A model generated the notes under the pieces. The model worked only from the letters and a program-made list of their open reading frames with translations, was not told where the DNA came from and ran no database searches. A program made the position numbers and the translations under genes. From the NCBI GenBank assembly GCA_017548605.1, contig JAFYZT010000045.1, positions 4,332-68,331 of the forward strand: a stretch of 64,000 nt of DNA, in the 5' to 3' direction. Source of the stretch: Prevotella sp. (GTDB taxonomy: Bacteria > Bacteroidota > Bacteroidia > Bacteroidales > Bacteroidaceae). Below are positions 1 through 64,000 of the stretch, one piece after another; the first letter of the stretch is position 1, and the number at the start of each line of letters is the position of its first letter.

Positions 1-326
1 ATACCTTGTTTCATGGCATACCGCTGCACATGGCCAACGCCCGCGATCGATGATAACTGATGCATCATGCTGTCATCAAGACAGATGGGGTTATTGCCGC
101 TCTCCTGTAACGACAGGAAATCGCTCACGGTGATATGGCTGCCGAAACCGACCACCTTGTCGCGAATGGTATGCTTGAATCCGATGACCACGCACACAGA
201 GATAATCATCACTGCCAGACCGATGGCTACGCCCCACATGCCTATCTTGATGGCGGGGCGACTCACCTTACGGGTGGCGGTGTGGTCTTTGTTGATGCGA
301 CTGGCAAGGAAAAAGGGGAGGTTCAC
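1..326 (-). CDS. FtsX/LolE-like ABC transporter permease, N-terminal part (continues beyond left edge)
   Basis: Not in the ORF track (no stop in window). Manual minus-strand translation from GTG 326-324 gives VNLPFFLASRINKDHTATRKVSRPAIKIGMWGVAIGLAVMIISVCVVIGFKHTIRDKVVGFGSHITVSDF... This is a basic N-terminus, a first TM helix and then a periplasmic loop, as in LolC/E-type permeases. Confidence 0.6.
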   Translation of the reverse strand, partial: MNLPFFLASRINKDHTATRKVSRPAIKIGMWGVAIGLAVMIISVCVVIGFKHTIRDKVVGFGSHITVSDFLSLQESGNNPICLDDSMMHQLSSIAGVGHVQRYAMKQG

Positions 327-387
327 TCTAGTAATGTTTAGGGTTGAGTGTAGAGTGTTTTGTATTCACTCTGACACCTTTTCTTCT

Positions 388-415
388 CCCTCCCTTTGGG
401 AGGGTCGGGGTGGGT
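388..415 (+). repeat. REP-like unit (CCCTCCC hairpin plus G-rich tail)
   Basis: ccctccctttgggagggtcggggtgggt. Confidence 0.85.
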
Positions 416-418
416 TCC

Positions 419-1621
419 TCACGTTGTTTGTCTTCCGGGATAACTTTCCAGAGCTTTGCGGAGCACGATGAGGGCATGCACCAAATCTTCTTTCTTCAGC
501 ACGTAGGCGATACGTACCTGGTCGATGCCCGCACCAGGGGTGGTGTAGAAGCCCGAGGCGGGGGCCATCATCACCGTGCAGCCTTCATAGGTGAACTCCT
601 CGAGGCACCAGCGGCAGAACCGCTCGGCATCATCGACAGGCAATTTGGCCACGGTGTAGAAAGCACCCATGGGAATAGGGGAATAGACGCCGGGTATGCG
701 GTTCAGACCGTCAATCAAGCATTTGCGCCGCTCCACATATTCGTCGTACACCTCGCGGTAATACTCTTCGGGAGCGTCGAGTGAGGCTTCTGCCACTATC
801 TGACCGATAAGCGGCGGTGACAGACGGGCCTGGCAGAATTTCATCACGGCAGCGCGCACGGTGGCATTCTTCGTGATGAGGGCGCCGATGCGGATGCCGC
901 ATTCGCTGTAACGCTTCGACACAGAGTCGATGAGGATGACGTTCTGTTCAATGCCTTCCAGGTGGCAGGCACTGATATAAGGCGAGCCTGTGTAGATATA
1001 TTCGCGGTACACCTCATCGGAGAAGAGGTACAGGTCGTATTTCTTCACCAGGTCGCGTATCTGGTTCATCTCCCTGCGGGTATAGAGGTAGCCCGTGGGG
1101 TTGTTGGGGTTGCATATCATGATGGCGCGGGTGCGCTCGTTGATGAGCTCCTCGAATTTCTCTACCTTCGGCAGTGAGAAACCCTCGTCGATGGTGGTGG
1201 CGATGGTACGTATCTTCGCACCTGCACTGATGGCGAAGGCCATATAGTTGGCGTAGGCAGGTTCGGGAACAATAATCTCGTCGCCAGGATTCAGACAACT
1301 CAGGAAGGCAAAGAGCACCGCCTCGCTGCCGCCCGAGGTGATGATGATATCTTCGGGCGTGACGTGAATGTTGTATTTCGCGTAGTAGCCTACCAGTTTC
1401 TCTCGGTAACTCAGGTAGCCCTGCGAGGGGGAGTACTCCAGGATTTCGCGGTCGATGCTCTTCAGTGCCGCCAGTCCCTCTTTCGGTGTGGGCAGGTCAG
1501 GCTGGCCTATATTCAGATGATAGACCTTGGTTCCGCGCTTCTTGGCAGCCATGGCCAGGGGGGCGAGTTTGCGGATAGGCGATTCGGGCATTTCTACGCC
1601 GCGAAGTGATATGTCGGGCAT
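419..1621 (-). CDS. PLP-dependent aminotransferase, class I/II (aspartate/aromatic type)
   Basis: 400-aa ORF. Motifs NIGQPD, NPNNPTG and SVSKRYSECGIRIG (Schiff-base Lys context) are typical of fold-type I aminotransferases. A -7 box lies upstream at 1719-1727. Confidence 0.9.
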   Translation of the reverse strand: MPDISLRGVEMPESPIRKLAPLAMAAKKRGTKVYHLNIGQPDLPTPKEGLAALKSIDREILEYSPSQGYLSYREKLVGYYAKYNIHVTPEDIIITSGGSEAVLFAFLSCLNPGDEIIVPEPAYANYMAFAISAGAKIRTIATTIDEGFSLPKVEKFEELINERTRAIMICNPNNPTGYLYTRREMNQIRDLVKKYDLYLFSDEVYREYIYTGSPYISACHLEGIEQNVILIDSVSKRYSECGIRIGALITKNATVRAAVMKFCQARLSPPLIGQIVAEASLDAPEEYYREVYDEYVERRKCLIDGLNRIPGVYSPIPMGAFYTVAKLPVDDAERFCRWCLEEFTYEGCTVMMAPASGFYTTPGAGIDQVRIAYVLKKEDLVHALIVLRKALESYPGRQTT

Positions 1622-1718
1622 TGGTTGAGTGTTGAGTGGAAGTTAAGAATTAAGAGTTGAGAGTTAAGCAGATACGCCTGTGGGGTATAGTCTTTGCTCC
1701 TTGCTCCAAAATTTGGGT

Positions 1719-1727
1719 GCAAAGGTA
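1719..1727 (-). promoter_or_regulatory. Bacteroidota -7 box (TAccTTTGC)
   Basis: Plus strand reads gcaaaggta, about 95 nt upstream of the aminotransferase start. Confidence 0.5.
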
Positions 1728-1776
1728 ATTATTTTTCGTGTAATTAGTGTAATTCGTTGTGGAAATTATTAGTTGT

Positions 1777-3885
1777 TCAAAAAAACATCGTCACCTTCAT
1801 CACCACATTGCGGCCCATGTTGTAAACGCCCCGACGACCTGTCACGGGGTTCACATCGGCATATTTCAATCGGCTCAGGTGGCTCTGATAGGCGCGGTCG
1901 GTCAGGTTGGTGCCACTGACGCTCACCTCGGCCCATTTCTTACCCTTCACCATGATGTCGGCTCCTGCGGAAAGGTTCAACAGCGTGTATGCTGGTGTGG
2001 CGGTCTCGGTGCCATCGGCCTCGTAGTAATGACTCTGTCGGAAATTCTGGTCCACTTCGAACGACAAATAACTGTTGTTCAACACCTTGCCATGGTGGTT
2101 AATTTCCCATTTCACTTCCGACAGCCAGCGTGGAGCAGGGGTAAAGGGCAGCCAACGACGGTCTGCGGGCTGGTGCATCTGTCGGGCAGAGACCATCGAG
2201 AAACTGTTGCCAAAATGGAGACTGTGGATAGGGTGGAAATCAATCTTGGCCTCCAAACCCATCAGCAGGGCGTCACCTTGACGGAAAGCATACACGGCAT
2301 GACCTTCGTCGGACAGCTCGCCCGTCTTGCTGGCATAAATATAATGGTCGATGCGGTTGGCGAAAAGGGCCAGTTCGGCACCTATGTAATGACTGCTATA
2401 GTCCATGCCGAGGTCTGCCTGCCAACTGTTTTCTGCCTTCAGCGACGAGTTGCCCAGTTCATAGCGCAACGTGCCTTCATGTTCGCCGTTCGAGGCCAAC
2501 TCGCTCAGGTTGGGAGCGCGGAAGCCGCGGGCAAAATTCATGCGGATGTTCAACTGTTGACTGGCGTTGAACACCGCACCCAGACTGCCGCTCAAACCGT
2601 TGAAGTGGCGGTGGAAAGACTCGAAACGCACTTCTCCCTCTTCTTCCAGCCGCTCGCTGTGCAACCAACGACGGTCAACGCGCAGACCACCATTGACGGT
2701 CCATTTGTCTATCTGTCTGGAGGCTGTGGCCGACAAGCCGATGTCGAACAGGTGATAGGCGGGAATGAGAAATTCCTCACCTTTGTTCAACGAACGTTGG
2801 TACATGCCGTTCAGGCCGAAGTTGTAACGCCACCCTGAATGTTCTTCCGACAGATAACGGAAATCATAACCTAATGTGTGGGTCTGGAAATACAACCCAT
2901 ATTCATCGGCCGACTCCTCATATTCCTGACGTTGGTTCTGCTGGTACGACAAGTTGGCTTTCAACTGGCTTTCGCCGATATGCAGACTGTTGTCCCACAC
3001 GGCCTTGTAATGCTTCACCTGTTGGAAGGGTAAAGCCTTGGCATAGGTCTTCACATCGTCGGTAGTACATTCCAACGCACCTGTCTCCTCGTCGCGCTCG
3101 CCTTCGACAATGCTTGGCGTGAGGTGGTAGTAACTCAACGTCAGACGGCTCTGGCCCCAATGACGCATCACGCCGAACATGCCTTTCACAGCTTGCTCGC
3201 GAAACTGCGAACCAGCCACGTAGCCGTCATACTTGTTTTTGTAGGCATGGGCCCACTTACCACTGTAGCGGATGTCCCACAACCACCCTTTCTGGTTGCC
3301 GCCAAAACGGAGGGAATAGTCCACCAGACCATTGTTCGTCTGATATTCGGTGGAAACGTTGCCACCCATCTCACCCTCGGGCAGCAAGGGTGTGGTGTGG
3401 AGGATGACCACACCGGCCAAGGCATCGGAGCCGTAGAGCAGACTGGCGGGACCTTTCAGAACTTCCACGGAGTGGACACTGGCACCGTCAACCTCCAGAC
3501 CGTGTTCGTCTCCCCATTGCTGGCCTTCCTGACGTACGCCGTCAACACTCACCACCACACGGTTGTAGCCCAATCCGCGTATCACGGGCTTGCTGATGCC
3601 GCCACCAGTGGTAATCTGCGACAGTCCCGGCATCTTGGCGATGGCATCGACGATATTGGTCGAGGGGGTCTGGCGAAGGTCTTTGCTGCGGAGAAGGCTC
3701 ACGGCGGAAGGGGTGTGTTTCAATTTGGTGTCGCCGGTGACACCGGTAACCACCACTTCGTTCAGTTGCAGATGTCGCCAGAATATGTCGGTGCTGTCAG
3801 TGACCTCTTGGGCCGAGCTGTTGAGAGCGATGGAAAAGAATAATAAGGTACCATAAATGGTGGTACGTATATTTAGCTTGTTCAT
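1777..3885 (-). CDS. TonB-dependent receptor
   Basis: Plug-domain motifs are present (VVVTG..., IRGLGYNRVVVSVDGVRQEGQQWGDEHGLEVD) and the C-terminus ends MKVTMFF. The ORF-track start 4074 is probably too long; Met at 3885 gives the signal peptide MNKLNIRTTIYGTLLFFSIALNSSAQE. Confidence 0.85.
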   Translation of the reverse strand: MNKLNIRTTIYGTLLFFSIALNSSAQEVTDSTDIFWRHLQLNEVVVTGVTGDTKLKHTPSAVSLLRSKDLRQTPSTNIVDAIAKMPGLSQITTGGGISKPVIRGLGYNRVVVSVDGVRQEGQQWGDEHGLEVDGASVHSVEVLKGPASLLYGSDALAGVVILHTTPLLPEGEMGGNVSTEYQTNNGLVDYSLRFGGNQKGWLWDIRYSGKWAHAYKNKYDGYVAGSQFREQAVKGMFGVMRHWGQSRLTLSYYHLTPSIVEGERDEETGALECTTDDVKTYAKALPFQQVKHYKAVWDNSLHIGESQLKANLSYQQNQRQEYEESADEYGLYFQTHTLGYDFRYLSEEHSGWRYNFGLNGMYQRSLNKGEEFLIPAYHLFDIGLSATASRQIDKWTVNGGLRVDRRWLHSERLEEEGEVRFESFHRHFNGLSGSLGAVFNASQQLNIRMNFARGFRAPNLSELASNGEHEGTLRYELGNSSLKAENSWQADLGMDYSSHYIGAELALFANRIDHYIYASKTGELSDEGHAVYAFRQGDALLMGLEAKIDFHPIHSLHFGNSFSMVSARQMHQPADRRWLPFTPAPRWLSEVKWEINHHGKVLNNSYLSFEVDQNFRQSHYYEADGTETATPAYTLLNLSAGADIMVKGKKWAEVSVSGTNLTDRAYQSHLSRLKYADVNPVTGRRGVYNMGRNVVMKVTMFF

Positions 3886-3973
3886 GTGATAAATCGTTTG
3901 AATGGATAATTTGATGATGGTCTGGCGGACCGTCATCTTGAATGATAAAGGAAAATGGGGTGGGAGAAACGAT

Positions 3974-4321
3974 TTATCGCACGGGGGGAGCACGTAAAGA
4001 GATGACGATATGGGCACAACGCCACACATGGTCGATGGGTTGGATAGGAGCCTTGTGTCTGTCGTTGATGGCACAAAGGGTCATCATGGCGATGGGCAAC
4101 AAATAGATGAGGCTCAGGAAATGACAGAACACGCAGTCGAGGGTAGGACTTGCCGAGGCGTTGATGTGCGCTACGTGGGGCAGATGAGCCGCGCACTCCA
4201 CACATTCGTCTTCAATGGCAGCCTCCGTGGCGTGGTGGTGAAAAGACGACAACAGCAAAGCTGGCAGGAATACCGCCAACAAAAACCATGATACGATGCC
4301 GTTGCGCCTATTTTTAATCAC
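3974..4321 (-). CDS. small His/Cys-rich membrane protein (possible metal-binding partner of the downstream TonB receptor)
   Basis: 115 aa with an N-terminal TM helix, an HHH run, two CxxC motifs (CVEC, CVFC) and a second hydrophobic segment. Own -7 box at 4325-4333, directly upstream of the receptor gene. Confidence 0.5.
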   Translation of the reverse strand: MIKNRRNGIVSWFLLAVFLPALLLSSFHHHATEAAIEDECVECAAHLPHVAHINASASPTLDCVFCHFLSLIYLLPIAMMTLCAINDRHKAPIQPIDHVWRCAHIVISLRAPPVR

Positions 4322-4324
4322 GCT

Positions 4325-4333
4325 GCAAAAGTA
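4325..4333 (-). promoter_or_regulatory. Bacteroidota -7 box (TActTTTGC)
   Basis: Plus strand reads gcaaaagta, immediately upstream of ORF 3974-4321. Confidence 0.5.
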
Positions 4334-4414
4334 ATGATTTTTTCCATAATACGATTACAATTAAATCAAAAAAGAAATAATAAGTTTTTCTTTCGCCCAT
4401 TCATAATATTTTTG

Positions 4415-4422
4415 TAATTTTG
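4415..4422 (+). promoter_or_regulatory. Bacteroidota -7 box (TAatTTTG) for DUF4494 gene
   Basis: taattttg. Places the ~150-nt repeat 4453-4608 in the 5' UTR. Confidence 0.5.
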
Positions 4423-4452
4423 CTCCCCGAAATCTTAGTTTATTAAAAAAAC

Positions 4453-4608
4453 GGAGTAAAATAGGAAGTGAAAGGAAGTAAAATAGGAAGTTAAGCACTT
4501 CGTGCAGGACAATAGACTTGAAAGGGTAAAAAAGTAAAAGTAGTGGGCGGAGTAATGTCCATTTTAACTTCCAATTTAACTCCCATGAGCGAAGCGAATT
4601 AACTCCCC
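4453..4608 (+). repeat. ~150-nt repeat, copy A (5' UTR of DUF4494 gene)
   Basis: ...aggaagtaaaataggaagttaagcacttcgtgcaggacaatagacttgaaagggtaaaaaagtaaaagtagtgggcggagtaatgtccattttaacttccaatttaactcccatgagcgaagcgaattaactccc. Confidence 0.85.
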
Positions 4609-4635
4609 CTATAACTCTAAAAACATAAAAATACA

Positions 4636-5094
4636 ATGAGATCAAGAACAGCCATTTGGTTTGAAACCAAAGTGAGGTATGAGAAGACCATCGACGATGG
4701 TTCACAGAAGAAAGTAACGGAACAATATACGGTCGATGCATTGAGCTTCACCGAGGCCGAGGCAACCATCATCGAGGAAATGTCGTCGTATATCAGCGGC
4801 GAATTCGAGGTGTCCGACATCAAGAAGGCTACCTATAAAGAGGTGTTCTTCAGCGAGGCTGCCACCGACGACCGCTGGTACAAACTGAAACTGCAGTTTA
4901 TCACCATCGACGAGAAGACGGAGAAGGAGAAACGCACCAATAACTATTTTCTGGTACAGGCTGCCACACTGCATGGTGCCGTTAAGTATATCGAAGAGGC
5001 TATGAGCAAGACCATGATTGACTATGTGATTGCCCAGGTGGCAGAGACACAAATTATGGATGTGTTTGAGCATCAGACGAAGACAGAGGGCTGA
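4636..5094 (+). CDS. DUF4494-family protein
   Basis: 152 aa. The N-terminus W-FETKVRYEKTIDDG-QKKVTEQYTVDALSFTEAEA-IIEEM matches my memory of the Bacteroidota DUF4494 family. Confidence 0.75.
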   Translation: MRSRTAIWFETKVRYEKTIDDGSQKKVTEQYTVDALSFTEAEATIIEEMSSYISGEFEVSDIKKATYKEVFFSEAATDDRWYKLKLQFITIDEKTEKEKRTNNYFLVQAATLHGAVKYIEEAMSKTMIDYVIAQVAETQIMDVFEHQTKTEG

Positions 5095-5096
5095 GA

Positions 5097-5127
5097 ACCC
5101 ATCCCCAGCCCCCTCTCAAGGAGGGGG
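5097..5127 (-). repeat. REP-like unit, inverted orientation
   Basis: acccatccccagccccctctcaaggaggggg. Confidence 0.8.
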
Positions 5128-5168
5128 TGAAGAGGAGTGGGATACAATGAGTGACAAGTGACGAATGA

Positions 5169-5843
5169 ATGATGCAAATGATACAGGAAAACCTACAGCA
5201 TATTAAGGAACAGTTGCCTAAGCACGTCACACTTGTGGCAGTCAGCAAGTTCCATCCCAAGGAACGACTGATGGAGGCATACAATGCCGGACAGCGCATC
5301 TTCGGCGAGAGCCACGAACGGGAGATGACCGACAAATACGAGTCGTTGCCCGATGACATCAAATGGCACTTTATTGGTCACTTGCAAACCAACAAGGTGA
5401 AATACATCGCACCTTATGTGGCGATGATAGAGGCCGTGGACTCGATAAGGTTGTTACGCGAGATAGAGAAACAGGCGGCCCGTCACAACCGTGTCATTCC
5501 TGTACTCCTTGAACTGCACATCGCTCAGGAAGCCACCAAATACGGACTGACGCTTGATGACTGCCGGGCGTTGCTGAGTGATGGGGAATGGCGCACGATG
5601 AGCCATGTGAGCATCCAGGGCTTGATGATGATGGCATCGTTCACCAACAACCAGGAGCAGATACGACGTGAGTTCCTCACCGCGCTATCATTCTTCGACG
5701 AGGTGAAACGCGACTATTTTGCCGGCGACGACAATTTCTGTATCCGCTCCTGGGGCATGAGCGACGATTTCCTCATCGCCGTCGAGTGTGGCAGCACCAT
5801 GGTGCGTGTGGGTACTTCCATCTTCGGACAGAGGGAGTATTGA
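5169..5843 (+). CDS. yggS: YggS-family PLP homeostasis protein
   Basis: 224 aa with VAVSKFHP (PLP Lys), HFIGHLQTNKVKY and a C-terminal VRVGTSIFG; alanine-racemase N-terminal-like fold family. Confidence 0.9.
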   Translation: MMQMIQENLQHIKEQLPKHVTLVAVSKFHPKERLMEAYNAGQRIFGESHEREMTDKYESLPDDIKWHFIGHLQTNKVKYIAPYVAMIEAVDSIRLLREIEKQAARHNRVIPVLLELHIAQEATKYGLTLDDCRALLSDGEWRTMSHVSIQGLMMMASFTNNQEQIRREFLTALSFFDEVKRDYFAGDDNFCIRSWGMSDDFLIAVECGSTMVRVGTSIFGQREY

Positions 5844-5858
5844 GTGTCGCAATCAATC

Positions 5859-7748
5859 TTACCTGAAAGTCCTGAAGTTGTTGTAAATCATCGAATGGAT
5901 CAATATACTGGAATTCACGTTGTCAGGTTCCTTTTTCGCAACGGCTAACTTATAGGATAATTCGATAATTGCCAGAACTTCTAATGAATTGATGCCAAAT
6001 AACCTAGTAAATAATTTGGTTGTCGATATTTCTGTAAGTTGATCCAATCGGATGCGAGTGAACTGGTTAACACCACAATAGTCGGTCTGGAAGATGCCGC
6101 GTGTGCGAGTCTTGTTGAGATGCTTGGTGAATGTGGGATATGTTTTGGCTGCACACTCTGAATAGTTGGGCAACGGCCAGGGATCCCAGAAATAGGCATT
6201 GCAGGCATTGAAAATCCACGTTGTGTCGCGTTTTGCGGCACAGCCGTGCATCATGTCGATGAATTTCCTTTTCTTCAATTGCACAAACTCATTGATGGTT
6301 TGGCCTTCTTTTTCCTGTCCCCATTCATTCTGTGTGTGTGTCTCGGCTACTTCTTTACCGTCGGGGCGCATGAGATAATCATCCTTGACGGCAATATAAC
6401 CGGCCAGTTCGCCCCAATCGACAGTTTCTCCATCTTCGGTGGGTTTTTCGAACATTACCATCACTTTTCTGCGCAAGTCCTTCATCTTCATGTCGCGCTT
6501 AAAAGTTGCTAAGCAACCTTTATTGAGGAGGTGCTCCTTGATTTCCGTAACTGCTTTTTTGACACATGCTGGTCGGTCGAGGTCGGACGAATCGAAGTCT
6601 AATGCTGTTAAATCGTCAATCAGTGGGGTGAAAATTTCAGATAAGTACCAACCGAAAATTTTGTTTTTTTCTGGCGAAATCCATACGATGGCGCCTTCCT
6701 GACTGCCTTCTGCGGTGACCATTTCAACGATGTCGTCCAGTGCATCAGTGAACTCCGTGTTGCAGTCCAGACAATCATGGAAACAATAGTTGGCGGTATT
6801 CGAAAACCTGTTGCGGATGCGGAGGTCGAACACGCGTACTCCCCGCCGAAACTGTTCCTTCAAATCTACGGCTTGCGAAATTCCGAAGGGTGTCATGACT
6901 TTCCTGATGTTGTATGTGGTACAGTCGTGGGCAGAGGGGATACAGAGGTTGCATATCAACTCTTCATCGTCCACTTTAGACATCCAAGAGTCAAGTTCGA
7001 AGATGGATTCCGCGTTATTGGCAGCTACACTTTTTTTGGCTGCAAAGCAGGCCGGGGCGGCAGACAGAGGATTGCTCTGGGCGGCAGACAGAGGATAGTT
7101 CTGGGCGATGTATTCCTCGTCTTCTGGGTCGGGATAGGAGTAGTAGTCTGTCTCGTCGCTTTGGTCGTTCTCGCTTTCCATCCTGGCCGTTATCTCTTTG
7201 TTTAACTGCTGTATTTTTGCCTTGTCGGTTTTCGTTTCATCAAAGACCTCCTTGCTGAAAGCTAAATAGGAGTCGGCATTCCCATTAACATTCACACATA
7301 GGGAATCGTTGTCGACGCGTTTGATGGAATAATCGATGGAGGTATTGTCCAGCTTTACCGTTCTTAATTCAGGGTTTTGGGTGTAGAAGGCGGTAGTGTC
7401 GATGACAAGATGTAGCACCTCGTTCGATGTGCCATTTGTCGTATTACTGACAACTTGGTAAGTGATGGGCAATGAGAACTGCGCATACTTGTCGGCCTCT
7501 TGGTCGTAAATCCAGAAACCGAAAGACGAGGCCTGTTGCTGTTCCGACAGCTTCAGTTCTACGAAGCCAATGTCGTAATCTGTGCCATCGAGGTCTGCAA
7601 GCCACGAACCGGCCACCTGCTTGGTGAGCTGTGTCATGTATTGCTGCTGGGGTGTCAGTGTCATCTCTTCGTCTTCACTGCATGCCGCCATCATGCCTGC
7701 CAGCAGTGTGAATATTGTCCAAAGTGACAAAAATATGTTTTTTTTCAT
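5859..7748 (-). CDS. lipoprotein with PI-PLC X-domain-like phosphodiesterase region (tentative)
   Basis: Met at 7748 gives the lipobox signal MKKNIFLSLWTIFTLLAGMMAAC. The central IPSAHDCTT ... GVRVFDLR segment resembles the catalytic His/Arg context of PLC-like phosphodiesterases. Confidence 0.65.
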   Translation of the reverse strand: MKKNIFLSLWTIFTLLAGMMAACSEDEEMTLTPQQQYMTQLTKQVAGSWLADLDGTDYDIGFVELKLSEQQQASSFGFWIYDQEADKYAQFSLPITYQVVSNTTNGTSNEVLHLVIDTTAFYTQNPELRTVKLDNTSIDYSIKRVDNDSLCVNVNGNADSYLAFSKEVFDETKTDKAKIQQLNKEITARMESENDQSDETDYYSYPDPEDEEYIAQNYPLSAAQSNPLSAAPACFAAKKSVAANNAESIFELDSWMSKVDDEELICNLCIPSAHDCTTYNIRKVMTPFGISQAVDLKEQFRRGVRVFDLRIRNRFSNTANYCFHDCLDCNTEFTDALDDIVEMVTAEGSQEGAIVWISPEKNKIFGWYLSEIFTPLIDDLTALDFDSSDLDRPACVKKAVTEIKEHLLNKGCLATFKRDMKMKDLRRKVMVMFEKPTEDGETVDWGELAGYIAVKDDYLMRPDGKEVAETHTQNEWGQEKEGQTINEFVQLKKRKFIDMMHGCAAKRDTTWIFNACNAYFWDPWPLPNYSECAAKTYPTFTKHLNKTRTRGIFQTDYCGVNQFTRIRLDQLTEISTTKLFTRLFGINSLEVLAIIELSYKLAVAKKEPDNVNSSILIHSMIYNNFRTFR

Positions 7749-7910
7749 CGTCGTTCCTTTCTGTTTAAATGATATCTTCTTCTTCGTCAATAGTAGTCGA
7801 TTCGGGATCGGAATAGGGATCCAGTTTCTGGAAATGTTCAAAACTATTTGCCATGAGTTTGGGCCTTATCATGTGGAAGGCTATTGAAGTGGGCTTTATA
7901 TATTGTTTTT

Positions 7911-10214
7911 TCATTTCACGAAAATTTTACGTCCTTTGTTGATGTAGATACCCTTTGCCGTCGGTTTGCCATTCAGCAAACGGCCGTCGAGCGTGTACCA
8001 GCCAGAGTCGAGGGTTGAGCATTCATCCGACCTGGGGTCAAGCGGAGAAGAGAAAGATTGCTGTGTGCTGATGCCTGTCGTTTCTTCGACAACAAAGTTG
8101 AACTCATTGGCGAAGGAGACCGTTTGAGGCACCCGCAGATAGGCCTTATAAGCAGGAATACGAATGTTGGAGGGGACATATTGGAAATTGACATGTTCCT
8201 TATTGTCAGAATCCTTGTATTTTGCCAATGCATAATAGATGTAGCCAGACTCCTGTTCGACCGCCGTTGTGCTGCCCAGCAATTGGTTGCCCGAGGTGGT
8301 GCCCTCGTCAATGCCATAATAGCCATCTTGGTATGTCAGGATGAACTTGGCACCTGTTTCTGATAAATGTGCTGATTCCCCATGTAAGATAACAGCCTGT
8401 CCCTGCGGAATGTACAGGCTTCCCGTATTCTTCACCATCACGTTGTCATCTTCTACTTTCGCCACATAAATATCGGGAGTGAAATCCAATTCCTCACCGT
8501 CAAGATAACTGGCAGTCAACGCCAGGCGGTCGTCACCTTCAATGGGCGGACAATAGAGAGAACTCCAGCATGTACCATCGCCGGGAGCCACAGCATTGAG
8601 AGCCATGTCGAAATCGGCATTCAGTTTGTCATGGTAATTCTTTCCCCAAGCCAGCAGGTTTGACACATTATCCACATGACAAGCAAGCGTTGTTTCGCTG
8701 TCGAAGTCATGCACATAACCATACCACTCCAGCGTCGTGGGATTAGGCTTCAGATTGAGTTCCTTGAGACTGGTGCAGCCCGTGAAAGCACCTCTTGAAT
8801 ATTGGGTGTCTTCACTACCGATGTATTTCACACTGGCGGGGATGGTCAGCGCGGTGGCATTTCTCTTGTCGGCCCTCAGGTTAGAACAGTTTAAGAAAGC
8901 AGATGCCTCGATGCGTTCCAACTTGTTGTTTAACTTCACGTAGTTCAAATGTGTGCATCCCTCAAACGCTACCTCACCTATCGTTTCCACATTGTCGGGA
9001 CAGGTAAAATTCTCCAAACTGGTGCAATAACTGAACATGCCCGTGGGAATCTCTTTTACTTCTGCTGGACAATATGTGAAGTATTTGAGTTTTGAGCAGT
9101 CGGCAAAAACGAAGGGCGCAAAGCCGATTTCCCCTTCTCTATAGAAGCGAATTGACTCAAGATTACTACAGTTGGAGAATGCCATGTATCCGATGTAATT
9201 CACGTTATTCATGATAGCGATGGAAGTGAGGGCATTGCATCCGCTGAAGGCACGACCACCGATGGTAATCAGATTCTCAGGCACGGAAACAGTAGATGGA
9301 GGAATTCCTATGTTTGACAAATTCACACAGCCACAAAACGCTTCAAAACCGATATACTCGACGGTGTTGGGGATTTCAATGGACTTCAAGTTCGTCATTC
9401 CACTAAAGGCAGCATCGCCAATACCTGTCAGCACGGCACCATCCAACATCTCAAATACAACATGTTCTATATTTTCTCTTTGATTGTTCCAGTAATGGTA
9501 GGCAGCATTGTCAGGCAGTTCCTTGGTTTTCATCCTGATCGTGAGCTTTTTCGTTTCACTATCGTAAGAAGCAACGATAGGCTTATCCATATCGTAACCG
9601 ACATAGTCATTCAGGTCGCCCAGAATCTTCAAACGTGACTTATTACTGCCCCACTGGATGTTCCAGGCAGAGTATAGAAGATCTTTAACATGAAGAACAG
9701 TTCGGTCAGAAAAGGCCACATCTGCACTTTCCCATGTCTCGAACGGCTGGGCACCGCAGAAGATGTCAGTCACGGCATTACAGCCCGTAAAGGCATCATC
9801 TCCGACAAAAAGACTGCTTGTGCCTGCAGAGATGGAGACGCGTTTGAGCGCATGAGCACCGTAGAAGGCATCTTCGCCAATGCTGGTCACATCCTCTCCA
9901 ATATAGACGGAATGTAGCGAGCGATAAGCGTTAATGCCCGAATAGAAGGCACAATCTCCGATATGGGTCACGCCATCGCCGATGACCACCACGGAAATCT
10001 TATCGTGATAATTGTACCAGGGGGCTGGATGGTTGTCATCATAGTCATCCATTATACCTGTATTTATTCCCGTAATTGTGAGAAGTCCATTGTCCAGTTT
10101 CCAGGCCACATCATCGCCAGCCTTGCCCTGTTCTGCCGCGGCACGTAGAACCGAGGTCATCAGTAGGACGGTCAGAATTGCCAACGTTTTATAATTTCTG
10201 ATTTTTAGTTCCAT
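7911..10214 (-). CDS. BspA-like leucine-rich-repeat surface protein with T9SS C-terminal sorting domain
   Basis: Repeated I-IP--V--IG--AF--C--L units, signal peptide from the Met at 10214, and a C-terminus GWYTLDGRLLNGKPTAKGIYINKGRKIFVK typical of Por/T9SS CTDs. Confidence 0.8.
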   Translation of the reverse strand: MELKIRNYKTLAILTVLLMTSVLRAAAEQGKAGDDVAWKLDNGLLTITGINTGIMDDYDDNHPAPWYNYHDKISVVVIGDGVTHIGDCAFYSGINAYRSLHSVYIGEDVTSIGEDAFYGAHALKRVSISAGTSSLFVGDDAFTGCNAVTDIFCGAQPFETWESADVAFSDRTVLHVKDLLYSAWNIQWGSNKSRLKILGDLNDYVGYDMDKPIVASYDSETKKLTIRMKTKELPDNAAYHYWNNQRENIEHVVFEMLDGAVLTGIGDAAFSGMTNLKSIEIPNTVEYIGFEAFCGCVNLSNIGIPPSTVSVPENLITIGGRAFSGCNALTSIAIMNNVNYIGYMAFSNCSNLESIRFYREGEIGFAPFVFADCSKLKYFTYCPAEVKEIPTGMFSYCTSLENFTCPDNVETIGEVAFEGCTHLNYVKLNNKLERIEASAFLNCSNLRADKRNATALTIPASVKYIGSEDTQYSRGAFTGCTSLKELNLKPNPTTLEWYGYVHDFDSETTLACHVDNVSNLLAWGKNYHDKLNADFDMALNAVAPGDGTCWSSLYCPPIEGDDRLALTASYLDGEELDFTPDIYVAKVEDDNVMVKNTGSLYIPQGQAVILHGESAHLSETGAKFILTYQDGYYGIDEGTTSGNQLLGSTTAVEQESGYIYYALAKYKDSDNKEHVNFQYVPSNIRIPAYKAYLRVPQTVSFANEFNFVVEETTGISTQQSFSSPLDPRSDECSTLDSGWYTLDGRLLNGKPTAKGIYINKGRKIFVK

Positions 10215-10529
10215 CATTATTTGATTATAGTTATTTTGAGCTATTTTTGTGTCCCGCATTTTCATTGCTTTTGACATTGCAAATATAAAAAGTGAAAAGA
10301 CGTATTACAACAGAATTTATTTTTTTCACTCAAAGTCTTTACGACAAATGTTGCTTTTCTACGTCAACCATTGTTTATCCTCAATAAATATGTCGCATCA
10401 GGCGCAAAAAAAGTATAAAAAACGTTGGATTTCAGAAACCTTTTTATATTTGTCATTATGAGCGATACCATGAGGCGTTACCATTCCAAAGATTTTACTC
10501 AGTAATTCCTGCCAGGGTTATGCCAAACA

Positions 10530-10566
10530 AATAAGTCCTGATGGAATCGTTTCATCAGGACTTATT
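10530..10566. terminator. bidirectional hairpin terminator
   Basis: 14-bp perfect stem AATAAGTCCTGATG/CATCAGGACTTATT with T-rich flanks on both strands. Lies downstream of the M6 protease gene. Confidence 0.6.
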
Positions 10567-10635
10567 ATTATCTTTTCAAAAAATGGAGGGCTTACTATTC
10601 TCTTGCCCCTTGCTCCTTGCCCCTTGCCCCTTTTT

Positions 10636-13131
10636 TTACCGTTTCAACACCTTCCTATAGGTGCCGTCGCTCATGCGGACGATGTTGATGCCACGGGCAA
10701 GACCATCCTGCTGACGACCGTCGATGCTGTAATAGCGTGTCATGCCGTCGTTATTGGCGATGAAGGGATGGCTGATGCCTGATGTCTCATCAGGTGTGCC
10801 GCCCAGGTTGTCCATACAGAAATAGCCGGGCGTGGTCATTCCGTACTCATTGCTGCGCGAACTGGTGACAGAGAATGTCAGGTCCTTCACCGTGCCCAAT
10901 TCGGCCAGGCTCACCCACTGCCAGCGGTCGATGTAATAGTGGTCGCTCTCCACCGGTGAACGGTAGTCGGCAAGGTACACCGATGTGGTGGCCTTTGTGT
11001 CGTCGGTACATGTGCCGGTGATGGTGAGCAGGCACCAGTCACCAGTCTGGAATGCACCGGGAGTCATGCCGTCACCCTCGGTGTAGGCCTTCACGTTGTT
11101 GGCGGTGTTGGTGACGTACATACCGCTGATTTCCTTGCCTGCGGGGTCGTTCACCTCGGCCTTCTCTCCGTAAGTGCTGGGGTAAACCACCGCATAGTTG
11201 GAGGAGCCGCTGTAGCCGCTGCCTACGCAACTGTGGTATTGGTCGTCGTAGCTGCTGAACTCGGTAGAGGTCTGGTTAGAGATGGCGTAGCCCGACCATG
11301 AACCCCACCCGGCGTTGTAAAGGGTGGTGAAGGTGAAACCACCGCTCTTCAGCAACACCTTGGTAACATCGGAGCCCCAAGCATCCTGCTCAGGTGTGCC
11401 TTCCATGCCGGCACCGTTGATATAGCTCTCTGGCTCCAAGGCGATATCCTCGAAGTGAGCCATGCCTTCGCTTGCCACGTCATTCACGAACTGCAAGGTG
11501 ATAACACCGTTGTTCTCCTCAATGTTGTACAGTCCTTTGTTCAGGCTTGTACCATTATACACCTTGAAGTTGGGCAGGTTGCTGGCCTCATCAACCATCG
11601 TCACGCCGCTGGTGCCGGGGAAGGGGTCGCCTGCCAACTGTGCATAGTAGATGGCATTTGTCACATTTTCTTCTTTGAGGTGTTTGTTGCTATAACACAC
11701 ACCGTCGGCAGGTACCACGGCCATGCGCGGATGACCAACTTCACTGTTCACGTGGTTCGAACTCAGTGAGAAAAGATTGGCATCATAGTCCACATGGTAC
11801 ACCAGCAGTCCGTTGCCTTTCTGGGCGGCGTTGAAATTGTACTTTTGTATATTCTCAATGATGAAATACTCCTTGTTGCTCGGGTCGTTGTCGTTGCGGA
11901 TACGGTAGGCCTTACCGCCGTCGTCATAACGCTTGAGCTCCAGGTCCTGGCTCTCGGTCAGATCCTCAATGGTTATCCACCCGAAGGCCTCACGCTCCCA
12001 GGCGGTATAGGCACAGGGATAGTTGCCGTTCGACAGGTAATTACCGTAGTCCATCACGCTCCACGTCTCCATCGACTGGTTGTCGGCCTTTTTCGAGGTA
12101 GGCACGGGGTAGAAGTCGGGAAGGCCCATGCAGTGTGAGAACTCATGCACGAACAGGCCTATGCCGTTGATGTGATTGTAGGGCTCTTTCGAATAAGCAC
12201 CGGGAAAACCGTTCAGTTCATTGTTCACACCATAACGGCTCACCGTCTTGCCGTCGAACAGACCGGCCGTCACCGTACCCGACTTGGGCCAGATGCATTC
12301 CACGCTGTTCTGGGCGAAACTCTGGCTGTAGCCGGCATAGATGACATACACCAGGTCCACCTTGCCGTCGTTGTTCGCGTCGTACTGCGAGAAGTCAATC
12401 TCGGCGTCCGCCTTCTGGCAGGCATGCTTGAGCAGGTCGTTCATGTTCTCCCCTGAGCCGTCGTGGTTGGGGTCCGTACTCTCCGAGCCGCCGTAGTACG
12501 ACAGGTTGTTGTCGAGGGTCACGGGACCGTAGATGTCGAACTGGGGGATGTACTGGCCGCCGCTCATGTTCTTGAAATAAAACGCCACACTGCTGATGTT
12601 GTCGCTCTCCTTATTGCCGAGGTCCTGGGGCTTGCTCATGCTGTTGAGGTACTGCTCGAACGAGGCTTTGGGGTCGGGCAGCGTGAAGGGCACGTCGGGA
12701 AACTCGACGAGGATGACCACGGCCTTCGGCGTGCCGGTATGCGGGAAGAGGGTGCTGCCGCTGATGGGCTCGCGCCTCTGCACGCGGCGCGGATACTCAC
12801 GCTCGGCGTAGTTCATGAAACGTCCCATGTCCTGGCAGCGCACCAGTTGCTGCTCCGCAGCACTGCGCAGCGCAGGCTCGTGTGCCAGCTGAGGCGTGGC
12901 ACGCAGCTCACCGTAGCCGCTTACTTCGGCCACGTAGTAGTCGGTGCCCACATGCACCAGCAATACACCGTCGGTGGTGGTATAGTAGTGGAAATCTTCA
13001 TCGCCATAGCCCAAAACGGTCAATTGGGTGCCGTCGCTCTGCGTAATCACCGCAGGTCCGGGATATACAGGAACGCCCCATGTCGTCAATGACATGAGTG
13101 CCACGATAATTGATGTAAAGAGTTTTTTCAT
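10636..13131 (-). CDS. M6-type (InhA-like) zinc metalloprotease fused to a DUF4465-like domain and a T9SS sorting domain
   Basis: Met at 13131 gives a signal peptide (MKKLFTSIIVALMSL). HExxH in VHEFSHCMGLPDFY. The C-terminal ~200 aa are clearly homologous to the C-terminal module of ORF 52850-58429 (GDGMTPGAF..., YYLADYR..., HYY-D-WQWV-L, SRSN-YG-TTP-YFC-D). Tail is RYYSIDGRQQDGLARGINIVRMSDGTYRKVLKR. Confidence 0.85.
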   Translation of the reverse strand: MKKLFTSIIVALMSLTTWGVPVYPGPAVITQSDGTQLTVLGYGDEDFHYYTTTDGVLLVHVGTDYYVAEVSGYGELRATPQLAHEPALRSAAEQQLVRCQDMGRFMNYAEREYPRRVQRREPISGSTLFPHTGTPKAVVILVEFPDVPFTLPDPKASFEQYLNSMSKPQDLGNKESDNISSVAFYFKNMSGGQYIPQFDIYGPVTLDNNLSYYGGSESTDPNHDGSGENMNDLLKHACQKADAEIDFSQYDANNDGKVDLVYVIYAGYSQSFAQNSVECIWPKSGTVTAGLFDGKTVSRYGVNNELNGFPGAYSKEPYNHINGIGLFVHEFSHCMGLPDFYPVPTSKKADNQSMETWSVMDYGNYLSNGNYPCAYTAWEREAFGWITIEDLTESQDLELKRYDDGGKAYRIRNDNDPSNKEYFIIENIQKYNFNAAQKGNGLLVYHVDYDANLFSLSSNHVNSEVGHPRMAVVPADGVCYSNKHLKEENVTNAIYYAQLAGDPFPGTSGVTMVDEASNLPNFKVYNGTSLNKGLYNIEENNGVITLQFVNDVASEGMAHFEDIALEPESYINGAGMEGTPEQDAWGSDVTKVLLKSGGFTFTTLYNAGWGSWSGYAISNQTSTEFSSYDDQYHSCVGSGYSGSSNYAVVYPSTYGEKAEVNDPAGKEISGMYVTNTANNVKAYTEGDGMTPGAFQTGDWCLLTITGTCTDDTKATTSVYLADYRSPVESDHYYIDRWQWVSLAELGTVKDLTFSVTSSRSNEYGMTTPGYFCMDNLGGTPDETSGISHPFIANNDGMTRYYSIDGRQQDGLARGINIVRMSDGTYRKVLKR

Positions 13132-13156
13132 ATTGTTGAGTTTTTGAGTTTCGTTA

Positions 13157-13945
13157 TCATGTTCTCTCCAAATGTTCAACGTAATAGTATTGTCCCTTTT
13201 TCCTCGTCCTGCGGCCATATTCGATGGCGTGATGGGGACAGTGGTGGTAGCAGGCGAAGCAACTGAGACACTGTCCGTCGTGCGACCACTGTGGATGCGC
13301 ATGGTCATCAATGCTGATGGTGTGCGTGGGGCATACTTTTTCACATCGCCCGCAACTAGTACAACGGTCGGCCACCACATGAAATGGTTTGTCTGTTACC
13401 AGATGTTTCACGAACACATGACCTATCACGCGACTGTTCACGCGGGGCCATCGTCCACGAACGATATGGTGCTCGTCCTGCACTCTGTCTTTGATGAGCC
13501 GGGCATATCGCTCCAGCGTGACTGCCGCTGCAGCCTTCTTCTCGTGTTCGCGTTCCGGCGTGTCCACATCCATGAAGGGAAGGCCGACATACGACTCGGG
13601 CATCAACAGCGAGTAGGTGCTGTTCACATGCACCCCCTGGGTCGCCAGGTCGTCACACATCATGTCCATGGCTTCGCCAACGGTGTCACCCGCGGTACAC
13701 AGTGTCCAACAGTGGTGCCCTGAGGCATTCTTAATGCGCAGATGTCCCACAAAGCGTCGCACCGACAGTGGTGGACGCCATCCGTGCACGGGAAAGCAGA
13801 AACCTAACCGCTCACCAGGTTCCAAGTCGTAGCAGACATCTTCAGTCTGACATGGAGACATGAAAACCAAACGCTCATCCAAGAAGGTGGACAAAAAGCG
13901 TGCGGCCCATCGTGTATTGCCTGTGCACGAAAAGTAGAATATCAC
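13157..13945 (-). CDS. EFR1-family ferredoxin (flavodoxin-like domain plus 2x[4Fe-4S] motif)
   Basis: N-terminus is MIFYFSCTGNTRWAA. Two cluster motifs are present, CTSCGRCEKVCP and CLSCFACYHHCP. Lies 25 nt upstream of the M6 protease gene. Confidence 0.8.
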   Translation of the reverse strand: MIFYFSCTGNTRWAARFLSTFLDERLVFMSPCQTEDVCYDLEPGERLGFCFPVHGWRPPLSVRRFVGHLRIKNASGHHCWTLCTAGDTVGEAMDMMCDDLATQGVHVNSTYSLLMPESYVGLPFMDVDTPEREHEKKAAAAVTLERYARLIKDRVQDEHHIVRGRWPRVNSRVIGHVFVKHLVTDKPFHVVADRCTSCGRCEKVCPTHTISIDDHAHPQWSHDGQCLSCFACYHHCPHHAIEYGRRTRKKGQYYYVEHLERT

Positions 13946-13948
13946 GCT

Positions 13949-13957
13949 GCAAAAATA
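13949..13957 (-). promoter_or_regulatory. Bacteroidota -7 box (TAttTTTGC) for EFR1/M6 operon
   Basis: Plus strand reads gcaaaaata, just upstream of start 13945. Confidence 0.5.
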
Positions 13958-14100
13958 ACAATATTTCTCTAACCTACAAAGAATTTGCGATGATTTGAAC
14001 CTTTGTTGTGCTTTTTAACGTCAAATTGTTGCCCAATTCAGAAAATTGACGTAATATTGCAAATTATTTTTCAAAACAGGAATTTATTTAGAAGAAAAAA

Positions 14101-14247
14101 GGAAGAATTAATAGGAAGTAAAATAGGACGTTAAGCACTTCGTGCTGGACAATAGCTTGGAAAAGGTAAAAGAGTAAAAGTCGTGGGCAGAGTATTGTCC
14201 ATTTTAACTCCCTCTTTAACTCCCATGAGCGAAGCGAATTAACTCCC
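14101..14247 (+). repeat. ~150-nt repeat, copy B (5' UTR of paaK-like gene)
   Basis: Same order of blocks as copy A (gttaagcacttcgtgc, ggacaatag...tattgtcc, catgagcgaagcgaattaactccc). Ends 17 nt before ATG 14265. Confidence 0.85.
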
Positions 14248-14264
14248 ATAAAACAATAAATAAA

Positions 14265-15593
14265 ATGGACATTTCCAACAACGAATATTGGCAGCCGGAA
14301 TTGGAGACGATGCCAAGGGAACAACTGAGAGAGTTACAGCTGAAGAAACTGAAAGAGACGGTGGCCAGATGCCTCCGCGCTCCTTTTTATAAGAAACGCC
14401 TGGGAGAGCTGGGCATAACGCCGGATAGTATCACGTCGCTCGACGACATACGGCGCATACCTTTCACGGTAAAGAACGACCTCCGTGAAGCCTATCCTTT
14501 CGGTCTCGTGGCTGGTTCCCTCGACGACGCCATCCGCATCCATTCCTCGTCAGGTACCACGGGACACCCCACAGTAGTGGCTTACAGTCGTCACGATATT
14601 GACTCGTGGGCCAATATGATTGCTCGCAGCATGTATATGGTGGGATGCCGTCCTTCAGACGTGTTCCAGAACAGCTCGGGTTATGGTATGTTCACTGGTG
14701 GTCTGGGCTTCCAGTATGGAGCTGAAAAGCTGGGATGTACTACCGTGCCGGCAGCTGCGGGAAACAGCAAGCGCCAAATCATGTTCATACGTGACTTCGG
14801 CACCACTTGTCTGCATGCCATCCCGTCGTATGCCATCCGACTGGCAGAGGTGTTCAAGGACGAGGGCATCGACCCGCGCACCACAAAGTTGCACACCCTC
14901 TTTATCGGTGCCGAACCGCATACGGAGGAACAGCGTCAGCGCATAGAACGTATGTTGGGCGTGAAGGCGTACAACTCGTTCGGTATGACGGAGATGAACG
15001 GTCCCGGCGTAGCATTCGAATGTAAATACCAGAAGGGCATGCACCTCTGGGAAGACAATTATTTCATCGAAATCGTCAATCCCGACACGCTCGAACCGGT
15101 GCCCGACGGTGAGGTGGGCGAGATGGTGCTCACCACCCTCGACCGCACCCTCATGCCTATCCTCAGGTACCGCACGCGCGACCTTACCCGCATCATTTCA
15201 GAGCCGTGTCCCTGCGGCCGTACCCACCGGCGCATTGACCGCATCCTCGGCCGTACTGACGACATGTTCATCATCAAGGGTGTGAATGTGTTCCCCATGC
15301 AGGTGGAGAAGATTCTGGTGCAGTTCCCCGGCTTGGCTTCCAACTATCTTATCACGCTCGATACCGTCGACGACAACGACATCATGACCGTGCAGGTGGA
15401 AGTGGACGACATTCCCACCGATATCTATCCCGACATGCAGAAGATGGTGCGTGACATCCAACGTGCTCTGAAAGATGAGATTCTCCTCACACCGAAGGTG
15501 AAACTGGTACAGAAAGGGTCGTTGCCCGTCAGCGAAGGCAAGGCTGTGAGGGTTCACGACAACCGCAACAACAAGGCTAAACCCATGGCATGA
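14265..15593 (+). CDS. paaK: phenylacetate-CoA ligase family (PaaK-like) adenylate-forming enzyme
   Basis: 442 aa with the AMP-binding motif SSGTTGHPTVVAYS, YNSFGMTE and a C-terminal ACT-like tail; typical PaaK architecture. Confidence 0.9.
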   Translation: MDISNNEYWQPELETMPREQLRELQLKKLKETVARCLRAPFYKKRLGELGITPDSITSLDDIRRIPFTVKNDLREAYPFGLVAGSLDDAIRIHSSSGTTGHPTVVAYSRHDIDSWANMIARSMYMVGCRPSDVFQNSSGYGMFTGGLGFQYGAEKLGCTTVPAAAGNSKRQIMFIRDFGTTCLHAIPSYAIRLAEVFKDEGIDPRTTKLHTLFIGAEPHTEEQRQRIERMLGVKAYNSFGMTEMNGPGVAFECKYQKGMHLWEDNYFIEIVNPDTLEPVPDGEVGEMVLTTLDRTLMPILRYRTRDLTRIISEPCPCGRTHRRIDRILGRTDDMFIIKGVNVFPMQVEKILVQFPGLASNYLITLDTVDDNDIMTVQVEVDDIPTDIYPDMQKMVRDIQRALKDEILLTPKVKLVQKGSLPVSEGKAVRVHDNRNNKAKPMA

Positions 15594-16243
15594 AAAGACA
15601 ACGAGGCATATCCGTGAAGACGATGCTCTGCGCCATACTCATGGCGTGGGGTGTGACTCTCATGGCTCCGGCACAGGACCAGCTGCGGCGGACTCTCATG
15701 AGTATGCCCGACAGCATTGTGCCATTCCTCAACCACAGCATGATGGGCGAACTGGTGGAGTTTGCCGGTCGTGGCGGTACGGCGGAGGTGAAAAATAAAC
15801 TCGACGGCATGACGTCGCTCGACACCCTTCTCAGCGACTACGCCGCGTTCACATTGACCAAGGTCGATAAGATGCACATCCTGTTGTTGCCACGTGCCGC
15901 CGAAGAGCCGGTTGTCTGTATGGTTCATTCCTGCTACGGGCCTGAACCGGAAAGCACCGTCAGTTTCTTTTCAACGGATTGGAAACGTCTGCCCAACGAA
16001 GAACTGCTCACTGCTGTGACCGTCGATGAGTTACTGCAAAGACCTGACACGATGACGATGGACCGCTTCCTTGAACTTCGCCGGCTCATTGATCCGTGCC
16101 TGGTTTTCGTTGACGTAATACCCCAAGAACGGGCTCTTGTCTTTTCCTTGTCAAAGCCTTTGTTGACGGAGGAAGACAAAAAAGCATTACATGCAGTAGT
16201 TGTGCAAAAAACTATTAAATGGAACGGAAACACTTTTAAATAG
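15590..16243 (+). CDS. DUF3256-like secreted protein
   Basis: 217 aa with a signal peptide and MPDSIVPFLN... and SFFSTDWKRL segments resembling Bacteroidota DUF3256. ATGA overlap with the paaK-like stop. Confidence 0.65.
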   Translation: MKRQRGISVKTMLCAILMAWGVTLMAPAQDQLRRTLMSMPDSIVPFLNHSMMGELVEFAGRGGTAEVKNKLDGMTSLDTLLSDYAAFTLTKVDKMHILLLPRAAEEPVVCMVHSCYGPEPESTVSFFSTDWKRLPNEELLTAVTVDELLQRPDTMTMDRFLELRRLIDPCLVFVDVIPQERALVFSLSKPLLTEEDKKALHAVVVQKTIKWNGNTFK

Positions 16244-16348
16244 TGTTAAATCATATACATTTCGGTGTATAATTATACGTACTTTGAAATTTAACGTGTA
16301 AATTTGCACCGTGTTTTTCATGGTATTAGATTATTAAGGTTAATTAAG

Positions 16349-16379
16349 ATTGGTTGTCGTGAGACAATCAATTTTTTTT
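16349..16379 (+). terminator. intrinsic terminator after DUF3256 gene
   Basis: 10-bp stem ATTGGTTGTC/GACAATCAAT (one G-U pair), GTGA loop, then a T8 run. Confidence 0.7.
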
Positions 16380-16435
16380 GTGCCCATTTTTCCCCGGAAA
16401 ACGAAGAAACTTTTATGCTTTATTAGCCCTTAGCC

Positions 16436-16518
16436 ACTATTGTCGCTATAAATTCTATAGCCTCTATTAATTCTATAGCTTCTATTAATACTATAGTCAC
16501 TATAGCCCCTATAAATCC
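16436..16518. repeat. CTATA word array (period ~9)
   Basis: cactattgtcgctataaattctatagcctctattaattctatagcttctattaatactatagtcactatagcccctataaa. Confidence 0.8.
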
Positions 16519-16541
16519 TACCAATTACTTCATTCTTTCAA

Positions 16542-16913
16542 TCAGAACGGATGCATAGGGCGGCGTAAGGCGCGAGTGCGCTGGCGGTTGGCCTGTTCCT
16601 TTAGTTGGAGCAGCAGGGTTTCGCTGCGCTTCTCGTAGGAAGGGGCGGCTTCGGGGTTTACCGTGAGCAGCCATCGCCATACGATACGTTCGGTGAGAAA
16701 ATCGACGAGTGTGTCGCGTGAGGGGCACCAACGAAGCCAGGGTCGGGCCTCTTCGAGGGCACTCAGGTAATAACGGGTGAGCAGTTCGTCGTCGTACTCG
16801 TTGGTGGCTATTCGTTCATAATGGTCGGGTATGTCTGTCGTCTGACGGCTGCCCTGATACGCGGTGGTCATTGCCACCTGACGCATCACTCTTTCTTTCA
16901 ATGGGTTTTTCAT
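16542..16913 (-). CDS. hypothetical protein, last gene of the leftward phage-like operon (possible head-tail connector; weak)
   Basis: 123-aa ORF. Its ATG overlaps the stop of the 896-aa ORF (ATGA at 16910-16913). No recognisable motif. Confidence 0.55.
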   Translation of the reverse strand: MKNPLKERVMRQVAMTTAYQGSRQTTDIPDHYERIATNEYDDELLTRYYLSALEEARPWLRWCPSRDTLVDFLTERIVWRWLLTVNPEAAPSYEKRSETLLLQLKEQANRQRTRALRRPMHPF

Positions 16914-19600
16914 GGTTCAATATGGTATTTGCACCCTCCCTTTGGGAGGGCTGGGGTGTGTGTCCTAATTATCATATGGCTGATACGTTCGTCGCTTGCC
17001 ATCCATCCTGCTATGGCGATACGGTGCCATCGCCAGGGTGAGCCCGTCGGTAGTTGGAGAACAGGACAGCGGCTGCTGCCCAACAGGTGCCAGTGGAACT
17101 GGTCGTTACTGCCCCAGAGCATGAGGCAAATGAGCGGTTCCCTCCCCTCATGTCGCTTGCGGAACAGTCCGCATAGCTCCACTCGCCGCCACCGTTGCCA
17201 CTCATGGGTGGCAGTGCTGATCTGTCGGGTCAACGCCACGACGGGGATGCAGTCGGTTTCTTCAGCCCCATATTCCACCAATCCCCATTCGCCGCTATCG
17301 CTGTCGCAGGTGGCATGGAGCGTCTGCGTAGGGTCGATGATGCTTATCTGTCGCCGCTGCTTGTCGTAAATCAGGCGGCTGTTGCTGCTCCAGGAGAGCC
17401 GTCCACAGGGTAGGTGAGCAAACCGTTCGCCGAAGAGCGTGTTCATCATCATATCGAAATAGGGTAGGGTGGATGTGTCGAACAGTTCACCGCTCAAGGC
17501 ATCACCCATTCGTGAGAGAGTGCCTCCGTCAAGTCTGACCAGTCCCTGTTCACTGAGGTATGCCACATGGTCGTCGGTCTCGACAGGTTGGCCCGCCACG
17601 CATGGATAGCGGCTCACTTGGTACTTGTCCCGCCAAGCGATGCCGTCGCCACGCTGCAATGCCCACACACCGTCGCTGCAGAAAGCGTAGAGAGGGTATT
17701 GACCGAATTGTATGCCACCGTAGCGTTTCACACGTGACGTGAGGGCATTGATGGTGCCGTCGCCGATGGTTATTCGTCCCCTTGCGGGAAACACGAGCGG
17801 GTTATCGGCCACCGATGTGTACATCCTGTTGCTCCTCATTGCTGACGATGGCGTTTGTTGGGCCATGGCTTCGGCAGCCATCCATTCCTCGGCAGTCTCG
17901 CGAGTCCATAGGTCTGCCACGTCGTGCCATCGATGGTCGGTGGCGTCATATCTCATGCTCCGTGCTTGTTGGAGGATAAGACTGTGTACTGCCGCCCTGC
18001 CGCTGGCGTGACCGCCGCCGTTGCCGCTCCACAGTGCTATGGCCATGCCGCTTGTGCCCAGTGGGCGCAGACTCACGCTCTTTCTGTAGAAATGACTGCC
18101 TGAACTATCGGTGAAATGTAAGTGTAAGTCCATGGCGTATGCCCGTCGGTCAGGATAGGCCAGTATGCCTGGCAGCGGGTAACGCAGGTGGTCGATGAAG
18201 GCCCGTGTGCCGGCTGTGGTGCCCTCTCGCAGATGTACCACGCTCACCACGTCGGCCGGCAACCCTTCCTCCTGTTCGTCGATGTCGGGCCGTTCGCCGC
18301 ACAGACATTCCATCAGTCGGTCGTCGTCTGTGGTGCGTTCTTCACCGTCGAGGTTCCGAAACATATAGCTCACTGGTATGCTGAATGCACTGTTTTCTTT
18401 GGTGGTGATGGCAGCCGCGCAGAGGTGGCTGTCGAGGGTTCGCAGCACGCGGGCACCGAATGAGTGCCGGCGCATGTCACTGATGACGAGCGTGTCGCCG
18501 TCGCTGTTTCGGGGAATGACCACAGCCTGTCCGAAGTCGGTCAGGGCGATGTGCAGGGCATGCTGGAATGAGGTGCCCGCCAGACGTGTCGTGAGGGTGT
18601 TGGCATCGGCCCAGCTGTAACACAGGCGCGTGGCCATGCCCTCGCTGTCGGTGTCAATGGTTGTTGCGCCGCTCAGGTCGAGCATTGTCATTGGCGGGCT
18701 CTGGTAGATGTCAATGCCTTGCACCAGCTGTCTGGCCATCACCTCGTCGATGTCTTCCGCCAAACGAACCTTTATGGTGTGACTGTGCAGACTGGTGTTG
18801 GTGCAAAGCATCTTCTCATCGCCGTTACTTACCACAGTCAGTGTGGGCTCACCGTCGGCAGGTGCCAGGGCGAAGGGGTTGCTCATCAGTATCTGACTGC
18901 CGTCGAACAGGCGCAGTGTAGCGATGATGAACCGGATGTGTTTGTGCTCGTGGCTGCCGCCATGGCTCAGCTCGCGGTCGAGGATCTGTTCCATCCGCGC
19001 CAGGGCGAGCGAGGCACCTGTGGCCACGTCGTTGTTTCGCCACTCCGTGAACAGCTGTCTGAGCAGTGTGGCTTGTCCGTTCACCACCTCGTCGGCATGA
19101 AGCAGGTAGCGTTGCAGGGTGCTGTCAACGGGTGTGCGAAGCGTCACGCGACGTTGCATTCGCTGATCCACCTCTATGGTGTAACGAAGCGTCTCTTGCC
19201 GAAGGTGATGCCATGTGGCGTCGCTCTTGTCAAAGAAATGATACACCAGCCCATCATCGGAAGCAAAGACCAACAGTTCACCCATGGAACTGACTGCGTT
19301 GACTTTTTGGCCGTCGTCGTACCAGAAGGGATGTAGCGTGTCGCTGTCGGCGCTCCAATGATAGCTGTAACCATTGTCGTCATCGTAACGCTCGAAGATG
19401 TCGATACCTTGGTGGCGGATAATCCTGCGGTAAGCATGTCCGTCGGTATCAACACTCATTTCCGTGTCATGTTCGCTGATTTGTCGGGGATACCATTCTC
19501 CGGCATGGTTCACGAGGTTGATGGCGAGGCTCAGCTCGCCATCACATGCCTCGTGCTCCGAGGGCATGGTCTTCATGCCCTTCAATGTGATGTTTTTCAT
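16910..19600 (-). CDS. 896-aa orphan protein of the phage-like cluster (virion/tail component?)
   Basis: Long intact ORF, translationally coupled on its 3' side. No motif I recognise. The last ~15 codons (IRTHTPALPKGGCKYHIEP) are read from a REP-like unit at 16934-16962. Confidence 0.75.
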   Translation of the reverse strand: MKNITLKGMKTMPSEHEACDGELSLAINLVNHAGEWYPRQISEHDTEMSVDTDGHAYRRIIRHQGIDIFERYDDDNGYSYHWSADSDTLHPFWYDDGQKVNAVSSMGELLVFASDDGLVYHFFDKSDATWHHLRQETLRYTIEVDQRMQRRVTLRTPVDSTLQRYLLHADEVVNGQATLLRQLFTEWRNNDVATGASLALARMEQILDRELSHGGSHEHKHIRFIIATLRLFDGSQILMSNPFALAPADGEPTLTVVSNGDEKMLCTNTSLHSHTIKVRLAEDIDEVMARQLVQGIDIYQSPPMTMLDLSGATTIDTDSEGMATRLCYSWADANTLTTRLAGTSFQHALHIALTDFGQAVVIPRNSDGDTLVISDMRRHSFGARVLRTLDSHLCAAAITTKENSAFSIPVSYMFRNLDGEERTTDDDRLMECLCGERPDIDEQEEGLPADVVSVVHLREGTTAGTRAFIDHLRYPLPGILAYPDRRAYAMDLHLHFTDSSGSHFYRKSVSLRPLGTSGMAIALWSGNGGGHASGRAAVHSLILQQARSMRYDATDHRWHDVADLWTRETAEEWMAAEAMAQQTPSSAMRSNRMYTSVADNPLVFPARGRITIGDGTINALTSRVKRYGGIQFGQYPLYAFCSDGVWALQRGDGIAWRDKYQVSRYPCVAGQPVETDDHVAYLSEQGLVRLDGGTLSRMGDALSGELFDTSTLPYFDMMMNTLFGERFAHLPCGRLSWSSNSRLIYDKQRRQISIIDPTQTLHATCDSDSGEWGLVEYGAEETDCIPVVALTRQISTATHEWQRWRRVELCGLFRKRHEGREPLICLMLWGSNDQFHWHLLGSSRCPVLQLPTGSPWRWHRIAIAGWMASDERISHMIIRTHTPALPKGGCKYHIEP
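16934..16962 (+). repeat. REP-like unit inside the 3' end of ORF 16910-19600
   Basis: ccctccctttgggagggctggggtgtgtg. Confidence 0.8.
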
Positions 19601-19633
19601 GGTGGGTATTGTCTTGTGTTTAGTGTCTCTCTA

Positions 19634-20041
19634 TCATCTTTCTCTGCTCCCTCCCTTTGGGAGGGTCGGGGTGGGAATTATAATCACCATCGCCCGTCCG
19701 AGAGGTGTGTCGGTCACTTCGCCGCACATCACATGAGCCTGCTCTTGTTCACCTGTATGTCTCAGCACGAAACGGGTCAGTTTCTTGTTGTTTACACGCA
19801 GGTAACGGCTGCGCGGACCGTTCACGGCACGGCATGTGCCGGCATGTCGTCCGTTCAGTGCCCCTCCCGTATGTCGGGTGTATAGGTAATATTCCCGTTG
19901 GAATCCCTCTTCAACGGCGATGTCGATGACGTCGCCTGCCTTCAGGTCAAGTGCCTTGCTCACCCGTGCACAGATGTCGATATGTCCGTCGCGCCAGAAA
20001 GTGAGGTCGCTCTTCCGGCTGTTTTCCAGAACACTCTTCAT
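19634..20041 (-). CDS. hypothetical protein (phage-like operon)
   Basis: 135-aa ORF with an ATGA overlap to the upstream ORF at 20038-20041. The C-terminal IIIPTPTLPKGGSRER is encoded by REP unit 19649-19675. Confidence 0.55.
   Translation of the reverse strand: MKSVLENSRKSDLTFWRDGHIDICARVSKALDLKAGDVIDIAVEEGFQREYYLYTRHTGGALNGRHAGTCRAVNGPRSRYLRVNNKKLTRFVLRHTGEQEQAHVMCGEVTDTPLGRAMVIIIPTPTLPKGGSRER
19649..19675 (+). repeat. REP-like unit
   Basis: ccctccctttgggagggtcggggtggg. Confidence 0.85.
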
Positions 20042-20262
20042 GGTTGGCCAGTGATAGGGTGGTGGGTACGAAAGGTGATGGTGGTCACGTACATATAGGC
20101 ACGTGTCTGTTCTATGCGTTGGCGGTGAGCCATGGCAGAGCAGCGCGTGGGGTGTATCTGCGAGGCCAGGTCATACCTGTCGCTCCCGGCCTCGCCGATA
20201 ATCACCGCATAGTATTTGCGCCCGAACAGGCGCTCGGTTATCCTTCTTACAATCTTTTTCAT
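20038..20262 (-). CDS. small hypothetical protein (phage-like operon)
   Basis: Start chosen at Met 20262 (MKKIVRRITERLFGRKYYAVIIGEAG...). Stop overlaps the next start. Confidence 0.45.
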   Translation of the reverse strand: MKKIVRRITERLFGRKYYAVIIGEAGSDRYDLASQIHPTRCSAMAHRQRIEQTRAYMYVTTITFRTHHPITGQP

Positions 20263-20351
20263 GTATATGATTAGTTTAGTGTTTTGTGCTAGAGCTTGAG
20301 AGTTTTCTCTCACTACTCACCTCTCACCTCTCACCCCTCAATTCTTCCCTC

Positions 20352-20918
20352 TTACTTAAACGCATCCTGTAAGGCACGTTGCAACTCTTCCTTGGCCTTG
20401 TCCAGTTCACGTTTCATCGACTGTTTCAGCGTGTCGAGACCGGCCCTTAGTTCACCAGCTTTCACACCCAGACTGTCGGCGGTGCCACTGCCGATGCCAA
20501 GCTCGTTCATCAGGTCAACCATCGTATTGCCCAGCGTCTGTTCCAAATCAACGGTGGTGTTGCCCAACTGTTCTATCAGTCCACTGGCAGCCGACTTCAG
20601 GTAATTACCCAGGTCGCCCAGTTCACTGAAGGTGTCCTTAAACTTCGTCTTTGCCACGGTCATGGCGATGCGTTGTTTCAGGTCCGACACCGTTCGCTGC
20701 TCACTCTCCGTCAGGTCCAAGCCTTCCAGTTGGGCGCGGATGTCTTTATATTCCTGCTTCGACTTCTCCCATTGTTGTTGGTCGTAGTTCGGACCGTTGG
20801 TCTCCAGCTCATACGTGTACTTCTCCAGTTTCTCGATGGCGCGGCCTTTCTGGTCGCACGAGCCCAACAGGAACAGTCCCATCAGGGCCACCATCATCAT
20901 TGCCATTGTTTTTTTCAT
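20352..20918 (-). CDS. coiled-coil lipoprotein
   Basis: Lipobox signal MKKTMAMMMVALMGLFLLGSC followed by helical, charged repeats. Confidence 0.75.
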   Translation of the reverse strand: MKKTMAMMMVALMGLFLLGSCDQKGRAIEKLEKYTYELETNGPNYDQQQWEKSKQEYKDIRAQLEGLDLTESEQRTVSDLKQRIAMTVAKTKFKDTFSELGDLGNYLKSAASGLIEQLGNTTVDLEQTLGNTMVDLMNELGIGSGTADSLGVKAGELRAGLDTLKQSMKRELDKAKEELQRALQDAFK

Positions 20919-21027
20919 GTTTCAAAATTTTTAAGTGAAAGTATTTTTTTTTTTTTCAACTTCTTCTAACTCCTTCTTCCTCCTTTTTAATCTTATAATC
21001 TTTTAATTTTTTAATTTTTGAATCTTC

Positions 21028-21807
21028 CTAATATCCTACCTCTTTAGGTTTTTTCTTGATAACATAGTAGAGGGCGCGGATATCGTCTTCGCGTAGGGTG
21101 AAATCATGGTATTCCGGCGAAGGGTTCAGCGAGTGGAACGTCAGCGTGCCTTCCTTCAAATCCTGTCCGATCATCTGTTTGATGAGAACCGACGACCCGA
21201 AGACAATCACCCAGTAGGGTCGAGCATGGTAACGGATGGGGTCGCGCCAGAACACTCGTTCCAGTTCGCGGCAGAGCACCCGGTCGCCCGATTCGAAACT
21301 GTCGCGACTACCCGTGTCCATGGAGTCACCCTTTACCTCGAAAGAGAGGTAATTGCCTCTTCCCACGCGGTCCACTTCGTAAGTCTCTTCGCTCCATTCA
21401 TCGAGGACGGGGTCCAGTCGGTCGGAGGGGTTGGCAAACTGACCGAAGCAGGCGTAGGGCACATGTTTCACCGACATGAGCAGTTGTTCGCCACGTTTGT
21501 ACAGCTTGGCTCCTTTCACCGTTTCGCCGAAGAACAATCCTTCCTGCTCTTCCACAGGTGTCACTTCATCGTGTTGCGATGGAACGAGCATTTCTCCCTG
21601 GCCGTTGACCAACCATTCACGGTTGATACGCGGATCCAGTTCGCACAGCTTGTTCACGAATCGGTTGCTCACGGGCACATGGCCATTCACAATCTGCGAA
21701 AACGACGACTCTTGGTAACCCAATCGGTTCGACAGCGCTTTCTGCGAATTGCCATACATCCCCTGCTGTAACAACCAGCGAACTAATATCTTTATATTTC
21801 CTAACAT
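21028..21807 (-). CDS. CI/LexA-like repressor (HTH domain plus S24 peptidase domain)
   Basis: The N-terminal SQKALSNRLGYQESSFSQIVNG looks like an XRE-type HTH. The C-terminus has VKGDSM...GDRV...LIKQM, the Ser/Lys dyad context of S24 autopeptidases. Divergent from the terminase gene. Confidence 0.8.
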   Translation of the reverse strand: MLGNIKILVRWLLQQGMYGNSQKALSNRLGYQESSFSQIVNGHVPVSNRFVNKLCELDPRINREWLVNGQGEMLVPSQHDEVTPVEEQEGLFFGETVKGAKLYKRGEQLLMSVKHVPYACFGQFANPSDRLDPVLDEWSEETYEVDRVGRGNYLSFEVKGDSMDTGSRDSFESGDRVLCRELERVFWRDPIRYHARPYWVIVFGSSVLIKQMIGQDLKEGTLTFHSLNPSPEYHDFTLREDDIRALYYVIKKKPKEVGY

Positions 21808-21857
21808 ATAATAGGGTATGATATATCAAAAGTTTATATTTTCTTTATATTTTCGCT

Positions 21858-21866
21858 GCAAATATA
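21858..21866 (-). promoter_or_regulatory. Bacteroidota -7 box (TAtaTTTGC) for repressor gene
   Basis: Plus strand reads gcaaatata, about 50 nt upstream of start 21807. A similar context (cgctgcaaatatata) precedes 51499-52626. Confidence 0.5.
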
Positions 21867-21940
21867 TATCTTTTCTAAATACCCTCCAAATATTTTCGCT
21901 ACTTTTTTCATTTTTTTAATTCTATTTTGCTAAAAACCTT

Positions 21941-22006
21941 CCATTGTAGGGGAGGCCCTGCAAACTATTTCCCCTCCCATTGTAGGGGAGGGGGCAGGGG
22001 TGGGGT
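21941..22006 (+). repeat. REP-like units (one partial, one full)
   Basis: ccattgtaggggagg ... cccctcccattgtaggggagggggcaggggtggggt. Confidence 0.8.
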
Positions 22007-22130
22007 CAGTATCATCCCTCATCTTTTTGTCCTTATGTTCCTATGTCAAAAAATACGTCCTTATGTTCTTTTGTCGAATAATTTTCACTACTTTTGCAGA
22101 AAACAATCAATCAATAACTCCACTTCCACT

Positions 22131-22183
22131 CCCTCCCCCTCTCCAAGGGAGCCCCTTCCCCATCCCTCCCCGAGGGGAGGGCG
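22131..22183 (-). repeat. REP-like units, inverted orientation
   Basis: ccctccccctctccaagggag ... cccttccccatccctccccgaggggagggcg. Confidence 0.75.
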
Positions 22184-22323
22184 TAGAGTGTTGTGACAAG
22201 TTGTTACGGGTTGTTCCATGTTGTTTATATTTCCCCCAAAATAGGCCAATTCATGGTAATTCATGAATCATTCCATGGTAATTTGTGTGAAAAAACATCC
22301 CTTATCGTTTTTTATTCCTCGAT

Positions 22324-22368
22324 GTTAAACGGATGACAAAAAAGTTCGTGGAATTCATGTTATCTTCG
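22324..22368 (+). promoter_or_regulatory. conserved phage-module promoter, copy 1 (terminase)
   Basis: GTTAAACGGATGACA, then exactly 37 nt from its first base to TATCTTCG (-7 box). Same architecture as copies at 32445 and 35221. Confidence 0.7.
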
Positions 22369-22395
22369 CCGCCGAAAACAGGATAACACGATACC

Positions 22396-24483
22396 ATGAC
22401 CAACACACAAATCCAAGATATCCTCGACGAGAACCGTCGTAGGAACAACACACTGCGAGCACCTTTCGACCCGTTGACCGGTGAGGGGAGTACGGGACGC
22501 CGCATTGCCGTCACCCTCCGCGACGTGCGCGACACCCCCACCACCTTCTTCCTGCCCGAAAGGATGATGGACGACCCGCTGGCACGTGAGGCACAACGAC
22601 TCGGTTCCATAGAACGGGCTGCACGGCAGTTGCAGATGCCGCTCCTCGGGCTCTCCGATATGCGCGACGCGTTCCACCGCCTACGCTGCCGTCACGACTT
22701 CCCATATTGGGCTGCCTCGCACGTGCGCATCAAACCCAAACAGGGTGGCGACGACGTGCCCTTCGTGCTCAACAGACCGCAGCGCCGCTTGGTGGAAGCA
22801 TTCGAAGAGATGCGTCTTGCCGACATGCCCATACGCGTCATCGTGCTCAAGGCGCGACAGTGGGGTGGCTCCACCGTCACGCAGATATACATGGCGTGGC
22901 TCCAACTGATACAACGGACGGGTCTGAACTCACTCATCGTGGGACATGTGAAGACGGCCTCGGCAGAGGTCTGCGGCATGTTCGACAAACTGATGGAGGC
23001 CTATCCCGAGGCGATGCTCTACCCCCGGGATGCCCAGCCGCCGAAGGGGATGAAGAAAATGACCGGCGACCGAAACACACGGTTGCTACGCCATATCCCC
23101 TCGCGTAACTGCAAGATCAAGGTGGGCTCGGCGGAGACACCCGACTCAGCACGGGGCGGCGACTCGGCTCTCGTCCATTGCACGGAAGTGGCTTTCTGGC
23201 GTAAGACACAGAACAAACAGCCCGAAGACATCATCCGCTCGGCATGCTCCGGCGCGGGCTACCTGCCGGGGACGATGATTGTCTATGAATCGACGGCCAA
23301 CGGCACGGGCAACTTCTTCCATCGCGAATACGAGGCGGCGAAGAAAGGATACTCGCAGTTCCGGCCGCTCTTCGTGGCATGGTGGCAGATAGAGCAGTAT
23401 GCACTGCCCTTTGACACCGACGAACAATGCACAGCTTTCGCAACGGCACTCTATGAGGGGCGCGACAGCGACACGGCGGAGGAACGGTCGCTCTCTGGAC
23501 GCTGCCTCTGGCGGCTGTGGACCATGGGCGCTACGCTCGAGGCACTGCACTGGTACACCCTGGAGCGGCGCAAATACGTGGACCAGGCCGACCTCGCCGC
23601 CGAGTTTCCCTCCGACGACATCGAGGCGTTCAAACATTCCGGCGCCAATGTCTTCGACAGCCGTGAGGTGGAGCGTATGCGGCCGCAATGCCGCCAACCC
23701 ACCCTGCGCGGTGAGTTGCTCGCACGGGGTGAGCGTGGCAGTGAGGCGCTTGCCGACCTGCGTTTCCAACAGAGCGACTACGGCTTGTTGTGGCTGTGGC
23801 AGCCGCCGGAGAAGAACGGGGAGGGTAGGGTGACCAACCGTTACCTGGTGGTGGTGGACATCGGTGGCCGCTCCATGAAGAGCGACTGGTCGGTCATCGC
23901 CGTCTTCGACAGGATGCCGCTGGCCGCCGGTGGCGTGCCCTGTCTCTGTGCCCAGTGGTATGGCCATACCGACATGGACCGTCTGGCGTGGAAGGCGGCA
24001 CAGGTGGCACGTTACTACGACGATGCGCTGCTGGTCATTGAGTCGAACACGCTCGAGACACATGGTCCCACGGCCTTCGCTTTCGAGGGTGGCGACCAGA
24101 GCCTGTTCATCCTCAACGAGATACGCGAGGTGTACGACAACCTGTATGCCCGTCCGCAGAGTGCCGACGAGATACGGCAGCGCGCCCCCGTACGCTACGG
24201 CTTCCACACCAATGTGCGCACCAAACCAGCCATCATCTCGACGCTTATCGCCGTGGTTCGAGACGGTCTCTACGAAGAACGCGACGAGCGGTGTCTCAAC
24301 GAACTGCTTACCTATGAGCGACGACCCAACGGCTCCTATGGTGCCATCGACGGATGTAATGACGACCTGCTCATGACGCGGGCCATCGCCCTCCATCTCT
24401 CTTACCATGAATTGCCGCCGCCCCGCCTCGTTCCCCACAAACTAACTCGTCCCCACAGACCACAAATCTTTGTTGAACATTAG
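22396..24483 (+). CDS. phage terminase large subunit
   Basis: 695 aa. FVLNRPQRRLVEAFEE...VLKARQWGGSTVTQIYMAW is the Walker-A-like context of Terminase_6-type TerL, and the C-terminal half (VVVDIGG...DWSV, NDDLLM) is nuclease-like. Confidence 0.85.
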   Translation: MTNTQIQDILDENRRRNNTLRAPFDPLTGEGSTGRRIAVTLRDVRDTPTTFFLPERMMDDPLAREAQRLGSIERAARQLQMPLLGLSDMRDAFHRLRCRHDFPYWAASHVRIKPKQGGDDVPFVLNRPQRRLVEAFEEMRLADMPIRVIVLKARQWGGSTVTQIYMAWLQLIQRTGLNSLIVGHVKTASAEVCGMFDKLMEAYPEAMLYPRDAQPPKGMKKMTGDRNTRLLRHIPSRNCKIKVGSAETPDSARGGDSALVHCTEVAFWRKTQNKQPEDIIRSACSGAGYLPGTMIVYESTANGTGNFFHREYEAAKKGYSQFRPLFVAWWQIEQYALPFDTDEQCTAFATALYEGRDSDTAEERSLSGRCLWRLWTMGATLEALHWYTLERRKYVDQADLAAEFPSDDIEAFKHSGANVFDSREVERMRPQCRQPTLRGELLARGERGSEALADLRFQQSDYGLLWLWQPPEKNGEGRVTNRYLVVVDIGGRSMKSDWSVIAVFDRMPLAAGGVPCLCAQWYGHTDMDRLAWKAAQVARYYDDALLVIESNTLETHGPTAFAFEGGDQSLFILNEIREVYDNLYARPQSADEIRQRAPVRYGFHTNVRTKPAIISTLIAVVRDGLYEERDERCLNELLTYERRPNGSYGAIDGCNDDLLMTRAIALHLSYHELPPPRLVPHKLTRPHRPQIFVEH

Positions 24484-24545
24484 CTCCCACCAGCTCCCCC
24501 GATTAGAGACCCCCACCAGCTCCCCCGAGGGGGAGAGAGAATAGC
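24484..24545. repeat. REP-like variant (CTCCCCCGAGGGGGAG + AGAGAATAGC), with partial duplicate
   Basis: ccaccagctcccccgagggggagagagaatagc. The same variant occurs at 34846-34884 and 37941-37978. Confidence 0.8.
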
Positions 24546-24560
24546 TTGTATATCTTTTTT

Positions 24561-24795
24561 CACAACGAATTTCACGAATAATGCGAATGGAACATCATTT
24601 ACGATAATTCACGGATAATTAACGGCAATTTACGTAAAAATCGAATATGAATAAACAACGAATTTTACGAATAACACGAATGGAACATCATTTACAATAA
24701 TTAGCGGATAATTCGCGGCAATTCACGTAAAAAAACACACGGCAATTCACGTAAAAAACACGAATATCAATTAACAACTAATTTCACAAATTGAG
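24561..24795 (+). repeat. two-plus copies of a diverged version of the ~96-bp unit
   Basis: cgaatttcacgaataatgcgaatggaacatcatttacgataattcacggataattaacggcaatttacgtaaaaa, then a second copy with agcggataattcgcggcaattcacgtaaaaaaa. Confidence 0.85.
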
Positions 24796-24807
24796 AACCT
24801 CTTTATT

Positions 24808-24842
24808 CCCCCTCTATTGGAGGGGGTTAGGGGGAGGCCCCC
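24808..24842 (+). repeat. REP-like unit
   Basis: ccccctctattggagggggttagggggaggccccc. Confidence 0.75.
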
Positions 24843-24879
24843 TTTTTAATATTTTAATCTTTTAATCTTTTAATTTTCC

Positions 24880-26466
24880 ATGTTTCCCATTCTTCGCCAG
24901 GCGGCTGTCTATTGGATGGCCATGGCACCTTTCAGAAAACAACGTGACCGCTGCAAACGCTACACCTACGGCGACCAGTGGCATGACCGCATCCGTGTCG
25001 ATGGGCATTGGATGACGGAAGAAGACTATATCCGTTCGCAAGGTAACGAACCTCTCAAGAACAACCTCATCCGCCGCCTCGTGCGCAACGTCATAGGCCT
25101 CTATCGTCAACAGGGGCAGGGGGCCTTTATTCGGGGGCAAGGGGCAGGGAGCATGGGGCAAGAGAATACCCCTCAGGTGCAAGATTCTTTCGCTCAGAGG
25201 CAGGGAGCCTTTATTCGGGGGCAAGGGGCAAGGAGCAAGGGGCAAGAGAACACCCCTCCGCTTTCCCCCTCCTTGGGAGGGGGGCAGGGGGAGGTTTTGC
25301 AGGGGGAGGTTCTCGAGCTTTCCTCTCGCACCCTCGAGGAGTTCCTTATCTCCGGCCTGGCGGTGCTGCGTAAGTCGTGGGGCACACGACGGGGCATCAC
25401 CGGGTGCTGGACCGACATGGTGTCGCCAAACGCTTTCTTCGTCGATAATATGGCGCGTGACCCGCGAGGGTGGGACATCTCGTGCATCGGCGAGTTGCAC
25501 GACCTTCCTTTTTCCGTGGTGTGCCGCCATTTTGCCTCGTCGCCCGAGGATATGCAGCGACTGCAACAAATCTATTCGGCCACAGACTATGATGACCGTG
25601 TGGCAGATGCCTGTGCATCGTTTGGACAACCGACAACCGCCATCGATTTCTTCCGTCCTCAGGGCAATCTGTGTCGTGTGGTCGAGGTGTGGCGTCTTGA
25701 GCAACAGCAACGCTACCGCTGCCACGACACGGCATCGGGTGAACTGTATCAGGTGACGGCCGATGATTATCCGTCGGTGGTGCTCCAGGAGAATGAGCGG
25801 CGCATGAACATCGGTCGTCGTCATGGAAGGAAAAAACAAGAGATAGCACTCATCCACGCCCAGTGGTTCATCGCCGAGCAGTGGCATTACTATTTCCTGA
25901 CACCCTTCGGCGACGTGCTCTGCCAAGGTTGTTCGCCCTACAACGACGGGGGACATCCCTATGTGTTCAAGGCCTATCCCTTCATCGATGGCGAGATACA
26001 CTCATTCGTGGCCGACCTCATCGACCAGCAGCGGTACACCAACCGGCTCATCACACTTTATGACTGGATAATGCGTTCCTCGGCGAAGGGTGTGCTCCTC
26101 GTGCCCGAGGAGTCGATACCCGACGGCTATTCCCTGGCCGACATCGCCGATGAGTGGGCACGTTTCAACGGTGTCATCGCCATACGCACAAAGAATGGGG
26201 CGCAGATGCCGCAACAGGTGGCCATGAATGCTACCAACGTCGGTATCAAGGACCTGTTGCAGACGCAGCTTGATTTCTTCGAGGATATTTCAGGGGTGGC
26301 AGGTGTGCTGCAGGGCAAGCATGACGGCAATTCCAATAACGCCTCGCTCTTCGCTTACCAGACAAATAATGCCACACTATCGTTGCTCGACATCTTGGAG
26401 TCCTTCCGCGCCTTCATCGACGAGGCTGCGGTCAAGGAACAACACCTCTACGAACAGTATGGATAG
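24880..26466 (+). CDS. portal-like protein carrying an in-frame ~200-nt repeat insertion
   Basis: The N-terminus RKQRDRCKRYTYGDQWHD and the later HPYVFKAYPFIDGEIHSFVADLIDQQRYTNRLITLYDWIMRSSAKGVLL...FEDISGVAGVLQG resemble podovirus-type portals. Codons ~78-145 (GQGAFIRGQGAGSMGQENTP...) are built from intergenic repeat families. Confidence 0.65.
   Translation: MFPILRQAAVYWMAMAPFRKQRDRCKRYTYGDQWHDRIRVDGHWMTEEDYIRSQGNEPLKNNLIRRLVRNVIGLYRQQGQGAFIRGQGAGSMGQENTPQVQDSFAQRQGAFIRGQGARSKGQENTPPLSPSLGGGQGEVLQGEVLELSSRTLEEFLISGLAVLRKSWGTRRGITGCWTDMVSPNAFFVDNMARDPRGWDISCIGELHDLPFSVVCRHFASSPEDMQRLQQIYSATDYDDRVADACASFGQPTTAIDFFRPQGNLCRVVEVWRLEQQQRYRCHDTASGELYQVTADDYPSVVLQENERRMNIGRRHGRKKQEIALIHAQWFIAEQWHYYFLTPFGDVLCQGCSPYNDGGHPYVFKAYPFIDGEIHSFVADLIDQQRYTNRLITLYDWIMRSSAKGVLLVPEESIPDGYSLADIADEWARFNGVIAIRTKNGAQMPQQVAMNATNVGIKDLLQTQLDFFEDISGVAGVLQGKHDGNSNNASLFAYQTNNATLSLLDILESFRAFIDEAAVKEQHLYEQYG
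25112..25312 (+). repeat. composite repeat insertion inside the portal-like ORF
   Basis: Two copies of gggcaggg-gcctttattcgggggcaaggggca-ggagca-ggggcaagagaa-acccctc, then ccccctccttgggaggggggcagggggagg. The same word families occur intergenically at 10599-10630, 29654-29673 and 36727-36759. Confidence 0.8.
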
Positions 26467-26482
26467 GCACAACCCTCTAGGG

Positions 26483-26594
26483 TGTTAATTCGCTTCGCTC
26501 AGAAGTTAAGCCATTACTCAGCTATATATTCAGTTGTTGTTCTGTACCATAGGCATACGGCTTAACTCCTTAACTTCTTAACTCCTTAACTTCA
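26483..26594 (-). repeat. TTAAC-word/hairpin element (MITE-like)
   Basis: gttaattcgcttcgctcagaagttaagccattac...catacggcttaactccttaacttcttaactccttaacttc. Confidence 0.75.
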
Positions 26595-26618
26595 GAAACA
26601 GGATCCCCCCTTTCCCAA

Positions 26619-27410
26619 CTATTCTTCTCCCCTCCCTTGGGGAGGGGTTGGGGGTGGGTATTTCACCTTTCTCCTCCATTTTGCGGCTTTTTTCACGTCG
26701 CGTTTCACCACCTCGCCTTTTTCATAGATATCGGCCAGGTAAAGTATGCAGCGTTCGTCACGCCGCTTGGCACCCTCTTCCAACCAGAAGAGGCCTCGTT
26801 TTACGTCTTTCTCCATGCCTATGCCTTCCATGGCGCATCGCCCGAGGTTATACAAGGCCTCGGGCATGCCCTGGGTGGCGGCTTCTTCATACCAGAACAG
26901 CGCTTTTTTGGCATCGCGGTCGATGCCCACACCCTGTTCCAGACAGTATCCCAGGTTGAATTGCGAGTCGGCATCACCCTGTGCGGCAGCCTGTCGGAAC
27001 CACCTGACGGCGGCTGCCTCGTCGCGCACCACTCCCACACCATTCAGGCATGCCACACCCATGGCATACTGGGCGGCGATATGTCCCTGCCGGGCGGCAC
27101 GTTCCATCCACACTGCCGACAGGCTGTCGTTACGCTCCACCCCGTCGCCTTGTGCATAACAGTCGCCCAGGGCATACTGCGCATCGGCATGACCCTGCAG
27201 GGCGGCCTGCTCATACCAATGGGCTGCCCGTGTGACATCCTTGCGGAGCCCCAGGCCACGGTCGTAACAATAGCCCAACGTATATTGGGCGGCGGTGTCT
27301 CCTTGTTCGGCCCGTTCCATCAGTTCCATGACGTTGATTCCCCGTCGCTGGGCAGAAAGCGGCAATCCCATCAACCAGGATATGGCGAAAAACAGAAAAA
27401 ACTTTTTCAT
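26619..27410 (-). CDS. Sel1-repeat (TPR-like) secreted protein
   Basis: Met 27410 gives the signal MKKFFLFFAISWLMGLPLSAQ, followed by about 6 Sel1 units (A--WY--AA-QG-A-AQY-LG-CY--G-GV). The C-terminal KYPPPTPPQGRGEE is read from a REP unit. Confidence 0.85.
   Translation of the reverse strand: MKKFFLFFAISWLMGLPLSAQRRGINVMELMERAEQGDTAAQYTLGYCYDRGLGLRKDVTRAAHWYEQAALQGHADAQYALGDCYAQGDGVERNDSLSAVWMERAARQGHIAAQYAMGVACLNGVGVVRDEAAAVRWFRQAAAQGDADSQFNLGYCLEQGVGIDRDAKKALFWYEEAATQGMPEALYNLGRCAMEGIGMEKDVKRGLFWLEEGAKRRDERCILYLADIYEKGEVVKRDVKKAAKWRRKVKYPPPTPPQGRGEE
26629..26659 (+). repeat. REP-like unit overlapping the 3' end of the Sel1 gene
   Basis: cccctcccttggggaggggttgggggtgggt. Confidence 0.85.
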
Positions 27411-27475
27411 GGCGCAAATATAGGGAGTTTTTCTATTTTTTTTCACAAATTGATTGGGAAAAAATATATTTTCAC

Positions 27476-27483
27476 TATCTTTG
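27476..27483 (+). promoter_or_regulatory. Bacteroidota -7 box (TATCTTTG) for FHA cassette
   Basis: tatctttg, 110 nt upstream of ATG 27594. Confidence 0.55.
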
Positions 27484-27489
27484 CATTGT

Positions 27490-27553
27490 CTATAGCTACT
27501 ATAACTATAAACTATAATCTATAACCTCTATAATATTTATAGCCTCTATAGCT
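27490..27553. repeat. CTATA word array (period ~9)
   Basis: ctatagctactataactataaactataatctataacctctataatatttatagcctctatagc. Confidence 0.8.
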
Positions 27554-27593
27554 TCAAAAACCCTAAATAGTAACATAAAACACATACATATTC

Positions 27594-28307
27594 ATGAAAA
27601 TTATCATAGGAAGAGAGGAACAGGGCTCAAGGCTCCATCTCGTGGCCATGAACGAACAAGGCCAGACCGTCAAGGATATCTGTCACGGACAACAACAGAG
27701 TGTCAACCAGTCGGTGAGCAGGCAGCACCTCAGTCTCACGCTTAACGACGATGGTACCTTCACTCTTGAGAACCTCAAGATGCAGAATATCACTTTCGTT
27801 AATGGCATGCAGGTGAACCGCACGATCGTGACACAGAATGACCGCATCGAACTGGGTCATGAGCGTTATCTCTTCGATTGGGCGGCGGTGAAACCGTTGT
27901 TGCCAAAGATTGCCGATGCTAAGCCGTTGAAAGCCGTATTCGATGAGTATGAGTTGGAAACGGCAAAAATCAATAAACAGCAACAGGTGTTCAATGCCAT
28001 GCGTGGCGGCACGAGTATCCTTACCATGGGTGCCATCGCCGTGGGTTTCATCTTTGGTCGCGATGGCGGTTTCAGCACCGTCACAGCCATCCTCTATGGT
28101 CTGGCCCTGTTCGCCTCGCTGTTCTTCACCGTCAAGTCGTTCATCGATGCCAGCAAACTGCCGGCCAAGCGCAAACGCATCACCGATGATTTCCGCCAGA
28201 ACTGTGTTTGTCCAAATGAGGAATGTCGCCATTATCTGGGTAACTATCAGTTCTACGAGAACCTGCCTAAGAAATGCCCCTATTGCCAGACGCAATTCAT
28301 AAAATAG
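27594..28307 (+). CDS. FHA-domain membrane protein with C-terminal zinc ribbon
   Basis: N-terminal FHA signature (IIGRE...VSRQHLSL...NGM-VN...DRIELG), two TM helices, then CPNEEC...CPYC. Confidence 0.8.
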   Translation: MKIIIGREEQGSRLHLVAMNEQGQTVKDICHGQQQSVNQSVSRQHLSLTLNDDGTFTLENLKMQNITFVNGMQVNRTIVTQNDRIELGHERYLFDWAAVKPLLPKIADAKPLKAVFDEYELETAKINKQQQVFNAMRGGTSILTMGAIAVGFIFGRDGGFSTVTAILYGLALFASLFFTVKSFIDASKLPAKRKRITDDFRQNCVCPNEECRHYLGNYQFYENLPKKCPYCQTQFIK

Positions 28308-28398
28308 TGACGAGTGACGAGTGACGAGTGATGAGTGACGAGTGATCATTCGCAACTCATAACTCGTAACTCATAACTCGTAACTCGTAATTCGTCAC
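28308..28398. repeat. heptamer word array forming a long imperfect palindrome
   Basis: gtgacga(g) x5, then the inverse words actcata/actcgta x6, ending in ttcgtcac. Confidence 0.75.
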
Positions 28399-28458
28399 TA
28401 AATCTCCGCCTTTCATGGAAAACGGGCGCAGATTCTTGCAATCGGCTTTGTGAATCAT

Positions 28459-28466
28459 TATCTTTG
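28459..28466 (+). promoter_or_regulatory. Bacteroidota -7 box (TATCTTTG)
   Basis: tatctttg, 50 nt upstream of ATG 28516. Confidence 0.55.
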
Positions 28467-28515
28467 CATCAGAAATCAATCAAATCAATAAATAACCCAT
28501 TAAAAAATTACCACT

Positions 28516-29643
28516 ATGAATCCAAATGAAAACACCCCAAACATGGGCCCCGTGAACAGCAATCCAGTGAATAACCCCGTGAATGAACCCCAGGAAGGCG
28601 GTTCCAACACCTGGAAGTATGTGACCATCGGCGGTGCTGCCGCACTGCTCGTAGGTGCAGGTACAGTCTATGCCACCGATGCTTTCGGTGCCCGTACAGC
28701 TATCTTCGGTGGCGATGACGCTGCCGCTCCTGCATCCACTGCTACTCCTGAAGTAGCCGCCGAGACAACAGCGGTCACGGATGGCTCTGAAGCCGCCAAG
28801 ACCACCGAGAGTGCAGAAGCTACTGCCGATGCAACTCCCGCTGCTGATGCTGCTGCCGATGCCGCCGCAACAGATGCAGGAATACAGGTGGAAATCTACG
28901 ACCACGCTCCTGTGGCTCATGTAGGTCAGCACCTCAGTTTCGCTGATGCCTTCGCCGCCGCCCGCGCACAGGTGGGTCCCGGTGGTGTGTTCCACTGGCA
29001 CGGCCATGACTATGGTACATATTATGAGACAGAGTGGGATGCTATGAGCGATGCCCAGCAGGCACAATATGAGGCCAGCGCCGCTACGCCCGCCCACGCC
29101 ACACATCCTGTAACACCGCATTTTGTGGCTGAGGCTCCCGTTGCTGTTGTGAGCGATGGCATGAGCTTTGCCGACGCTTTCGCCGCTGCCCGCGCACAGG
29201 TAGGTGCCGGTGGCGTGTTTGAGTGGCACGGTGGTGTGTTCAGCACCTATTATGAGAACGAATGGGACGGTATGACACCGCAGCAGCAGCACTATTTCAC
29301 CGCTCAGGTACATACCGAGCACGTGCCGCACCACACCCATTATTATGCCGATGCCGATGGTGGCGTACACTTCAAGGCTGTGGAGACCTTCGGCACCGAG
29401 CAGTACGACTACGACGATGTGACGGTGAAGGCATTGGACGATGCCGACAGTGGCTCGCTCACTACCATACAAGAGGTCGAAGCCTCGGATGGCGAGATGC
29501 ACATCGACGTGGCTTCCGACGGACAGACAGCTTTTGTCGACGTTGAGAACGACGGTATCGTGGACATGACCTTCACACCGATTGATGAGGCAAACCCTTT
29601 TGACGGTGCTCCGCTCACTGACGACGGTTCCATGATATTGTAA
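28516..29643 (+). CDS. membrane-anchored protein with duplicated ~55-aa module
   Basis: One TM helix (WKYVTIGGAAALLVGAG), an Ala/Thr-rich linker, two copies of SFADAFAAARAQVG-GGVF-WHG--Y-TYYE-EWD-M and an acidic tail. Confidence 0.75.
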   Translation: MNPNENTPNMGPVNSNPVNNPVNEPQEGGSNTWKYVTIGGAAALLVGAGTVYATDAFGARTAIFGGDDAAAPASTATPEVAAETTAVTDGSEAAKTTESAEATADATPAADAAADAAATDAGIQVEIYDHAPVAHVGQHLSFADAFAAARAQVGPGGVFHWHGHDYGTYYETEWDAMSDAQQAQYEASAATPAHATHPVTPHFVAEAPVAVVSDGMSFADAFAAARAQVGAGGVFEWHGGVFSTYYENEWDGMTPQQQHYFTAQVHTEHVPHHTHYYADADGGVHFKAVETFGTEQYDYDDVTVKALDDADSGSLTTIQEVEASDGEMHIDVASDGQTAFVDVENDGIVDMTFTPIDEANPFDGAPLTDDGSMIL

Positions 29644-29707
29644 TTGAAGCGTTAAGGAGCAAGGGGCAAGAGATTACCTCACAGGCAATTGTCTAAACTC
29701 CAGAAAA

Positions 29708-30211
29708 ATGAAAAAAGTAAATGTAAAGTGTAATTGCGGACAGCAGTTCGTAGCAACCTTTCGTGACGATAACGCCGCAGCGGGAACAGTTACCTGTCCC
29801 GCTTGCGGCTCTCGTTTGAAAGTGATTGTGCCGCAGTCTAAGCCACCCCAGCCCTCTGTCTCCAGCGAGACGAAACTGCCCACGGGTGCTTTTGCCCAGC
29901 CGGGTTCGCTCATCTGTGGGGGACGGGAGTATCCGCTGTCTGTGGGCGATAATATTGTTGGTCGCAAAGCCGCAGGTTCATCGGCCCATATACAGCTTGA
30001 GGTGAACGATCCCTACATGAGCCGCTCTCATCTGCTTGTGAGGGTGGTACGTGCCGGCGACGGAAGCATCACCACCTTCGTTTCGAACTATAAAAACATG
30101 AACACCACCCTGGTCAACCAGCGTTTGCTGGGTAAGGTCGATGAGGTGGTGGTCAAGGATGGCGACACCATCCAACTGGCCAACACCGTCGTGATGTTCA
30201 AAAACAGCTAA
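29708..30211 (+). CDS. zinc-ribbon plus FHA-domain protein
   Basis: CNCG...CPACG at the N-terminus. The C-terminal FHA signature is NIVGRK...MSRSHLLV...NTTLVN...GDTIQLA. Confidence 0.8.
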   Translation: MKKVNVKCNCGQQFVATFRDDNAAAGTVTCPACGSRLKVIVPQSKPPQPSVSSETKLPTGAFAQPGSLICGGREYPLSVGDNIVGRKAAGSSAHIQLEVNDPYMSRSHLLVRVVRAGDGSITTFVSNYKNMNTTLVNQRLLGKVDEVVVKDGDTIQLANTVVMFKNS

Positions 30212-30212
30212 T

Positions 30213-30240
30213 ACCCACCCCGACCCTCCCCAAGGGAGGG
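30213..30240 (-). repeat. REP-like unit, inverted orientation
   Basis: acccaccccgaccctccccaagggaggg. Confidence 0.85.
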
Positions 30241-30305
30241 AGTTCAGATTCATCACCCGACACTCGTCACTCGTAACTCGTCACTCGTAACTCATCATTA
30301 TAACC

Positions 30306-31718
30306 ATGCTCATCACCCTGTCAAAACCGTTGTTTATCCAAGAATTGGGCAAGAGGTCCAATCAAGAGGATTCGTATTTCATGTCCGAAGCGACCCATGA
30401 GGGCTCTTCGCCGTTTTTCATGGTTTGTGATGGCATGGGGGGACATGACAAAGGCGAGGTGGCCAGTGCTCTGGTATGCCAGTCAGTGTCGTCCTTTATC
30501 ACTGAGCAGATGGGGCAGGGCAGGGCATTCGATGATGCCTTGTTCAACGATGCGCTTCAATACGCTTACGGAGAACTCGATAAACTGCCAGTCGATGGCA
30601 AACGACCAGGCACCACACTCACTTTCCTCTGTTTTCATCGTCAGGGAGTCACCACGGCCAACATCGGCGACAGCCGTATCTATCACCTGCGTCCGAAAGA
30701 GGGGAAGATACTCTTCCAGTCGCGCGACCACTCGTTGGTTTTCGACCTCTACCTGATGGGTGAGTTGTCATTCGACGAGATGGCGACCTCACCTCAGAAA
30801 AACGTCATTACCAAGGCGCTGATGCCTGGCGAGGAAAACCATCACCGTGCCGACATGGTGCATATCGGCGATGTGCAGCCCGATGACTGTTTCCTGCTTT
30901 GTTCCGACGGTTTACTGGAACGGCTCAGCAACGAACAGCTGCTTCAGATTTTTTCTCATTACGATGATATGGAAGAGGTGCGCCGCTTGCTCATCGAGGC
31001 ATCGGATGATAATGGCGACAACCATACTGCCATTCTTCTCAAAGTGGACGAAGTGGAAAAAGAGGCCGGCGAGATGGTCTCCGACGATGAATACTCGTCG
31101 TCTTTCAATGCCATGAATGTGCATCCCATGGGTGGCAGTCAGGAAACACCTGTCGCCCCTGCCACTCCTGTCGCAGAAACACCTGAGAGTCCTAAGCCCA
31201 GTGCATCCAATACGTCGAAAACGTCCAATACGTCCAATACGTCGAAAACGCCTACAACGCCGAAAAAGTCGCGAAAGGGTTCTCCTGTGCTCACTGTTGT
31301 CATGGCCGCCTTGTTGGTCGGTGTGTTGGCAGCCATCGGCGTGCTCCTTTTCAAGAAATCACCGAAGAAGAGTTCTTCTCTCTCTCAACCGGCAGTGGAA
31401 GCAGTTGCCCCGGCCGACTCGACGGCCTTGGCATCTCCCGACACTTTAACTGTGTCAGGCAATGATGCTCCTGTGGCTGCTGAAGCTCAGGCTGCTCCTG
31501 CCGAAGCTTCCACGATGACCGACACCATTCACATGACGACGGCTCCACAAGCCACACCTACTCCGCGAACCACACCGAATCCTACGCCCACTCCGCGAAC
31601 AACACCGAATCCCGAACCGCAAGTATCGGCAGCCCCGCATACCACTTCCAGTCCGACGCCGGCAACCTCAAATGCTGCCCAGCAGCGCCGCGATAACCTC
31701 CGCGACCGCAGTAAATAA
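30306..31718 (+). CDS. PP2C-family Ser/Thr phosphatase with TM helix and Pro/Thr-rich tail
   Basis: MVCDGMGGHDKGEVAS, GDSRIY and CSDGL motifs, then a TM segment (VLTVVMAALLVGVLAAIGVLLF) and a low-complexity tail. Confidence 0.85.
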   Translation: MLITLSKPLFIQELGKRSNQEDSYFMSEATHEGSSPFFMVCDGMGGHDKGEVASALVCQSVSSFITEQMGQGRAFDDALFNDALQYAYGELDKLPVDGKRPGTTLTFLCFHRQGVTTANIGDSRIYHLRPKEGKILFQSRDHSLVFDLYLMGELSFDEMATSPQKNVITKALMPGEENHHRADMVHIGDVQPDDCFLLCSDGLLERLSNEQLLQIFSHYDDMEEVRRLLIEASDDNGDNHTAILLKVDEVEKEAGEMVSDDEYSSSFNAMNVHPMGGSQETPVAPATPVAETPESPKPSASNTSKTSNTSNTSKTPTTPKKSRKGSPVLTVVMAALLVGVLAAIGVLLFKKSPKKSSSLSQPAVEAVAPADSTALASPDTLTVSGNDAPVAAEAQAAPAEASTMTDTIHMTTAPQATPTPRTTPNPTPTPRTTPNPEPQVSAAPHTTSSPTPATSNAAQQRRDNLRDRSK

Positions 31719-31732
31719 AAGGAGTTATCGCT

Positions 31733-32010
31733 GGAAGTTAAAAAGGAAGTTATGAAGGAAGTAAAAGGGGAAGTTATAGAAGGAAGTTATGCACTTCGTG
31801 CAGGACAATAGTCTTGAAGGGTAAAAGGGTAAAAGTTGTGGGCTGAGTAATGTCCATTTTAACTTCCAATTTAACTTCCATGAGCGAAGCGAATTAACTC
31901 CCACTTTAACTCCCGATTAAACAAAAACTTCCATGAGCGAAGCGAATTAACTTCCCCTTTTACTCCCATTTTTACTTCCTTTTATAACTCCCCTTTTACC
32001 TTTTTACCCT
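31733..32010 (+). repeat. ~150-nt repeat, copy C, plus inverted partial copy (3' of PP2C gene)
   Basis: Core at 31733-31902, as in A and B. It is followed by a second catgagcgaagcgaattaac block and by the reverse complement of the ggaagtaaaa/gggtaaaag words. The whole can fold into a long hairpin between convergent genes. Confidence 0.8.
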
Positions 32011-32011
32011 T

Positions 32012-32416
32012 TTACTTTTTTACCCTTCCACATAAAATCACATACGCGCTTTTCTCTGTCAGGTAGAAGCGTGGTGCAGGTTGTGCTATCACCTCCCACA
32101 CCAGATGGTTGATGCGCTCGTGTTGTCTTTTACTTCGCAGGTGATGCACCCGACGCACTATCTCCTCATACATCATCCGTTGCATGGGCAACATCTTGGC
32201 GGGACGGTGCCCCGACAGCCATTGGTTGACCACACGAACAGCTCGTTCCTCGCTCACATAAAACCGTTCTGCCGGCATGGCTAAGGCGGCTCTGATAGTG
32301 TCATGCGAAGTGGTCAGTTCCTTACGTTGATAAGCTTGTTTGTACGCGCGAACCAAGTCGCGGTTGCGCGCCTCATGAAATTCCGAGGCGCTACGTGTTT
32401 TCTTGTGTGTTTTCAT
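32012..32416 (-). CDS. small basic protein with duplicated P-RFY--E motif (possible DNA-binding regulator)
   Basis: Start set at Met 32416 (MKTHKKTRSASEF...). Has an internal repeat, PAERFYVSEERAVRVV / PAPRFYLTEKSAYVIL. Divergent from the scaffold-like gene promoter. Confidence 0.5.
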   Translation of the reverse strand: MKTHKKTRSASEFHEARNRDLVRAYKQAYQRKELTTSHDTIRAALAMPAERFYVSEERAVRVVNQWLSGHRPAKMLPMQRMMYEEIVRRVHHLRSKRQHERINHLVWEVIAQPAPRFYLTEKSAYVILCGRVKK

Positions 32417-32444
32417 GGTTTTTTTCCACAAAATTACTCCCAAA

Positions 32445-32489
32445 GTTAAATGGATGACACACTTTTCACGGGAAAAGACAATATCTTTG
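32445..32489 (+). promoter_or_regulatory. conserved phage-module promoter, copy 2 (scaffold-like gene)
   Basis: GTTAAATGGATGACA, with 37 nt to TATCTTTG. Confidence 0.7.
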
Positions 32490-32510
32490 CCACGAACAAA
32501 ACCAATAACC

Positions 32511-33143
32511 ATGAAAACAATAACACAACAAACTGAACAACAGAGCCTTGACAATCTCAAGGAACAGGTAATGAACCGGATAACATCACGTCATCCCCAA
32601 CTTGACTCAGCCGATGAAAAAGCACTTTTCCAAGCCGTTTACGACGATTACGACGAAAACGACGTTTTGCAGGAACTCTACGATGAACTGGTGGAAAAGA
32701 TGGAGGCGATGACCACCGCCAAAAAGAAAGAAGAGGCCGAGTACGAAAGCAATCTCGACCAGACCATCGTCGCCATCGAGCAGATGAAACAAGAGGAGTC
32801 AGCCGATGGTGAGCGCATTGACGAGGCGGTGGCGTGGTTGCAGAAGGTGGGCGATGAGGTGGCCCGGGGACGGTTGCTCCCTGATGACATCCGGATGGTG
32901 ATGAAAGGAGCGGCTTACGATGTCGATGTGGCCGCCGCCGACCATGATGGAGAGGTGCGCGGACGCAACTACGTCATCGAAGAACACCTGCGTACTGCTA
33001 AGGATACGCCCGCCGACGTGCCAGCCCTGCGCGGCACGGGCGGTATGAACACCACCCAAGCGCTTCCTCGCGAAGTCCTCGGTGCTTTGGTAGGCACCAC
33101 CCGTCCCACTATCTGGGAACGGGGAAAAGAAAAGAGGTATTAA
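32511..33143 (+). CDS. acidic coiled-coil protein, scaffold-like (tentative)
   Basis: Start set at ATG 32511, downstream of the -7 box at 32482-32489. 210 aa, very acidic and helical. Its position between portal and capsid genes fits a scaffolding protein. Confidence 0.55.
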   Translation: MKTITQQTEQQSLDNLKEQVMNRITSRHPQLDSADEKALFQAVYDDYDENDVLQELYDELVEKMEAMTTAKKKEEAEYESNLDQTIVAIEQMKQEESADGERIDEAVAWLQKVGDEVARGRLLPDDIRMVMKGAAYDVDVAAADHDGEVRGRNYVIEEHLRTAKDTPADVPALRGTGGMNTTQALPREVLGALVGTTRPTIWERGKEKRY

Positions 33144-33146
33144 AAT

Positions 33147-33176
33147 ACCCACCCCTTCCCTCCCAAAGGGAGGGGG
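33147..33176 (-). repeat. REP-like unit, inverted orientation
   Basis: acccaccccttccctcccaaagggaggggg. Confidence 0.85.
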
Positions 33177-33270
33177 TTGGAATGTTGAGTTTTAAATGGT
33201 GAATGTTGACGAGTTGTTGAGACATATGTCGAAAAATTTTCGCCTCGCGATGTAGAATTGTTCAATGAAT

Positions 33271-33362
33271 AATTCATCACTCACCACTCAACATTCACCA
33301 CTCAACATTCACCACTCAACATTCAACATTCAACACTCAACATTCAACATTCACCACTCATC
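33271..33362. repeat. heptamer word array (cattcac/cactcaa/cattcaa)
   Basis: About 12 consecutive 7-nt words. Related arrays at 30247-30300, 36816-36858 and 37990-38040. Confidence 0.8.
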
Positions 33363-34783
33363 TTCCTATACAGTCGGCTTTTCGTGCTTCGTAGTGCTTG
33401 GTTGGAGCAGCAGAACGCCTGCGCCTTGCGATTGTCATCGATGTCATAATGGTCCATCACCACGTAGAACGTCTCTTTGGGTGTCAGCGGTGTTGAGGCA
33501 TGCGCCAACTCTTCGTAGAGCGGTTTGTTGATGGCTGGCAACACCTTCAGCAGTGCCGTCTCTTCCCGCTTGCCGAATTGGCTGATGTTATCGCCGCTGA
33601 CCAAGGCGTTGAGCACGTCGATACCCTCTTTCGTCTCCGTCACCGAGGTGAGCAAACGCTCTACTTCCCTCCTTTGGTTGGCGGAGGCGAATTGCGTGAG
33701 TTGGCGTTGCATGTGTTGCAACTCTTCCACACGGCTGTCCACGGTCTGCTTCAACTCGCTGATGGTCTGCTCTTTCTGTCCGAGTAGCGAGCGCACCTCG
33801 TGCAGCGTGTCGTTGAAGCGGAGCTTCAGCGACCGTTGCTTCCTGTCGAACCACCAGGTGATGGCGAGCACCAGGGCGAGCAGTGCCACGAGAGCCACGA
33901 CGAACCACAGCCGTTGCCGTTCCTTCTCCAGTGTCAGCAACTCACGGTCGTAGCGGTTTTGCAGGTCCACCATCTCCACGTTCTGTTGGCTGATGGCTAC
34001 CGAGTCATCGATAGCCTTCCATTGTTTGTAGGCCTCAAGAGCCCCACGGAAGTCGCCTTTCCTTTCGAGATATTCACTGCGCAGGAGGTAACGGTTGCGG
34101 CGGAGGGTGGAACCGCCGTCAGTGGCCAACGTGTTCATGATGATTTCCGCCTGGTCGTCGCGCCCTTGTTTGATATACACCATGCAGAGCAGCGACAGCG
34201 CATTGCCCATGGCTGAGGAGTCCTGTGCGAGGAGTGCCGCCCGATAGGCATGGTTCTCCGCTTCAGGCAGTGAGTCGGTGAGCATCTCGTAGTAAGCAAT
34301 ATTTTTCATGATGCACGACCGCTGGCTGTCGTCGGCCTCTTTGTAGAGCGCTGCCGCCCTAAGGTTGACGCGCCATGCCGAGTCGTTGAGCTGTAGGTTG
34401 TAGAGGGTGTTGGCCTGATTGATGAGCACATCGACCACCAGCTCCGGACGTTGCGTCTTTTCCGCAAAGCCAAGGGCTTTCTCCTGATAGTCGAGGGCGC
34501 GTGAGTAGGCTCCGCTATGTTCGTTCACCCATCCTATGTATTGGCAAATCTGGTATTTCTGCTTGTCGTCGTCGAGCTGTGGCAGCAGCTCCTCGGCACG
34601 CTTCAGCTGAAGCATGGCCTCGGAATATTCGCCACGGTCGATGAGCAGCACCGCACTGTCGAGACGTACCTCGGCCTGTGCCTGCGGTGAAGCAGGCGAC
34701 GATCCGTCACGGCACGAGGAGAGGACACAGAGTGCCACGCCGGCTATCATCAATACCATCTTTCTATACATACTGCTATACAT
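33344..34783 (-). CDS. TPR-repeat membrane protein with coiled-coil and C-terminal HTH-like region
   Basis: Signal/lipobox-like N-terminus (LSSC), TPR units, a TM helix (LWFVVALVALLALVLAITWWF) and a C-terminal segment resembling LuxR-type tails. The start may be 34771 or 34759 because a -7 box (34788-34796) abuts 34783. Confidence 0.75.
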   Translation of the reverse strand: MYSSMYRKMVLMIAGVALCVLSSCRDGSSPASPQAQAEVRLDSAVLLIDRGEYSEAMLQLKRAEELLPQLDDDKQKYQICQYIGWVNEHSGAYSRALDYQEKALGFAEKTQRPELVVDVLINQANTLYNLQLNDSAWRVNLRAAALYKEADDSQRSCIMKNIAYYEMLTDSLPEAENHAYRAALLAQDSSAMGNALSLLCMVYIKQGRDDQAEIIMNTLATDGGSTLRRNRYLLRSEYLERKGDFRGALEAYKQWKAIDDSVAISQQNVEMVDLQNRYDRELLTLEKERQRLWFVVALVALLALVLAITWWFDRKQRSLKLRFNDTLHEVRSLLGQKEQTISELKQTVDSRVEELQHMQRQLTQFASANQRREVERLLTSVTETKEGIDVLNALVSGDNISQFGKREETALLKVLPAINKPLYEELAHASTPLTPKETFYVVMDHYDIDDNRKAQAFCCSNQALRSTKSRLYRKMSGEC

Positions 34784-34845
34784 ACTGCAAAGATAAGAAA
34801 AATTAAAAAAATAAAAAATTTAAAGATTAAAAAAAATAATAGAAG

Positions 34846-34884
34846 CTCCCCCTCCTACTCCCCCCGAGGGGGAGAGAGAATAGC
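34846..34884. repeat. REP-like variant (AGAGAATAGC type)
   Basis: ctccccctcctactccccccgagggggagagagaatagc. Confidence 0.8.
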
Positions 34885-35063
34885 CTGTAAATTCTTTTTC
34901 ACTCATTGTTGTCTGAACCATACAACGAATTATACGAATTATTACACAATGGTGAGCGAAGCGAACACGAAAAATCGCAACTTGTTGCGTCAAACGATAC
35001 TGCGACCGGCAGGAAAAGGGAGCAGTACCTTAGTGAATGAGCGACGAGTAGGAGCGGTTACAT

Positions 35064-35215
35064 CCCCTCCCAATGTTGGGAGGGGCTTGGGGAGAGTAGG
35101 TACCCTCCTTAGGCAAGGAGGGGCGGGTGGTTGTGAAAGCAAACTATCTCCTTAGGCAAGGAGGGGCGGGTGGTTGTGAAAGCAAACTATCTCCTCGGGG
35201 GAGCAGGTGGGGGGC
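35064..35215. repeat. cluster of REP-like hairpins including a ~44-bp direct duplication
   Basis: cccctcccaatgttgggagggg; 2x ctccttaggcaaggaggggcgggtggttgtgaaagcaaactat; ctcctcgggggagcaggtgggggg. Confidence 0.8.
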
Positions 35216-35220
35216 TAGTA

Positions 35221-35265
35221 GTTAAACGGATGACAAAAAAATTCTGGAAAAGAGCCTTATCTTTG
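35221..35265 (+). promoter_or_regulatory. conserved phage-module promoter, copy 3 (capsid gene)
   Basis: GTTAAACGGATGACAAAAAAATTC, with 37 nt to TATCTTTG. 20 of the first 24 nt are identical to copy 1. Confidence 0.7.
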
Positions 35266-35336
35266 CCCCCGTTATCGGATAACATTCAATCAAAACCATC
35301 AAAAACACATTTAATCATTTAACACCAACACACATC

Positions 35337-36686
35337 ATGGCAACAGAAAACAATCTCTATCAGGGTGGTGCGGAGAAATACAAGGGGACGACAGAACCCA
35401 ACCCCCTCAATCCGCAATTCACCGACAATCCCGATGGTATCCTCACCGAGACCGTGGCACGCGAAATCGCTGATCCGGAGATGTACCAGAAAGACATCGA
35501 CGAGCGCATCACCAAAATCCGTCCCATGGCGACACCCGTCGACCAGATATCACGCTTCGCCACGCTTCAACAGGCATCATCGTTCGAAGTGAAGTACTAC
35601 AGCGTTGGCACCCGTCCGGTCATGACGACTCTCACAACAGCTGTCACGGCGAGTGCTTCGGCCACCAGCGTGCCTCTCGAGGTGGCCGACCCTGACATGT
35701 TCACGCTCGACGATACCATCCGCGTGGTGGGTGTCAAGGCCATCACCGACTTTCGTGGCACCGCCTACAGCAACAACGACCCCACGACACCCGACCTCTG
35801 CCTGTGCGTCTGTGGAAAGACGTCGCAGGGCCAGCCCATCGTCTTCGCTGTCAACGGCAATGTGGTGAACCGACAGAACATTGGCGTACCCAGCATAGCG
35901 GCAGGCACCAAACTTATCCGCATGGGAAAGAGCTGCGGCGAGCTTGACGTACAGACGGGACGATTCAATAACCTGCCCACCTCGGAGCTGCAGTATTGCC
36001 AGAACTTCATGGCGCAGATAGAGCAGTCGACGCTTGACAAGATAGCCAATAAAGAGGTGAACTGGGGCTTCTCCGACCTGGAGGAAGACTCCATCTACGA
36101 CATGCGACTGGCGATGGAAAATTCCTTCCTCTTCGGTGACATGAACATGGTGAAGCACACTACCAAGGACGGCATGGCGCAGTGGTTCACCAAAGGCATC
36201 TGGTGGCAGGCAGGCAAGGACATCGAGGTGGGCACGACCGTCAATGGTGTGACGACCATCACCGACAATGACCTCGTTGACATCTCACGCGACCTGTTCG
36301 TGGGCACGGGCATCGGCAACAAACGCAAGGTGTTGCTCTGTGGCAGCGACTTCCTCGCCGCACTGTCGAAGATTGATTCCGACAAGTTCCGCCTGAAAGA
36401 TACCGTGGAGGTGTGGAACCTGAAGTTCAAGAGCTGGGAGACCGACTTTGGCGAGATTCTGGCGATGCACGATGAGCTGTTCGATATGAACGGCATGGCC
36501 GACTGTGCCTTCGCCCTCGACCCGGAGTTCCTGACGAAAAAGACGCACCTGAGCTGGAGCCGTAACATCCTCGACCTGAAGAAGGCGGGAGTGCGTAACA
36601 CCGACGCCGTGGTCATCCAGGAAATCAGCTGCCTCTACCTCCGCTATGCCAAGGCCCATGCCCGCCTGCGCCTCGCAGAGGAATAA
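35337..36686 (+). CDS. HK97-fold-like phage major capsid protein (tentative)
   Basis: 449 aa. The N-terminal DIDERITKIRPMATPVDQISR segment and the overall pattern resemble major capsid proteins of the SU10/DUF5309 type as I remember them. Carries the conserved promoter module upstream. Confidence 0.65.
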   Translation: MATENNLYQGGAEKYKGTTEPNPLNPQFTDNPDGILTETVAREIADPEMYQKDIDERITKIRPMATPVDQISRFATLQQASSFEVKYYSVGTRPVMTTLTTAVTASASATSVPLEVADPDMFTLDDTIRVVGVKAITDFRGTAYSNNDPTTPDLCLCVCGKTSQGQPIVFAVNGNVVNRQNIGVPSIAAGTKLIRMGKSCGELDVQTGRFNNLPTSELQYCQNFMAQIEQSTLDKIANKEVNWGFSDLEEDSIYDMRLAMENSFLFGDMNMVKHTTKDGMAQWFTKGIWWQAGKDIEVGTTVNGVTTITDNDLVDISRDLFVGTGIGNKRKVLLCGSDFLAALSKIDSDKFRLKDTVEVWNLKFKSWETDFGEILAMHDELFDMNGMADCAFALDPEFLTKKTHLSWSRNILDLKKAGVRNTDAVVIQEISCLYLRYAKAHARLRLAEE

Positions 36687-36689
36687 GAA

Positions 36690-36720
36690 ACCCACCCTGA
36701 CCCTCCCAAAGGGAGGGGGG
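36690..36720 (-). repeat. REP-like unit, inverted orientation
   Basis: acccaccctgaccctcccaaagggagggggg. Confidence 0.85.
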
Positions 36721-36862
36721 GATGGAAGGGGCAAGGAGCAAGGGGCAAGGAGCAAGAGATATGCCAGTAGGGTAATGGCTTAACTTCTTAACTACTTAAC
36801 TTCTTAACTCCTTAATTACACTCATCACTCGTCACTCATCACTCGTCACTCGTCACTATACC

Positions 36863-37078
36863 ATGAAAACTTATATTGCCAAATCCCATATCTGCATCAA
36901 TGTGATGATGCCCGAGGGCGTACGTCACGTCAGGTTCATTCCCTGTACCCTCGGCAACAGCTACCTCATGACCGACGACCCCATCCTCCAGATGGCCCTC
37001 GAATCGCATCCTCGCTACGGAACACTATTTATTGAAAACCCACCCCGTCCCTCCCCAAGGGAGGGTGTTCTTAGATGA
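36863..37078 (+). CDS. small hypothetical protein downstream of capsid gene
   Basis: 71-aa ORF. The last ~13 codons (ENPPRPSPREGVLR) are read from REP unit 37038-37065. Confidence 0.45.
   Translation: MKTYIAKSHICINVMMPEGVRHVRFIPCTLGNSYLMTDDPILQMALESHPRYGTLFIENPPRPSPREGVLR
37038..37065 (-). repeat. REP-like unit inside the 3' end of ORF 36863-37078
   Basis: acccaccccgtccctccccaagggaggg. Confidence 0.85.
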
Positions 37079-37938
37079 CTTTCTTGAGTTTCAAATATAT
37101 ACACATTATTTCCTCCATGTCTATAACTTCCTCTAATCCAATTCCCACACCCACTCCTCCAACTCCCTCCCTTTGGGAGGGCCGGGGTGGGTATTCACCA
37201 TCCTCTCTTTCCACTCCCTCCCTTCGGGAGGGCCGGGGTGGGTATCCCACTCCCTCCCTTCGGGATGGTCAGGGTGGGTATCCCACTCCCTCCCTTTGGG
37301 AGGGTAGGGGTGGGTATGTTCCTTTAAATGTCATTTTCCACGACGTGCGTGTGGCCCTCAACATGAACCATGCCTGTCAGGCGCTTATCGACGAGGACAA
37401 CATCGATACGCTCACGCTCAACGAGCTGATACGCAACCAGATAGAGCCTGTGGCCGCCGAGGTGGTGAAAGCCGCTCTTTTGCTTGATCTTGGCGAGGGA
37501 AAACCTTTCGGTGGTGACATTCTCTGGGACGAGGTGCCAGGCCATGGCTCAGGCTCAGTGATTCTACCTCCCGACTTCCTTCGTCTGGTCTTGTTCCGTA
37601 TGTCGGGTTGGCGGCAGGCAGCCACGCTCATCGATGCCGCTTCGCCACGCGCCATGTGGCAGCGGTCACCTTTTCCCGGTGTTCATGGCAACCCGTGCCG
37701 TCCCGTGGCATTCATCAGTCCTTCTTCATTCGGCAACCAGTTGCATTTCTTCGCCTCCGCCGACGGCTACCATGCCCAAATCGTCGAGGCACGTTACATC
37801 CCCGTCCCGTGTCTCCAGTCCCTCGACAGCACCGATAACCCCTCGCCGGAGCAATGGCTCTCCCTGCCCCCGCGCCTCTATCATCCTTTCATCCAGGCCC
37901 TCGCCGAACGAGTTCAACTTATCATTCAAAACAACTAA
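37075..37938 (+). CDS. head-tail adaptor-like protein (tentative); first ~96 codons are REP units, so the real start may be 37363
   Basis: Codons 20-80 translate four tandem REP units (PSLWEGRGGY x4). The unique part starts near MNHACQALIDEDNIDTLTLNELIRNQIEPVAAEVVKAA. Confidence 0.55.
   Translation: MTFLSFKYIHIISSMSITSSNPIPTPTPPTPSLWEGRGGYSPSSLSTPSLREGRGGYPTPSLRDGQGGYPTPSLWEGRGGYVPLNVIFHDVRVALNMNHACQALIDEDNIDTLTLNELIRNQIEPVAAEVVKAALLLDLGEGKPFGGDILWDEVPGHGSGSVILPPDFLRLVLFRMSGWRQAATLIDAASPRAMWQRSPFPGVHGNPCRPVAFISPSSFGNQLHFFASADGYHAQIVEARYIPVPCLQSLDSTDNPSPEQWLSLPPRLYHPFIQALAERVQLIIQNN
37160..37316 (+). repeat. four tandem REP-like units (in frame with ORF 37075-37938)
   Basis: 4x c(t/a)ctccctccct(t/c)(t/c)gggagggccggggtgggta, with the third copy degenerate. 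Confidence 0.85.
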
Positions 37939-37940
37939 GA

Positions 37941-37978
37941 GCCCCCCTCCAACTCCCCCGAGGGGAAGAGAGAATAGC
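37941..37978. repeat. REP-like variant (AGAGAATAGC type)
   Basis: gcccccctccaactcccccgaggggaagagagaatagc. Confidence 0.75.
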
Positions 37979-38046
37979 ACACATAGTAATTTATGACACT
38001 CAACACTCATCACTCAACATTCAACATTCATCACTCGACCTTACCA

Positions 38047-38077
38047 CTCCCTCCCTTCGGGAGGGCCGGGCTGGGTT
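38047..38077 (+). repeat. REP-like unit
   Basis: ctccctcccttcgggagggccgggctgggtt. Confidence 0.8.
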
Positions 38078-38090
38078 TACTTTATCATCC

Positions 38091-40337
38091 ATGAAAAACC
38101 ATTCTTTCAACCACAAGTCTATCTACGCCCCTCCCTCGGGAGGGGATGGGAGAGGGGCTCTCTTTCCCGGAGGGGATGGGAGAGGGGCTCTCTTTACCGA
38201 CCTCCATGTCGGTGGACAGCTCACTGCACACCACGACCTCAACGTCCTCGGCAATGTGCATATCTCTGGCGCACTCTCCTGTGCGCAAGTCAATAACCTC
38301 GATGCCGGTTTCTTCGTGTCTGAACAGGCATTGCTCACGGCTCATCCTCTGCCAACGGTGGGCATGCATGCCACGGTGTTTCATGAGGAAGCAGGCCAGC
38401 CCGTCACAGCCACCATCTATGGCTGTGAGCAGGCGGGACAATGGCGAGCCCTGGCCGCACAGGTGCCCGTGACTGTCAGCTGGCAACGGTCATCCTTGCC
38501 AGATCCTGCCTACAGCATACCCTTCTCACATTTCGTCGTCCTTGACAGCATCGACAGCCTGCCGCCTGTTCCCCGTGACACGATGACGGGCTTTGTCGTC
38601 GATGGTATCATCTATGTCTTCGTGGCCAAGGGAGGCGACACGAAGGGCGGCCGTTACCTGGCCTGCGGCCCTTTGCACGGCATACAAGGTGAACAGGGTC
38701 CGCAGGGCGGTCAGGGTCCCGTGGGACCGCAGGGACCTGCCGGGCCGCAGGGCATCCAGGGCAATACGGGTGTCTCCATCGGCGACAACTATGAACTGTT
38801 CTCCACCCTTCAGGCTCTCGATGGCAAGACCACCGGACAGAAAGCCGCTATGATACCCGACGGCAACGTGGTGGAGGAGACAAACTATATCGTTGATGAC
38901 CTCGCGGCGAAAAAAGCCTACACCAACCGCATCATCGATGCCAGCGGAGCATCCGTCCAGCCACCTTCGGGCAACGGCAACCGACAAGTGGTCATCTTCG
39001 ACATTGCACAGTATGTGGGCTACACCATCGCTTTCGCTTCCTACAACAACTACGCGGGAGCCTATTCATGGGCGGTGTACCGGGGCGACACCACCATATC
39101 GCTCACAGGACTGTCGCTGAACACCGACGTGCGTGTGATGTCGGCTGCCACCACAGCCAGGGGCAGCTATATGGACAGTATCACCGTGGAACAAGGCGAC
39201 AGGTATCTCGCCCTGGTGTGCTACAACGGACATACTGCAACGGCGAAGACGACGAAGAGCGTGAAGACCATCCTCCTCGAAGACTCAACGCGGCTGGGAG
39301 CGGTGGAGAACAGGCTCGATAGCATCGAGACACAGGGACTGAACACCATCGGTCCCCTCAATGCCGACCGCGACAGTATGGTGGCGAACCTCGGCTACAC
39401 CGCTTCTACGCTGCGCCTGCTCCATTTCTCCGACCTGCACTATGACCCGGCGAACATGCAGCGTATCATGGACTGGAGAAACGCTCACGCCGATGACATC
39501 GACGACATCCTCAATACGGGCGATACGGTGAACAGCCGCTACGGTACGGCATTGGGCTATGGTAATGTGGAAGAGGTGGAGCGCATCCTCAACACCATCG
39601 GTAACCACGACATCGACGATACAGGAGACGGCTCCTATATCCATTCGGGTGTGGATGGCTATAATACCTACCTCAAACCGTTCATCAACAACTGGGACGT
39701 GACACAGCCCGACAATGCCGAGGCTGGCGGTAAGTGCTACTATTCTAAGGACTATGTGGCGAAGGGCATACGGCTCGTCGTGCTCGACACCATCGTGGCA
39801 TATTCCAGCGGCAGCGCGCAACAGACATGGTTCCGCCAGGTGCTTGCCGACGCTCGGACACAGGGTCTCGCGGTCGTTGTGGCCTGTCATTGGCTCAAAG
39901 GCGACCGCATAACCATACCTAACCACTTCGCACCGTGGCGTGACACATGGGCCGACTTCGAGGGGAAGGGCAGTGCGGGCAGTGCCGTGGTGTGTACCGA
40001 CGTACAGACGTTCATCAACGATGGCGGTGAGTTCATCTGCTATCTCGTCGGACATAGCCATGCCGACCATATCGGAACGATGAAGATTCATCCGCAGCAG
40101 CTGTGCATCGCCGTGGGAGCGGCCAACGGACTGCCACCCACCAATATCTATCATGTCAATCACGGTGGCGAGGTACGCCGACAGGGAACGCGCTCGCAGG
40201 ACAACTTCAACATCATCGGCATCAACACCTCTTCGCACACCATCACCCTCGTCAAGATTGGCATCGACAGCACCATCTATGCCCAGCACAAAGACTTCAT
40301 CCGCATCAATTATCTTTCAATGTTAGTGGAAGAGTAG
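38091..40337 (+). CDS. tail-fibre-like protein: collagen-type GXY repeats plus C-terminal calcineurin-like metallophosphoesterase domain
   Basis: Start set at Met 38091. Has GIQGEQGPQGGQGPVGPQGPAGPQGIQGNTG and phosphoesterase motifs LLHFSDLHYD, NTGDTVN, IGNHD and VGHSHADH. Codons 12-34 are read from duplicated REP-like units. Confidence 0.8.
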   Translation: MKNHSFNHKSIYAPPSGGDGRGALFPGGDGRGALFTDLHVGGQLTAHHDLNVLGNVHISGALSCAQVNNLDAGFFVSEQALLTAHPLPTVGMHATVFHEEAGQPVTATIYGCEQAGQWRALAAQVPVTVSWQRSSLPDPAYSIPFSHFVVLDSIDSLPPVPRDTMTGFVVDGIIYVFVAKGGDTKGGRYLACGPLHGIQGEQGPQGGQGPVGPQGPAGPQGIQGNTGVSIGDNYELFSTLQALDGKTTGQKAAMIPDGNVVEETNYIVDDLAAKKAYTNRIIDASGASVQPPSGNGNRQVVIFDIAQYVGYTIAFASYNNYAGAYSWAVYRGDTTISLTGLSLNTDVRVMSAATTARGSYMDSITVEQGDRYLALVCYNGHTATAKTTKSVKTILLEDSTRLGAVENRLDSIETQGLNTIGPLNADRDSMVANLGYTASTLRLLHFSDLHYDPANMQRIMDWRNAHADDIDDILNTGDTVNSRYGTALGYGNVEEVERILNTIGNHDIDDTGDGSYIHSGVDGYNTYLKPFINNWDVTQPDNAEAGGKCYYSKDYVAKGIRLVVLDTIVAYSSGSAQQTWFRQVLADARTQGLAVVVACHWLKGDRITIPNHFAPWRDTWADFEGKGSAGSAVVCTDVQTFINDGGEFICYLVGHSHADHIGTMKIHPQQLCIAVGAANGLPPTNIYHVNHGGEVRRQGTRSQDNFNIIGINTSSHTITLVKIGIDSTIYAQHKDFIRINYLSMLVEE
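38128..38195 (+). repeat. duplicated REP-like variant inside the 5' end of the fibre gene
   Basis: cccctccctcgggaggggatgggagaggggctctcttt + cccggaggggatgggagaggggctctcttt. Confidence 0.75.
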
Positions 40338-40341
40338 ATGT

Positions 40342-40441
40342 GGAGTTAAGAAGTTAAAGAAGTTAAGAAGTTAAGCCATTACCTTGCAATATATTCAGTT
40401 GTTCTTCTGAACCAAAGTAATACGGCTTTACTCCTTAACTT
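40342..40441. repeat. TTAAC-word/hairpin element (MITE-like)
   Basis: ggagttaagaagttaaagaagttaagaagttaagccattacc...ttcagttgttcttctgaacc...gtaatacggctttactccttaacttc. The terminal arms are inverted repeats. Confidence 0.75.
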
Positions 40442-40445
40442 CAAA

Positions 40446-40870
40446 TCACTCAACTACAAATTTCACAAATTCCACGAATGGAAGACAATTTACGATAATT
40501 AGCGGATAATTCGCGGCAATTCACGTAATAATACACTAATACCACTCAACAACGAATTCCACGAATTCCACGAATGGAACACAATTTACGATAATTAGCG
40601 GATAATTCGCGGCAATTCACGTAAAAAAAACACTAATACCACTCAACAACGAATTCCGCGAATTCCACGAATGGAACACAATTTACGATAATTAGCGTAT
40701 AATTCGCGGCAATTCACGTAAAAAAACACTAATACCACTCAAGAACGAATTCCACAAATTACACGAATGGAACACAATTTACGATAATTAGCGTATAATT
40801 CGCGGCAATTCACGTAAATAAACACTAATACCACTCAACAACGAATTCCACGAATTCCACGAATTGGAGT
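40446..40870 (+). repeat. tandem array, ~96-bp unit, about 4.5 copies
   Basis: Unit is cactaataccactcaacaacgaattccacgaattccacgaatggaacacaatttacgataattagcggataattcgcggcaattcacgtaaaaaaaa. Copies start near 40446 (partial), 40535, 40631, 40727 and 40823 (partial). Confidence 0.9.
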
Positions 40871-41037
40871 GGTTGAGAATACTCAGGCTATTGTCCAAAC
40901 TCCCAAACTCCTTTAACTCCTTTAACTCCTTAATTCTTCATTTGTCCAAACTCCCATACTCCTAAACTTCCAAACTCCCAAACTCCTTAATTCTTCATTT
41001 TTTTAATCTTTTAATCTTATATTTTTCTAATTATTCT

Positions 41038-41045
41038 TATCTTTG
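41038..41045 (+). promoter_or_regulatory. Bacteroidota -7 box (TATCTTTG) for AraC-type regulator
   Basis: tatctttg, 30 nt upstream of ATG 41075. Confidence 0.55.
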
Positions 41046-41074
41046 CAGTGCTGAATCTACTGAATTATTCATCA

Positions 41075-42241
41075 ATGCCTCTGTACGACCATTATTTTAG
41101 CCTCGCGGCTTTAGCCTTTATCCTCTCCGGCCTTTTTTTCGCGGCGGTGAGGTGGTTTCATGTGTGTCGTCCGTATCAGCAGGATCCCAGTTATTATTTC
41201 CCCGCCAGACCATTACTCACGGTATTCTTCATTCTTCCGGCCATCACGTTCCCTTATGTGTTGTGGCCTGGTGATCCCGATGCGTGGCTGTTGATGAAGA
41301 GTTATTTCCCGTTGATCCACATGTATATCTGCGCCGTCCTGATGTTCAACTACTTCGGGTCGGTCAAACACTGGAACAAATGGAAGCGCTCGGCCATTTT
41401 CATGGCGGTGCCGCTCATCCTCTTGTTGGTGTTCTTGCTCTTCAACGCGCTGACACATTATTATTCTTGGGGTGGGAGATCACAACAGGCTCTCGTCATT
41501 GTAACCATCGGCATGGGCATCATCGCTTCTGTCTTCAGTTTCGTATCTTTATGGAAAGTCATGTCTTGGCTGCGACAACTGAAGGCGGGTGACTTCTTTT
41601 CCAATCCTGATGATTTCCCGGCGGCCTATGCCCAGAAAATACTCTTTGCCCCCGTTTTCGAGTTCTTCGTGGTGTGGGCGGTTTTCTTCGCCGACAGCAA
41701 GAAGGCCATGGCATTGATGCACCTCGTGTTCATGGTGTTCAACATTTGGTTCCTATTGACAGTATTGCATTCAAAACGTGAAAAGACACCTACTTCATGG
41801 ATGACGGATGAGGAACCATCTGACTCTGCCCTGTCTTTGGAAAAGCAGCAACAGGAACCGTCTGAATATCAGGTTGCTAATCAAGAGCTACAACAGGAAT
41901 CATCCTATGTGAATGAACAGGGTGGAACAGGACTACCCGACGAGAAGGTGGCTTCCATCATGAAGGAGATACGGGCGTTCGTTGAAGAAGGACGTCAGTA
42001 CCTCAATCCACATCTCACCATTGCCGATGTGGCCAGCCATTGCGGCTACGGCCGCACCTACGTGTCGCGCGTCCTGGCCAATGAGATGGGGGGCTTCTTC
42101 CGCTATGTCAATACGCTCCGTCTGCAACATGCCCGCAAATACCGTGAAGAGCATCCTAACGCCACGCAGGAAGAAGTGGCTGTCGCCTCAGGATTCTCTT
42201 CGCGCCAGGCTTTCTATGCTGTTCGCCGCCGTATGAGCTAA
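41075..42241 (+). CDS. membrane-anchored AraC-family transcriptional regulator
   Basis: About six N-terminal TM helices and a C-terminal AraC HTH (IADVASHCGYGRTYVSRVLA...RLQHARKY...VAVASGFSSRQAFYAVRR). The ORF-track GTG 41048 lies 3 nt after the -7 box (41038-41045), so ATG 41075 is preferred. Confidence 0.8.
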   Translation: MPLYDHYFSLAALAFILSGLFFAAVRWFHVCRPYQQDPSYYFPARPLLTVFFILPAITFPYVLWPGDPDAWLLMKSYFPLIHMYICAVLMFNYFGSVKHWNKWKRSAIFMAVPLILLLVFLLFNALTHYYSWGGRSQQALVIVTIGMGIIASVFSFVSLWKVMSWLRQLKAGDFFSNPDDFPAAYAQKILFAPVFEFFVVWAVFFADSKKAMALMHLVFMVFNIWFLLTVLHSKREKTPTSWMTDEEPSDSALSLEKQQQEPSEYQVANQELQQESSYVNEQGGTGLPDEKVASIMKEIRAFVEEGRQYLNPHLTIADVASHCGYGRTYVSRVLANEMGGFFRYVNTLRLQHARKYREEHPNATQEEVAVASGFSSRQAFYAVRRRMS

Positions 42242-42503
42242 CGATGCAATCACCCTCTCCTTGCCTCTCTCATGGGGAGGCCTTTTCGCTTTTCTCGTCC
42301 TTTCGCTTTGTTCGCATTCTCAAACTCTTAATTCCCAGCAATTTCTGTTCATTCATGGCAATTCATGTGAAGTTCTAAACTCTCCTTTTATGGTAATTTT
42401 TTTTGGAAAATTTCATGACAATTCATGTAAAGTAGTTGAGTGTAAGGCATTTAGTGTTTGAAATTCGTATAATTCGTTCAATTCGTTGTTTAGGGTTGAG
42501 GAG

Positions 42504-42534
42504 CCCCTTCCCCATTCCCCCCGAGGGGAGGGCG
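42504..42534 (-). repeat. REP-like unit, inverted orientation
   Basis: ccccttccccattccccccgaggggagggcg. Confidence 0.8.
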
Positions 42535-42826
42535 TAAATACTCCACAGGATAATTTTTGTTAATATTTGAAGTTTTTTTTCTTGATTTATGTCAATTTTG
42601 TTCTTTTTTGTACCGTTTTTGTCACATTTGAACGTGTTTTTGCTTGTGAAATGGAAAAATTGTTGTATTTTTGCCCCGATTTTGAGAGATGTTATATTAT
42701 TTAAGGTGAAAAAATAGCCTTTCAATTGCTTTTTTGAACCGAAAGCATACGACTTAACTCTTTAACTCCTCTCAATATGTGAAATTAGAGATATGAATAT
42801 TCAACCATATAAATATTTTAAGAATT

Positions 42827-44662
42827 ATGAAGAAATTATTACTTTTAATGATGGCCGTTGTCGCATGCATGAGTGCGAAGGCGGGTTCAATTTCTAATGG
42901 TGTACTTACCATTAACGGATCTAATGATCTCGATTTGATGAATCATCCATCTGGTAGCTTTCACACAGTTAAGTTGGTTGGTGATTTTTCAGATGGTTGG
43001 TCTGGTGGTTGGTTAATTAATGATGGAGCTGATTCCAAGAGTTCTATCACCACGATTGATTTAAGCGAGGCTGACTTTACGAAGAGTTATTGGAGTTATC
43101 CTTCCACATCAGCACAAAATCATGCTAGTTACCAGTATTGCAATTGGAGTTTTAAAAACTTCGGTGCCCTGCAAACTGTGATATGGCCGACAGATCCCGC
43201 AAATTTGGCAGTCATTCCTGGCCATGCTCTTGAACATCTTGGAGCTGAAACTATCAGCATTCCTGGATACATCAAATTAATCAAACGGGATGCTTTTTGT
43301 GGCGTTTCTGGAACCGATGCACTCCATAATATTATATTTGAAGAATACAAAGTAAATGGTGAAAGTGCCGTGGATATGTATATTGAAGAATATGCTTTTA
43401 ATGAGACGGCTAAGATGACTGATGTCTATATCAATACGATGGGAACCATTCATGCGGAAAACATTGCTTTCCCATTGGACAATACTTATGGACATGCCGA
43501 CCCCGGAGCAGAATTGGCTACTCTTCATTTCCCCAAAGAAAAGGCGAGTGAATATGCCAACTTAAGTCATGAATTGGATGAAGAGACTGCTAATGATAAT
43601 GATGAGTTCCATAAATGGCTTATTGAGCATTTCACTCAAGCAGGACAAGCGTCCAACGGCTTTTATGAGTTCGTGTCAAGCGGTATCTCACATGAAGATG
43701 ATCCTCCTATTAGCACGGGAAAGTTCCTGAAAACTTTCAGTGACGCTGAGTATAGTTACATCGTGCCGAATGGTGTGAAGGCTTACATTGTGAGCAACAT
43801 TACTCAGGGTACAGGTGCTAATGCTGGCCAGTATATGCTTACCCTGCATCGCGTCAACGTGATTCCTAAAGGTACGGGTGTCATTCTCTATGGTGAGGCC
43901 AATTCTAAGAATTCCAATGGTGAGCCGACGCTTTCGATGACCATAGTCAACTATACAGGAGGTGCTTACAACGAAAATTCAACTATCAAGAATTACCTTG
44001 TTGGTACAGCTTCGGCTGCAGGAACAGCTGTTCATGTGAAACCCTATGATTTGGGCAGTGACGGTACAACAGTAGCCTACCGTAATTTCTTCTTAGGTCC
44101 GTTCAGCAATAGTTCATTAGGTAAAAAATATGCGAAAGAGCATGATGGAAAATACGGAGACTATCCTTGCACGGGACATGATAGTTCTAAGGGCGAGCGT
44201 GTGAATGGTGACTTTGTTGGTTTCTGGCGCGCCATTGAAAGTGATATTGCAGCAGGTAAAGCTTATCTGAAAGCACCTGCATCTTTATACGGGAACGGAA
44301 AAGGATCCGAGGCTATTGTTCTTGATCAGACAGCGATTGATATGAACATGGGTGGTGTTGCTTTATACAGAGCAGAGTATTGGCTGGCAGATAAAGCATA
44401 TCTGTCTGCCACTGAACTTGCTCAACGTGGCTTCTGGCAGTTGGCAGTTTGGGAGAAAGATTGGGGTGTACGTAAGTTTAATGCTACAAATCCTGTATTC
44501 GCAGATTCCTTCGGCGAACCTGAATTTGAGGTTGATGGTATTGAGACCATTTCAGAAGAAAACAATGGCGAGAATGTGTATTACAACCTACAAGGTGTAC
44601 GCGTGAGCCAGCCTACTAAGGGTGTGTATATCAGCAACGGCAAAAAATATATCTTCAAATAA
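42827..44662 (+). CDS. LRR-containing surface protein with T9SS sorting domain
   Basis: Signal peptide, BspA-like LRR units and a pre-CTD module shared with 7911-10214 and 46691-50965. Tail is VYYNLQGVRVSQPTKGVYISNGKKYIFK. Confidence 0.8.
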   Translation: MKKLLLLMMAVVACMSAKAGSISNGVLTINGSNDLDLMNHPSGSFHTVKLVGDFSDGWSGGWLINDGADSKSSITTIDLSEADFTKSYWSYPSTSAQNHASYQYCNWSFKNFGALQTVIWPTDPANLAVIPGHALEHLGAETISIPGYIKLIKRDAFCGVSGTDALHNIIFEEYKVNGESAVDMYIEEYAFNETAKMTDVYINTMGTIHAENIAFPLDNTYGHADPGAELATLHFPKEKASEYANLSHELDEETANDNDEFHKWLIEHFTQAGQASNGFYEFVSSGISHEDDPPISTGKFLKTFSDAEYSYIVPNGVKAYIVSNITQGTGANAGQYMLTLHRVNVIPKGTGVILYGEANSKNSNGEPTLSMTIVNYTGGAYNENSTIKNYLVGTASAAGTAVHVKPYDLGSDGTTVAYRNFFLGPFSNSSLGKKYAKEHDGKYGDYPCTGHDSSKGERVNGDFVGFWRAIESDIAAGKAYLKAPASLYGNGKGSEAIVLDQTAIDMNMGGVALYRAEYWLADKAYLSATELAQRGFWQLAVWEKDWGVRKFNATNPVFADSFGEPEFEVDGIETISEENNGENVYYNLQGVRVSQPTKGVYISNGKKYIFK

Positions 44663-44686
44663 ATAAATAAGTAGGAGAATTATACG

Positions 44687-44884
44687 ATGAAAGCAAAATA
44701 TATTGCCCCAAAAACAGAAATCGTTAAGGCTATTCAACTCCAAAGTTTGATGCAGGAAGCTTCCGGTACTTACGGGGGAGGTAACGCTTGGGGTAACAAA
44801 GCCCTCTTCGAGGAAGAGAATGGAGATGGTGATAACAATCAGGGAAATACTACCGAGGATGTAAACTTCACTCTTTGGGATTAA
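44687..44884 (+). CDS. small acidic peptide (65 aa), paralog of 46486-46680
   Basis: Starts 24 nt after the stop of the T9SS protein gene. Shares MK--Y--P---VKA--L, LFEEE and a terminal W(D/E) with the other peptide. Confidence 0.5.
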   Translation: MKAKYIAPKTEIVKAIQLQSLMQEASGTYGGGNAWGNKALFEEENGDGDNNQGNTTEDVNFTLWD

Positions 44885-45000
44885 TTTCTAAACCATTGAA
44901 AATCCATAGGTAGAAAAAATTAACCCGACAATCCATCAATATGTCGGTATTAACACTCTTAGCATTTAATATTTTCTCTTGAAATATTTAATGGTTGAAA

Positions 45001-45035
45001 CAGGGGAGGCTCACGAGCCTCCCCTGTTCTTTGCT
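45001..45035 (+). terminator. hairpin terminator after 44687-44884
   Basis: 11-bp stem CAGGGGAGGCT/AGCCTCCCCTG, CACG loop, then TTCTTTGCTTT. Confidence 0.55.
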
Positions 45036-45123
45036 TTATACTTGAGTAATTGCTTTTTACTTTCGCAAGCTCGCTTGCTTTACTAAAAAATATTAAACAC
45101 GATGCTAAATGACAAAAAATAAG

Positions 45124-45131
45124 TATCTTTG
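45124..45131 (+). promoter_or_regulatory. Bacteroidota -7 box (TATCTTTG)
   Basis: tatctttg, 37 nt upstream of ATG 45168. Confidence 0.55.
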
Positions 45132-45167
45132 CGCCGATTCGATAAATTACCTTTAAACTGTAGAAAC

Positions 45168-46268
45168 ATGAAAAGATACTCCTTCTTCCTGTTGGTGACC
45201 ATCGCTATGATGATGGTGGCCTGTGGTAAATCGTCAAAGGGTGGGGCAGAGTTCCTCGATAAACTCGGCATTGATGCCGACCAGGTGCAGATGCTTGCCG
45301 ACTCCATCGACGTGAGGATAGACACCACACTCTTCCACCTCAACAACGAACAGGGCAAGGCATTGCTTGGTGGCATCGTGCCGGAATGGGCGGAAGACAC
45401 CGTCGAAGTGGAAGGCGTGGCAAGTATTGCTGCTTTCAAGAAACTCGACAACGGCGTGTCTATCGCATTCCTCTGGCAGGAATGGGGCGACGGCGGGTCG
45501 ATGTATATCTGCTCCTACGACAAGGACGGTAAATTCGCCGACGGCATGGAATTTATCAACTGGCAGGCGCTCAACCAAAGCTCCATGGAGGAGGGCAGCT
45601 CGTTCTTTCTCAACTGGGAGGAGCGTTGCGGCGGCAATTTCACCAATGACGGTTTCACCATACATCGTATATACAAAGGCATGCGCACCGACAGCGAGAT
45701 GTCGGACTTCGTGCCGCAGTGGACCATCGAGAAAAAATATGACTATAAGGTGGACGACAAGGGTAAGCTGACACTCGGCGATATCCAACTCACACAGGTG
45801 GGAAAGGTGCCCGCAGAAATACTCTCCCTCGACGACCTGCGCGACTTGGCGAAGACGCCGGCTTCCGACAACAAGGTTATCGACAAGCTCAATCAGAAGG
45901 CGGCGACCAGCGAGGTGGTCAAGGCTGACGAGGACTCAAAAATCTTCTCCGAGGTAGAAAACGCCATCGGTACCATCTTCGAGCGCAATCCCACAGGAAT
46001 GCTCCAATGGATGGTGATGCACCCGGGTGAGCAGAGCTCGTTGAACCGATTCATCGAGAAGGCTGACGGTTTCGGCGTGATTGACCGTGAAACGTTCGAT
46101 GCAGCAGTGGAAAAACTTTCCGACGAAGCAGGGCGCGCTTACCTGCGCAACCTCACCAAGGACTGGTTTAAATCGGAGAGGATGAATGAAGATGGGGACT
46201 TAGACGAAGAATACTACGATGACGCAATCTCCACCGTCGTTTACGACGAAGAGGGGAACCCCGTCTGA
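45168..46268 (+). CDS. hypothetical lipoprotein
   Basis: Met 45168 gives MKRYSFFLLVTIAMMMVAC. A -7 box lies at 45124-45131. Confidence 0.75.
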   Translation: MKRYSFFLLVTIAMMMVACGKSSKGGAEFLDKLGIDADQVQMLADSIDVRIDTTLFHLNNEQGKALLGGIVPEWAEDTVEVEGVASIAAFKKLDNGVSIAFLWQEWGDGGSMYICSYDKDGKFADGMEFINWQALNQSSMEEGSSFFLNWEERCGGNFTNDGFTIHRIYKGMRTDSEMSDFVPQWTIEKKYDYKVDDKGKLTLGDIQLTQVGKVPAEILSLDDLRDLAKTPASDNKVIDKLNQKAATSEVVKADEDSKIFSEVENAIGTIFERNPTGMLQWMVMHPGEQSSLNRFIEKADGFGVIDRETFDAAVEKLSDEAGRAYLRNLTKDWFKSERMNEDGDLDEEYYDDAISTVVYDEEGNPV

Positions 46269-46320
46269 TGTTTTATCTTCCATACTTATTAAAGTCTCGC
46301 TTTTGCCGCTGTATACCCAC

Positions 46321-46405
46321 GGTTCAGAAGAACGATAGAAATGGTTAATTGTCAGGTGATGGCTTAACTACTGAGCGAAGCGATAACTTCTTAACTCCTT
46401 AACTA
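46321..46405 (+). repeat. TTAAC-word element, related to 26483 and 40342
   Basis: ggttcagaagaac...gtgatggcttaactactgagcgaagcgataacttcttaactccttaac. Confidence 0.7.
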
Positions 46406-46430
46406 CAAAGAAATTGAGTTGAATAAAAAC

Positions 46431-46460
46431 AACGAGGCGAGCTGGCAAGCTCGCCTCGTT
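46431..46460. terminator. bidirectional hairpin terminator between convergent genes
   Basis: 13-bp stem AACGAGGCGAGCT/AGCTCGCCTCGTT, GGCA loop, with A/T runs on both sides. Confidence 0.6.
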
Positions 46461-46485
46461 TCATTTTGCTATGCAGCGTCTGGTG

Positions 46486-46680
46486 CTATTCCCAGACATT
46501 CTTGTGCACCCAGTGTAAGTCTTCTTCTTCGAACAGGACCTCGTTGGCCGCTTCTTCACTGGGTTCATCCTCCGGAATGGAGGTCTCAATCAACCCGCCG
46601 TCGCCTTCACCATCCAACAACGGATCGGTATACAGATTGAGTGCTTTTACGCTCGGACTATTATAGATTGCTTTTTTCAT
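46486..46680 (-). CDS. small acidic peptide (64 aa), paralog of 44687-44884
   Basis: Starts 10 nt after the stop of the 1424-aa T9SS gene. See the paralog for shared motifs. Confidence 0.5.
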   Translation of the reverse strand: MKKAIYNSPSVKALNLYTDPLLDGEGDGGLIETSIPEDEPSEEAANEVLFEEEDLHWVHKNVWE

Positions 46681-46690
46681 TGTCGTTTTT

Positions 46691-49600
46691 TTATTTCCTC
46701 ACATATTTCTTTCCTTGCTTAATCACGATACCGCGATAGTTGTCGCCAACGCGCTGACCGGAGGTGTTCCATACGGCACCTTCGCCATTATTATCCTCCT
46801 CGGTGATACTGTCGATACCAGTGGTCTCGTCAACATAGAGCACATCGTTGGCATTGGGCGTGGTCAGGCGCAGGTAGGCCTTGCCCACACTTACCGTTTG
46901 ACCGGCCTTGGCCTTTTGGAAACCGGTCTTGCCTGTCGAGGTCTTCACATAACGATACACATAGCCGTAGTCGGCAGCGGTCACGGTGTACACCTCGTCG
47001 AGGTTAGCCACCAACAAGTTGTCGCTGTAATCGTCGGCACTCTCCGTCGTTGCCAGAGGAATATGGTAGGTGCCGGGTGTTCCCTTTACCACGATGCCCG
47101 TCTCGGCGGGTACGATGGTCACAGCCGACAGCCGCACACCGCCTGTCTCTACCTTCTCCACGGCCTTGTAGGCTTTCACCTCAGCAGCACTGAAGTTGAG
47201 GGCGTACGGTCCGCTGTAGGATGTGCCGGTGGCACCTGTTGCGATGGTGATATCGACACCGTTGTCCAGCACATAGTTGTTATCTTCGGAATTACCCGAC
47301 GACAGGTCAACGGTTCCTTCGGGAGCCAGGGTGATATAGCCCTCGGCCTCAACGGTCACGGTGTAGGTCTTGTCGGTCTGCACCACCTCCACGTCGAACG
47401 TGCCGTCCTCACCCGTGGTGGCGGAGTATTCAACATCGTTGTCATCGTTGCGCAACGTCACCTTCGCACCGGCCACAGCCTCTTCACTGGCATTCTTCAC
47501 GCTGCCGGTGAAATGGCTCCCGGCTGGTATGGTGATGGACAATACAGGTGAGGGATTGCCACTGGACAGGGTGAGTTCTGTAGATGTGGTATTATCGTTC
47601 TTGCCAGCCCATGTAAGATTATACGTGTTGTCTGTCGCGAACTGTGTCCTTTGGCTGCTATTCTCGTAAGTATCGGCATCAGAAAGCACTACAAGACGAA
47701 GGTTCTTGCCAGTATAGACAAAGGGGCTCTCAGACAAATCCGCTTTGAAATATTCCACAGGCTCACTGGCCGAACCATGGGCTTCGATAGTGAGTTCATT
47801 GTCGTAAATCTTTGTCATGCCATTGGTGTAGGGCTTGGATTTTGCGGTAGAACCGTCATCCTCCGTATTTTCCAACCACATCTGAACATGCGCATTTATT
47901 GATCCGGCTGGCTTGTAACTCAAAAGAGCCAGTTTTAATATCTGTGCGCCATCGGTAACACCATATTCCTGCAGTTTCTCTTTTGTATAGACGGTTTCAG
48001 CCAAACTATGCTTATAGTAGAAGCAGAGAGGATAGGTGTTGCTCATCGTCTTGTTCTCCAGAACGGTGATATCGCCACCTGCGCTCTCGGCTGCTACCGT
48101 TAGCGTATAGGCATCGGTCTGTACCGTCGTGGTGGGAGCGGCCAGGGCGATATAGCAGTTGCTGAAGGTGCCGGCCTCGTGCGGCGTGAAGGTGAAGGTG
48201 AATGTGGCGCTTTCCATCGAAGCTACGTCAACACTCTCCGCCTCTGCCACGGCCTTGCCGTCAACATACAGCGTAGCGGTGTAGTCGGCGGCGGCAAGCG
48301 TCGTCGCGTTGTAGTTCGTCGCCGTCACCGTAACTGTGTACACATTGTTAGTGGTGGCGGTGGTAGGAGCATCGAAACTCTCAATCTTGAAGTCGACGCC
48401 TTCCACGAGTTGGATGTCTTTCTCAAGGCTCGTGCCCTGGAAGGTCACTGTCAGCTCGTCCTCGCTCATCGGGAAGCAGTTCTTCTCCGTGTAGTTATGG
48501 CTCAAGGTGTAGGTCTTGGTGTCCTGCATCACCATGAAGTCGAACTGACCTTCGCTGTCGGTAGTGCCGCTGTAGGTAACACCGTCTTCTGAGGTCAGCG
48601 TGATGGTGGTGCCGGCGATGGGTGTCACCGTCTGGTCGGCATTCTTGATGGTCAGCGTACCCGTGAAGTGGCTCGCCTCCTTGTCGTAGAGCAGGGCAAT
48701 CCACGGCAACTTGGCATTGTCGCTGCCATAGTAACTGTCGCTCCATGTGCTCTTTGCCTTGTAGGCGGCGGTGGAGAGGTTGGATTGTGCAAAATTGACA
48801 CCTGTCTGTGTGGCATCCTGCACGCACTGGGCATGGATGCGCAGGTTTGTACCGTCGTACTCAAACGGCTGGGCAAGGGTGATGGTCATGATGTCCACCA
48901 TGTTGGCTTCACCATAGCTGCCACCTTTCTTAAAGGTGTAGCTGCCGTCGAATACCTTGGTCATGCCAGTAGTGTTGGTCAGGTCGTCGGTGGGGTCGCT
49001 GCCCACGACGGGTGACGTGGCCTCGGTGCTGCCTATCCATACCTGAACGGGAGCTGTCACCTCACTGCTGCTGTAACCCTTGAACACGATGCCTTTAATC
49101 ATCGTGCCAGAGGCGATGTCATAACTCTGCAAGTCGGAGGCTGTCCAAATCATATCTGAATAGCTGCCGGTGGAAGAGGTCTGAACGGGAATGGAAGTGC
49201 CATACGAATAGTAGTTACCGATGAGGGCCTCACCCTTCGGCTCTTCCTCGCTGATGGTAATCTCCACCTCGGAACTGCGCACAGTGGTGCCGTCGGCCAG
49301 TGTCAACTCGATATAGCTGTTGAATGTTCCCGTCTCATGAGGCATGAATGTGAACGAGAAGGTCTTCTCTGTGCGTGTGGTGAGACTCTGTGATGCTGCC
49401 TCGGCCACTGCCACGCCGTTGATGTAGTATTTGGCGGTGGCGGTCTCCGTGGCGTTCTTCAGGTTCTTTACCGTCCATGTGGCGGTCACCTCGTTATTGA
49501 CCTCGCCCTCCGTGGGAAGGTCCTCTTCCACGCTGATGATATCGTGAGCCATTTCAACGAGCGCGAAACCGTAGAAGTTATCAAGTCGCGCACCACCGTT

Positions 49601-50965
49601 GAACATGATATAATAGTCGCCACCCTCGGCAATGGTGAAGTTGAATTCCGAGAAGTCGTAGTCGCTCGATGAGCTGCCGCCCACCTGGGCTCCGGTATAG
49701 TCAGCTTCCTCAATGGTCTTCACGGTGGTCCATGTCTTGCGGTCTTTCGACACACTCACGGTCAATGTATAACCGAAGTAGCTCGCTCCGTATTTGGCGG
49801 CATCGAAATAGAACGTTTCACCGTCCTCGGCATGGAGCAGCGGAGTGATGAAGATGGGGTTGGTGCCCGGTGAGTAGTCAGTGGGACTGAGGTAGTAGCC
49901 GTTGGCGGCGAGATGTACGTAACTGTCAATCTTATATTCGCTGTAGTCACTACCTTCAGGCCAGGTCTGGTCCTCGAAGTCCCACGACCAGCGCGGGTTG
50001 GCCTCTTCCACCTTCATGGATACCTTCGAGGTCTTCACGCTCGCACCATCGGGGAAGACAATCTCCGCATAACTGGTGTGGCGGCCACGTGTGGTCGGGG
50101 TGTAGGTGAAGGTAAATGTCTGTGTGGCATTCACGGCAACAGCCACAGCCTCGGCTGTGGCCACTTCCACATCGTCGAAGTAGTATTTCACGGTGTAACC
50201 ATCGGCGGCCTCGGCAATGCCTTGGTTCACAATGGTAAAGCTCGCTTCGAACGGCTCATTGATGGTGGCCTGCGTCGGCAGGTTCGTCTCCGTAATCTTG
50301 AAATTGTGCTCACTGGCCACACCCGTCTCAATCCACAAGAAGGGAGAAGAGACCAATGAGAAAATACCGGTGTTCTGGCGGAACATGGTGTTCTTGAAGT
50401 CGGTAAAGGTTGATTTTGCGCAATAAGCATTCAACGCTCTGTTCAACTTGGCATCGCTTTCGGGCTTGACAACCATCACGCGCAGGTTGTTGCCGGCATA
50501 ACGGAAACTGTTGGGCACGGCAAATTCCATGATGATACCATCATCACCAGGGGCACTCACGGTGTAATTGCCATCGTAAATCAGCGTCATCCCCAACTCG
50601 TCAGGGTCGGCCATGTCGTAGTTGTACTCTGTGGTGCTGCCTTCTACGTATTGGGTGGTAGCGGGAGCATCATCAGTGGTATTGCCTATCCAAACCATCA
50701 CGGGAATGGTACCCGTATCGCCTGTGTAGATGCCTTTATAGACGATACGTTTGATGCCTGTTCCTTCTTCCAATCCGGCTGCTGTGAGGTCTGCCTTCTT
50801 GTAGATGGTCTCAGAATAACTTTGTGTCTGGTTGGCGGCAATCAGACGATTACTGTAAGTCGTCTGTTGGTCGGCGTCACCCACAAAAAGTAAATCCTGC
50901 GCCCACACCTGTCCGTATCCGAACAGCGTGAGCATCATGAGTAACAATAAACTGAGTTTTTTCAT
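46691..50965 (-). CDS. 1424-aa multi-domain surface protein with T9SS sorting domain, preceded by a cobalamin riboswitch
   Basis: Signal peptide MKKLSLLLLMMLTLFGYGQVWA. Three copies of a ~140-aa N-terminal-type module, CARDB-like repeats and two carboxypeptidase-regulatory-like units (TDSEGQFDF, GEDGTFDV). Tail is AVWNTSGQRVGDNYRGIVIKQGKKYVRK. Confidence 0.85.
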   Translation of the reverse strand: MKKLSLLLLMMLTLFGYGQVWAQDLLFVGDADQQTTYSNRLIAANQTQSYSETIYKKADLTAAGLEEGTGIKRIVYKGIYTGDTGTIPVMVWIGNTTDDAPATTQYVEGSTTEYNYDMADPDELGMTLIYDGNYTVSAPGDDGIIMEFAVPNSFRYAGNNLRVMVVKPESDAKLNRALNAYCAKSTFTDFKNTMFRQNTGIFSLVSSPFLWIETGVASEHNFKITETNLPTQATINEPFEASFTIVNQGIAEAADGYTVKYYFDDVEVATAEAVAVAVNATQTFTFTYTPTTRGRHTSYAEIVFPDGASVKTSKVSMKVEEANPRWSWDFEDQTWPEGSDYSEYKIDSYVHLAANGYYLSPTDYSPGTNPIFITPLLHAEDGETFYFDAAKYGASYFGYTLTVSVSKDRKTWTTVKTIEEADYTGAQVGGSSSSDYDFSEFNFTIAEGGDYYIMFNGGARLDNFYGFALVEMAHDIISVEEDLPTEGEVNNEVTATWTVKNLKNATETATAKYYINGVAVAEAASQSLTTRTEKTFSFTFMPHETGTFNSYIELTLADGTTVRSSEVEITISEEEPKGEALIGNYYSYGTSIPVQTSSTGSYSDMIWTASDLQSYDIASGTMIKGIVFKGYSSSEVTAPVQVWIGSTEATSPVVGSDPTDDLTNTTGMTKVFDGSYTFKKGGSYGEANMVDIMTITLAQPFEYDGTNLRIHAQCVQDATQTGVNFAQSNLSTAAYKAKSTWSDSYYGSDNAKLPWIALLYDKEASHFTGTLTIKNADQTVTPIAGTTITLTSEDGVTYSGTTDSEGQFDFMVMQDTKTYTLSHNYTEKNCFPMSEDELTVTFQGTSLEKDIQLVEGVDFKIESFDAPTTATTNNVYTVTVTATNYNATTLAAADYTATLYVDGKAVAEAESVDVASMESATFTFTFTPHEAGTFSNCYIALAAPTTTVQTDAYTLTVAAESAGGDITVLENKTMSNTYPLCFYYKHSLAETVYTKEKLQEYGVTDGAQILKLALLSYKPAGSINAHVQMWLENTEDDGSTAKSKPYTNGMTKIYDNELTIEAHGSASEPVEYFKADLSESPFVYTGKNLRLVVLSDADTYENSSQRTQFATDNTYNLTWAGKNDNTTSTELTLSSGNPSPVLSITIPAGSHFTGSVKNASEEAVAGAKVTLRNDDNDVEYSATTGEDGTFDVEVVQTDKTYTVTVEAEGYITLAPEGTVDLSSGNSEDNNYVLDNGVDITIATGATGTSYSGPYALNFSAAEVKAYKAVEKVETGGVRLSAVTIVPAETGIVVKGTPGTYHIPLATTESADDYSDNLLVANLDEVYTVTAADYGYVYRYVKTSTGKTGFQKAKAGQTVSVGKAYLRLTTPNANDVLYVDETTGIDSITEEDNNGEGAVWNTSGQRVGDNYRGIVIKQGKKYVRK

Positions 50966-51051
50966 ATAAGGTTATATTTAGAAATTTGATAATGTACTCT
51001 ACATCCGTACTGTACAAAGGTCAGTTAACTTTCCCAAACCAGCACCTTTCT

Positions 51052-51093
51052 CCCTCCCTTTGGGAGGGTCGGGGTGGGTGTCAGGCCGGGGTG
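51052..51093 (+). repeat. REP-like unit between riboswitch and start of the 1424-aa gene
   Basis: ccctccctttgggagggtcggggtgggtgtcaggccggggtgg. Confidence 0.85.
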
Positions 51094-51194
51094 GCTTGTC
51101 AAAAACGGTCCTGGCCGCTTTTAATTTTTTAATTTTGAAATCTTTTAATTTTGAAATTTCCCCAGAACCCTCCGCGGGGCCATGTAGGGGAGTA

Positions 51195-51350
51195 GGAGCG
51201 ATGGCAGGTCTTCTGACTCGCCGCCCGGTGGTGAACGCCTTCCCGACTCATCGTCAGTGGCTCTTCTGTTCACACCGCAGAAGGGCGGCTCACAGCAGCG
51301 GGACTGTCCGGGATTCTCACCCGTGTTCCCTTTTTAATCGCATGGTCTAA
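51195..51350 (-). promoter_or_regulatory. cobalamin (B12) riboswitch upstream of the 1424-aa T9SS protein gene
   Basis: The minus strand reads AAAAGGGAACACGGGTGAGAATCCCGGACAGTCCCGCTGCTGTGAG ... GAGCCACTG ... GGGAAGGCG ... AGTCAGAAGACCTGCC. Near-identical core to the 62.9-kb copy. -7 box at 51407-51415. Confidence 0.85.
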
Positions 51351-51478
51351 CGGCCAAAGCGAACCATTTCCTGTGAGGAGCGCGACAATACGCGCGCTTT
51401 TATACTGCAAAAGTACTCCTTTTTTCTTTTCGCACCAAATAATTCGACAGTTATTTCAGTATAGATGGATAGTCTAAC

Positions 51479-51519
51479 ATACAAAACGAGTTGTCCGATT
51501 ACGACAACTCGTTTTGTAT
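51479..51519 (-). terminator. 17-bp perfect hairpin spanning the stop codon of the ATPase gene
   Basis: ATACAAAACGAGTTGTC/GACAACTCGTTTTGTAT, with the stop codon in the loop and no clear U-tract. Confidence 0.35.
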
Positions 51520-52626
51520 CCATTTTGCCATAAACTTGTCGTAAATTTCATAAATTCCATGATGACAGGTGAGCAGTTGCTTTGCTGTCAGCACTTCGGC
51601 TGCTTTCTGGACGCTACTGGCTGAAGTGAGATGGTGGCGTTTCATAAATTGGCTACCAGTAATCTTCGTGGCTTTCTCTTCTTGGGCTATGGCTATAAAG
51701 AGGTTTCTTTGCTTGATGGTAAGTTGGAAAAGGGTGTCTTTATAGGATTCTTCATTCTGTGAGAGAATACGCTGCTCACTACGCATGATATCGTCGAGAC
51801 TTGCTTCGCTTCCAATAGCTGTTTCTGCAAATAGCTGGTTCAGCATCTTCTGGATATACCATGTCACACCATCATACCTTTTGTATATATAACTCAGAAC
51901 ACCATCACCTAATGTCTTTTGATATCGTGAAAATAAACCTTTAGCGAAATCATCATATTTCTGTACATTTACAGGATGTAGAAATAACATGGAAACACTT
52001 TGGTAAAACGGACGGGATGGGGATGAGAACATTTCGTTCATCAGGCTCTGCTGCGAACCGGAGAAGACAAAGATGGCATTACGACATTGCTGGATATAGG
52101 TGCGCAAAAGGGCTTCGGTGTTTTTTTCAGGATAGTTCACTAGAGACTGGAATTCATCGATGGCTACAATGCAACGCTTATCTGCTGATTGCAAGTAATT
52201 GAAAATCTCATCAAGGGTAAATGCCGGTGATTTGATGTCGCCAATGTTGACGTTCCAACTGGCATTGCCTCGACCATCAAACGAGATACCAGTGCGGAGG
52301 GAAGTGACGTAGAGTAGGAATGTATCAATGAATGACCTACCTTTCGACTTTAGCCGTTTCACAATGCTTTGCCCCATCTGATAGACCATGTCTTGAAGAT
52401 TTTTGGTGGCATAGATGTCAATTAGGAATGTGAAATATGAGTCCTCTATCTCTGGTTGTGCAAAACAGTGATGAAGTAACCCAGTTTTGCCTATTCTGCG
52501 TGGTGATATTAATGCAGTATGGTTGCCGTTAGTGAGCAGACTGATTAGTTGGCGCGTCTCTTCTTCACGGTCGCAAAAATACGCTGCCGATTCGTAACCG
52601 TAGGTAATAAATGGATTGTCTATCAT
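51499..52626 (-). CDS. AAA-type ATP-binding protein (archaeal-ATPase/DUF234-like family)
   Basis: Walker A SPRRIGKTGLL and Walker B VAIDEFQ, with a C-terminal winged-helix-like part. Confidence 0.85.
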   Translation of the reverse strand: MIDNPFITYGYESAAYFCDREEETRQLISLLTNGNHTALISPRRIGKTGLLHHCFAQPEIEDSYFTFLIDIYATKNLQDMVYQMGQSIVKRLKSKGRSFIDTFLLYVTSLRTGISFDGRGNASWNVNIGDIKSPAFTLDEIFNYLQSADKRCIVAIDEFQSLVNYPEKNTEALLRTYIQQCRNAIFVFSGSQQSLMNEMFSSPSRPFYQSVSMLFLHPVNVQKYDDFAKGLFSRYQKTLGDGVLSYIYKRYDGVTWYIQKMLNQLFAETAIGSEASLDDIMRSEQRILSQNEESYKDTLFQLTIKQRNLFIAIAQEEKATKITGSQFMKRHHLTSASSVQKAAEVLTAKQLLTCHHGIYEIYDKFMAKWIQNELS

Positions 52627-52849
52627 GGTGTATTCTTTTTGTTTCTCGCTGCAAATATATATATTTCTAAATAAACACCAAAATTTTTATCCAAAAAAGA
52701 TTATCCTTTTTGGATAAAAGCATCGAGTACCCATTTGTTAGAGGGTAAAACGAGCACAAATAACACGAATCACGGATTAGACTCTACTTACAGATTCAAC
52801 AGATTCGTGTTATTTGTGTTCGCTAATTAGTTGTTTAAAACCGTATAAG

Positions 52850-55800
52850 TCAACGTTCAACCTTTCTCCAATGCCCGTCTTTCGTCTTTATGATATACAG
52901 ACCATGCTGAACAAAGCGTTCCAGTTTCTTACCATCGAGCGTATAGATGGCTTCGAAGTCGTTGTCGTTGAGTGTGATATCTTCGATACTTTCGGGTATT
53001 TGGATTTCCACATGTACCTTCGCAAACTGAATCCTTCCACGCTGGGTGGCTTGTATGACCATGTCGAAAGGCTCGGTGTAGCCACTAACGTAAAGCGTAC
53101 CTTCCGGTGTCAGCTCCAAGGCATCGAGCACTTCCTGCTCAGGTTGGTCGGCGAAGTCATAGACAATGCGTCCTGCACAGTCTGTGGGTTCGAACAGGGT
53201 CGACAAATCCAATTCGTCTTCGATAACCACGGTGCCCGCATCTTTCACATCGCGCTTGCCGTTGAAGTCATCTAAGCAGAAATAGGTGGGGGTGGTCAGA
53301 CCGTATTGATTGCTACGGCTGCCTTCTAGTTTGAAACTGATGCTGCTCACTTCGCCCAATGAACGCAGATCCACCCACTGCCATGTGTCGAGGTAGTAAT
53401 GTTCCACTTCATCATCGTCGCGGTAGTCGGCCAGGTAATAGGTAGTCTGGCTGGTAGTGCCGTCGGCATGCGTGCCGGTAATGACCATGCGCAGGTAGTC
53501 GTCCTTACGGAAAGCTCCCGGTGTCATGCCGTCGCCATTGAGGATGGCGTCGACGGCCCATGCCTCGTTGGTCACATAGAAACCGTCAATCACGTCGGCC
53601 TCCTTGTTCAGCACGTGGATGCTGCCTCCATAGGGATAGGCCACCACATAGTTCTCGCTGCACAGATGACCGCAACCTGCGGCACTGTTGAATTGGTCGG
53701 GATACATCTGAACGAAGTTGGTGGCGGTACGGTTGGAATAGGCGAACTCACTCCAAGAACTCCATTCAGGCATGTTGGTGTTGTCGAACAGATAGCTGCC
53801 GCTGACGAACGAGCCGCTCATGTCGGCACCATACCAGTAACTCTCTTCGGGCAGGTAGAGGTTTTCGAAGGTGGCTGTTACAGCTTTGCCCGTAACAATC
53901 AACCGAACGGTGTCGCGACCTTCAATGCCGTTAGCATCGACGACGATGGCCTGCCAGTCATCACACTCCTGCGGTGTGGCTTCTACGGTACATGTGGACG
54001 TGGCATCATCAAGGTCGTTCTCGCCCATCACTTCATGTTTGCCGTTGAGCCATGTCACATGATAGGGTGCCTCACCATCGACAATGGTGGCGGTGAGCGT
54101 GGTCGTAGAGCCTAATTTCATGGTGGTGGTACCACTGATGGTTATCTGAGGCACCGTCAGTTCCGTCAGTTCATGACCTTCGGCAATGAATGCTTCGGTG
54201 TTGTAGAGAATGCTCTCCGTGCCTCGCAGACTGCGCAGCATGATGAAGGCTCGGTAGGTCTTGCCCGTTTCCAGTTCCGTGGATACGAGAGAACCCTCGC
54301 TGCCCTTGTGCAGTGCCACACGCTGGCCGCTGGCCAGCACTTCGGCGACGGTGGGTGTCGTGCCGTCTTCCACCACGAGTACGAAGGCTTCGCTGTTCAT
54401 GTCGGCAGCAAACAGAATACGGGCGGTGGTGTCGGTGTTGTCAGTCACACTGGGATAGCCATCGTTCATCACAGGAGCACGGTCATCGTCATCGTATTCG
54501 TAGGCACCGAGGGTAGGCTGCTCAGCACGCTCCGTGCCGTTGATGTCGTCATAGACCCACGACAGCTGTTCACCGCTGACCAAGCCACCAGCATCTGCAG
54601 GTTCCAGAATCTCATCGTCTAGGAAGGTGACCTCTTCATCAAGGCCATCGGTCTCGCCCGACTGTTTTACCCAGAGGGAATGAGTGGCATAGCCTGTGTC
54701 GCCAATCAAGGCGAACAGGTTACCATTGGTATGCCCAGCCTGATGGCGCCATGACACAGGACTGAGGTAACTGTCATTGCTTATGCGGTACACATAACCG
54801 TGACTGCTGTTCTGCAGCACGTTGTTCACCATTTCCACGCCGGCTCCCATCTTGTCGTTCAGGAAGAAGATGGCACCGCTATTCGTGCCTCGGGCAATGA
54901 GGGTGTTGTGGGCAATGCGCAGATAACTCGAACTGCTGTTCACAACCATGGTGTAGTCGGCGTTGCTGATGCCGTTGACCACCACCTCATTGTTGAATAC
55001 GTTGACTGGACAGGCTGCGGTGCCATTGACCAGACGGATGTGTATACCGGTGGTCTCACCAGTGCTGCCAAAATAGAGGTGGTTGCCTTCTATCACAGCA
55101 CTTTCATCGTAGGTGTCGCGCACCTGGAAGTCGATGCCACGGAAGTTGCTGCCGGTCTTTTGCGAACGGATGGTGTTGTGGATGACCTTCACACCGCTCT
55201 CTTCCATCACGTAGATGCCTTTGCTGCCTTGGTCAACGAAGGTGTTGTTCTCAATAACACCGCCTCGCTCCTTGGGTAACACTACATAACCGGTACCGCC
55301 CATACGGATGCCGATATAGCCGCCTTCCAGCAGACAGTTCGTCACTGTCAGGTAGTCGTTGTTTTTGTTAGCAACGTTCGCGGCATAGGTATTGATGAGC
55401 TTGATATCACCATTATTGTAGTTTTGGCTCGTGGCACAGTGGATATGGCAATGGTCGATGGTGACATGGCGGCTCTCATTGGAAATATGCACCACACCGG
55501 GGAATGACAAGTCCTGAGTGGTGATGTCCAGACCACGTAGTGTCACATAGTCACAATGGTCGATGGTGAACACACCGAATTCCTTCGACATCTTGTCATC
55601 GCTGTATGGGGGCTCGTCGTAGTGATCGAAATAGATTTTTACGTCTTCCCAACTGCCTGTCTGACTCTCAATCACCAACGGGTTGTTACGTGAGGTGCCG
55701 GGGATGGCGGGCACCTTCACCACCTCGTTGTAGATGCCGGGAAGGATGCTGATGGTAACGGGACCGCTGATGCCGCCACTCACGGCATCCACGGCGGCTT

Positions 55801-58429
55801 GTATCGTGCCGTAATTACCGCCACGACCCACGGTGAGCTTTCCCTTGAACCCTTCAGAGACGGTCATCACGGCAGGCGTCACTTCGCTCAATGTGAATGT
55901 AGTGCGGTCGGTGACGAGCAAGGTGGGGGTGATACTCAGTGTACTTCCAGCGGGTGCGTCTGCCTTCACATCAATGACGACATGGAAATAACAGGTGCCG
56001 TCTTTCCCGAAGACATAGCTGCCTGTGACAGCCGACAGGTCGCCAGTGGACTCTCCGAAGAGGGCGGTGGGTGAGAAACTGCTTTCACCATCGGTAGCAT
56101 AGACGGCCACACGGTCGATATGTTCGCTGCTTTCGTTGTTGAACGTGAACTGTTCAAGAGTCATCTTACTGCCTTCACCGGCCACACTGATGCCGATAGT
56201 GTACATCAATACATCGGTGACTCCCTGCATCACTACGGCAGATGGTGCACTGACGATGCTTACTCCGGTAATCTCCTGTCGTTCCTCGGCATAAGAACTC
56301 ACGTCGATGGCGAAGCCCTCGGGTTGGTTGAAAGTGCTCTTCACCACGAAACGGGCAGTGAGTTTACCGTCGGGAGCGCTACTCACGAAATAGTCGGCCT
56401 GGGCCGTGGCTCCACTGAGAGCGGCCAACAATTGCGCTTCGGCCACCTCGCCACCATTATATATATATAAGGTGTCCTTGGTGCCCAAAGAGAGTTGCTG
56501 GAAGTCAAAACGTATCTGTTCGCCTGCAGTAAGCGGATAGAAGGTCACGGTGCCGTCGAACTTCTTCGTGGCTTTTCCGTCTTCACCACCATCATCGTAG
56601 AAAAGGATATGCTGGCCGTGGGCTACGCCAATCTCACCGTTATCGCCGGACGCCAGCAAATAGATGTCTTTCACTGTGCGCGAACCGTCGGGATCGCCAT
56701 TGACGACAGCAATGTCATTGCCGCCAGCATTGATACTTATTACACGGGCATCAATCTCGTCTTCGCCCTCTGCATCGTCACTCACATTACCACGCAGTCG
56801 GAAATAATTGTTGCCCTCCTGCAACTGAAGAGGAGTGGTCAGTGTCAGCACGGTACTCTCACCGTTGACGTTGACAGTACCTATGCTGGGGTTGGTCACC
56901 TCGCCGTCGCTGCGACCGAGGTAGTAGAGCGACAATTGCGACAAAGGACTGTTCTTCGTGTCGATGGTGATGCTGTTCAGGCTGATGACACTCTGGTCGC
57001 CCATGGCGGTGATGTTCATCGTGAGCAGGTCGATATCCATGGCGTGATTGGGCACGATGTCGGTACTCGCCTGTGTCACCTCCACCTTATCAACGGCCAT
57101 GGGCTGTGACAGATATTCACTCACCTCGGCCTGCCAGCCGGTGCTGTTGTAGTTCCAGTCATTGGGACAGAACAGGATGGTCAGCGAGCCGTCAGCGGCA
57201 GTGCTGCGGACGATATGGCCGGGACCAACGTCCTTGTCTTCAACGTTGTTCAACTCCCACAGCAGGGTGCCGGTGGTGCCCGAACCGCTGTAAATCTTGA
57301 ATTTTGACTTCACACCACCATAATAGCTGTTGGTGTACTGCAAACCGAACTCGGTAAAGTCAATCTGACAGACCATCCCCTCATGCTTGGGATGGAAGAT
57401 GGTGATACGGTCGTCATTACCGGGCTCGTAGCGGTGCTGGTATTCGCTCACGTCGCGGGTGCGGAAATGCAGACTCCCGTTCACGGTGCGTTCCTGTGTG
57501 CCTTGGTTGGCGTAGCAATAGACAATGTTGTCCACAGGACGACTACCTTCAGGATTGCCGCTGCTGATGGCCGTCATGGTGCCACTGAGGGTGAGGGTGA
57601 TGAGACCGCCGTCGATAGTCGTTCCTTCCTCGGCACCGTCGCTGATGTCATAGACGAGGAAGAAATGGTTGTCACCCTCGTATAGGGTGATGGCTTCGTC
57701 ACAATCAATGGAAAACTCATCCGATGTAATGGCGGTGCTGCCTACAAGCCGTGAACCGGCCATGCTACCGTTGATGCCTCCATAGTATAACTTGGCCGAA
57801 GCCAGATTGGCAAAGGTGCCTGCGGTGGTGAAGATGAACTGGTTAGCGGTCAGTGCCGGCTCGGTATCGCGGGTGATGAGGTTGAAATAGAGGATGGGTT
57901 GGTTCTTGTCGTCAGCACATACGGGGTCGAGGGTGGGGTGGTTGGCCTCCACATGGTCCAGGGCCATGGGCTGTGGCGTGTACTGGGTAATCAGGGCTTC
58001 TATACCATCGGCGGTTTGCTTCGTGCCGTTGGTGCCGAGGAAGATAGTTATCGACCCGTCGTCTGCTGTGGAATGGGTGATGCAGGTCTCCCCGTGGCGC
58101 AGTGTCTTCAACAACTGGCTGGGGTCTTGGCTGTGACCGTTGTACACAGCGATGTATTGGTAGTAGATGGAGCCGTTGGCCAGGGCAACTTTCTGGAAAT
58201 CTACCTGAATTTTCTTCGTCGCATCTGCGGGAACAAAGGTGATGAGACCGTTGTATTCGGAGGTGATTTCTCCATCCTTGCCGCCATCGTCGTAGAGCAT
58301 AATGGGGGTGTCGCCCACGGTAATCTCTTGATGCTCATTGTTCATGAGCACTTCAATGGGCTCGTCGGCTGTGGCATTTCCTGCTATCAGAAGCAGGAGC
58401 CAAGTAATGAATAGTGTGTGTGTCTTCAT
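52850..58429 (-). CDS. 1859-aa T9SS-sorted surface protein: CUB-like modules, parallel beta-helix region, C-terminal DUF4465-like domain
   Basis: Signal peptide. Three units of the LYDDGG-DG...F-P type, beta-helix repeats (NNTFVDQGSKGIYV, IHNTIRS) and a DUF4465-like module homologous to that of 10636-13131. Tail is IYTLDGKKLERFVQHGLYIIKTKDGHWRKVER. Last gene of the riboswitch-led operon. Confidence 0.85.
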   Translation of the reverse strand: MKTHTLFITWLLLLIAGNATADEPIEVLMNNEHQEITVGDTPIMLYDDGGKDGEITSEYNGLITFVPADATKKIQVDFQKVALANGSIYYQYIAVYNGHSQDPSQLLKTLRHGETCITHSTADDGSITIFLGTNGTKQTADGIEALITQYTPQPMALDHVEANHPTLDPVCADDKNQPILYFNLITRDTEPALTANQFIFTTAGTFANLASAKLYYGGINGSMAGSRLVGSTAITSDEFSIDCDEAITLYEGDNHFFLVYDISDGAEEGTTIDGGLITLTLSGTMTAISSGNPEGSRPVDNIVYCYANQGTQERTVNGSLHFRTRDVSEYQHRYEPGNDDRITIFHPKHEGMVCQIDFTEFGLQYTNSYYGGVKSKFKIYSGSGTTGTLLWELNNVEDKDVGPGHIVRSTAADGSLTILFCPNDWNYNSTGWQAEVSEYLSQPMAVDKVEVTQASTDIVPNHAMDIDLLTMNITAMGDQSVISLNSITIDTKNSPLSQLSLYYLGRSDGEVTNPSIGTVNVNGESTVLTLTTPLQLQEGNNYFRLRGNVSDDAEGEDEIDARVISINAGGNDIAVVNGDPDGSRTVKDIYLLASGDNGEIGVAHGQHILFYDDGGEDGKATKKFDGTVTFYPLTAGEQIRFDFQQLSLGTKDTLYIYNGGEVAEAQLLAALSGATAQADYFVSSAPDGKLTARFVVKSTFNQPEGFAIDVSSYAEERQEITGVSIVSAPSAVVMQGVTDVLMYTIGISVAGEGSKMTLEQFTFNNESSEHIDRVAVYATDGESSFSPTALFGESTGDLSAVTGSYVFGKDGTCYFHVVIDVKADAPAGSTLSITPTLLVTDRTTFTLSEVTPAVMTVSEGFKGKLTVGRGGNYGTIQAAVDAVSGGISGPVTISILPGIYNEVVKVPAIPGTSRNNPLVIESQTGSWEDVKIYFDHYDEPPYSDDKMSKEFGVFTIDHCDYVTLRGLDITTQDLSFPGVVHISNESRHVTIDHCHIHCATSQNYNNGDIKLINTYAANVANKNNDYLTVTNCLLEGGYIGIRMGGTGYVVLPKERGGVIENNTFVDQGSKGIYVMEESGVKVIHNTIRSQKTGSNFRGIDFQVRDTYDESAVIEGNHLYFGSTGETTGIHIRLVNGTAACPVNVFNNEVVVNGISNADYTMVVNSSSSYLRIAHNTLIARGTNSGAIFFLNDKMGAGVEMVNNVLQNSSHGYVYRISNDSYLSPVSWRHQAGHTNGNLFALIGDTGYATHSLWVKQSGETDGLDEEVTFLDDEILEPADAGGLVSGEQLSWVYDDINGTERAEQPTLGAYEYDDDDRAPVMNDGYPSVTDNTDTTARILFAADMNSEAFVLVVEDGTTPTVAEVLASGQRVALHKGSEGSLVSTELETGKTYRAFIMLRSLRGTESILYNTEAFIAEGHELTELTVPQITISGTTTMKLGSTTTLTATIVDGEAPYHVTWLNGKHEVMGENDLDDATSTCTVEATPQECDDWQAIVVDANGIEGRDTVRLIVTGKAVTATFENLYLPEESYWYGADMSGSFVSGSYLFDNTNMPEWSSWSEFAYSNRTATNFVQMYPDQFNSAAGCGHLCSENYVVAYPYGGSIHVLNKEADVIDGFYVTNEAWAVDAILNGDGMTPGAFRKDDYLRMVITGTHADGTTSQTTYYLADYRDDDEVEHYYLDTWQWVDLRSLGEVSSISFKLEGSRSNQYGLTTPTYFCLDDFNGKRDVKDAGTVVIEDELDLSTLFEPTDCAGRIVYDFADQPEQEVLDALELTPEGTLYVSGYTEPFDMVIQATQRGRIQFAKVHVEIQIPESIEDITLNDNDFEAIYTLDGKKLERFVQHGLYIIKTKDGHWRKVER

Positions 58430-58490
58430 ATTATAGTGGTTGTTTTGCTGTTTGTTGGTTTCTTTCCTTCCTTGTTTCCCTTAAGTTTTC

Positions 58491-59573
58491 CTATGGCTTC
58501 CTGATAACTTTTGCTTTACCGTTCTGCCGAATAATACTTAAGCCGTGCTGGGGTGCGGATAACCGTCGTCCGCTGAGGTCGTAATACTCAACTGCGCCAT
58601 TCCCCAAAGCCTTGTCACCCGCCATTTCGCTTATCCCTGTCAAAGCCTTTACAGAGGCTTCCAGGTGCAGGTCCTTAGCTCCCGACACCTCGGTCGAGGT
58701 CTCGCCTATCCAGCCGCATTGCTGGTTTTCCGCAGTATAGACACGCACGAAATCGATGCCGTCAAGATGTACCGGCTGACGGTTGTCATCCACGGCCCAA
58801 TCGATATCGAAACCGTTGGCCTGCCAGTCGTAGTCGCCATCGGTGCCAAGGTTGGCTTGGTTATCGACATAGCCCCAGTCGAAGGCGGTCAGTTCCCATT
58901 TCTGGGGACTCACGCTCACCTGCGTGCCGTTTTTCGGCAACAGGGTACCGCAGTAGGTCTGCGCACCGTCCATCCACAGCGGGAAATATTCCTGGTCGTG
59001 GAAATCGTCTAAGCGCTGGATGAATCCTTCGCCGCCTTGGTTATCGGTCCAGGGGATAACACCCATGGGGTTGGGCTGGTAGGTCACCTCATAGCCATAT
59101 ACAACGTCGGTGCAGCTGCCTGCCAATTCATACCATGTGTCATCGGGCAGGCCGTTGCCGTTCTCATCGACACTCACCATGACAATGCCAGGTTCACTAC
59201 TCAGAACCAACAGACTGCCGTCGCTCTGCTTGGTGGCGAAGGTATTGCCCAGCACGCTGAAGTCGAGCTGGCCTGCCTCGTTGCTCACGCGGTGGTCGAA
59301 ATGGAAGGTGACAGAGCCACCGAAAGCGCCCAGGCAAATCATGCTATGTCCCTGTTGGTACACGTCGCCGGCAATGGCCTGTGTGCATTTCGCAGCCATG
59401 CTGGCAGCATCGTCGCCTGTCACATACACGGGCATGGTGTTGATGAATTGTCCTGGTGCCGGACGGTACTCGTCAACGCCTTGTAGCCATGCGCTGTAAC
59501 CCTCGTAACTGTCCTGCCCAAAGGCAAGGCCTCTCACCGCCGTCATGGCAATAAAAAGTAGTATTTTCTTCAT
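58491..59573 (-). CDS. T9SS-sorted protein of unknown function in the B12 operon
   Basis: Has a signal peptide. The C-terminal VEYYDLSGRRLSAPQHGLSIIRQNGKAKVIRKP looks like a T9SS CTD. Confidence 0.8.
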   Translation of the reverse strand: MKKILLFIAMTAVRGLAFGQDSYEGYSAWLQGVDEYRPAPGQFINTMPVYVTGDDAASMAAKCTQAIAGDVYQQGHSMICLGAFGGSVTFHFDHRVSNEAGQLDFSVLGNTFATKQSDGSLLVLSSEPGIVMVSVDENGNGLPDDTWYELAGSCTDVVYGYEVTYQPNPMGVIPWTDNQGGEGFIQRLDDFHDQEYFPLWMDGAQTYCGTLLPKNGTQVSVSPQKWELTAFDWGYVDNQANLGTDGDYDWQANGFDIDWAVDDNRQPVHLDGIDFVRVYTAENQQCGWIGETSTEVSGAKDLHLEASVKALTGISEMAGDKALGNGAVEYYDLSGRRLSAPQHGLSIIRQNGKAKVIRKP

Positions 59574-59592
59574 ATTTTTTCTTTACCTTTTT

Positions 59593-59690
59593 GTCGTTAT
59601 TTCGTTATCACGTTATTACGTCATTTCGTTATTACGTTATCACGAAACGTTCAATGTTCAACGTTCCACGTTCCACGTTAAAAACGCTGC
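59593..59690. repeat. word array (cgttat/acgttcc)
   Basis: gtcgttatttcgttatcacgttattacgtcatttcgttattacgttatcacgaaacgttcaatgttcaacgttccacgttccacgtt. Overlaps the stop of 59658-60821. Confidence 0.75.
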
Positions 59691-60821
59691 ATGTCCGGGA
59701 ATGTCGCCTGTAGCAGTGTCCCATTTGTAGTTGCCATCTTTGTCAAAGCAGAACAGGACACCACTCGACACGTAGTTGGTGGCATCCATGATATACAGGT
59801 CGCGCGTCTGCGGGTGTACTTTGATGCCGTAGGGCGTGCGTATTTTACGTCCTTCGGGCAGGGTGATGTGATTCTTCGTCAACACCTCCAATGTCTTCAG
59901 GTGCAGGATGCCGTAGTTGTTCTGTTTCTTCCCTTCCACGGTCTCGCTGCCGTAGAAATACAGACTGTCGCTACAGATGTCGAGGTCGGCAACGGGCGTG
60001 TCTATCTCGTGTGTCAACAGCATGTCGCCATTCACATCGGGCTCCAACAGGTACAGGCGTGAGGGAATGTTCTCGTAGTCACCGCGCGATGCCACCCACA
60101 GACGGCCATACTGGTCGGCGCGAATACGGAATAGGTTGGGAGCCACATCGATATGACGCTCTAAACGAAATGTGGTAAGGTCGATGACGCTCACCCTGTT
60201 GTCATAACCCAGACCCTCGGTAGCGTTGTAGCCGCCACTGTTGGCCACGTATAGTTTGCCACCGGTGATGGCCAGCTCGTCGGGCTGATAACCTACGCTC
60301 ACCGTGCCCACCACCTGCAGACTGGTAGTGTCTACCTTATATACACTGCCCAAAACTGATTGACCATTCACAGGGCCCACGTAACTGCTCACGTAGGCAT
60401 AGCCGTCGGCAAAGGCCATGTAACGGCAGTTGGGGATGTCCACATGACCAATACTCACGGCAGTGAAGGCATCAGCCACCTCCACCTTGTTGCTGCAGTT
60501 GATAACCATCCACAGACGGTGCCCGTACACGCTTATGTCGTTGCCTACATCGCCCAGACTCATCGTCACCGAAGGGTTGCGCGAGGGATATATATTTCGG
60601 TGATATTCGCCGGTAGTAAAGTCCAAGTAGTCAAGAGTTGCCTTGTTCGAGCCCATGTTACCCTCGTTGAGCACGTACATGCCAAGGTAGTCGCGGCCGC
60701 TGCCGTCCACGGGCACGTCGCCGGTATCATCGGTCATGGGATAGTAAATCAGCTCCTCGTCGCGACAACCGACAAGCAGCAGCATGACTAACAGCAGGTA
60801 TGTCAGGTGTTTCTTCTTCAT
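59658..60821 (-). CDS. btuG: BtuG-like surface lipoprotein (YncE-type beta-propeller)
   Basis: Lipobox MLLLVGC and repetitive blade-like segments. ATGA overlap with the upstream btuB-like stop, the same position as btuG in Bacteroides B12 loci. The last codons (LTWNVER) are read from a word-repeat array. Confidence 0.6.
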   Translation of the reverse strand: MKKKHLTYLLLVMLLLVGCRDEELIYYPMTDDTGDVPVDGSGRDYLGMYVLNEGNMGSNKATLDYLDFTTGEYHRNIYPSRNPSVTMSLGDVGNDISVYGHRLWMVINCSNKVEVADAFTAVSIGHVDIPNCRYMAFADGYAYVSSYVGPVNGQSVLGSVYKVDTTSLQVVGTVSVGYQPDELAITGGKLYVANSGGYNATEGLGYDNRVSVIDLTTFRLERHIDVAPNLFRIRADQYGRLWVASRGDYENIPSRLYLLEPDVNGDMLLTHEIDTPVADLDICSDSLYFYGSETVEGKKQNNYGILHLKTLEVLTKNHITLPEGRKIRTPYGIKVHPQTRDLYIMDATNYVSSGVLFCFDKDGNYKWDTATGDIPGHAAFLTWNVER

Positions 60822-62845
60822 AACGTCAGTTCTAAGCTAAGGGCGTAGTTGCGTTTGGGCATGGGGTAGTTTACGATGACATCGTAGTCCTGGCTCAGCA
60901 GGTTGTTCACCTCCAAAGTCGCTTTCCAGTGCATCTTCCCCATCTGTCGCTCGTAGGTCAATCCCAGGTCGTTGGTGTACCACGGCTCCATGTGGTTGTA
61001 GATGATGTTCTCCGGCTCGTTGTAACGCTCGCCGGCATAGATGAAACTGTAGTTCACACCCCAACCCTTCCAAGTGGCACCGAGGATGAGCGAGCCGCTA
61101 TGCCAGGGGATATAGGGCAACTGGTCTTTGTAATAAGGTGTGTCGGGGTCGGTCACGTCACGGGCATCCTGATAGGTATATTGCACGCGGCCGGTGACCA
61201 ACAGTTGGGGCAGGGGGGCGAGGGTGGCCGAGGCTCCCACGTCGATACCGTGAATCTTCACCTTGCCCATGTTGAGCATTGTCCAACGGAACTGCTGTCC
61301 CTTGGGGTAGGCCACAATCTTATCGGTCACGTGGTTATAGTAACCGTCAATCTGGAATGATAACTGGCGAAGCGCGCCGCGCTGCCAACTCTTGTCGTAC
61401 ATCATGCCGATGTCGTATTGTGTGGCGCGTTCGGGACGTAAAGAGGCATTGCCGAGGTCGGTATAGTAAAGGTCGTTGAACGTCGGCATGCGGAAACTCT
61501 CTTTCACATAGGCACGCAACGACAGGGCATGGTCGCTGAAGGGAAAGACGTTGACGAATAAGGCGGGGGTGAAACGTCCACGGTCGTTGGTGCTATTGTC
61601 CAGACGGGTGCGGTCGTGGATAAAACTGTAGAGGATGCTGGCCTGTGCTTTGACACGCCAGAAATCGATGCCCGTAGCCAGTGACACGAGGTGCGACCAA
61701 CGAGTGGGACGGGCAAAGCGGTATGTTGTGGCGTTCAACTTGTTGTATCGGGCGTCGTAGCTCATCGACACGCTCCATCCGCGCATCACTTCATACACAT
61801 GCGAGGTGGTGAGGTAGAACTCTTGCTGGTAATATTTGTTGTCGACAGGCAAAAGGGTAGGGTCGTTGTTCTCATAATGGGTGCGGTAGTAGGCCCACTT
61901 GCCCATCACACGGGTGCTGTAACGGTCACCGAAACTCTTCTGCCACGCGCCTTGCACAAAGGTGTTCAGGTCACCCTGACGCTCACCGCGCCGCCACACA
62001 TTGTTGACGATGGCACCGGGGATGCCGCGGGCACTGTTATACAGGTAGCCTTTCACATGCCAATAGCCTTGGTCAATCACGCCGTGCAGGTTGGCTTCCA
62101 CACGCTCGGCATGGATATCACCATTCTGTCGTGTCGCCGTAGTGTCCCAGGCCACGGTATGGTCGAGGTTGAAACGGCGGTAACGGAACTTGTACTTGCC
62201 GCTGGCAGTGACGAAACCGGCGGAGAGCGAGGCGCTCACGTCGTCGTTCAGTTTCTGCTCCCAGAGAGCGGTGCTCCTGAACAGGTCGCTGGAGCCGTAT
62301 GTGGCCTTGAAACGCAAGTGCTGTCGTTCACCATGAAGAAAACGGGGACGGCGTGTGCGGATATATACGCTGCCGGCATTGCCGAAGTCACTCGCTGTCT
62401 GGAAGATGGCACTCTTCTGACCGTTGTACAACGTCACCTCTTCCACATTATCCAAGGAGAACTGCCCCAGGTCAATTTGTCCGTTCTGGGCATTTCCCAA
62501 CTCAATGCCGTCGTAGTAGATGCCCAGATGGTGCGTGCCCATTGAACGGATGTTCACGGTCTTGATGCCGCCCACACCACCGTAGTCCTTCAGCTGGATG
62601 CCTGAGAAATAACGCAGGGCATCGGCAATGCTGTGGCTGCTCATGCGCTCCAACTCTTTGCCGCCTAACTTCTGTGAGGGCACTACCTCGCGGAACACCA
62701 GTTTGCCGCGCACCACCACCTCGCCAATGCTGCCGATAGTGTCTGCTGGGGTGGAAGACACATCTGTATCTTGGGCAAACAATAGGCTTGTCCAGACAAT
62801 ACAACCCAGAAGAAAAGTAAGGCGCAGCCTGATGTTACTTGGCAT
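60818..62845 (-). CDS. btuB: TonB-dependent receptor, BtuB-like (cobalamin riboswitch upstream)
   Basis: Signal peptide, plug motifs (GEVVVRGK, IRSMGTHHLGIYYDGIELGNAQNGQIDLGQF) and a C-terminal LSLELTL. Lies about 80 nt downstream of a cobalamin riboswitch. Confidence 0.8.
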   Translation of the reverse strand: MPSNIRLRLTFLLGCIVWTSLLFAQDTDVSSTPADTIGSIGEVVVRGKLVFREVVPSQKLGGKELERMSSHSIADALRYFSGIQLKDYGGVGGIKTVNIRSMGTHHLGIYYDGIELGNAQNGQIDLGQFSLDNVEEVTLYNGQKSAIFQTASDFGNAGSVYIRTRRPRFLHGERQHLRFKATYGSSDLFRSTALWEQKLNDDVSASLSAGFVTASGKYKFRYRRFNLDHTVAWDTTATRQNGDIHAERVEANLHGVIDQGYWHVKGYLYNSARGIPGAIVNNVWRRGERQGDLNTFVQGAWQKSFGDRYSTRVMGKWAYYRTHYENNDPTLLPVDNKYYQQEFYLTTSHVYEVMRGWSVSMSYDARYNKLNATTYRFARPTRWSHLVSLATGIDFWRVKAQASILYSFIHDRTRLDNSTNDRGRFTPALFVNVFPFSDHALSLRAYVKESFRMPTFNDLYYTDLGNASLRPERATQYDIGMMYDKSWQRGALRQLSFQIDGYYNHVTDKIVAYPKGQQFRWTMLNMGKVKIHGIDVGASATLAPLPQLLVTGRVQYTYQDARDVTDPDTPYYKDQLPYIPWHSGSLILGATWKGWGVNYSFIYAGERYNEPENIIYNHMEPWYTNDLGLTYERQMGKMHWKATLEVNNLLSQDYDVIVNYPMPKRNYALSLELTL

Positions 62846-62924
62846 ACAGCTTAACTACTTAACTACTATTTACTTAACTACCCAAAAATGATTATATACC
62901 GCACTAACCCAAGAGCACGGCATG

Positions 62925-63092
62925 TGCTGGGCAAAGGCAGGTCTTCTGACTTCGTTGACCGTCGGCGAACGCCTTCCCGAAATAATCAGTGGCTCGTTGT
63001 TCGCGGCGATAATGACAACTCACAGCAGCTGGACTGTCCGGGACTTACACCCGTGTTCCCTTTTTAATCACGTATAGTGAACCTGTTGCTTT
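62925..63092 (-). promoter_or_regulatory. cobalamin (B12) riboswitch upstream of btuB-like operon
   Basis: The minus strand reads AAAAGGGAACACGGGTGTAAGTCCCGGACAGTCCAGCTGCTGTGAG ... GAGCCACTG ... GGGAAGGCG ... AGTCAGAAGACCTGCC (B12 box). A -7 box lies just upstream at 63102-63110. Confidence 0.85.
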
Positions 63093-63297
63093 GTTAACGA
63101 TGCAAAAGTAACCTTTTTTTCGATATACGCAAAAAAAACACTTAGGTTTTTTAGTGTTCTCATTAAGTGATTTGAAAGGGAAACTTTTTCCGAGATAAGA
63201 ATACGTGAACATATGGTGAAGAGAAATCCCTCTCAACAATAGGGAAAATCCTACACCTGTTTAGGAATTATCCTTTGTCGGATAGCATAATCTGCTT

Positions 63298-63411
63298 TAC
63301 CTTTGCACACAGAAACACAGCATTACACCTATCCAGCACGAAAACGCACGAATATATTATTAGGTTATTTAGATTATGGCCGTGCCTCACCTCTAGGCAC
63401 GGCCTTTTTTT
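63298..63411 (+). ncRNA. candidate small RNA (own -7 box plus intrinsic terminator)
   Basis: TAccTTTG at 63298-63305. Hairpin GGCCGTGCC/GGCACGGCC (63378-63386 / 63396-63404) followed by T7 (63405-63411). No credible ORF in between. Confidence 0.4.
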
Positions 63412-63485
63412 GTTTATTCCCCTCCTATTCCTGCACCTCAGCAAAAAAATGAACTCGTTCATTTTGTTTTGTCTTCGGTTTGCAC

Positions 63486-63493
63486 TACCTTTG
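63486..63493 (+). promoter_or_regulatory. Bacteroidota -7 box (TAccTTTG) for thrS
   Basis: tacctttg, 28 nt upstream of ATG 63521. Confidence 0.55.
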
Positions 63494-63520
63494 CACTGAA
63501 TTTCAAAAAACTATATTTGT

Positions 63521-64000
63521 ATGTTAGTAAAAATCACTTTTCCGGACGGCTCCGTGCGCGAATATGAGCAGGGAGTGACCGGCTATCAAATCGCAGAGAG
63601 CATATCGCCGGCTCTCGCCCGCGACGTTGTATCTTGCGGGGTTAATGGCGAGACAGTGGAACTGAACCGTCCTATCCTCAACGATGCCACCATCGCGCTC
63701 TATAAGTTCGACGATGACGAGGGTAAACACACTTTCTGGCACACGTCGGCACACTTGTTGGCCGAGGCGCTAAAAGAGCTTTACCCAGGCATACAGTTCG
63801 GTTTCGGTCCGGCAGTGGAGAACGGCTTCTTCTATGATGTCATGCCAAAAGAGGGTGACGTCATCAGCGAATCCGACTTCCCGAAAATCGAGGAGAAGAT
63901 GCGCGAACTGGCTAAGCGTAATGAGCCGGTGATCCGCCGCGACATCTCCAAGGCAGACGCCATGACGGAGTTTAAGGCCGACGGACAGACGTATAAGTGC
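63521..64000 (+). CDS. thrS: threonine--tRNA ligase, N-terminal part (runs off right edge)
   Basis: Not in the ORF track. Manual translation from ATG 63521 gives [52 protein letters not shown]...[35 protein letters not shown], i.e. TGS plus second additional domain of ThrRS. Confidence 0.85.

Follow-up and report, generated by a model that had tools for sequence, protein, structure and literature searches.

In the window, that is the whole stretch of 64,000 nucleotides analysed here, three operons were found to share one promoter element, a 15-bp asymmetric bipartite sequence (referred to below as the box), which ends 22 nt before the TA of a -7 box and stands where the -33 TTTG would otherwise be. 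As judged from the sequence, the three modules probably serve as late promoters, driving structural genes, in a degenerate prophage-like island that lies in a chromosome of rumen Prevotellaceae type. On balance we also lean toward a late-promoter class, in which the -7 box would be read by the host sigma factor and the box by an activator that is lineage-specific and probably encoded by the phage.

Three copies of the promoter module in the window

The exact 15-nt motif GTTAAAYGGATGACA is present at three sites, 22324-22338, 32445-32459 and 35221-35235, all on the + strand, and was matched 0 times in 100 dinucleotide-preserving shuffles. In agreement with the preliminary description, its first base lies exactly 37 nt before a TATCTTYG -7 box in 3/3 copies (beginning at 22361 for TATCTTCG, and at 32482 and 35258 for TATCTTTG), and the distance from the motif end to the TA is 22 nt in all three. 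The TAnnTTTG -7 box on the coding strand before a gene is represented by TATCTTTG at 32482 and 35258; TATCTTCG at 22361 has C at position 7, where orthologues carry T or C. An independent repeat search recovered the three modules as one 51-nt family of 61-76% identity. TAnnTTTG as such is over-represented in the window (44 observed vs 25.9 expected).

With up to 3 mismatches to GTTAAAYGGATGACA allowed, only one further site was detected within the window (10043, minus strand); it lies inside a host ORF and is at chance level, in line with the earlier remark that the motif was not spotted elsewhere by eye. The motif is absent at all other -7 boxes of the island, both the four for which this had been noted before (27476, 28459, 41038 and 45124) and those at 34795, 21866 and 32448 on the minus strand. 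The CI, FHA, PP2C, TPR and AraC promoters of the window are without the box, and no host -7 box in the 34 kb of host DNA carries it. Within the window, the box is confined to the promoters of terL-portal, the scaffold-like gene and the capsid-fibre operon; as first proposed, these three operons have one cis element that other island promoters are without. Exact-motif scans of IMG/VR with the full 15-mer and of JGI metagenomes with motif, spacing and -7 box gave chance matches only (single matches, or matches without -7 context or neighbouring island proteins) and brought no further relatives; the motif is therefore not an abundant dispersed repeat. An IMG/VR scan with a shorter core also gave mostly chance matches, together with two further phage lineages that have their own box variants.

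The Bacteroidota housekeeping promoter consists of -33 TTTG and -7 TAnnTTTG. The modules are like this promoter in the -7 box, orientation and distance to the start codon, and unlike it in that the 15-bp box stands in place of the -33 TTTG. A TTTG element 19-21 nt 5' of the TA was found in none of the 3 copies, 17 window-clade promoters and 49 distant promoters. By comparison, this element is present in the CI promoter of the window. Thus the missing -33 TTTG of the preliminary description was confirmed, but the TTC..GGA pattern, regarded there as its conserved substitute, was not kept in the 17 clade or the 49 distant spacers. Copies 1 and 3 were again seen to share AAAAAA(G/A)TTC..GGAA and a GGATAAC element, and GGATAACA sits 49-50 nt 3' of the upstream GGATGACA. 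If the transcript begins a few bases past the -7 box, the box would lie at roughly -48 to -34.

Operons preceded by the box

Box copy 1 (GTTAAACGGATGACA, 22324..22338, + strand) is located before terL-portal, and an orthologous box is found in the relatives L061, L062, L063 and L227. The -7 box of promoter 1 (TATCTTCG, 22361..22368, +) lies 22 nt past the box and 27 nt ahead of the terL ATG (22396). The terL leader contains the tandem 8-mers GAAAACAG-GATAACAC-GATACCAT (22374..22397, +), which resemble the GATGACA half of the box; they are kept in L061 and L062, with three to four units in L063 and two in L227. The large terminase subunit gene (terL, 22396..24483, +) matched phrog_2 (E = 1.8e-20), and its product is 54% identical to gp7 of phage BS-TP4. 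The gene for the P22-like portal protein (24880..26466, +) has no box promoter of its own here and is presumably read from promoter 1. The + strand ORF at 26637-27524 ('g295') was probably called on the wrong strand; the real gene would be that at 26619-27446 on the minus strand, for which a separate -7 box (27422) and a start resembling a signal peptide were noted.

Box copy 2 (GTTAAATGGATGACA, 32445..32459, +) and the -7 box of promoter 2 (TATCTTTG, 32482..32489, +) precede the scaffold-like g210 (32511..33143, +), a homologue of BS-TP4 gp10, which directly precedes the capsid gene. Orthologues of this box are present in L061, L227, L228, L232 and L234, and the homologous position is occupied in 95 distant loci. 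In the opposite direction, g134 (32012..32416, minus strand) encodes a small, basic protein (phrog_27246) that is all-helical and contains an internal duplication. The -7 box of its divergent promoter (TAACTTTG, 32441..32448, minus strand) overlaps, with its TA, the first four bases of box copy 2, and the divergent CAAAGTTA box is kept in the distant family too.

Box copy 3 (GTTAAACGGATGACA, 35221..35235, +) and the -7 box of promoter 3 (TATCTTTG, 35258..35265, +) stand before the capsid operon, with orthologues again in L061, L227, L228, L232 and L234. At the predicted start of the capsid transcript lies the palindrome GTTATCGGATAAC (35271..35283, +), of which the half-site GATAAC resembles GATGAC of the box. 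This palindrome is unique in the window and is kept in 6/6 relatives while the remaining leader varies (the L061 version is GTTATCGATAAC); it is possibly an operator. The SU10-type major capsid protein (35337..36686, +) matched PF17236 (E = 1.7e-32) and phrog_26635 (E = 5e-210), and is 67% identical to BS-TP4 gp11. The downstream part of the operon (37075..40337, +) encodes g287, a homologue of BS-TP4 gp13 with its true start probably near 37330, and a collagen-repeat fibre protein. The initial gene calls of terminase, scaffold-like protein and capsid are backed by phrog_2, phrog_26635, PF17236 and the homology to BS-TP4.

Conservation of the box and its spacing

The window-clade set consists of 17 promoters, orthologous and paralogous, from the window and the syntenic rumen Prevotellaceae relatives L061-L063, L227, L228, L232 and L234. 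The conserved parts of these promoters are AAC[GC]GAT[GA]ACAAA and the -7 box only; spacers and leaders diverge, and all that persists in the spacer is a weak AAA some 9 nt ahead of the TA. The box-to-TA spacing is 22 nt in 17/17 sites, and the distance from GTTAA to TA is invariant at 32 nt in window and clade promoters. All three boxes of L061 have C instead of G at position 8, which could be read as co-evolution; this reading was dropped because in L228 and in L234 both bases occur among the boxes of a single genome. The view that L228-type islands are without terL and portal was also withdrawn (L063 arrangement with a 1109-residue cargo gene, where the locus ends). L234 seems to be without terL and portal.

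A homologue of the box (CGTAAAAAGATAAAC / CGTAAATAGTTAAAC) was found in distant relatives, over 100 in number, whose portal proteins are about 50% identical; one of them is the cultured Bacteroides phage BS-TP4. In these relatives the box precedes scaffold-capsid and portal genes, again with the 22-nt spacing. The underlying portal search gave 59 loci from representative genomes plus 276 from IMG/VR, and the family consensus of the box is GTAAA-NN-G[AT]TAAA. Among 49 unique distant scaffold promoters, the information peaks between -36 and -24 relative to the TA, with almost none in the spacer. When a weight matrix was trained on the scaffold promoters alone, the box was detected before the portal gene in 127/136 loci; the background of the box matrix was 4 matches in 496 kb of unrelated viral DNA vs 238 matches in 2.4 Mb of family DNA. 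Within the range of 10-35 nt (about 240 sites), the spacing is 22 nt at 212 sites and 21 nt at 15, and any other value was found at most twice.

In the 41 kb of BS-TP4 that were scanned, the annotated early/replication and lysogeny regions being outside it, four box promoters were identified, before portal gp4, scaffold gp10, gp18 and gp28-gp26. Of these, gp18 heads an operon including the endolysin gene, and gp26 is a putative structural protein. The g134 (gp9)-terL operon within the same 41 kb is without a box. Over the window and these 41 kb, the box is limited to structural or lysis-related operons. By sequence comparison, the window module is a local variant of an ancient family-wide element of Bacteroidales temperate phages, not a local invention. 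No promoter motif described for this phage family was found in the papers searched. The box-bearing family is large; among 930 gut viromes, 31% were reported to contain BS-TP4 (PMC12694917). With some 15 bp of box and a constant 22 nt to the -7 box, the late operons of these phages, and those of their degenerate chromosomal remnants, can be annotated simply.

Co-variation of box variants

Scaffold and portal boxes, compared in 44 unique genomes, agree in lineage-specific bases at the variable positions 1, 4, 9 and 15. The observed value was reached in 0/1000 shuffles, in a test that cannot fully part shared ancestry from selection. The flanks in these genomes are mostly without excess of co-variation, one flank position being marginal. 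In other lineages, a single genome carries TTAACGGATAA three times or TTAACCGATA three times. Muribaculaceae MAGs hold both box types, the C-type (L070) and the G-type (L092, L093 and L099), where MAG host assignments are unreliable and several loci are obviously mis-binned. The box type tracks phage lineage, not host family. Variants that are common to the promoters of one genome and track phage lineage point to a sequence-specific reader, not a generic A-rich element.

The preliminary description had suggested a dedicated regulator or an alternative sigma factor for the three operons. The former gained indirect support from the co-variation of the box, which the flanks do not share; the latter is unlikely because the host-type -7 box is kept.

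Proposed mode of activation and alternative explanations

We propose that the host primary sigma factor would read the Bacteroidota-type -7 box (TAnnTTYG), and that a sequence-specific protein, evolving with the phage lineage, would bind the box. Adjoining the polymerase, the box-bound protein would recruit host RNA polymerase (class-II-type activation), and all structural operons would be switched on together. The activating role, the phage origin of the reader and the identity of the reader protein are parts that we infer.

That phage structural operons have a promoter motif in common is in itself to be expected, and the module would be an ordinary kind of phage late promoter. The proposed activation resembles that of Mu Pm/Plys (Mor, C), the P2/P4 late promoters (Ogr, delta), the T4 middle promoters (MotA box with host -10), and the staphylococcal RinA/ArpU/LtrC systems. 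Common to these activator-dependent phage promoters, a box at fixed position replaces the -35 element before every structural operon, and the host sigma factor reads the downstream element. The window modules differ in the asymmetry of the box, where Mor and C bind dyads, and in the host, a member of Bacteroidota with a -7 instead of a -10 box. AraC/MarA class II sites are alike in being asymmetric, bipartite, 15-20 bp long and abutting the -35 region. No homology to the Mor, C, Ogr, delta, MotA or RinA/ArpU/LtrC proteins was found.

It is possible, though we regard it as doubtful, that host RNA polymerase reads the box directly, either UP-like through the alpha C-terminal domain or, as an atypical -33 element, through sigma region 4. 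In that case the modules might be intrinsically strong and constitutive, and silencing in the lysogen would come from elsewhere, such as the GATAAC palindrome or the repeats past the -7 box. The precedent is B124-14, a lytic siphovirus unrelated to the box-bearing phage family; its promoters, the only characterised Bacteroides phage promoters, were reported to be strongly constitutive in Bacteroides hosts, and host polymerase alone can therefore read an architecture of upstream GTTAA and -7 box. Like the box promoters, P_BfP1-5 of B124-14 combine a host-type TAnnTTTG with upstream GTTAA(A)-like elements, and in both cases a genome has several of these elements, placed on the coding strand; five GTTAA-N4-7-GTTAA-N30-40-TAnnTTTG promoters are present in B124-14. 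P_BfP1E6, reportedly engineered from B124-14 promoters, is described as a phage promoter that is strong, constitutive and active across Bacteroides species, and that contains 'UP elements' and the -7 consensus. The register is nevertheless different. In B124-14, two GTTAA stand 4-7 nt apart and 34-38 nt before the TA (a consensus that finds 5 sites in the genome), whereas the box modules carry a single GTTAA-type half, 32 nt from the TA, plus a GATRA half (GATGACA in the window), ending 22 nt before the TA.

Direct reading by host polymerase would also fit the distant-family box AAAAAGATAAA, which is A-rich and lies about where the proximal UP subsite of E. coli is placed by inferred positions; the window-clade core CGGATGAC is, however, not A/T-rich, and its variants are lineage-specific. 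The box is kept in phages whose hosts span several Bacteroidales families, and a conserved palindrome/repeat marks the predicted transcript start in the window clade, both as this explanation would have it. In contrast, variants that co-vary in genomes and differ between lineages with the same host family are unexpected for a conserved polymerase surface, and the host -7 boxes of the window also speak against it, being all without the box. Furthermore, temperate phages normally hold their structural operons off by requiring an activator. If activator-dependent, the modules would offer a tightly off, phage-inducible promoter part for Bacteroides/Prevotella engineering, complementing the constitutive P_BfP1E6.

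That the box is a repressor operator over the -33 region, silencing the structural operons until induction, appears improbable. The box does overlap the polymerase contact position, its copy 2 overlaps the -7 box of the divergent g134 promoter, and a related half-site forms a true palindrome past the capsid -7 box. However, the box is asymmetric, and base-exact spacing to the -7 box in more than 200 sites suits stereospecific activation better than occlusion. Promoters without a -33 element look weak, not in need of repression, and related loci retaining box promoters encode no CI-like homologue. It is very hard to regard the box as a pac or other DNA-level site for g134 as small terminase, near promoters by accident: g134 is directly before terL in the distant family and adjoins the box in every genome, but a single genome holds three or four boxes, all of them lie on the coding strand with exactly 22 nt between box and -7 box, and they precede different operons; moreover, the g134 model matches no PDB small-terminase structure.

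Candidate readers of the box

The CI/LexA-like repressor (21028-21807), named in the preliminary description as a candidate regulator, found no support as the reader: no homologue is encoded in L227, L063, L228 and L234, which retain box promoters, and the repeats in the control region of the CI gene itself (ATATTTTCGCT) are unrelated to the box. The AraC-type protein encoded in the island (41048-42241) was discarded as ancestral reader, since neither the box-bearing distant-family loci nor the scanned part of BS-TP4 showed a detectable homologue. The BS-TP4 homologue of g135 is annotated as AbrB/SpoVT-like, for which Pfam and PDB sequences gave no confirmation.

For the proposed activation, the leading candidate reader is g134, chosen by its conservation and position only. 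The gene was found in 101 related loci and is in every case divergent from the scaffold promoter, and as a small phage gene adjoining the terminase gene it resembles rinA. It could equally encode the small terminase subunit, because it precedes terL in the distant family. The AlphaFold model of g134 is of high confidence (pLDDT 88), and proteins of its family have a duplicated three-helix unit without a detectable structural relative; Foldseek gave no match among the solved structures of the PDB or the viral predicted structures of BFVD, and sequence searches of Pfam, NCBIfam and PDB sequences gave no match either, to a DNA-binding family or otherwise, all source names being 'hypothetical'. 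As a speculation that we consider rather unlikely, the g134 family might be the missing late activator, the two repeats of a monomer reading both halves of the asymmetric box and replacing the -33 recognition by sigma, while shutting its own divergent promoter. If so, g134 would stand for a class of transcription activators that is new and confined to Bacteroidota phages. The box itself offers a concrete bait with which a late-gene regulator of a Bacteroidota phage could be found for the first time. A fusion to a rhomboid-like domain is seen in one g134 homologue; it corresponds to the adjacent gene of BS-TP4 and is uninformative on function. The g134 family comprises about 1,300 clusters at 50% identity, and among the best 150 the members are mostly stand-alone proteins of about 130-150 residues.

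Box promoters in the window

Exact search of the window for the 15-mer GTTAAAYGGATGACA, referred to here as the box, gave exactly three copies (22324, 32445 and 35221, all on the plus strand), and no match was observed in 100 dinucleotide-preserving shuffles of the window. The first base of each copy lies 37 nt before a TATCTTYG −7 box (22361, 32482 and 35258), leaving a spacer of 22 nt, and the −7 boxes stand 21–71 nt ahead of the start codons of terL (22396), the scaffold-like g210 (32511) and the capsid gene (35337), respectively. An independent repeat search recovered the three modules as a single 51-nt family with 61–76% identity. When up to three mismatches were allowed, one extra site was detected in the window, inside a host ORF and at chance level. 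TAnnTTTG is over-represented in the window (44 observed, 26 expected), and the box was found at none of the remaining −7 boxes of the island. Since exact copies, offsets, shuffles, repeat search and −7 box survey agree, the preliminary description of three modules with a fixed 37-nt offset, seen nowhere else in the window and missing from the other island −7 boxes, proved accurate.

Portal search identified three rumen Prevotellaceae genomes (L061–L063) with portals 70–77% identical and identical gene order, and look-ups of homologues of g134, a small all-helical protein (32012–32416, minus strand), added the loci L227, L228–L231, L232 and L234. When 17 promoters of the window and its close relatives were aligned on the −7 box, AAC[GC]GAT[GA]ACAAA and TAnnTTYG proved conserved at invariant spacing. 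The first four motif bases vary more (e.g. TTTT, ATGT, CCGA), and the 22-nt spacer is variable except for a weakly conserved AAA some 9 nt ahead of TA. Spacers are more alike between orthologous than between paralogous promoters. The three copies are thus old paralogues, with selection retained at the box and the −7 box only.

The palindrome GTTATCGGATAAC lies immediately after the capsid −7 box, occurs once in the window and is kept in 6/6 relatives, while the terL leader is filled by tandem GATAACAN 8-mers conserved in relatives. Both echo the GATRAC half of the box; on one reading they serve as operator. A perfect 43-nt duplication was also observed immediately upstream of box copy 3.

Distribution of the box in a distant phage family

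With portals about 50% identical, 56 further genomic loci and 80/276 IMG/VR loci were also obtained in the portal search. Their sources include Bacteroides, Phocaeicola, Alistipes, Muribaculaceae, Rikenellaceae and Parabacteroides, and they group with BS-TP4, BKO1-TP3 and BF1-TP2, Bacteroides phages available in culture. The portal gene is on the plus strand in these loci, followed by terL and the g134 homologue on the minus strand and, divergently, the homologue of g210, the capsid gene and the homologue of g287 (the gene downstream of the capsid gene) on the plus strand. The divergent region of nearly all distant loci carries CGTAAAAAGATAAAC, 22 nt and TAnnTTTG. Among 49 unique distant scaffold-promoter sequences the information peaks at −36 to −24 from TA and is near zero in the spacer, and the box aligns position by position between the window (GTTAAACGGATGACA), L066 (CGTAAACGGATAAAA) and L068 (CGTAAAAAGATAAAC). 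A weight matrix trained on scaffold promoters only detected the box (CGTAAATAGTTAAAC) before the portal gene in 127/136 loci. Sites scoring at least 10 beside a −7 box numbered 212 at 22 nt and 15 at 21 nt, with at most two at any other spacing within 10 to 35 nt; background was 4 matches in 496 kb of unrelated viral DNA, against 238 in 2.4 Mb of family DNA.

BS-TP4 was scanned over 41 kb, outside which its annotated early/replication and lysogeny genes lie, and four box promoters were found: before the portal gene gp4, the scaffold gene gp10, gp18 (first gene of the operon containing the endolysin gene) and gp28-gp27-gp26, where gp26 is a putative structural protein. Thus, the box marks structural and lysis-related operons family-wide, and our confidence is high for the cis element, for its distance from the −7 box and for the set of operons that it marks. 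The modules represent the late promoters of a widespread family of Bacteroidales phages and persist here in an island that has decayed. The three window copies are the family element after rearrangement: unlike in the distant loci, terL precedes the portal gene behind one shared box promoter, and insertion of the TPR gene (33344–34783, minus strand) between scaffold and capsid genes has given the latter its own box promoter. A shared late-promoter box is ordinary phage biology in kind; the specific box, its breadth and the question of its reader provide a useful, testable lead.

Ahead of terL, the distant family has a gene for a rhomboid-like membrane protein (17978–18891 in BS-TP4) which overlaps the end of the g134 homologue. 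One database representative, P0058 (292 residues), is a g134–rhomboid fusion.

Reader of the box

No TTTG was present 19–21 nt upstream of the −7 box at box promoters of the window, the 17-promoter clade or the 49 distant sequences, which, together with the base-exact spacing, suggests a protein bound adjacent to polymerase. Scaffold and portal boxes of 44 unique genomes agree at the variable positions 1, 4, 9 and 15 to an extent reached by 0/1000 shuffles; at the five bases next to the box on either side there was mostly no excess, with one flank position marginal (15/1000). Other lineages use a variant of their own at every box promoter, namely TTAACGGATAA in L260/L267 and TTAACCGATA in L246, each present three times. 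As far as MAG host labels, which are unreliable, can be followed, Muribaculaceae MAGs carry both the C-type (L070) and the G-type box (L092, L093, L099), and the C-type is found across five host families. The within-genome agreement, the lineage-own variants and the two Muribaculaceae types suggest a sequence-specific reader changing with phage lineage.

These observations point more to a reader encoded by the phage than to a conserved surface of the polymerase, although the tests do not fully separate this from shared ancestry. Activation by a phage-encoded factor, in which host sigma would act at the −7 box and the factor at the box would switch on late operons, is the best-supported mechanism, and we favour it with modest confidence. 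Its main rival is direct reading of the box by host polymerase; given the box variation, we consider it unlikely. The retained −7 box argues for host sigma, and it speaks against both a polymerase of the phage and an unrelated alternative sigma, the latter being one regulator proposed in the preliminary description. The modules described there are genuine, and the interpretation given there is partly right: box variation fits a dedicated phage-encoded reader, whereas the CI/LexA-like candidate (21028–21807) has no link to the box. No homologue of this protein is encoded in L227, L063, L228 or L234, and the repeats of its own control region differ. That region (21820–21910) contains two ATATTTTCGCT copies with a canonical −33 TTTG/−7 pair, a plausible operator set for the repressor, unrelated to the box. 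The AraC-type protein (41048–42241) would suit an asymmetric site that adjoins the −35 region, but the distant-family loci yielded no homologue of it.

Besides terminase, portal, scaffold, capsid and g287/gp13, the window and BS-TP4 have in common the proteins g134 (gp9), g91 (gp29), g135 (gp27) and g896 (gp26). The only shared candidate beside a box in every genome is g134, which is divergently transcribed. The −7 box of g134 in the window overlaps the box, and with this geometry a bound activator could repress the g134 gene itself. The AlphaFold model is of high confidence (pLDDT 88, pTM 0.81) and consists of a duplicated three-helix unit, with no significant structural match in PDB or BFVD; the sequence belongs to no Pfam or NCBIfam family, and homologues are named only 'hypothetical'. 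Exhaustive profile search gave 1,321 cluster representatives, the best 150 being nearly all stand-alone proteins of about 130–150 residues. By position, g134 could equally be the small terminase subunit.

Comparison with known promoters

To our knowledge, the promoters of B124-14, the lytic phage from which the widely used P_BfP1E6 originates, are the only characterised Bacteroides phage promoters. Their consensus is reportedly GTTAA-N4-7-GTTAA-N34-38-TAnnTTTG, with five P_BfP promoters. When slightly relaxed to GTTAA-N4-7-GTTAA-N30-40-TAnnTTTG, the consensus matched the B124-14 genome at exactly five coding-strand positions (4246, 6458, 6755, 24575 and 38021, minus strand), which fits that number. 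Later papers describe the B124-14-derived promoter as strong and constitutive in a range of Bacteroides species, and refer to 'UP elements' and the −7 consensus. The GTTAA-like flavour and −7 box recur in the present box, but both defining spacing features are missing and the phage families are unrelated, the present one being temperate. Functionally, the box would resemble the activator-dependent late or middle promoters of Mu Mor/C, P2 Ogr, the T4 MotA box and staphylococcal RinA, while no protein homology supports membership of these systems. In the literature searched, no description of a promoter motif for this phage family was found.

Organization of the island

The phage-like island of about 30 kb (16400–46400) lies between two host-gene stretches. 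The first 16 kb of the window encodes an aminotransferase, a TonB-dependent receptor, a BspA-type LRR protein and DUF3256, a Bacteroidota FopS-family small RNA gene (16311–16381) marks the left edge, and the last 18 kb includes two cobalamin riboswitches (51186–51383; 62919–63102). A leftward group (CI/LexA-like protein, lipoprotein, g91, g135 and the 896-residue g896) is followed by terL and a P22-type portal, a cargo block (27594–31718: FHA protein, uncharacterised 375-residue protein, zinc-ribbon FHA protein, PP2C phosphatase), g134, g210, the TPR protein, an SU10-type capsid protein, g287, a collagen-repeat fibre and the AraC-type protein. Capsid, scaffold, portal, terminase and fibre genes are present, and no integrase, replication, tail, tail-tube or lysis gene was recognised among island genes, so the island looks like a degenerate or dependent element, not a complete prophage. 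Possible readings are a prophage in decay, a satellite that depends on a helper, or a particle that has been domesticated. Capsid proteins are 93–95% identical among relatives, against only 70–77% for portals, and terL and portal are apparently both missing from L234.

The cargo block, placed between portal and g134 with its own promoters lacking the box, is 70–95% identical in L061, L063, L227, L228 and L231 and partial in L062, where the contig stops within FHA2. The C-terminal half of its phosphatase weakly matches the PADLOC model PD-T4-6, and the element may carry the block as a module for phospho-signalling or for defence against phages. Nearby, both strands are open (26619–27446, minus; 26637–27524, plus); the minus-strand gene, divergent from the FHA gene, is indicated to be the real one by its −7 box (27422, minus), by a start resembling a signal peptide and by how the relatives are annotated. 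This segment is inverted in L063 and L228.

A second, distinct promoter module (TTTTAATCTTTWAAT, 22 nt, TATCTTTGCAGT) at 34795 (minus) and 41038 (plus) is common to the TPR and AraC-type genes, and a similar TATCTTTGCAG promoter precedes an integrase gene in L228 (6575, plus), which points to a second co-regulated set of island cargo genes. Two arrays of 93–96-nt tandem repeats lie between terL and portal (24543–24766, 2 copies) and between fibre and AraC genes (40434–40918, about 4 copies); their sub-repeats CGGATAATT and CGGCAATTCACGTAAAAA bear a faint likeness to both box halves, and a related element separates g134 from g210 in L061 (17980–18370). Repeats fill nearly all intergenic gaps of the island (e.g. 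35105–35195; 37211–37317), as short tandem repeats of 7–8-nt units (e.g. CACTCAA, CTTAACT, TTTTAATC) and G+C-rich hairpin repeats (CCCTCCCTTYGGGAGGG...GGGTGGGTATC). Because a 36-nt ×3 array falls within the listed g287 ORF, the true start of this gene is probably near 37330.
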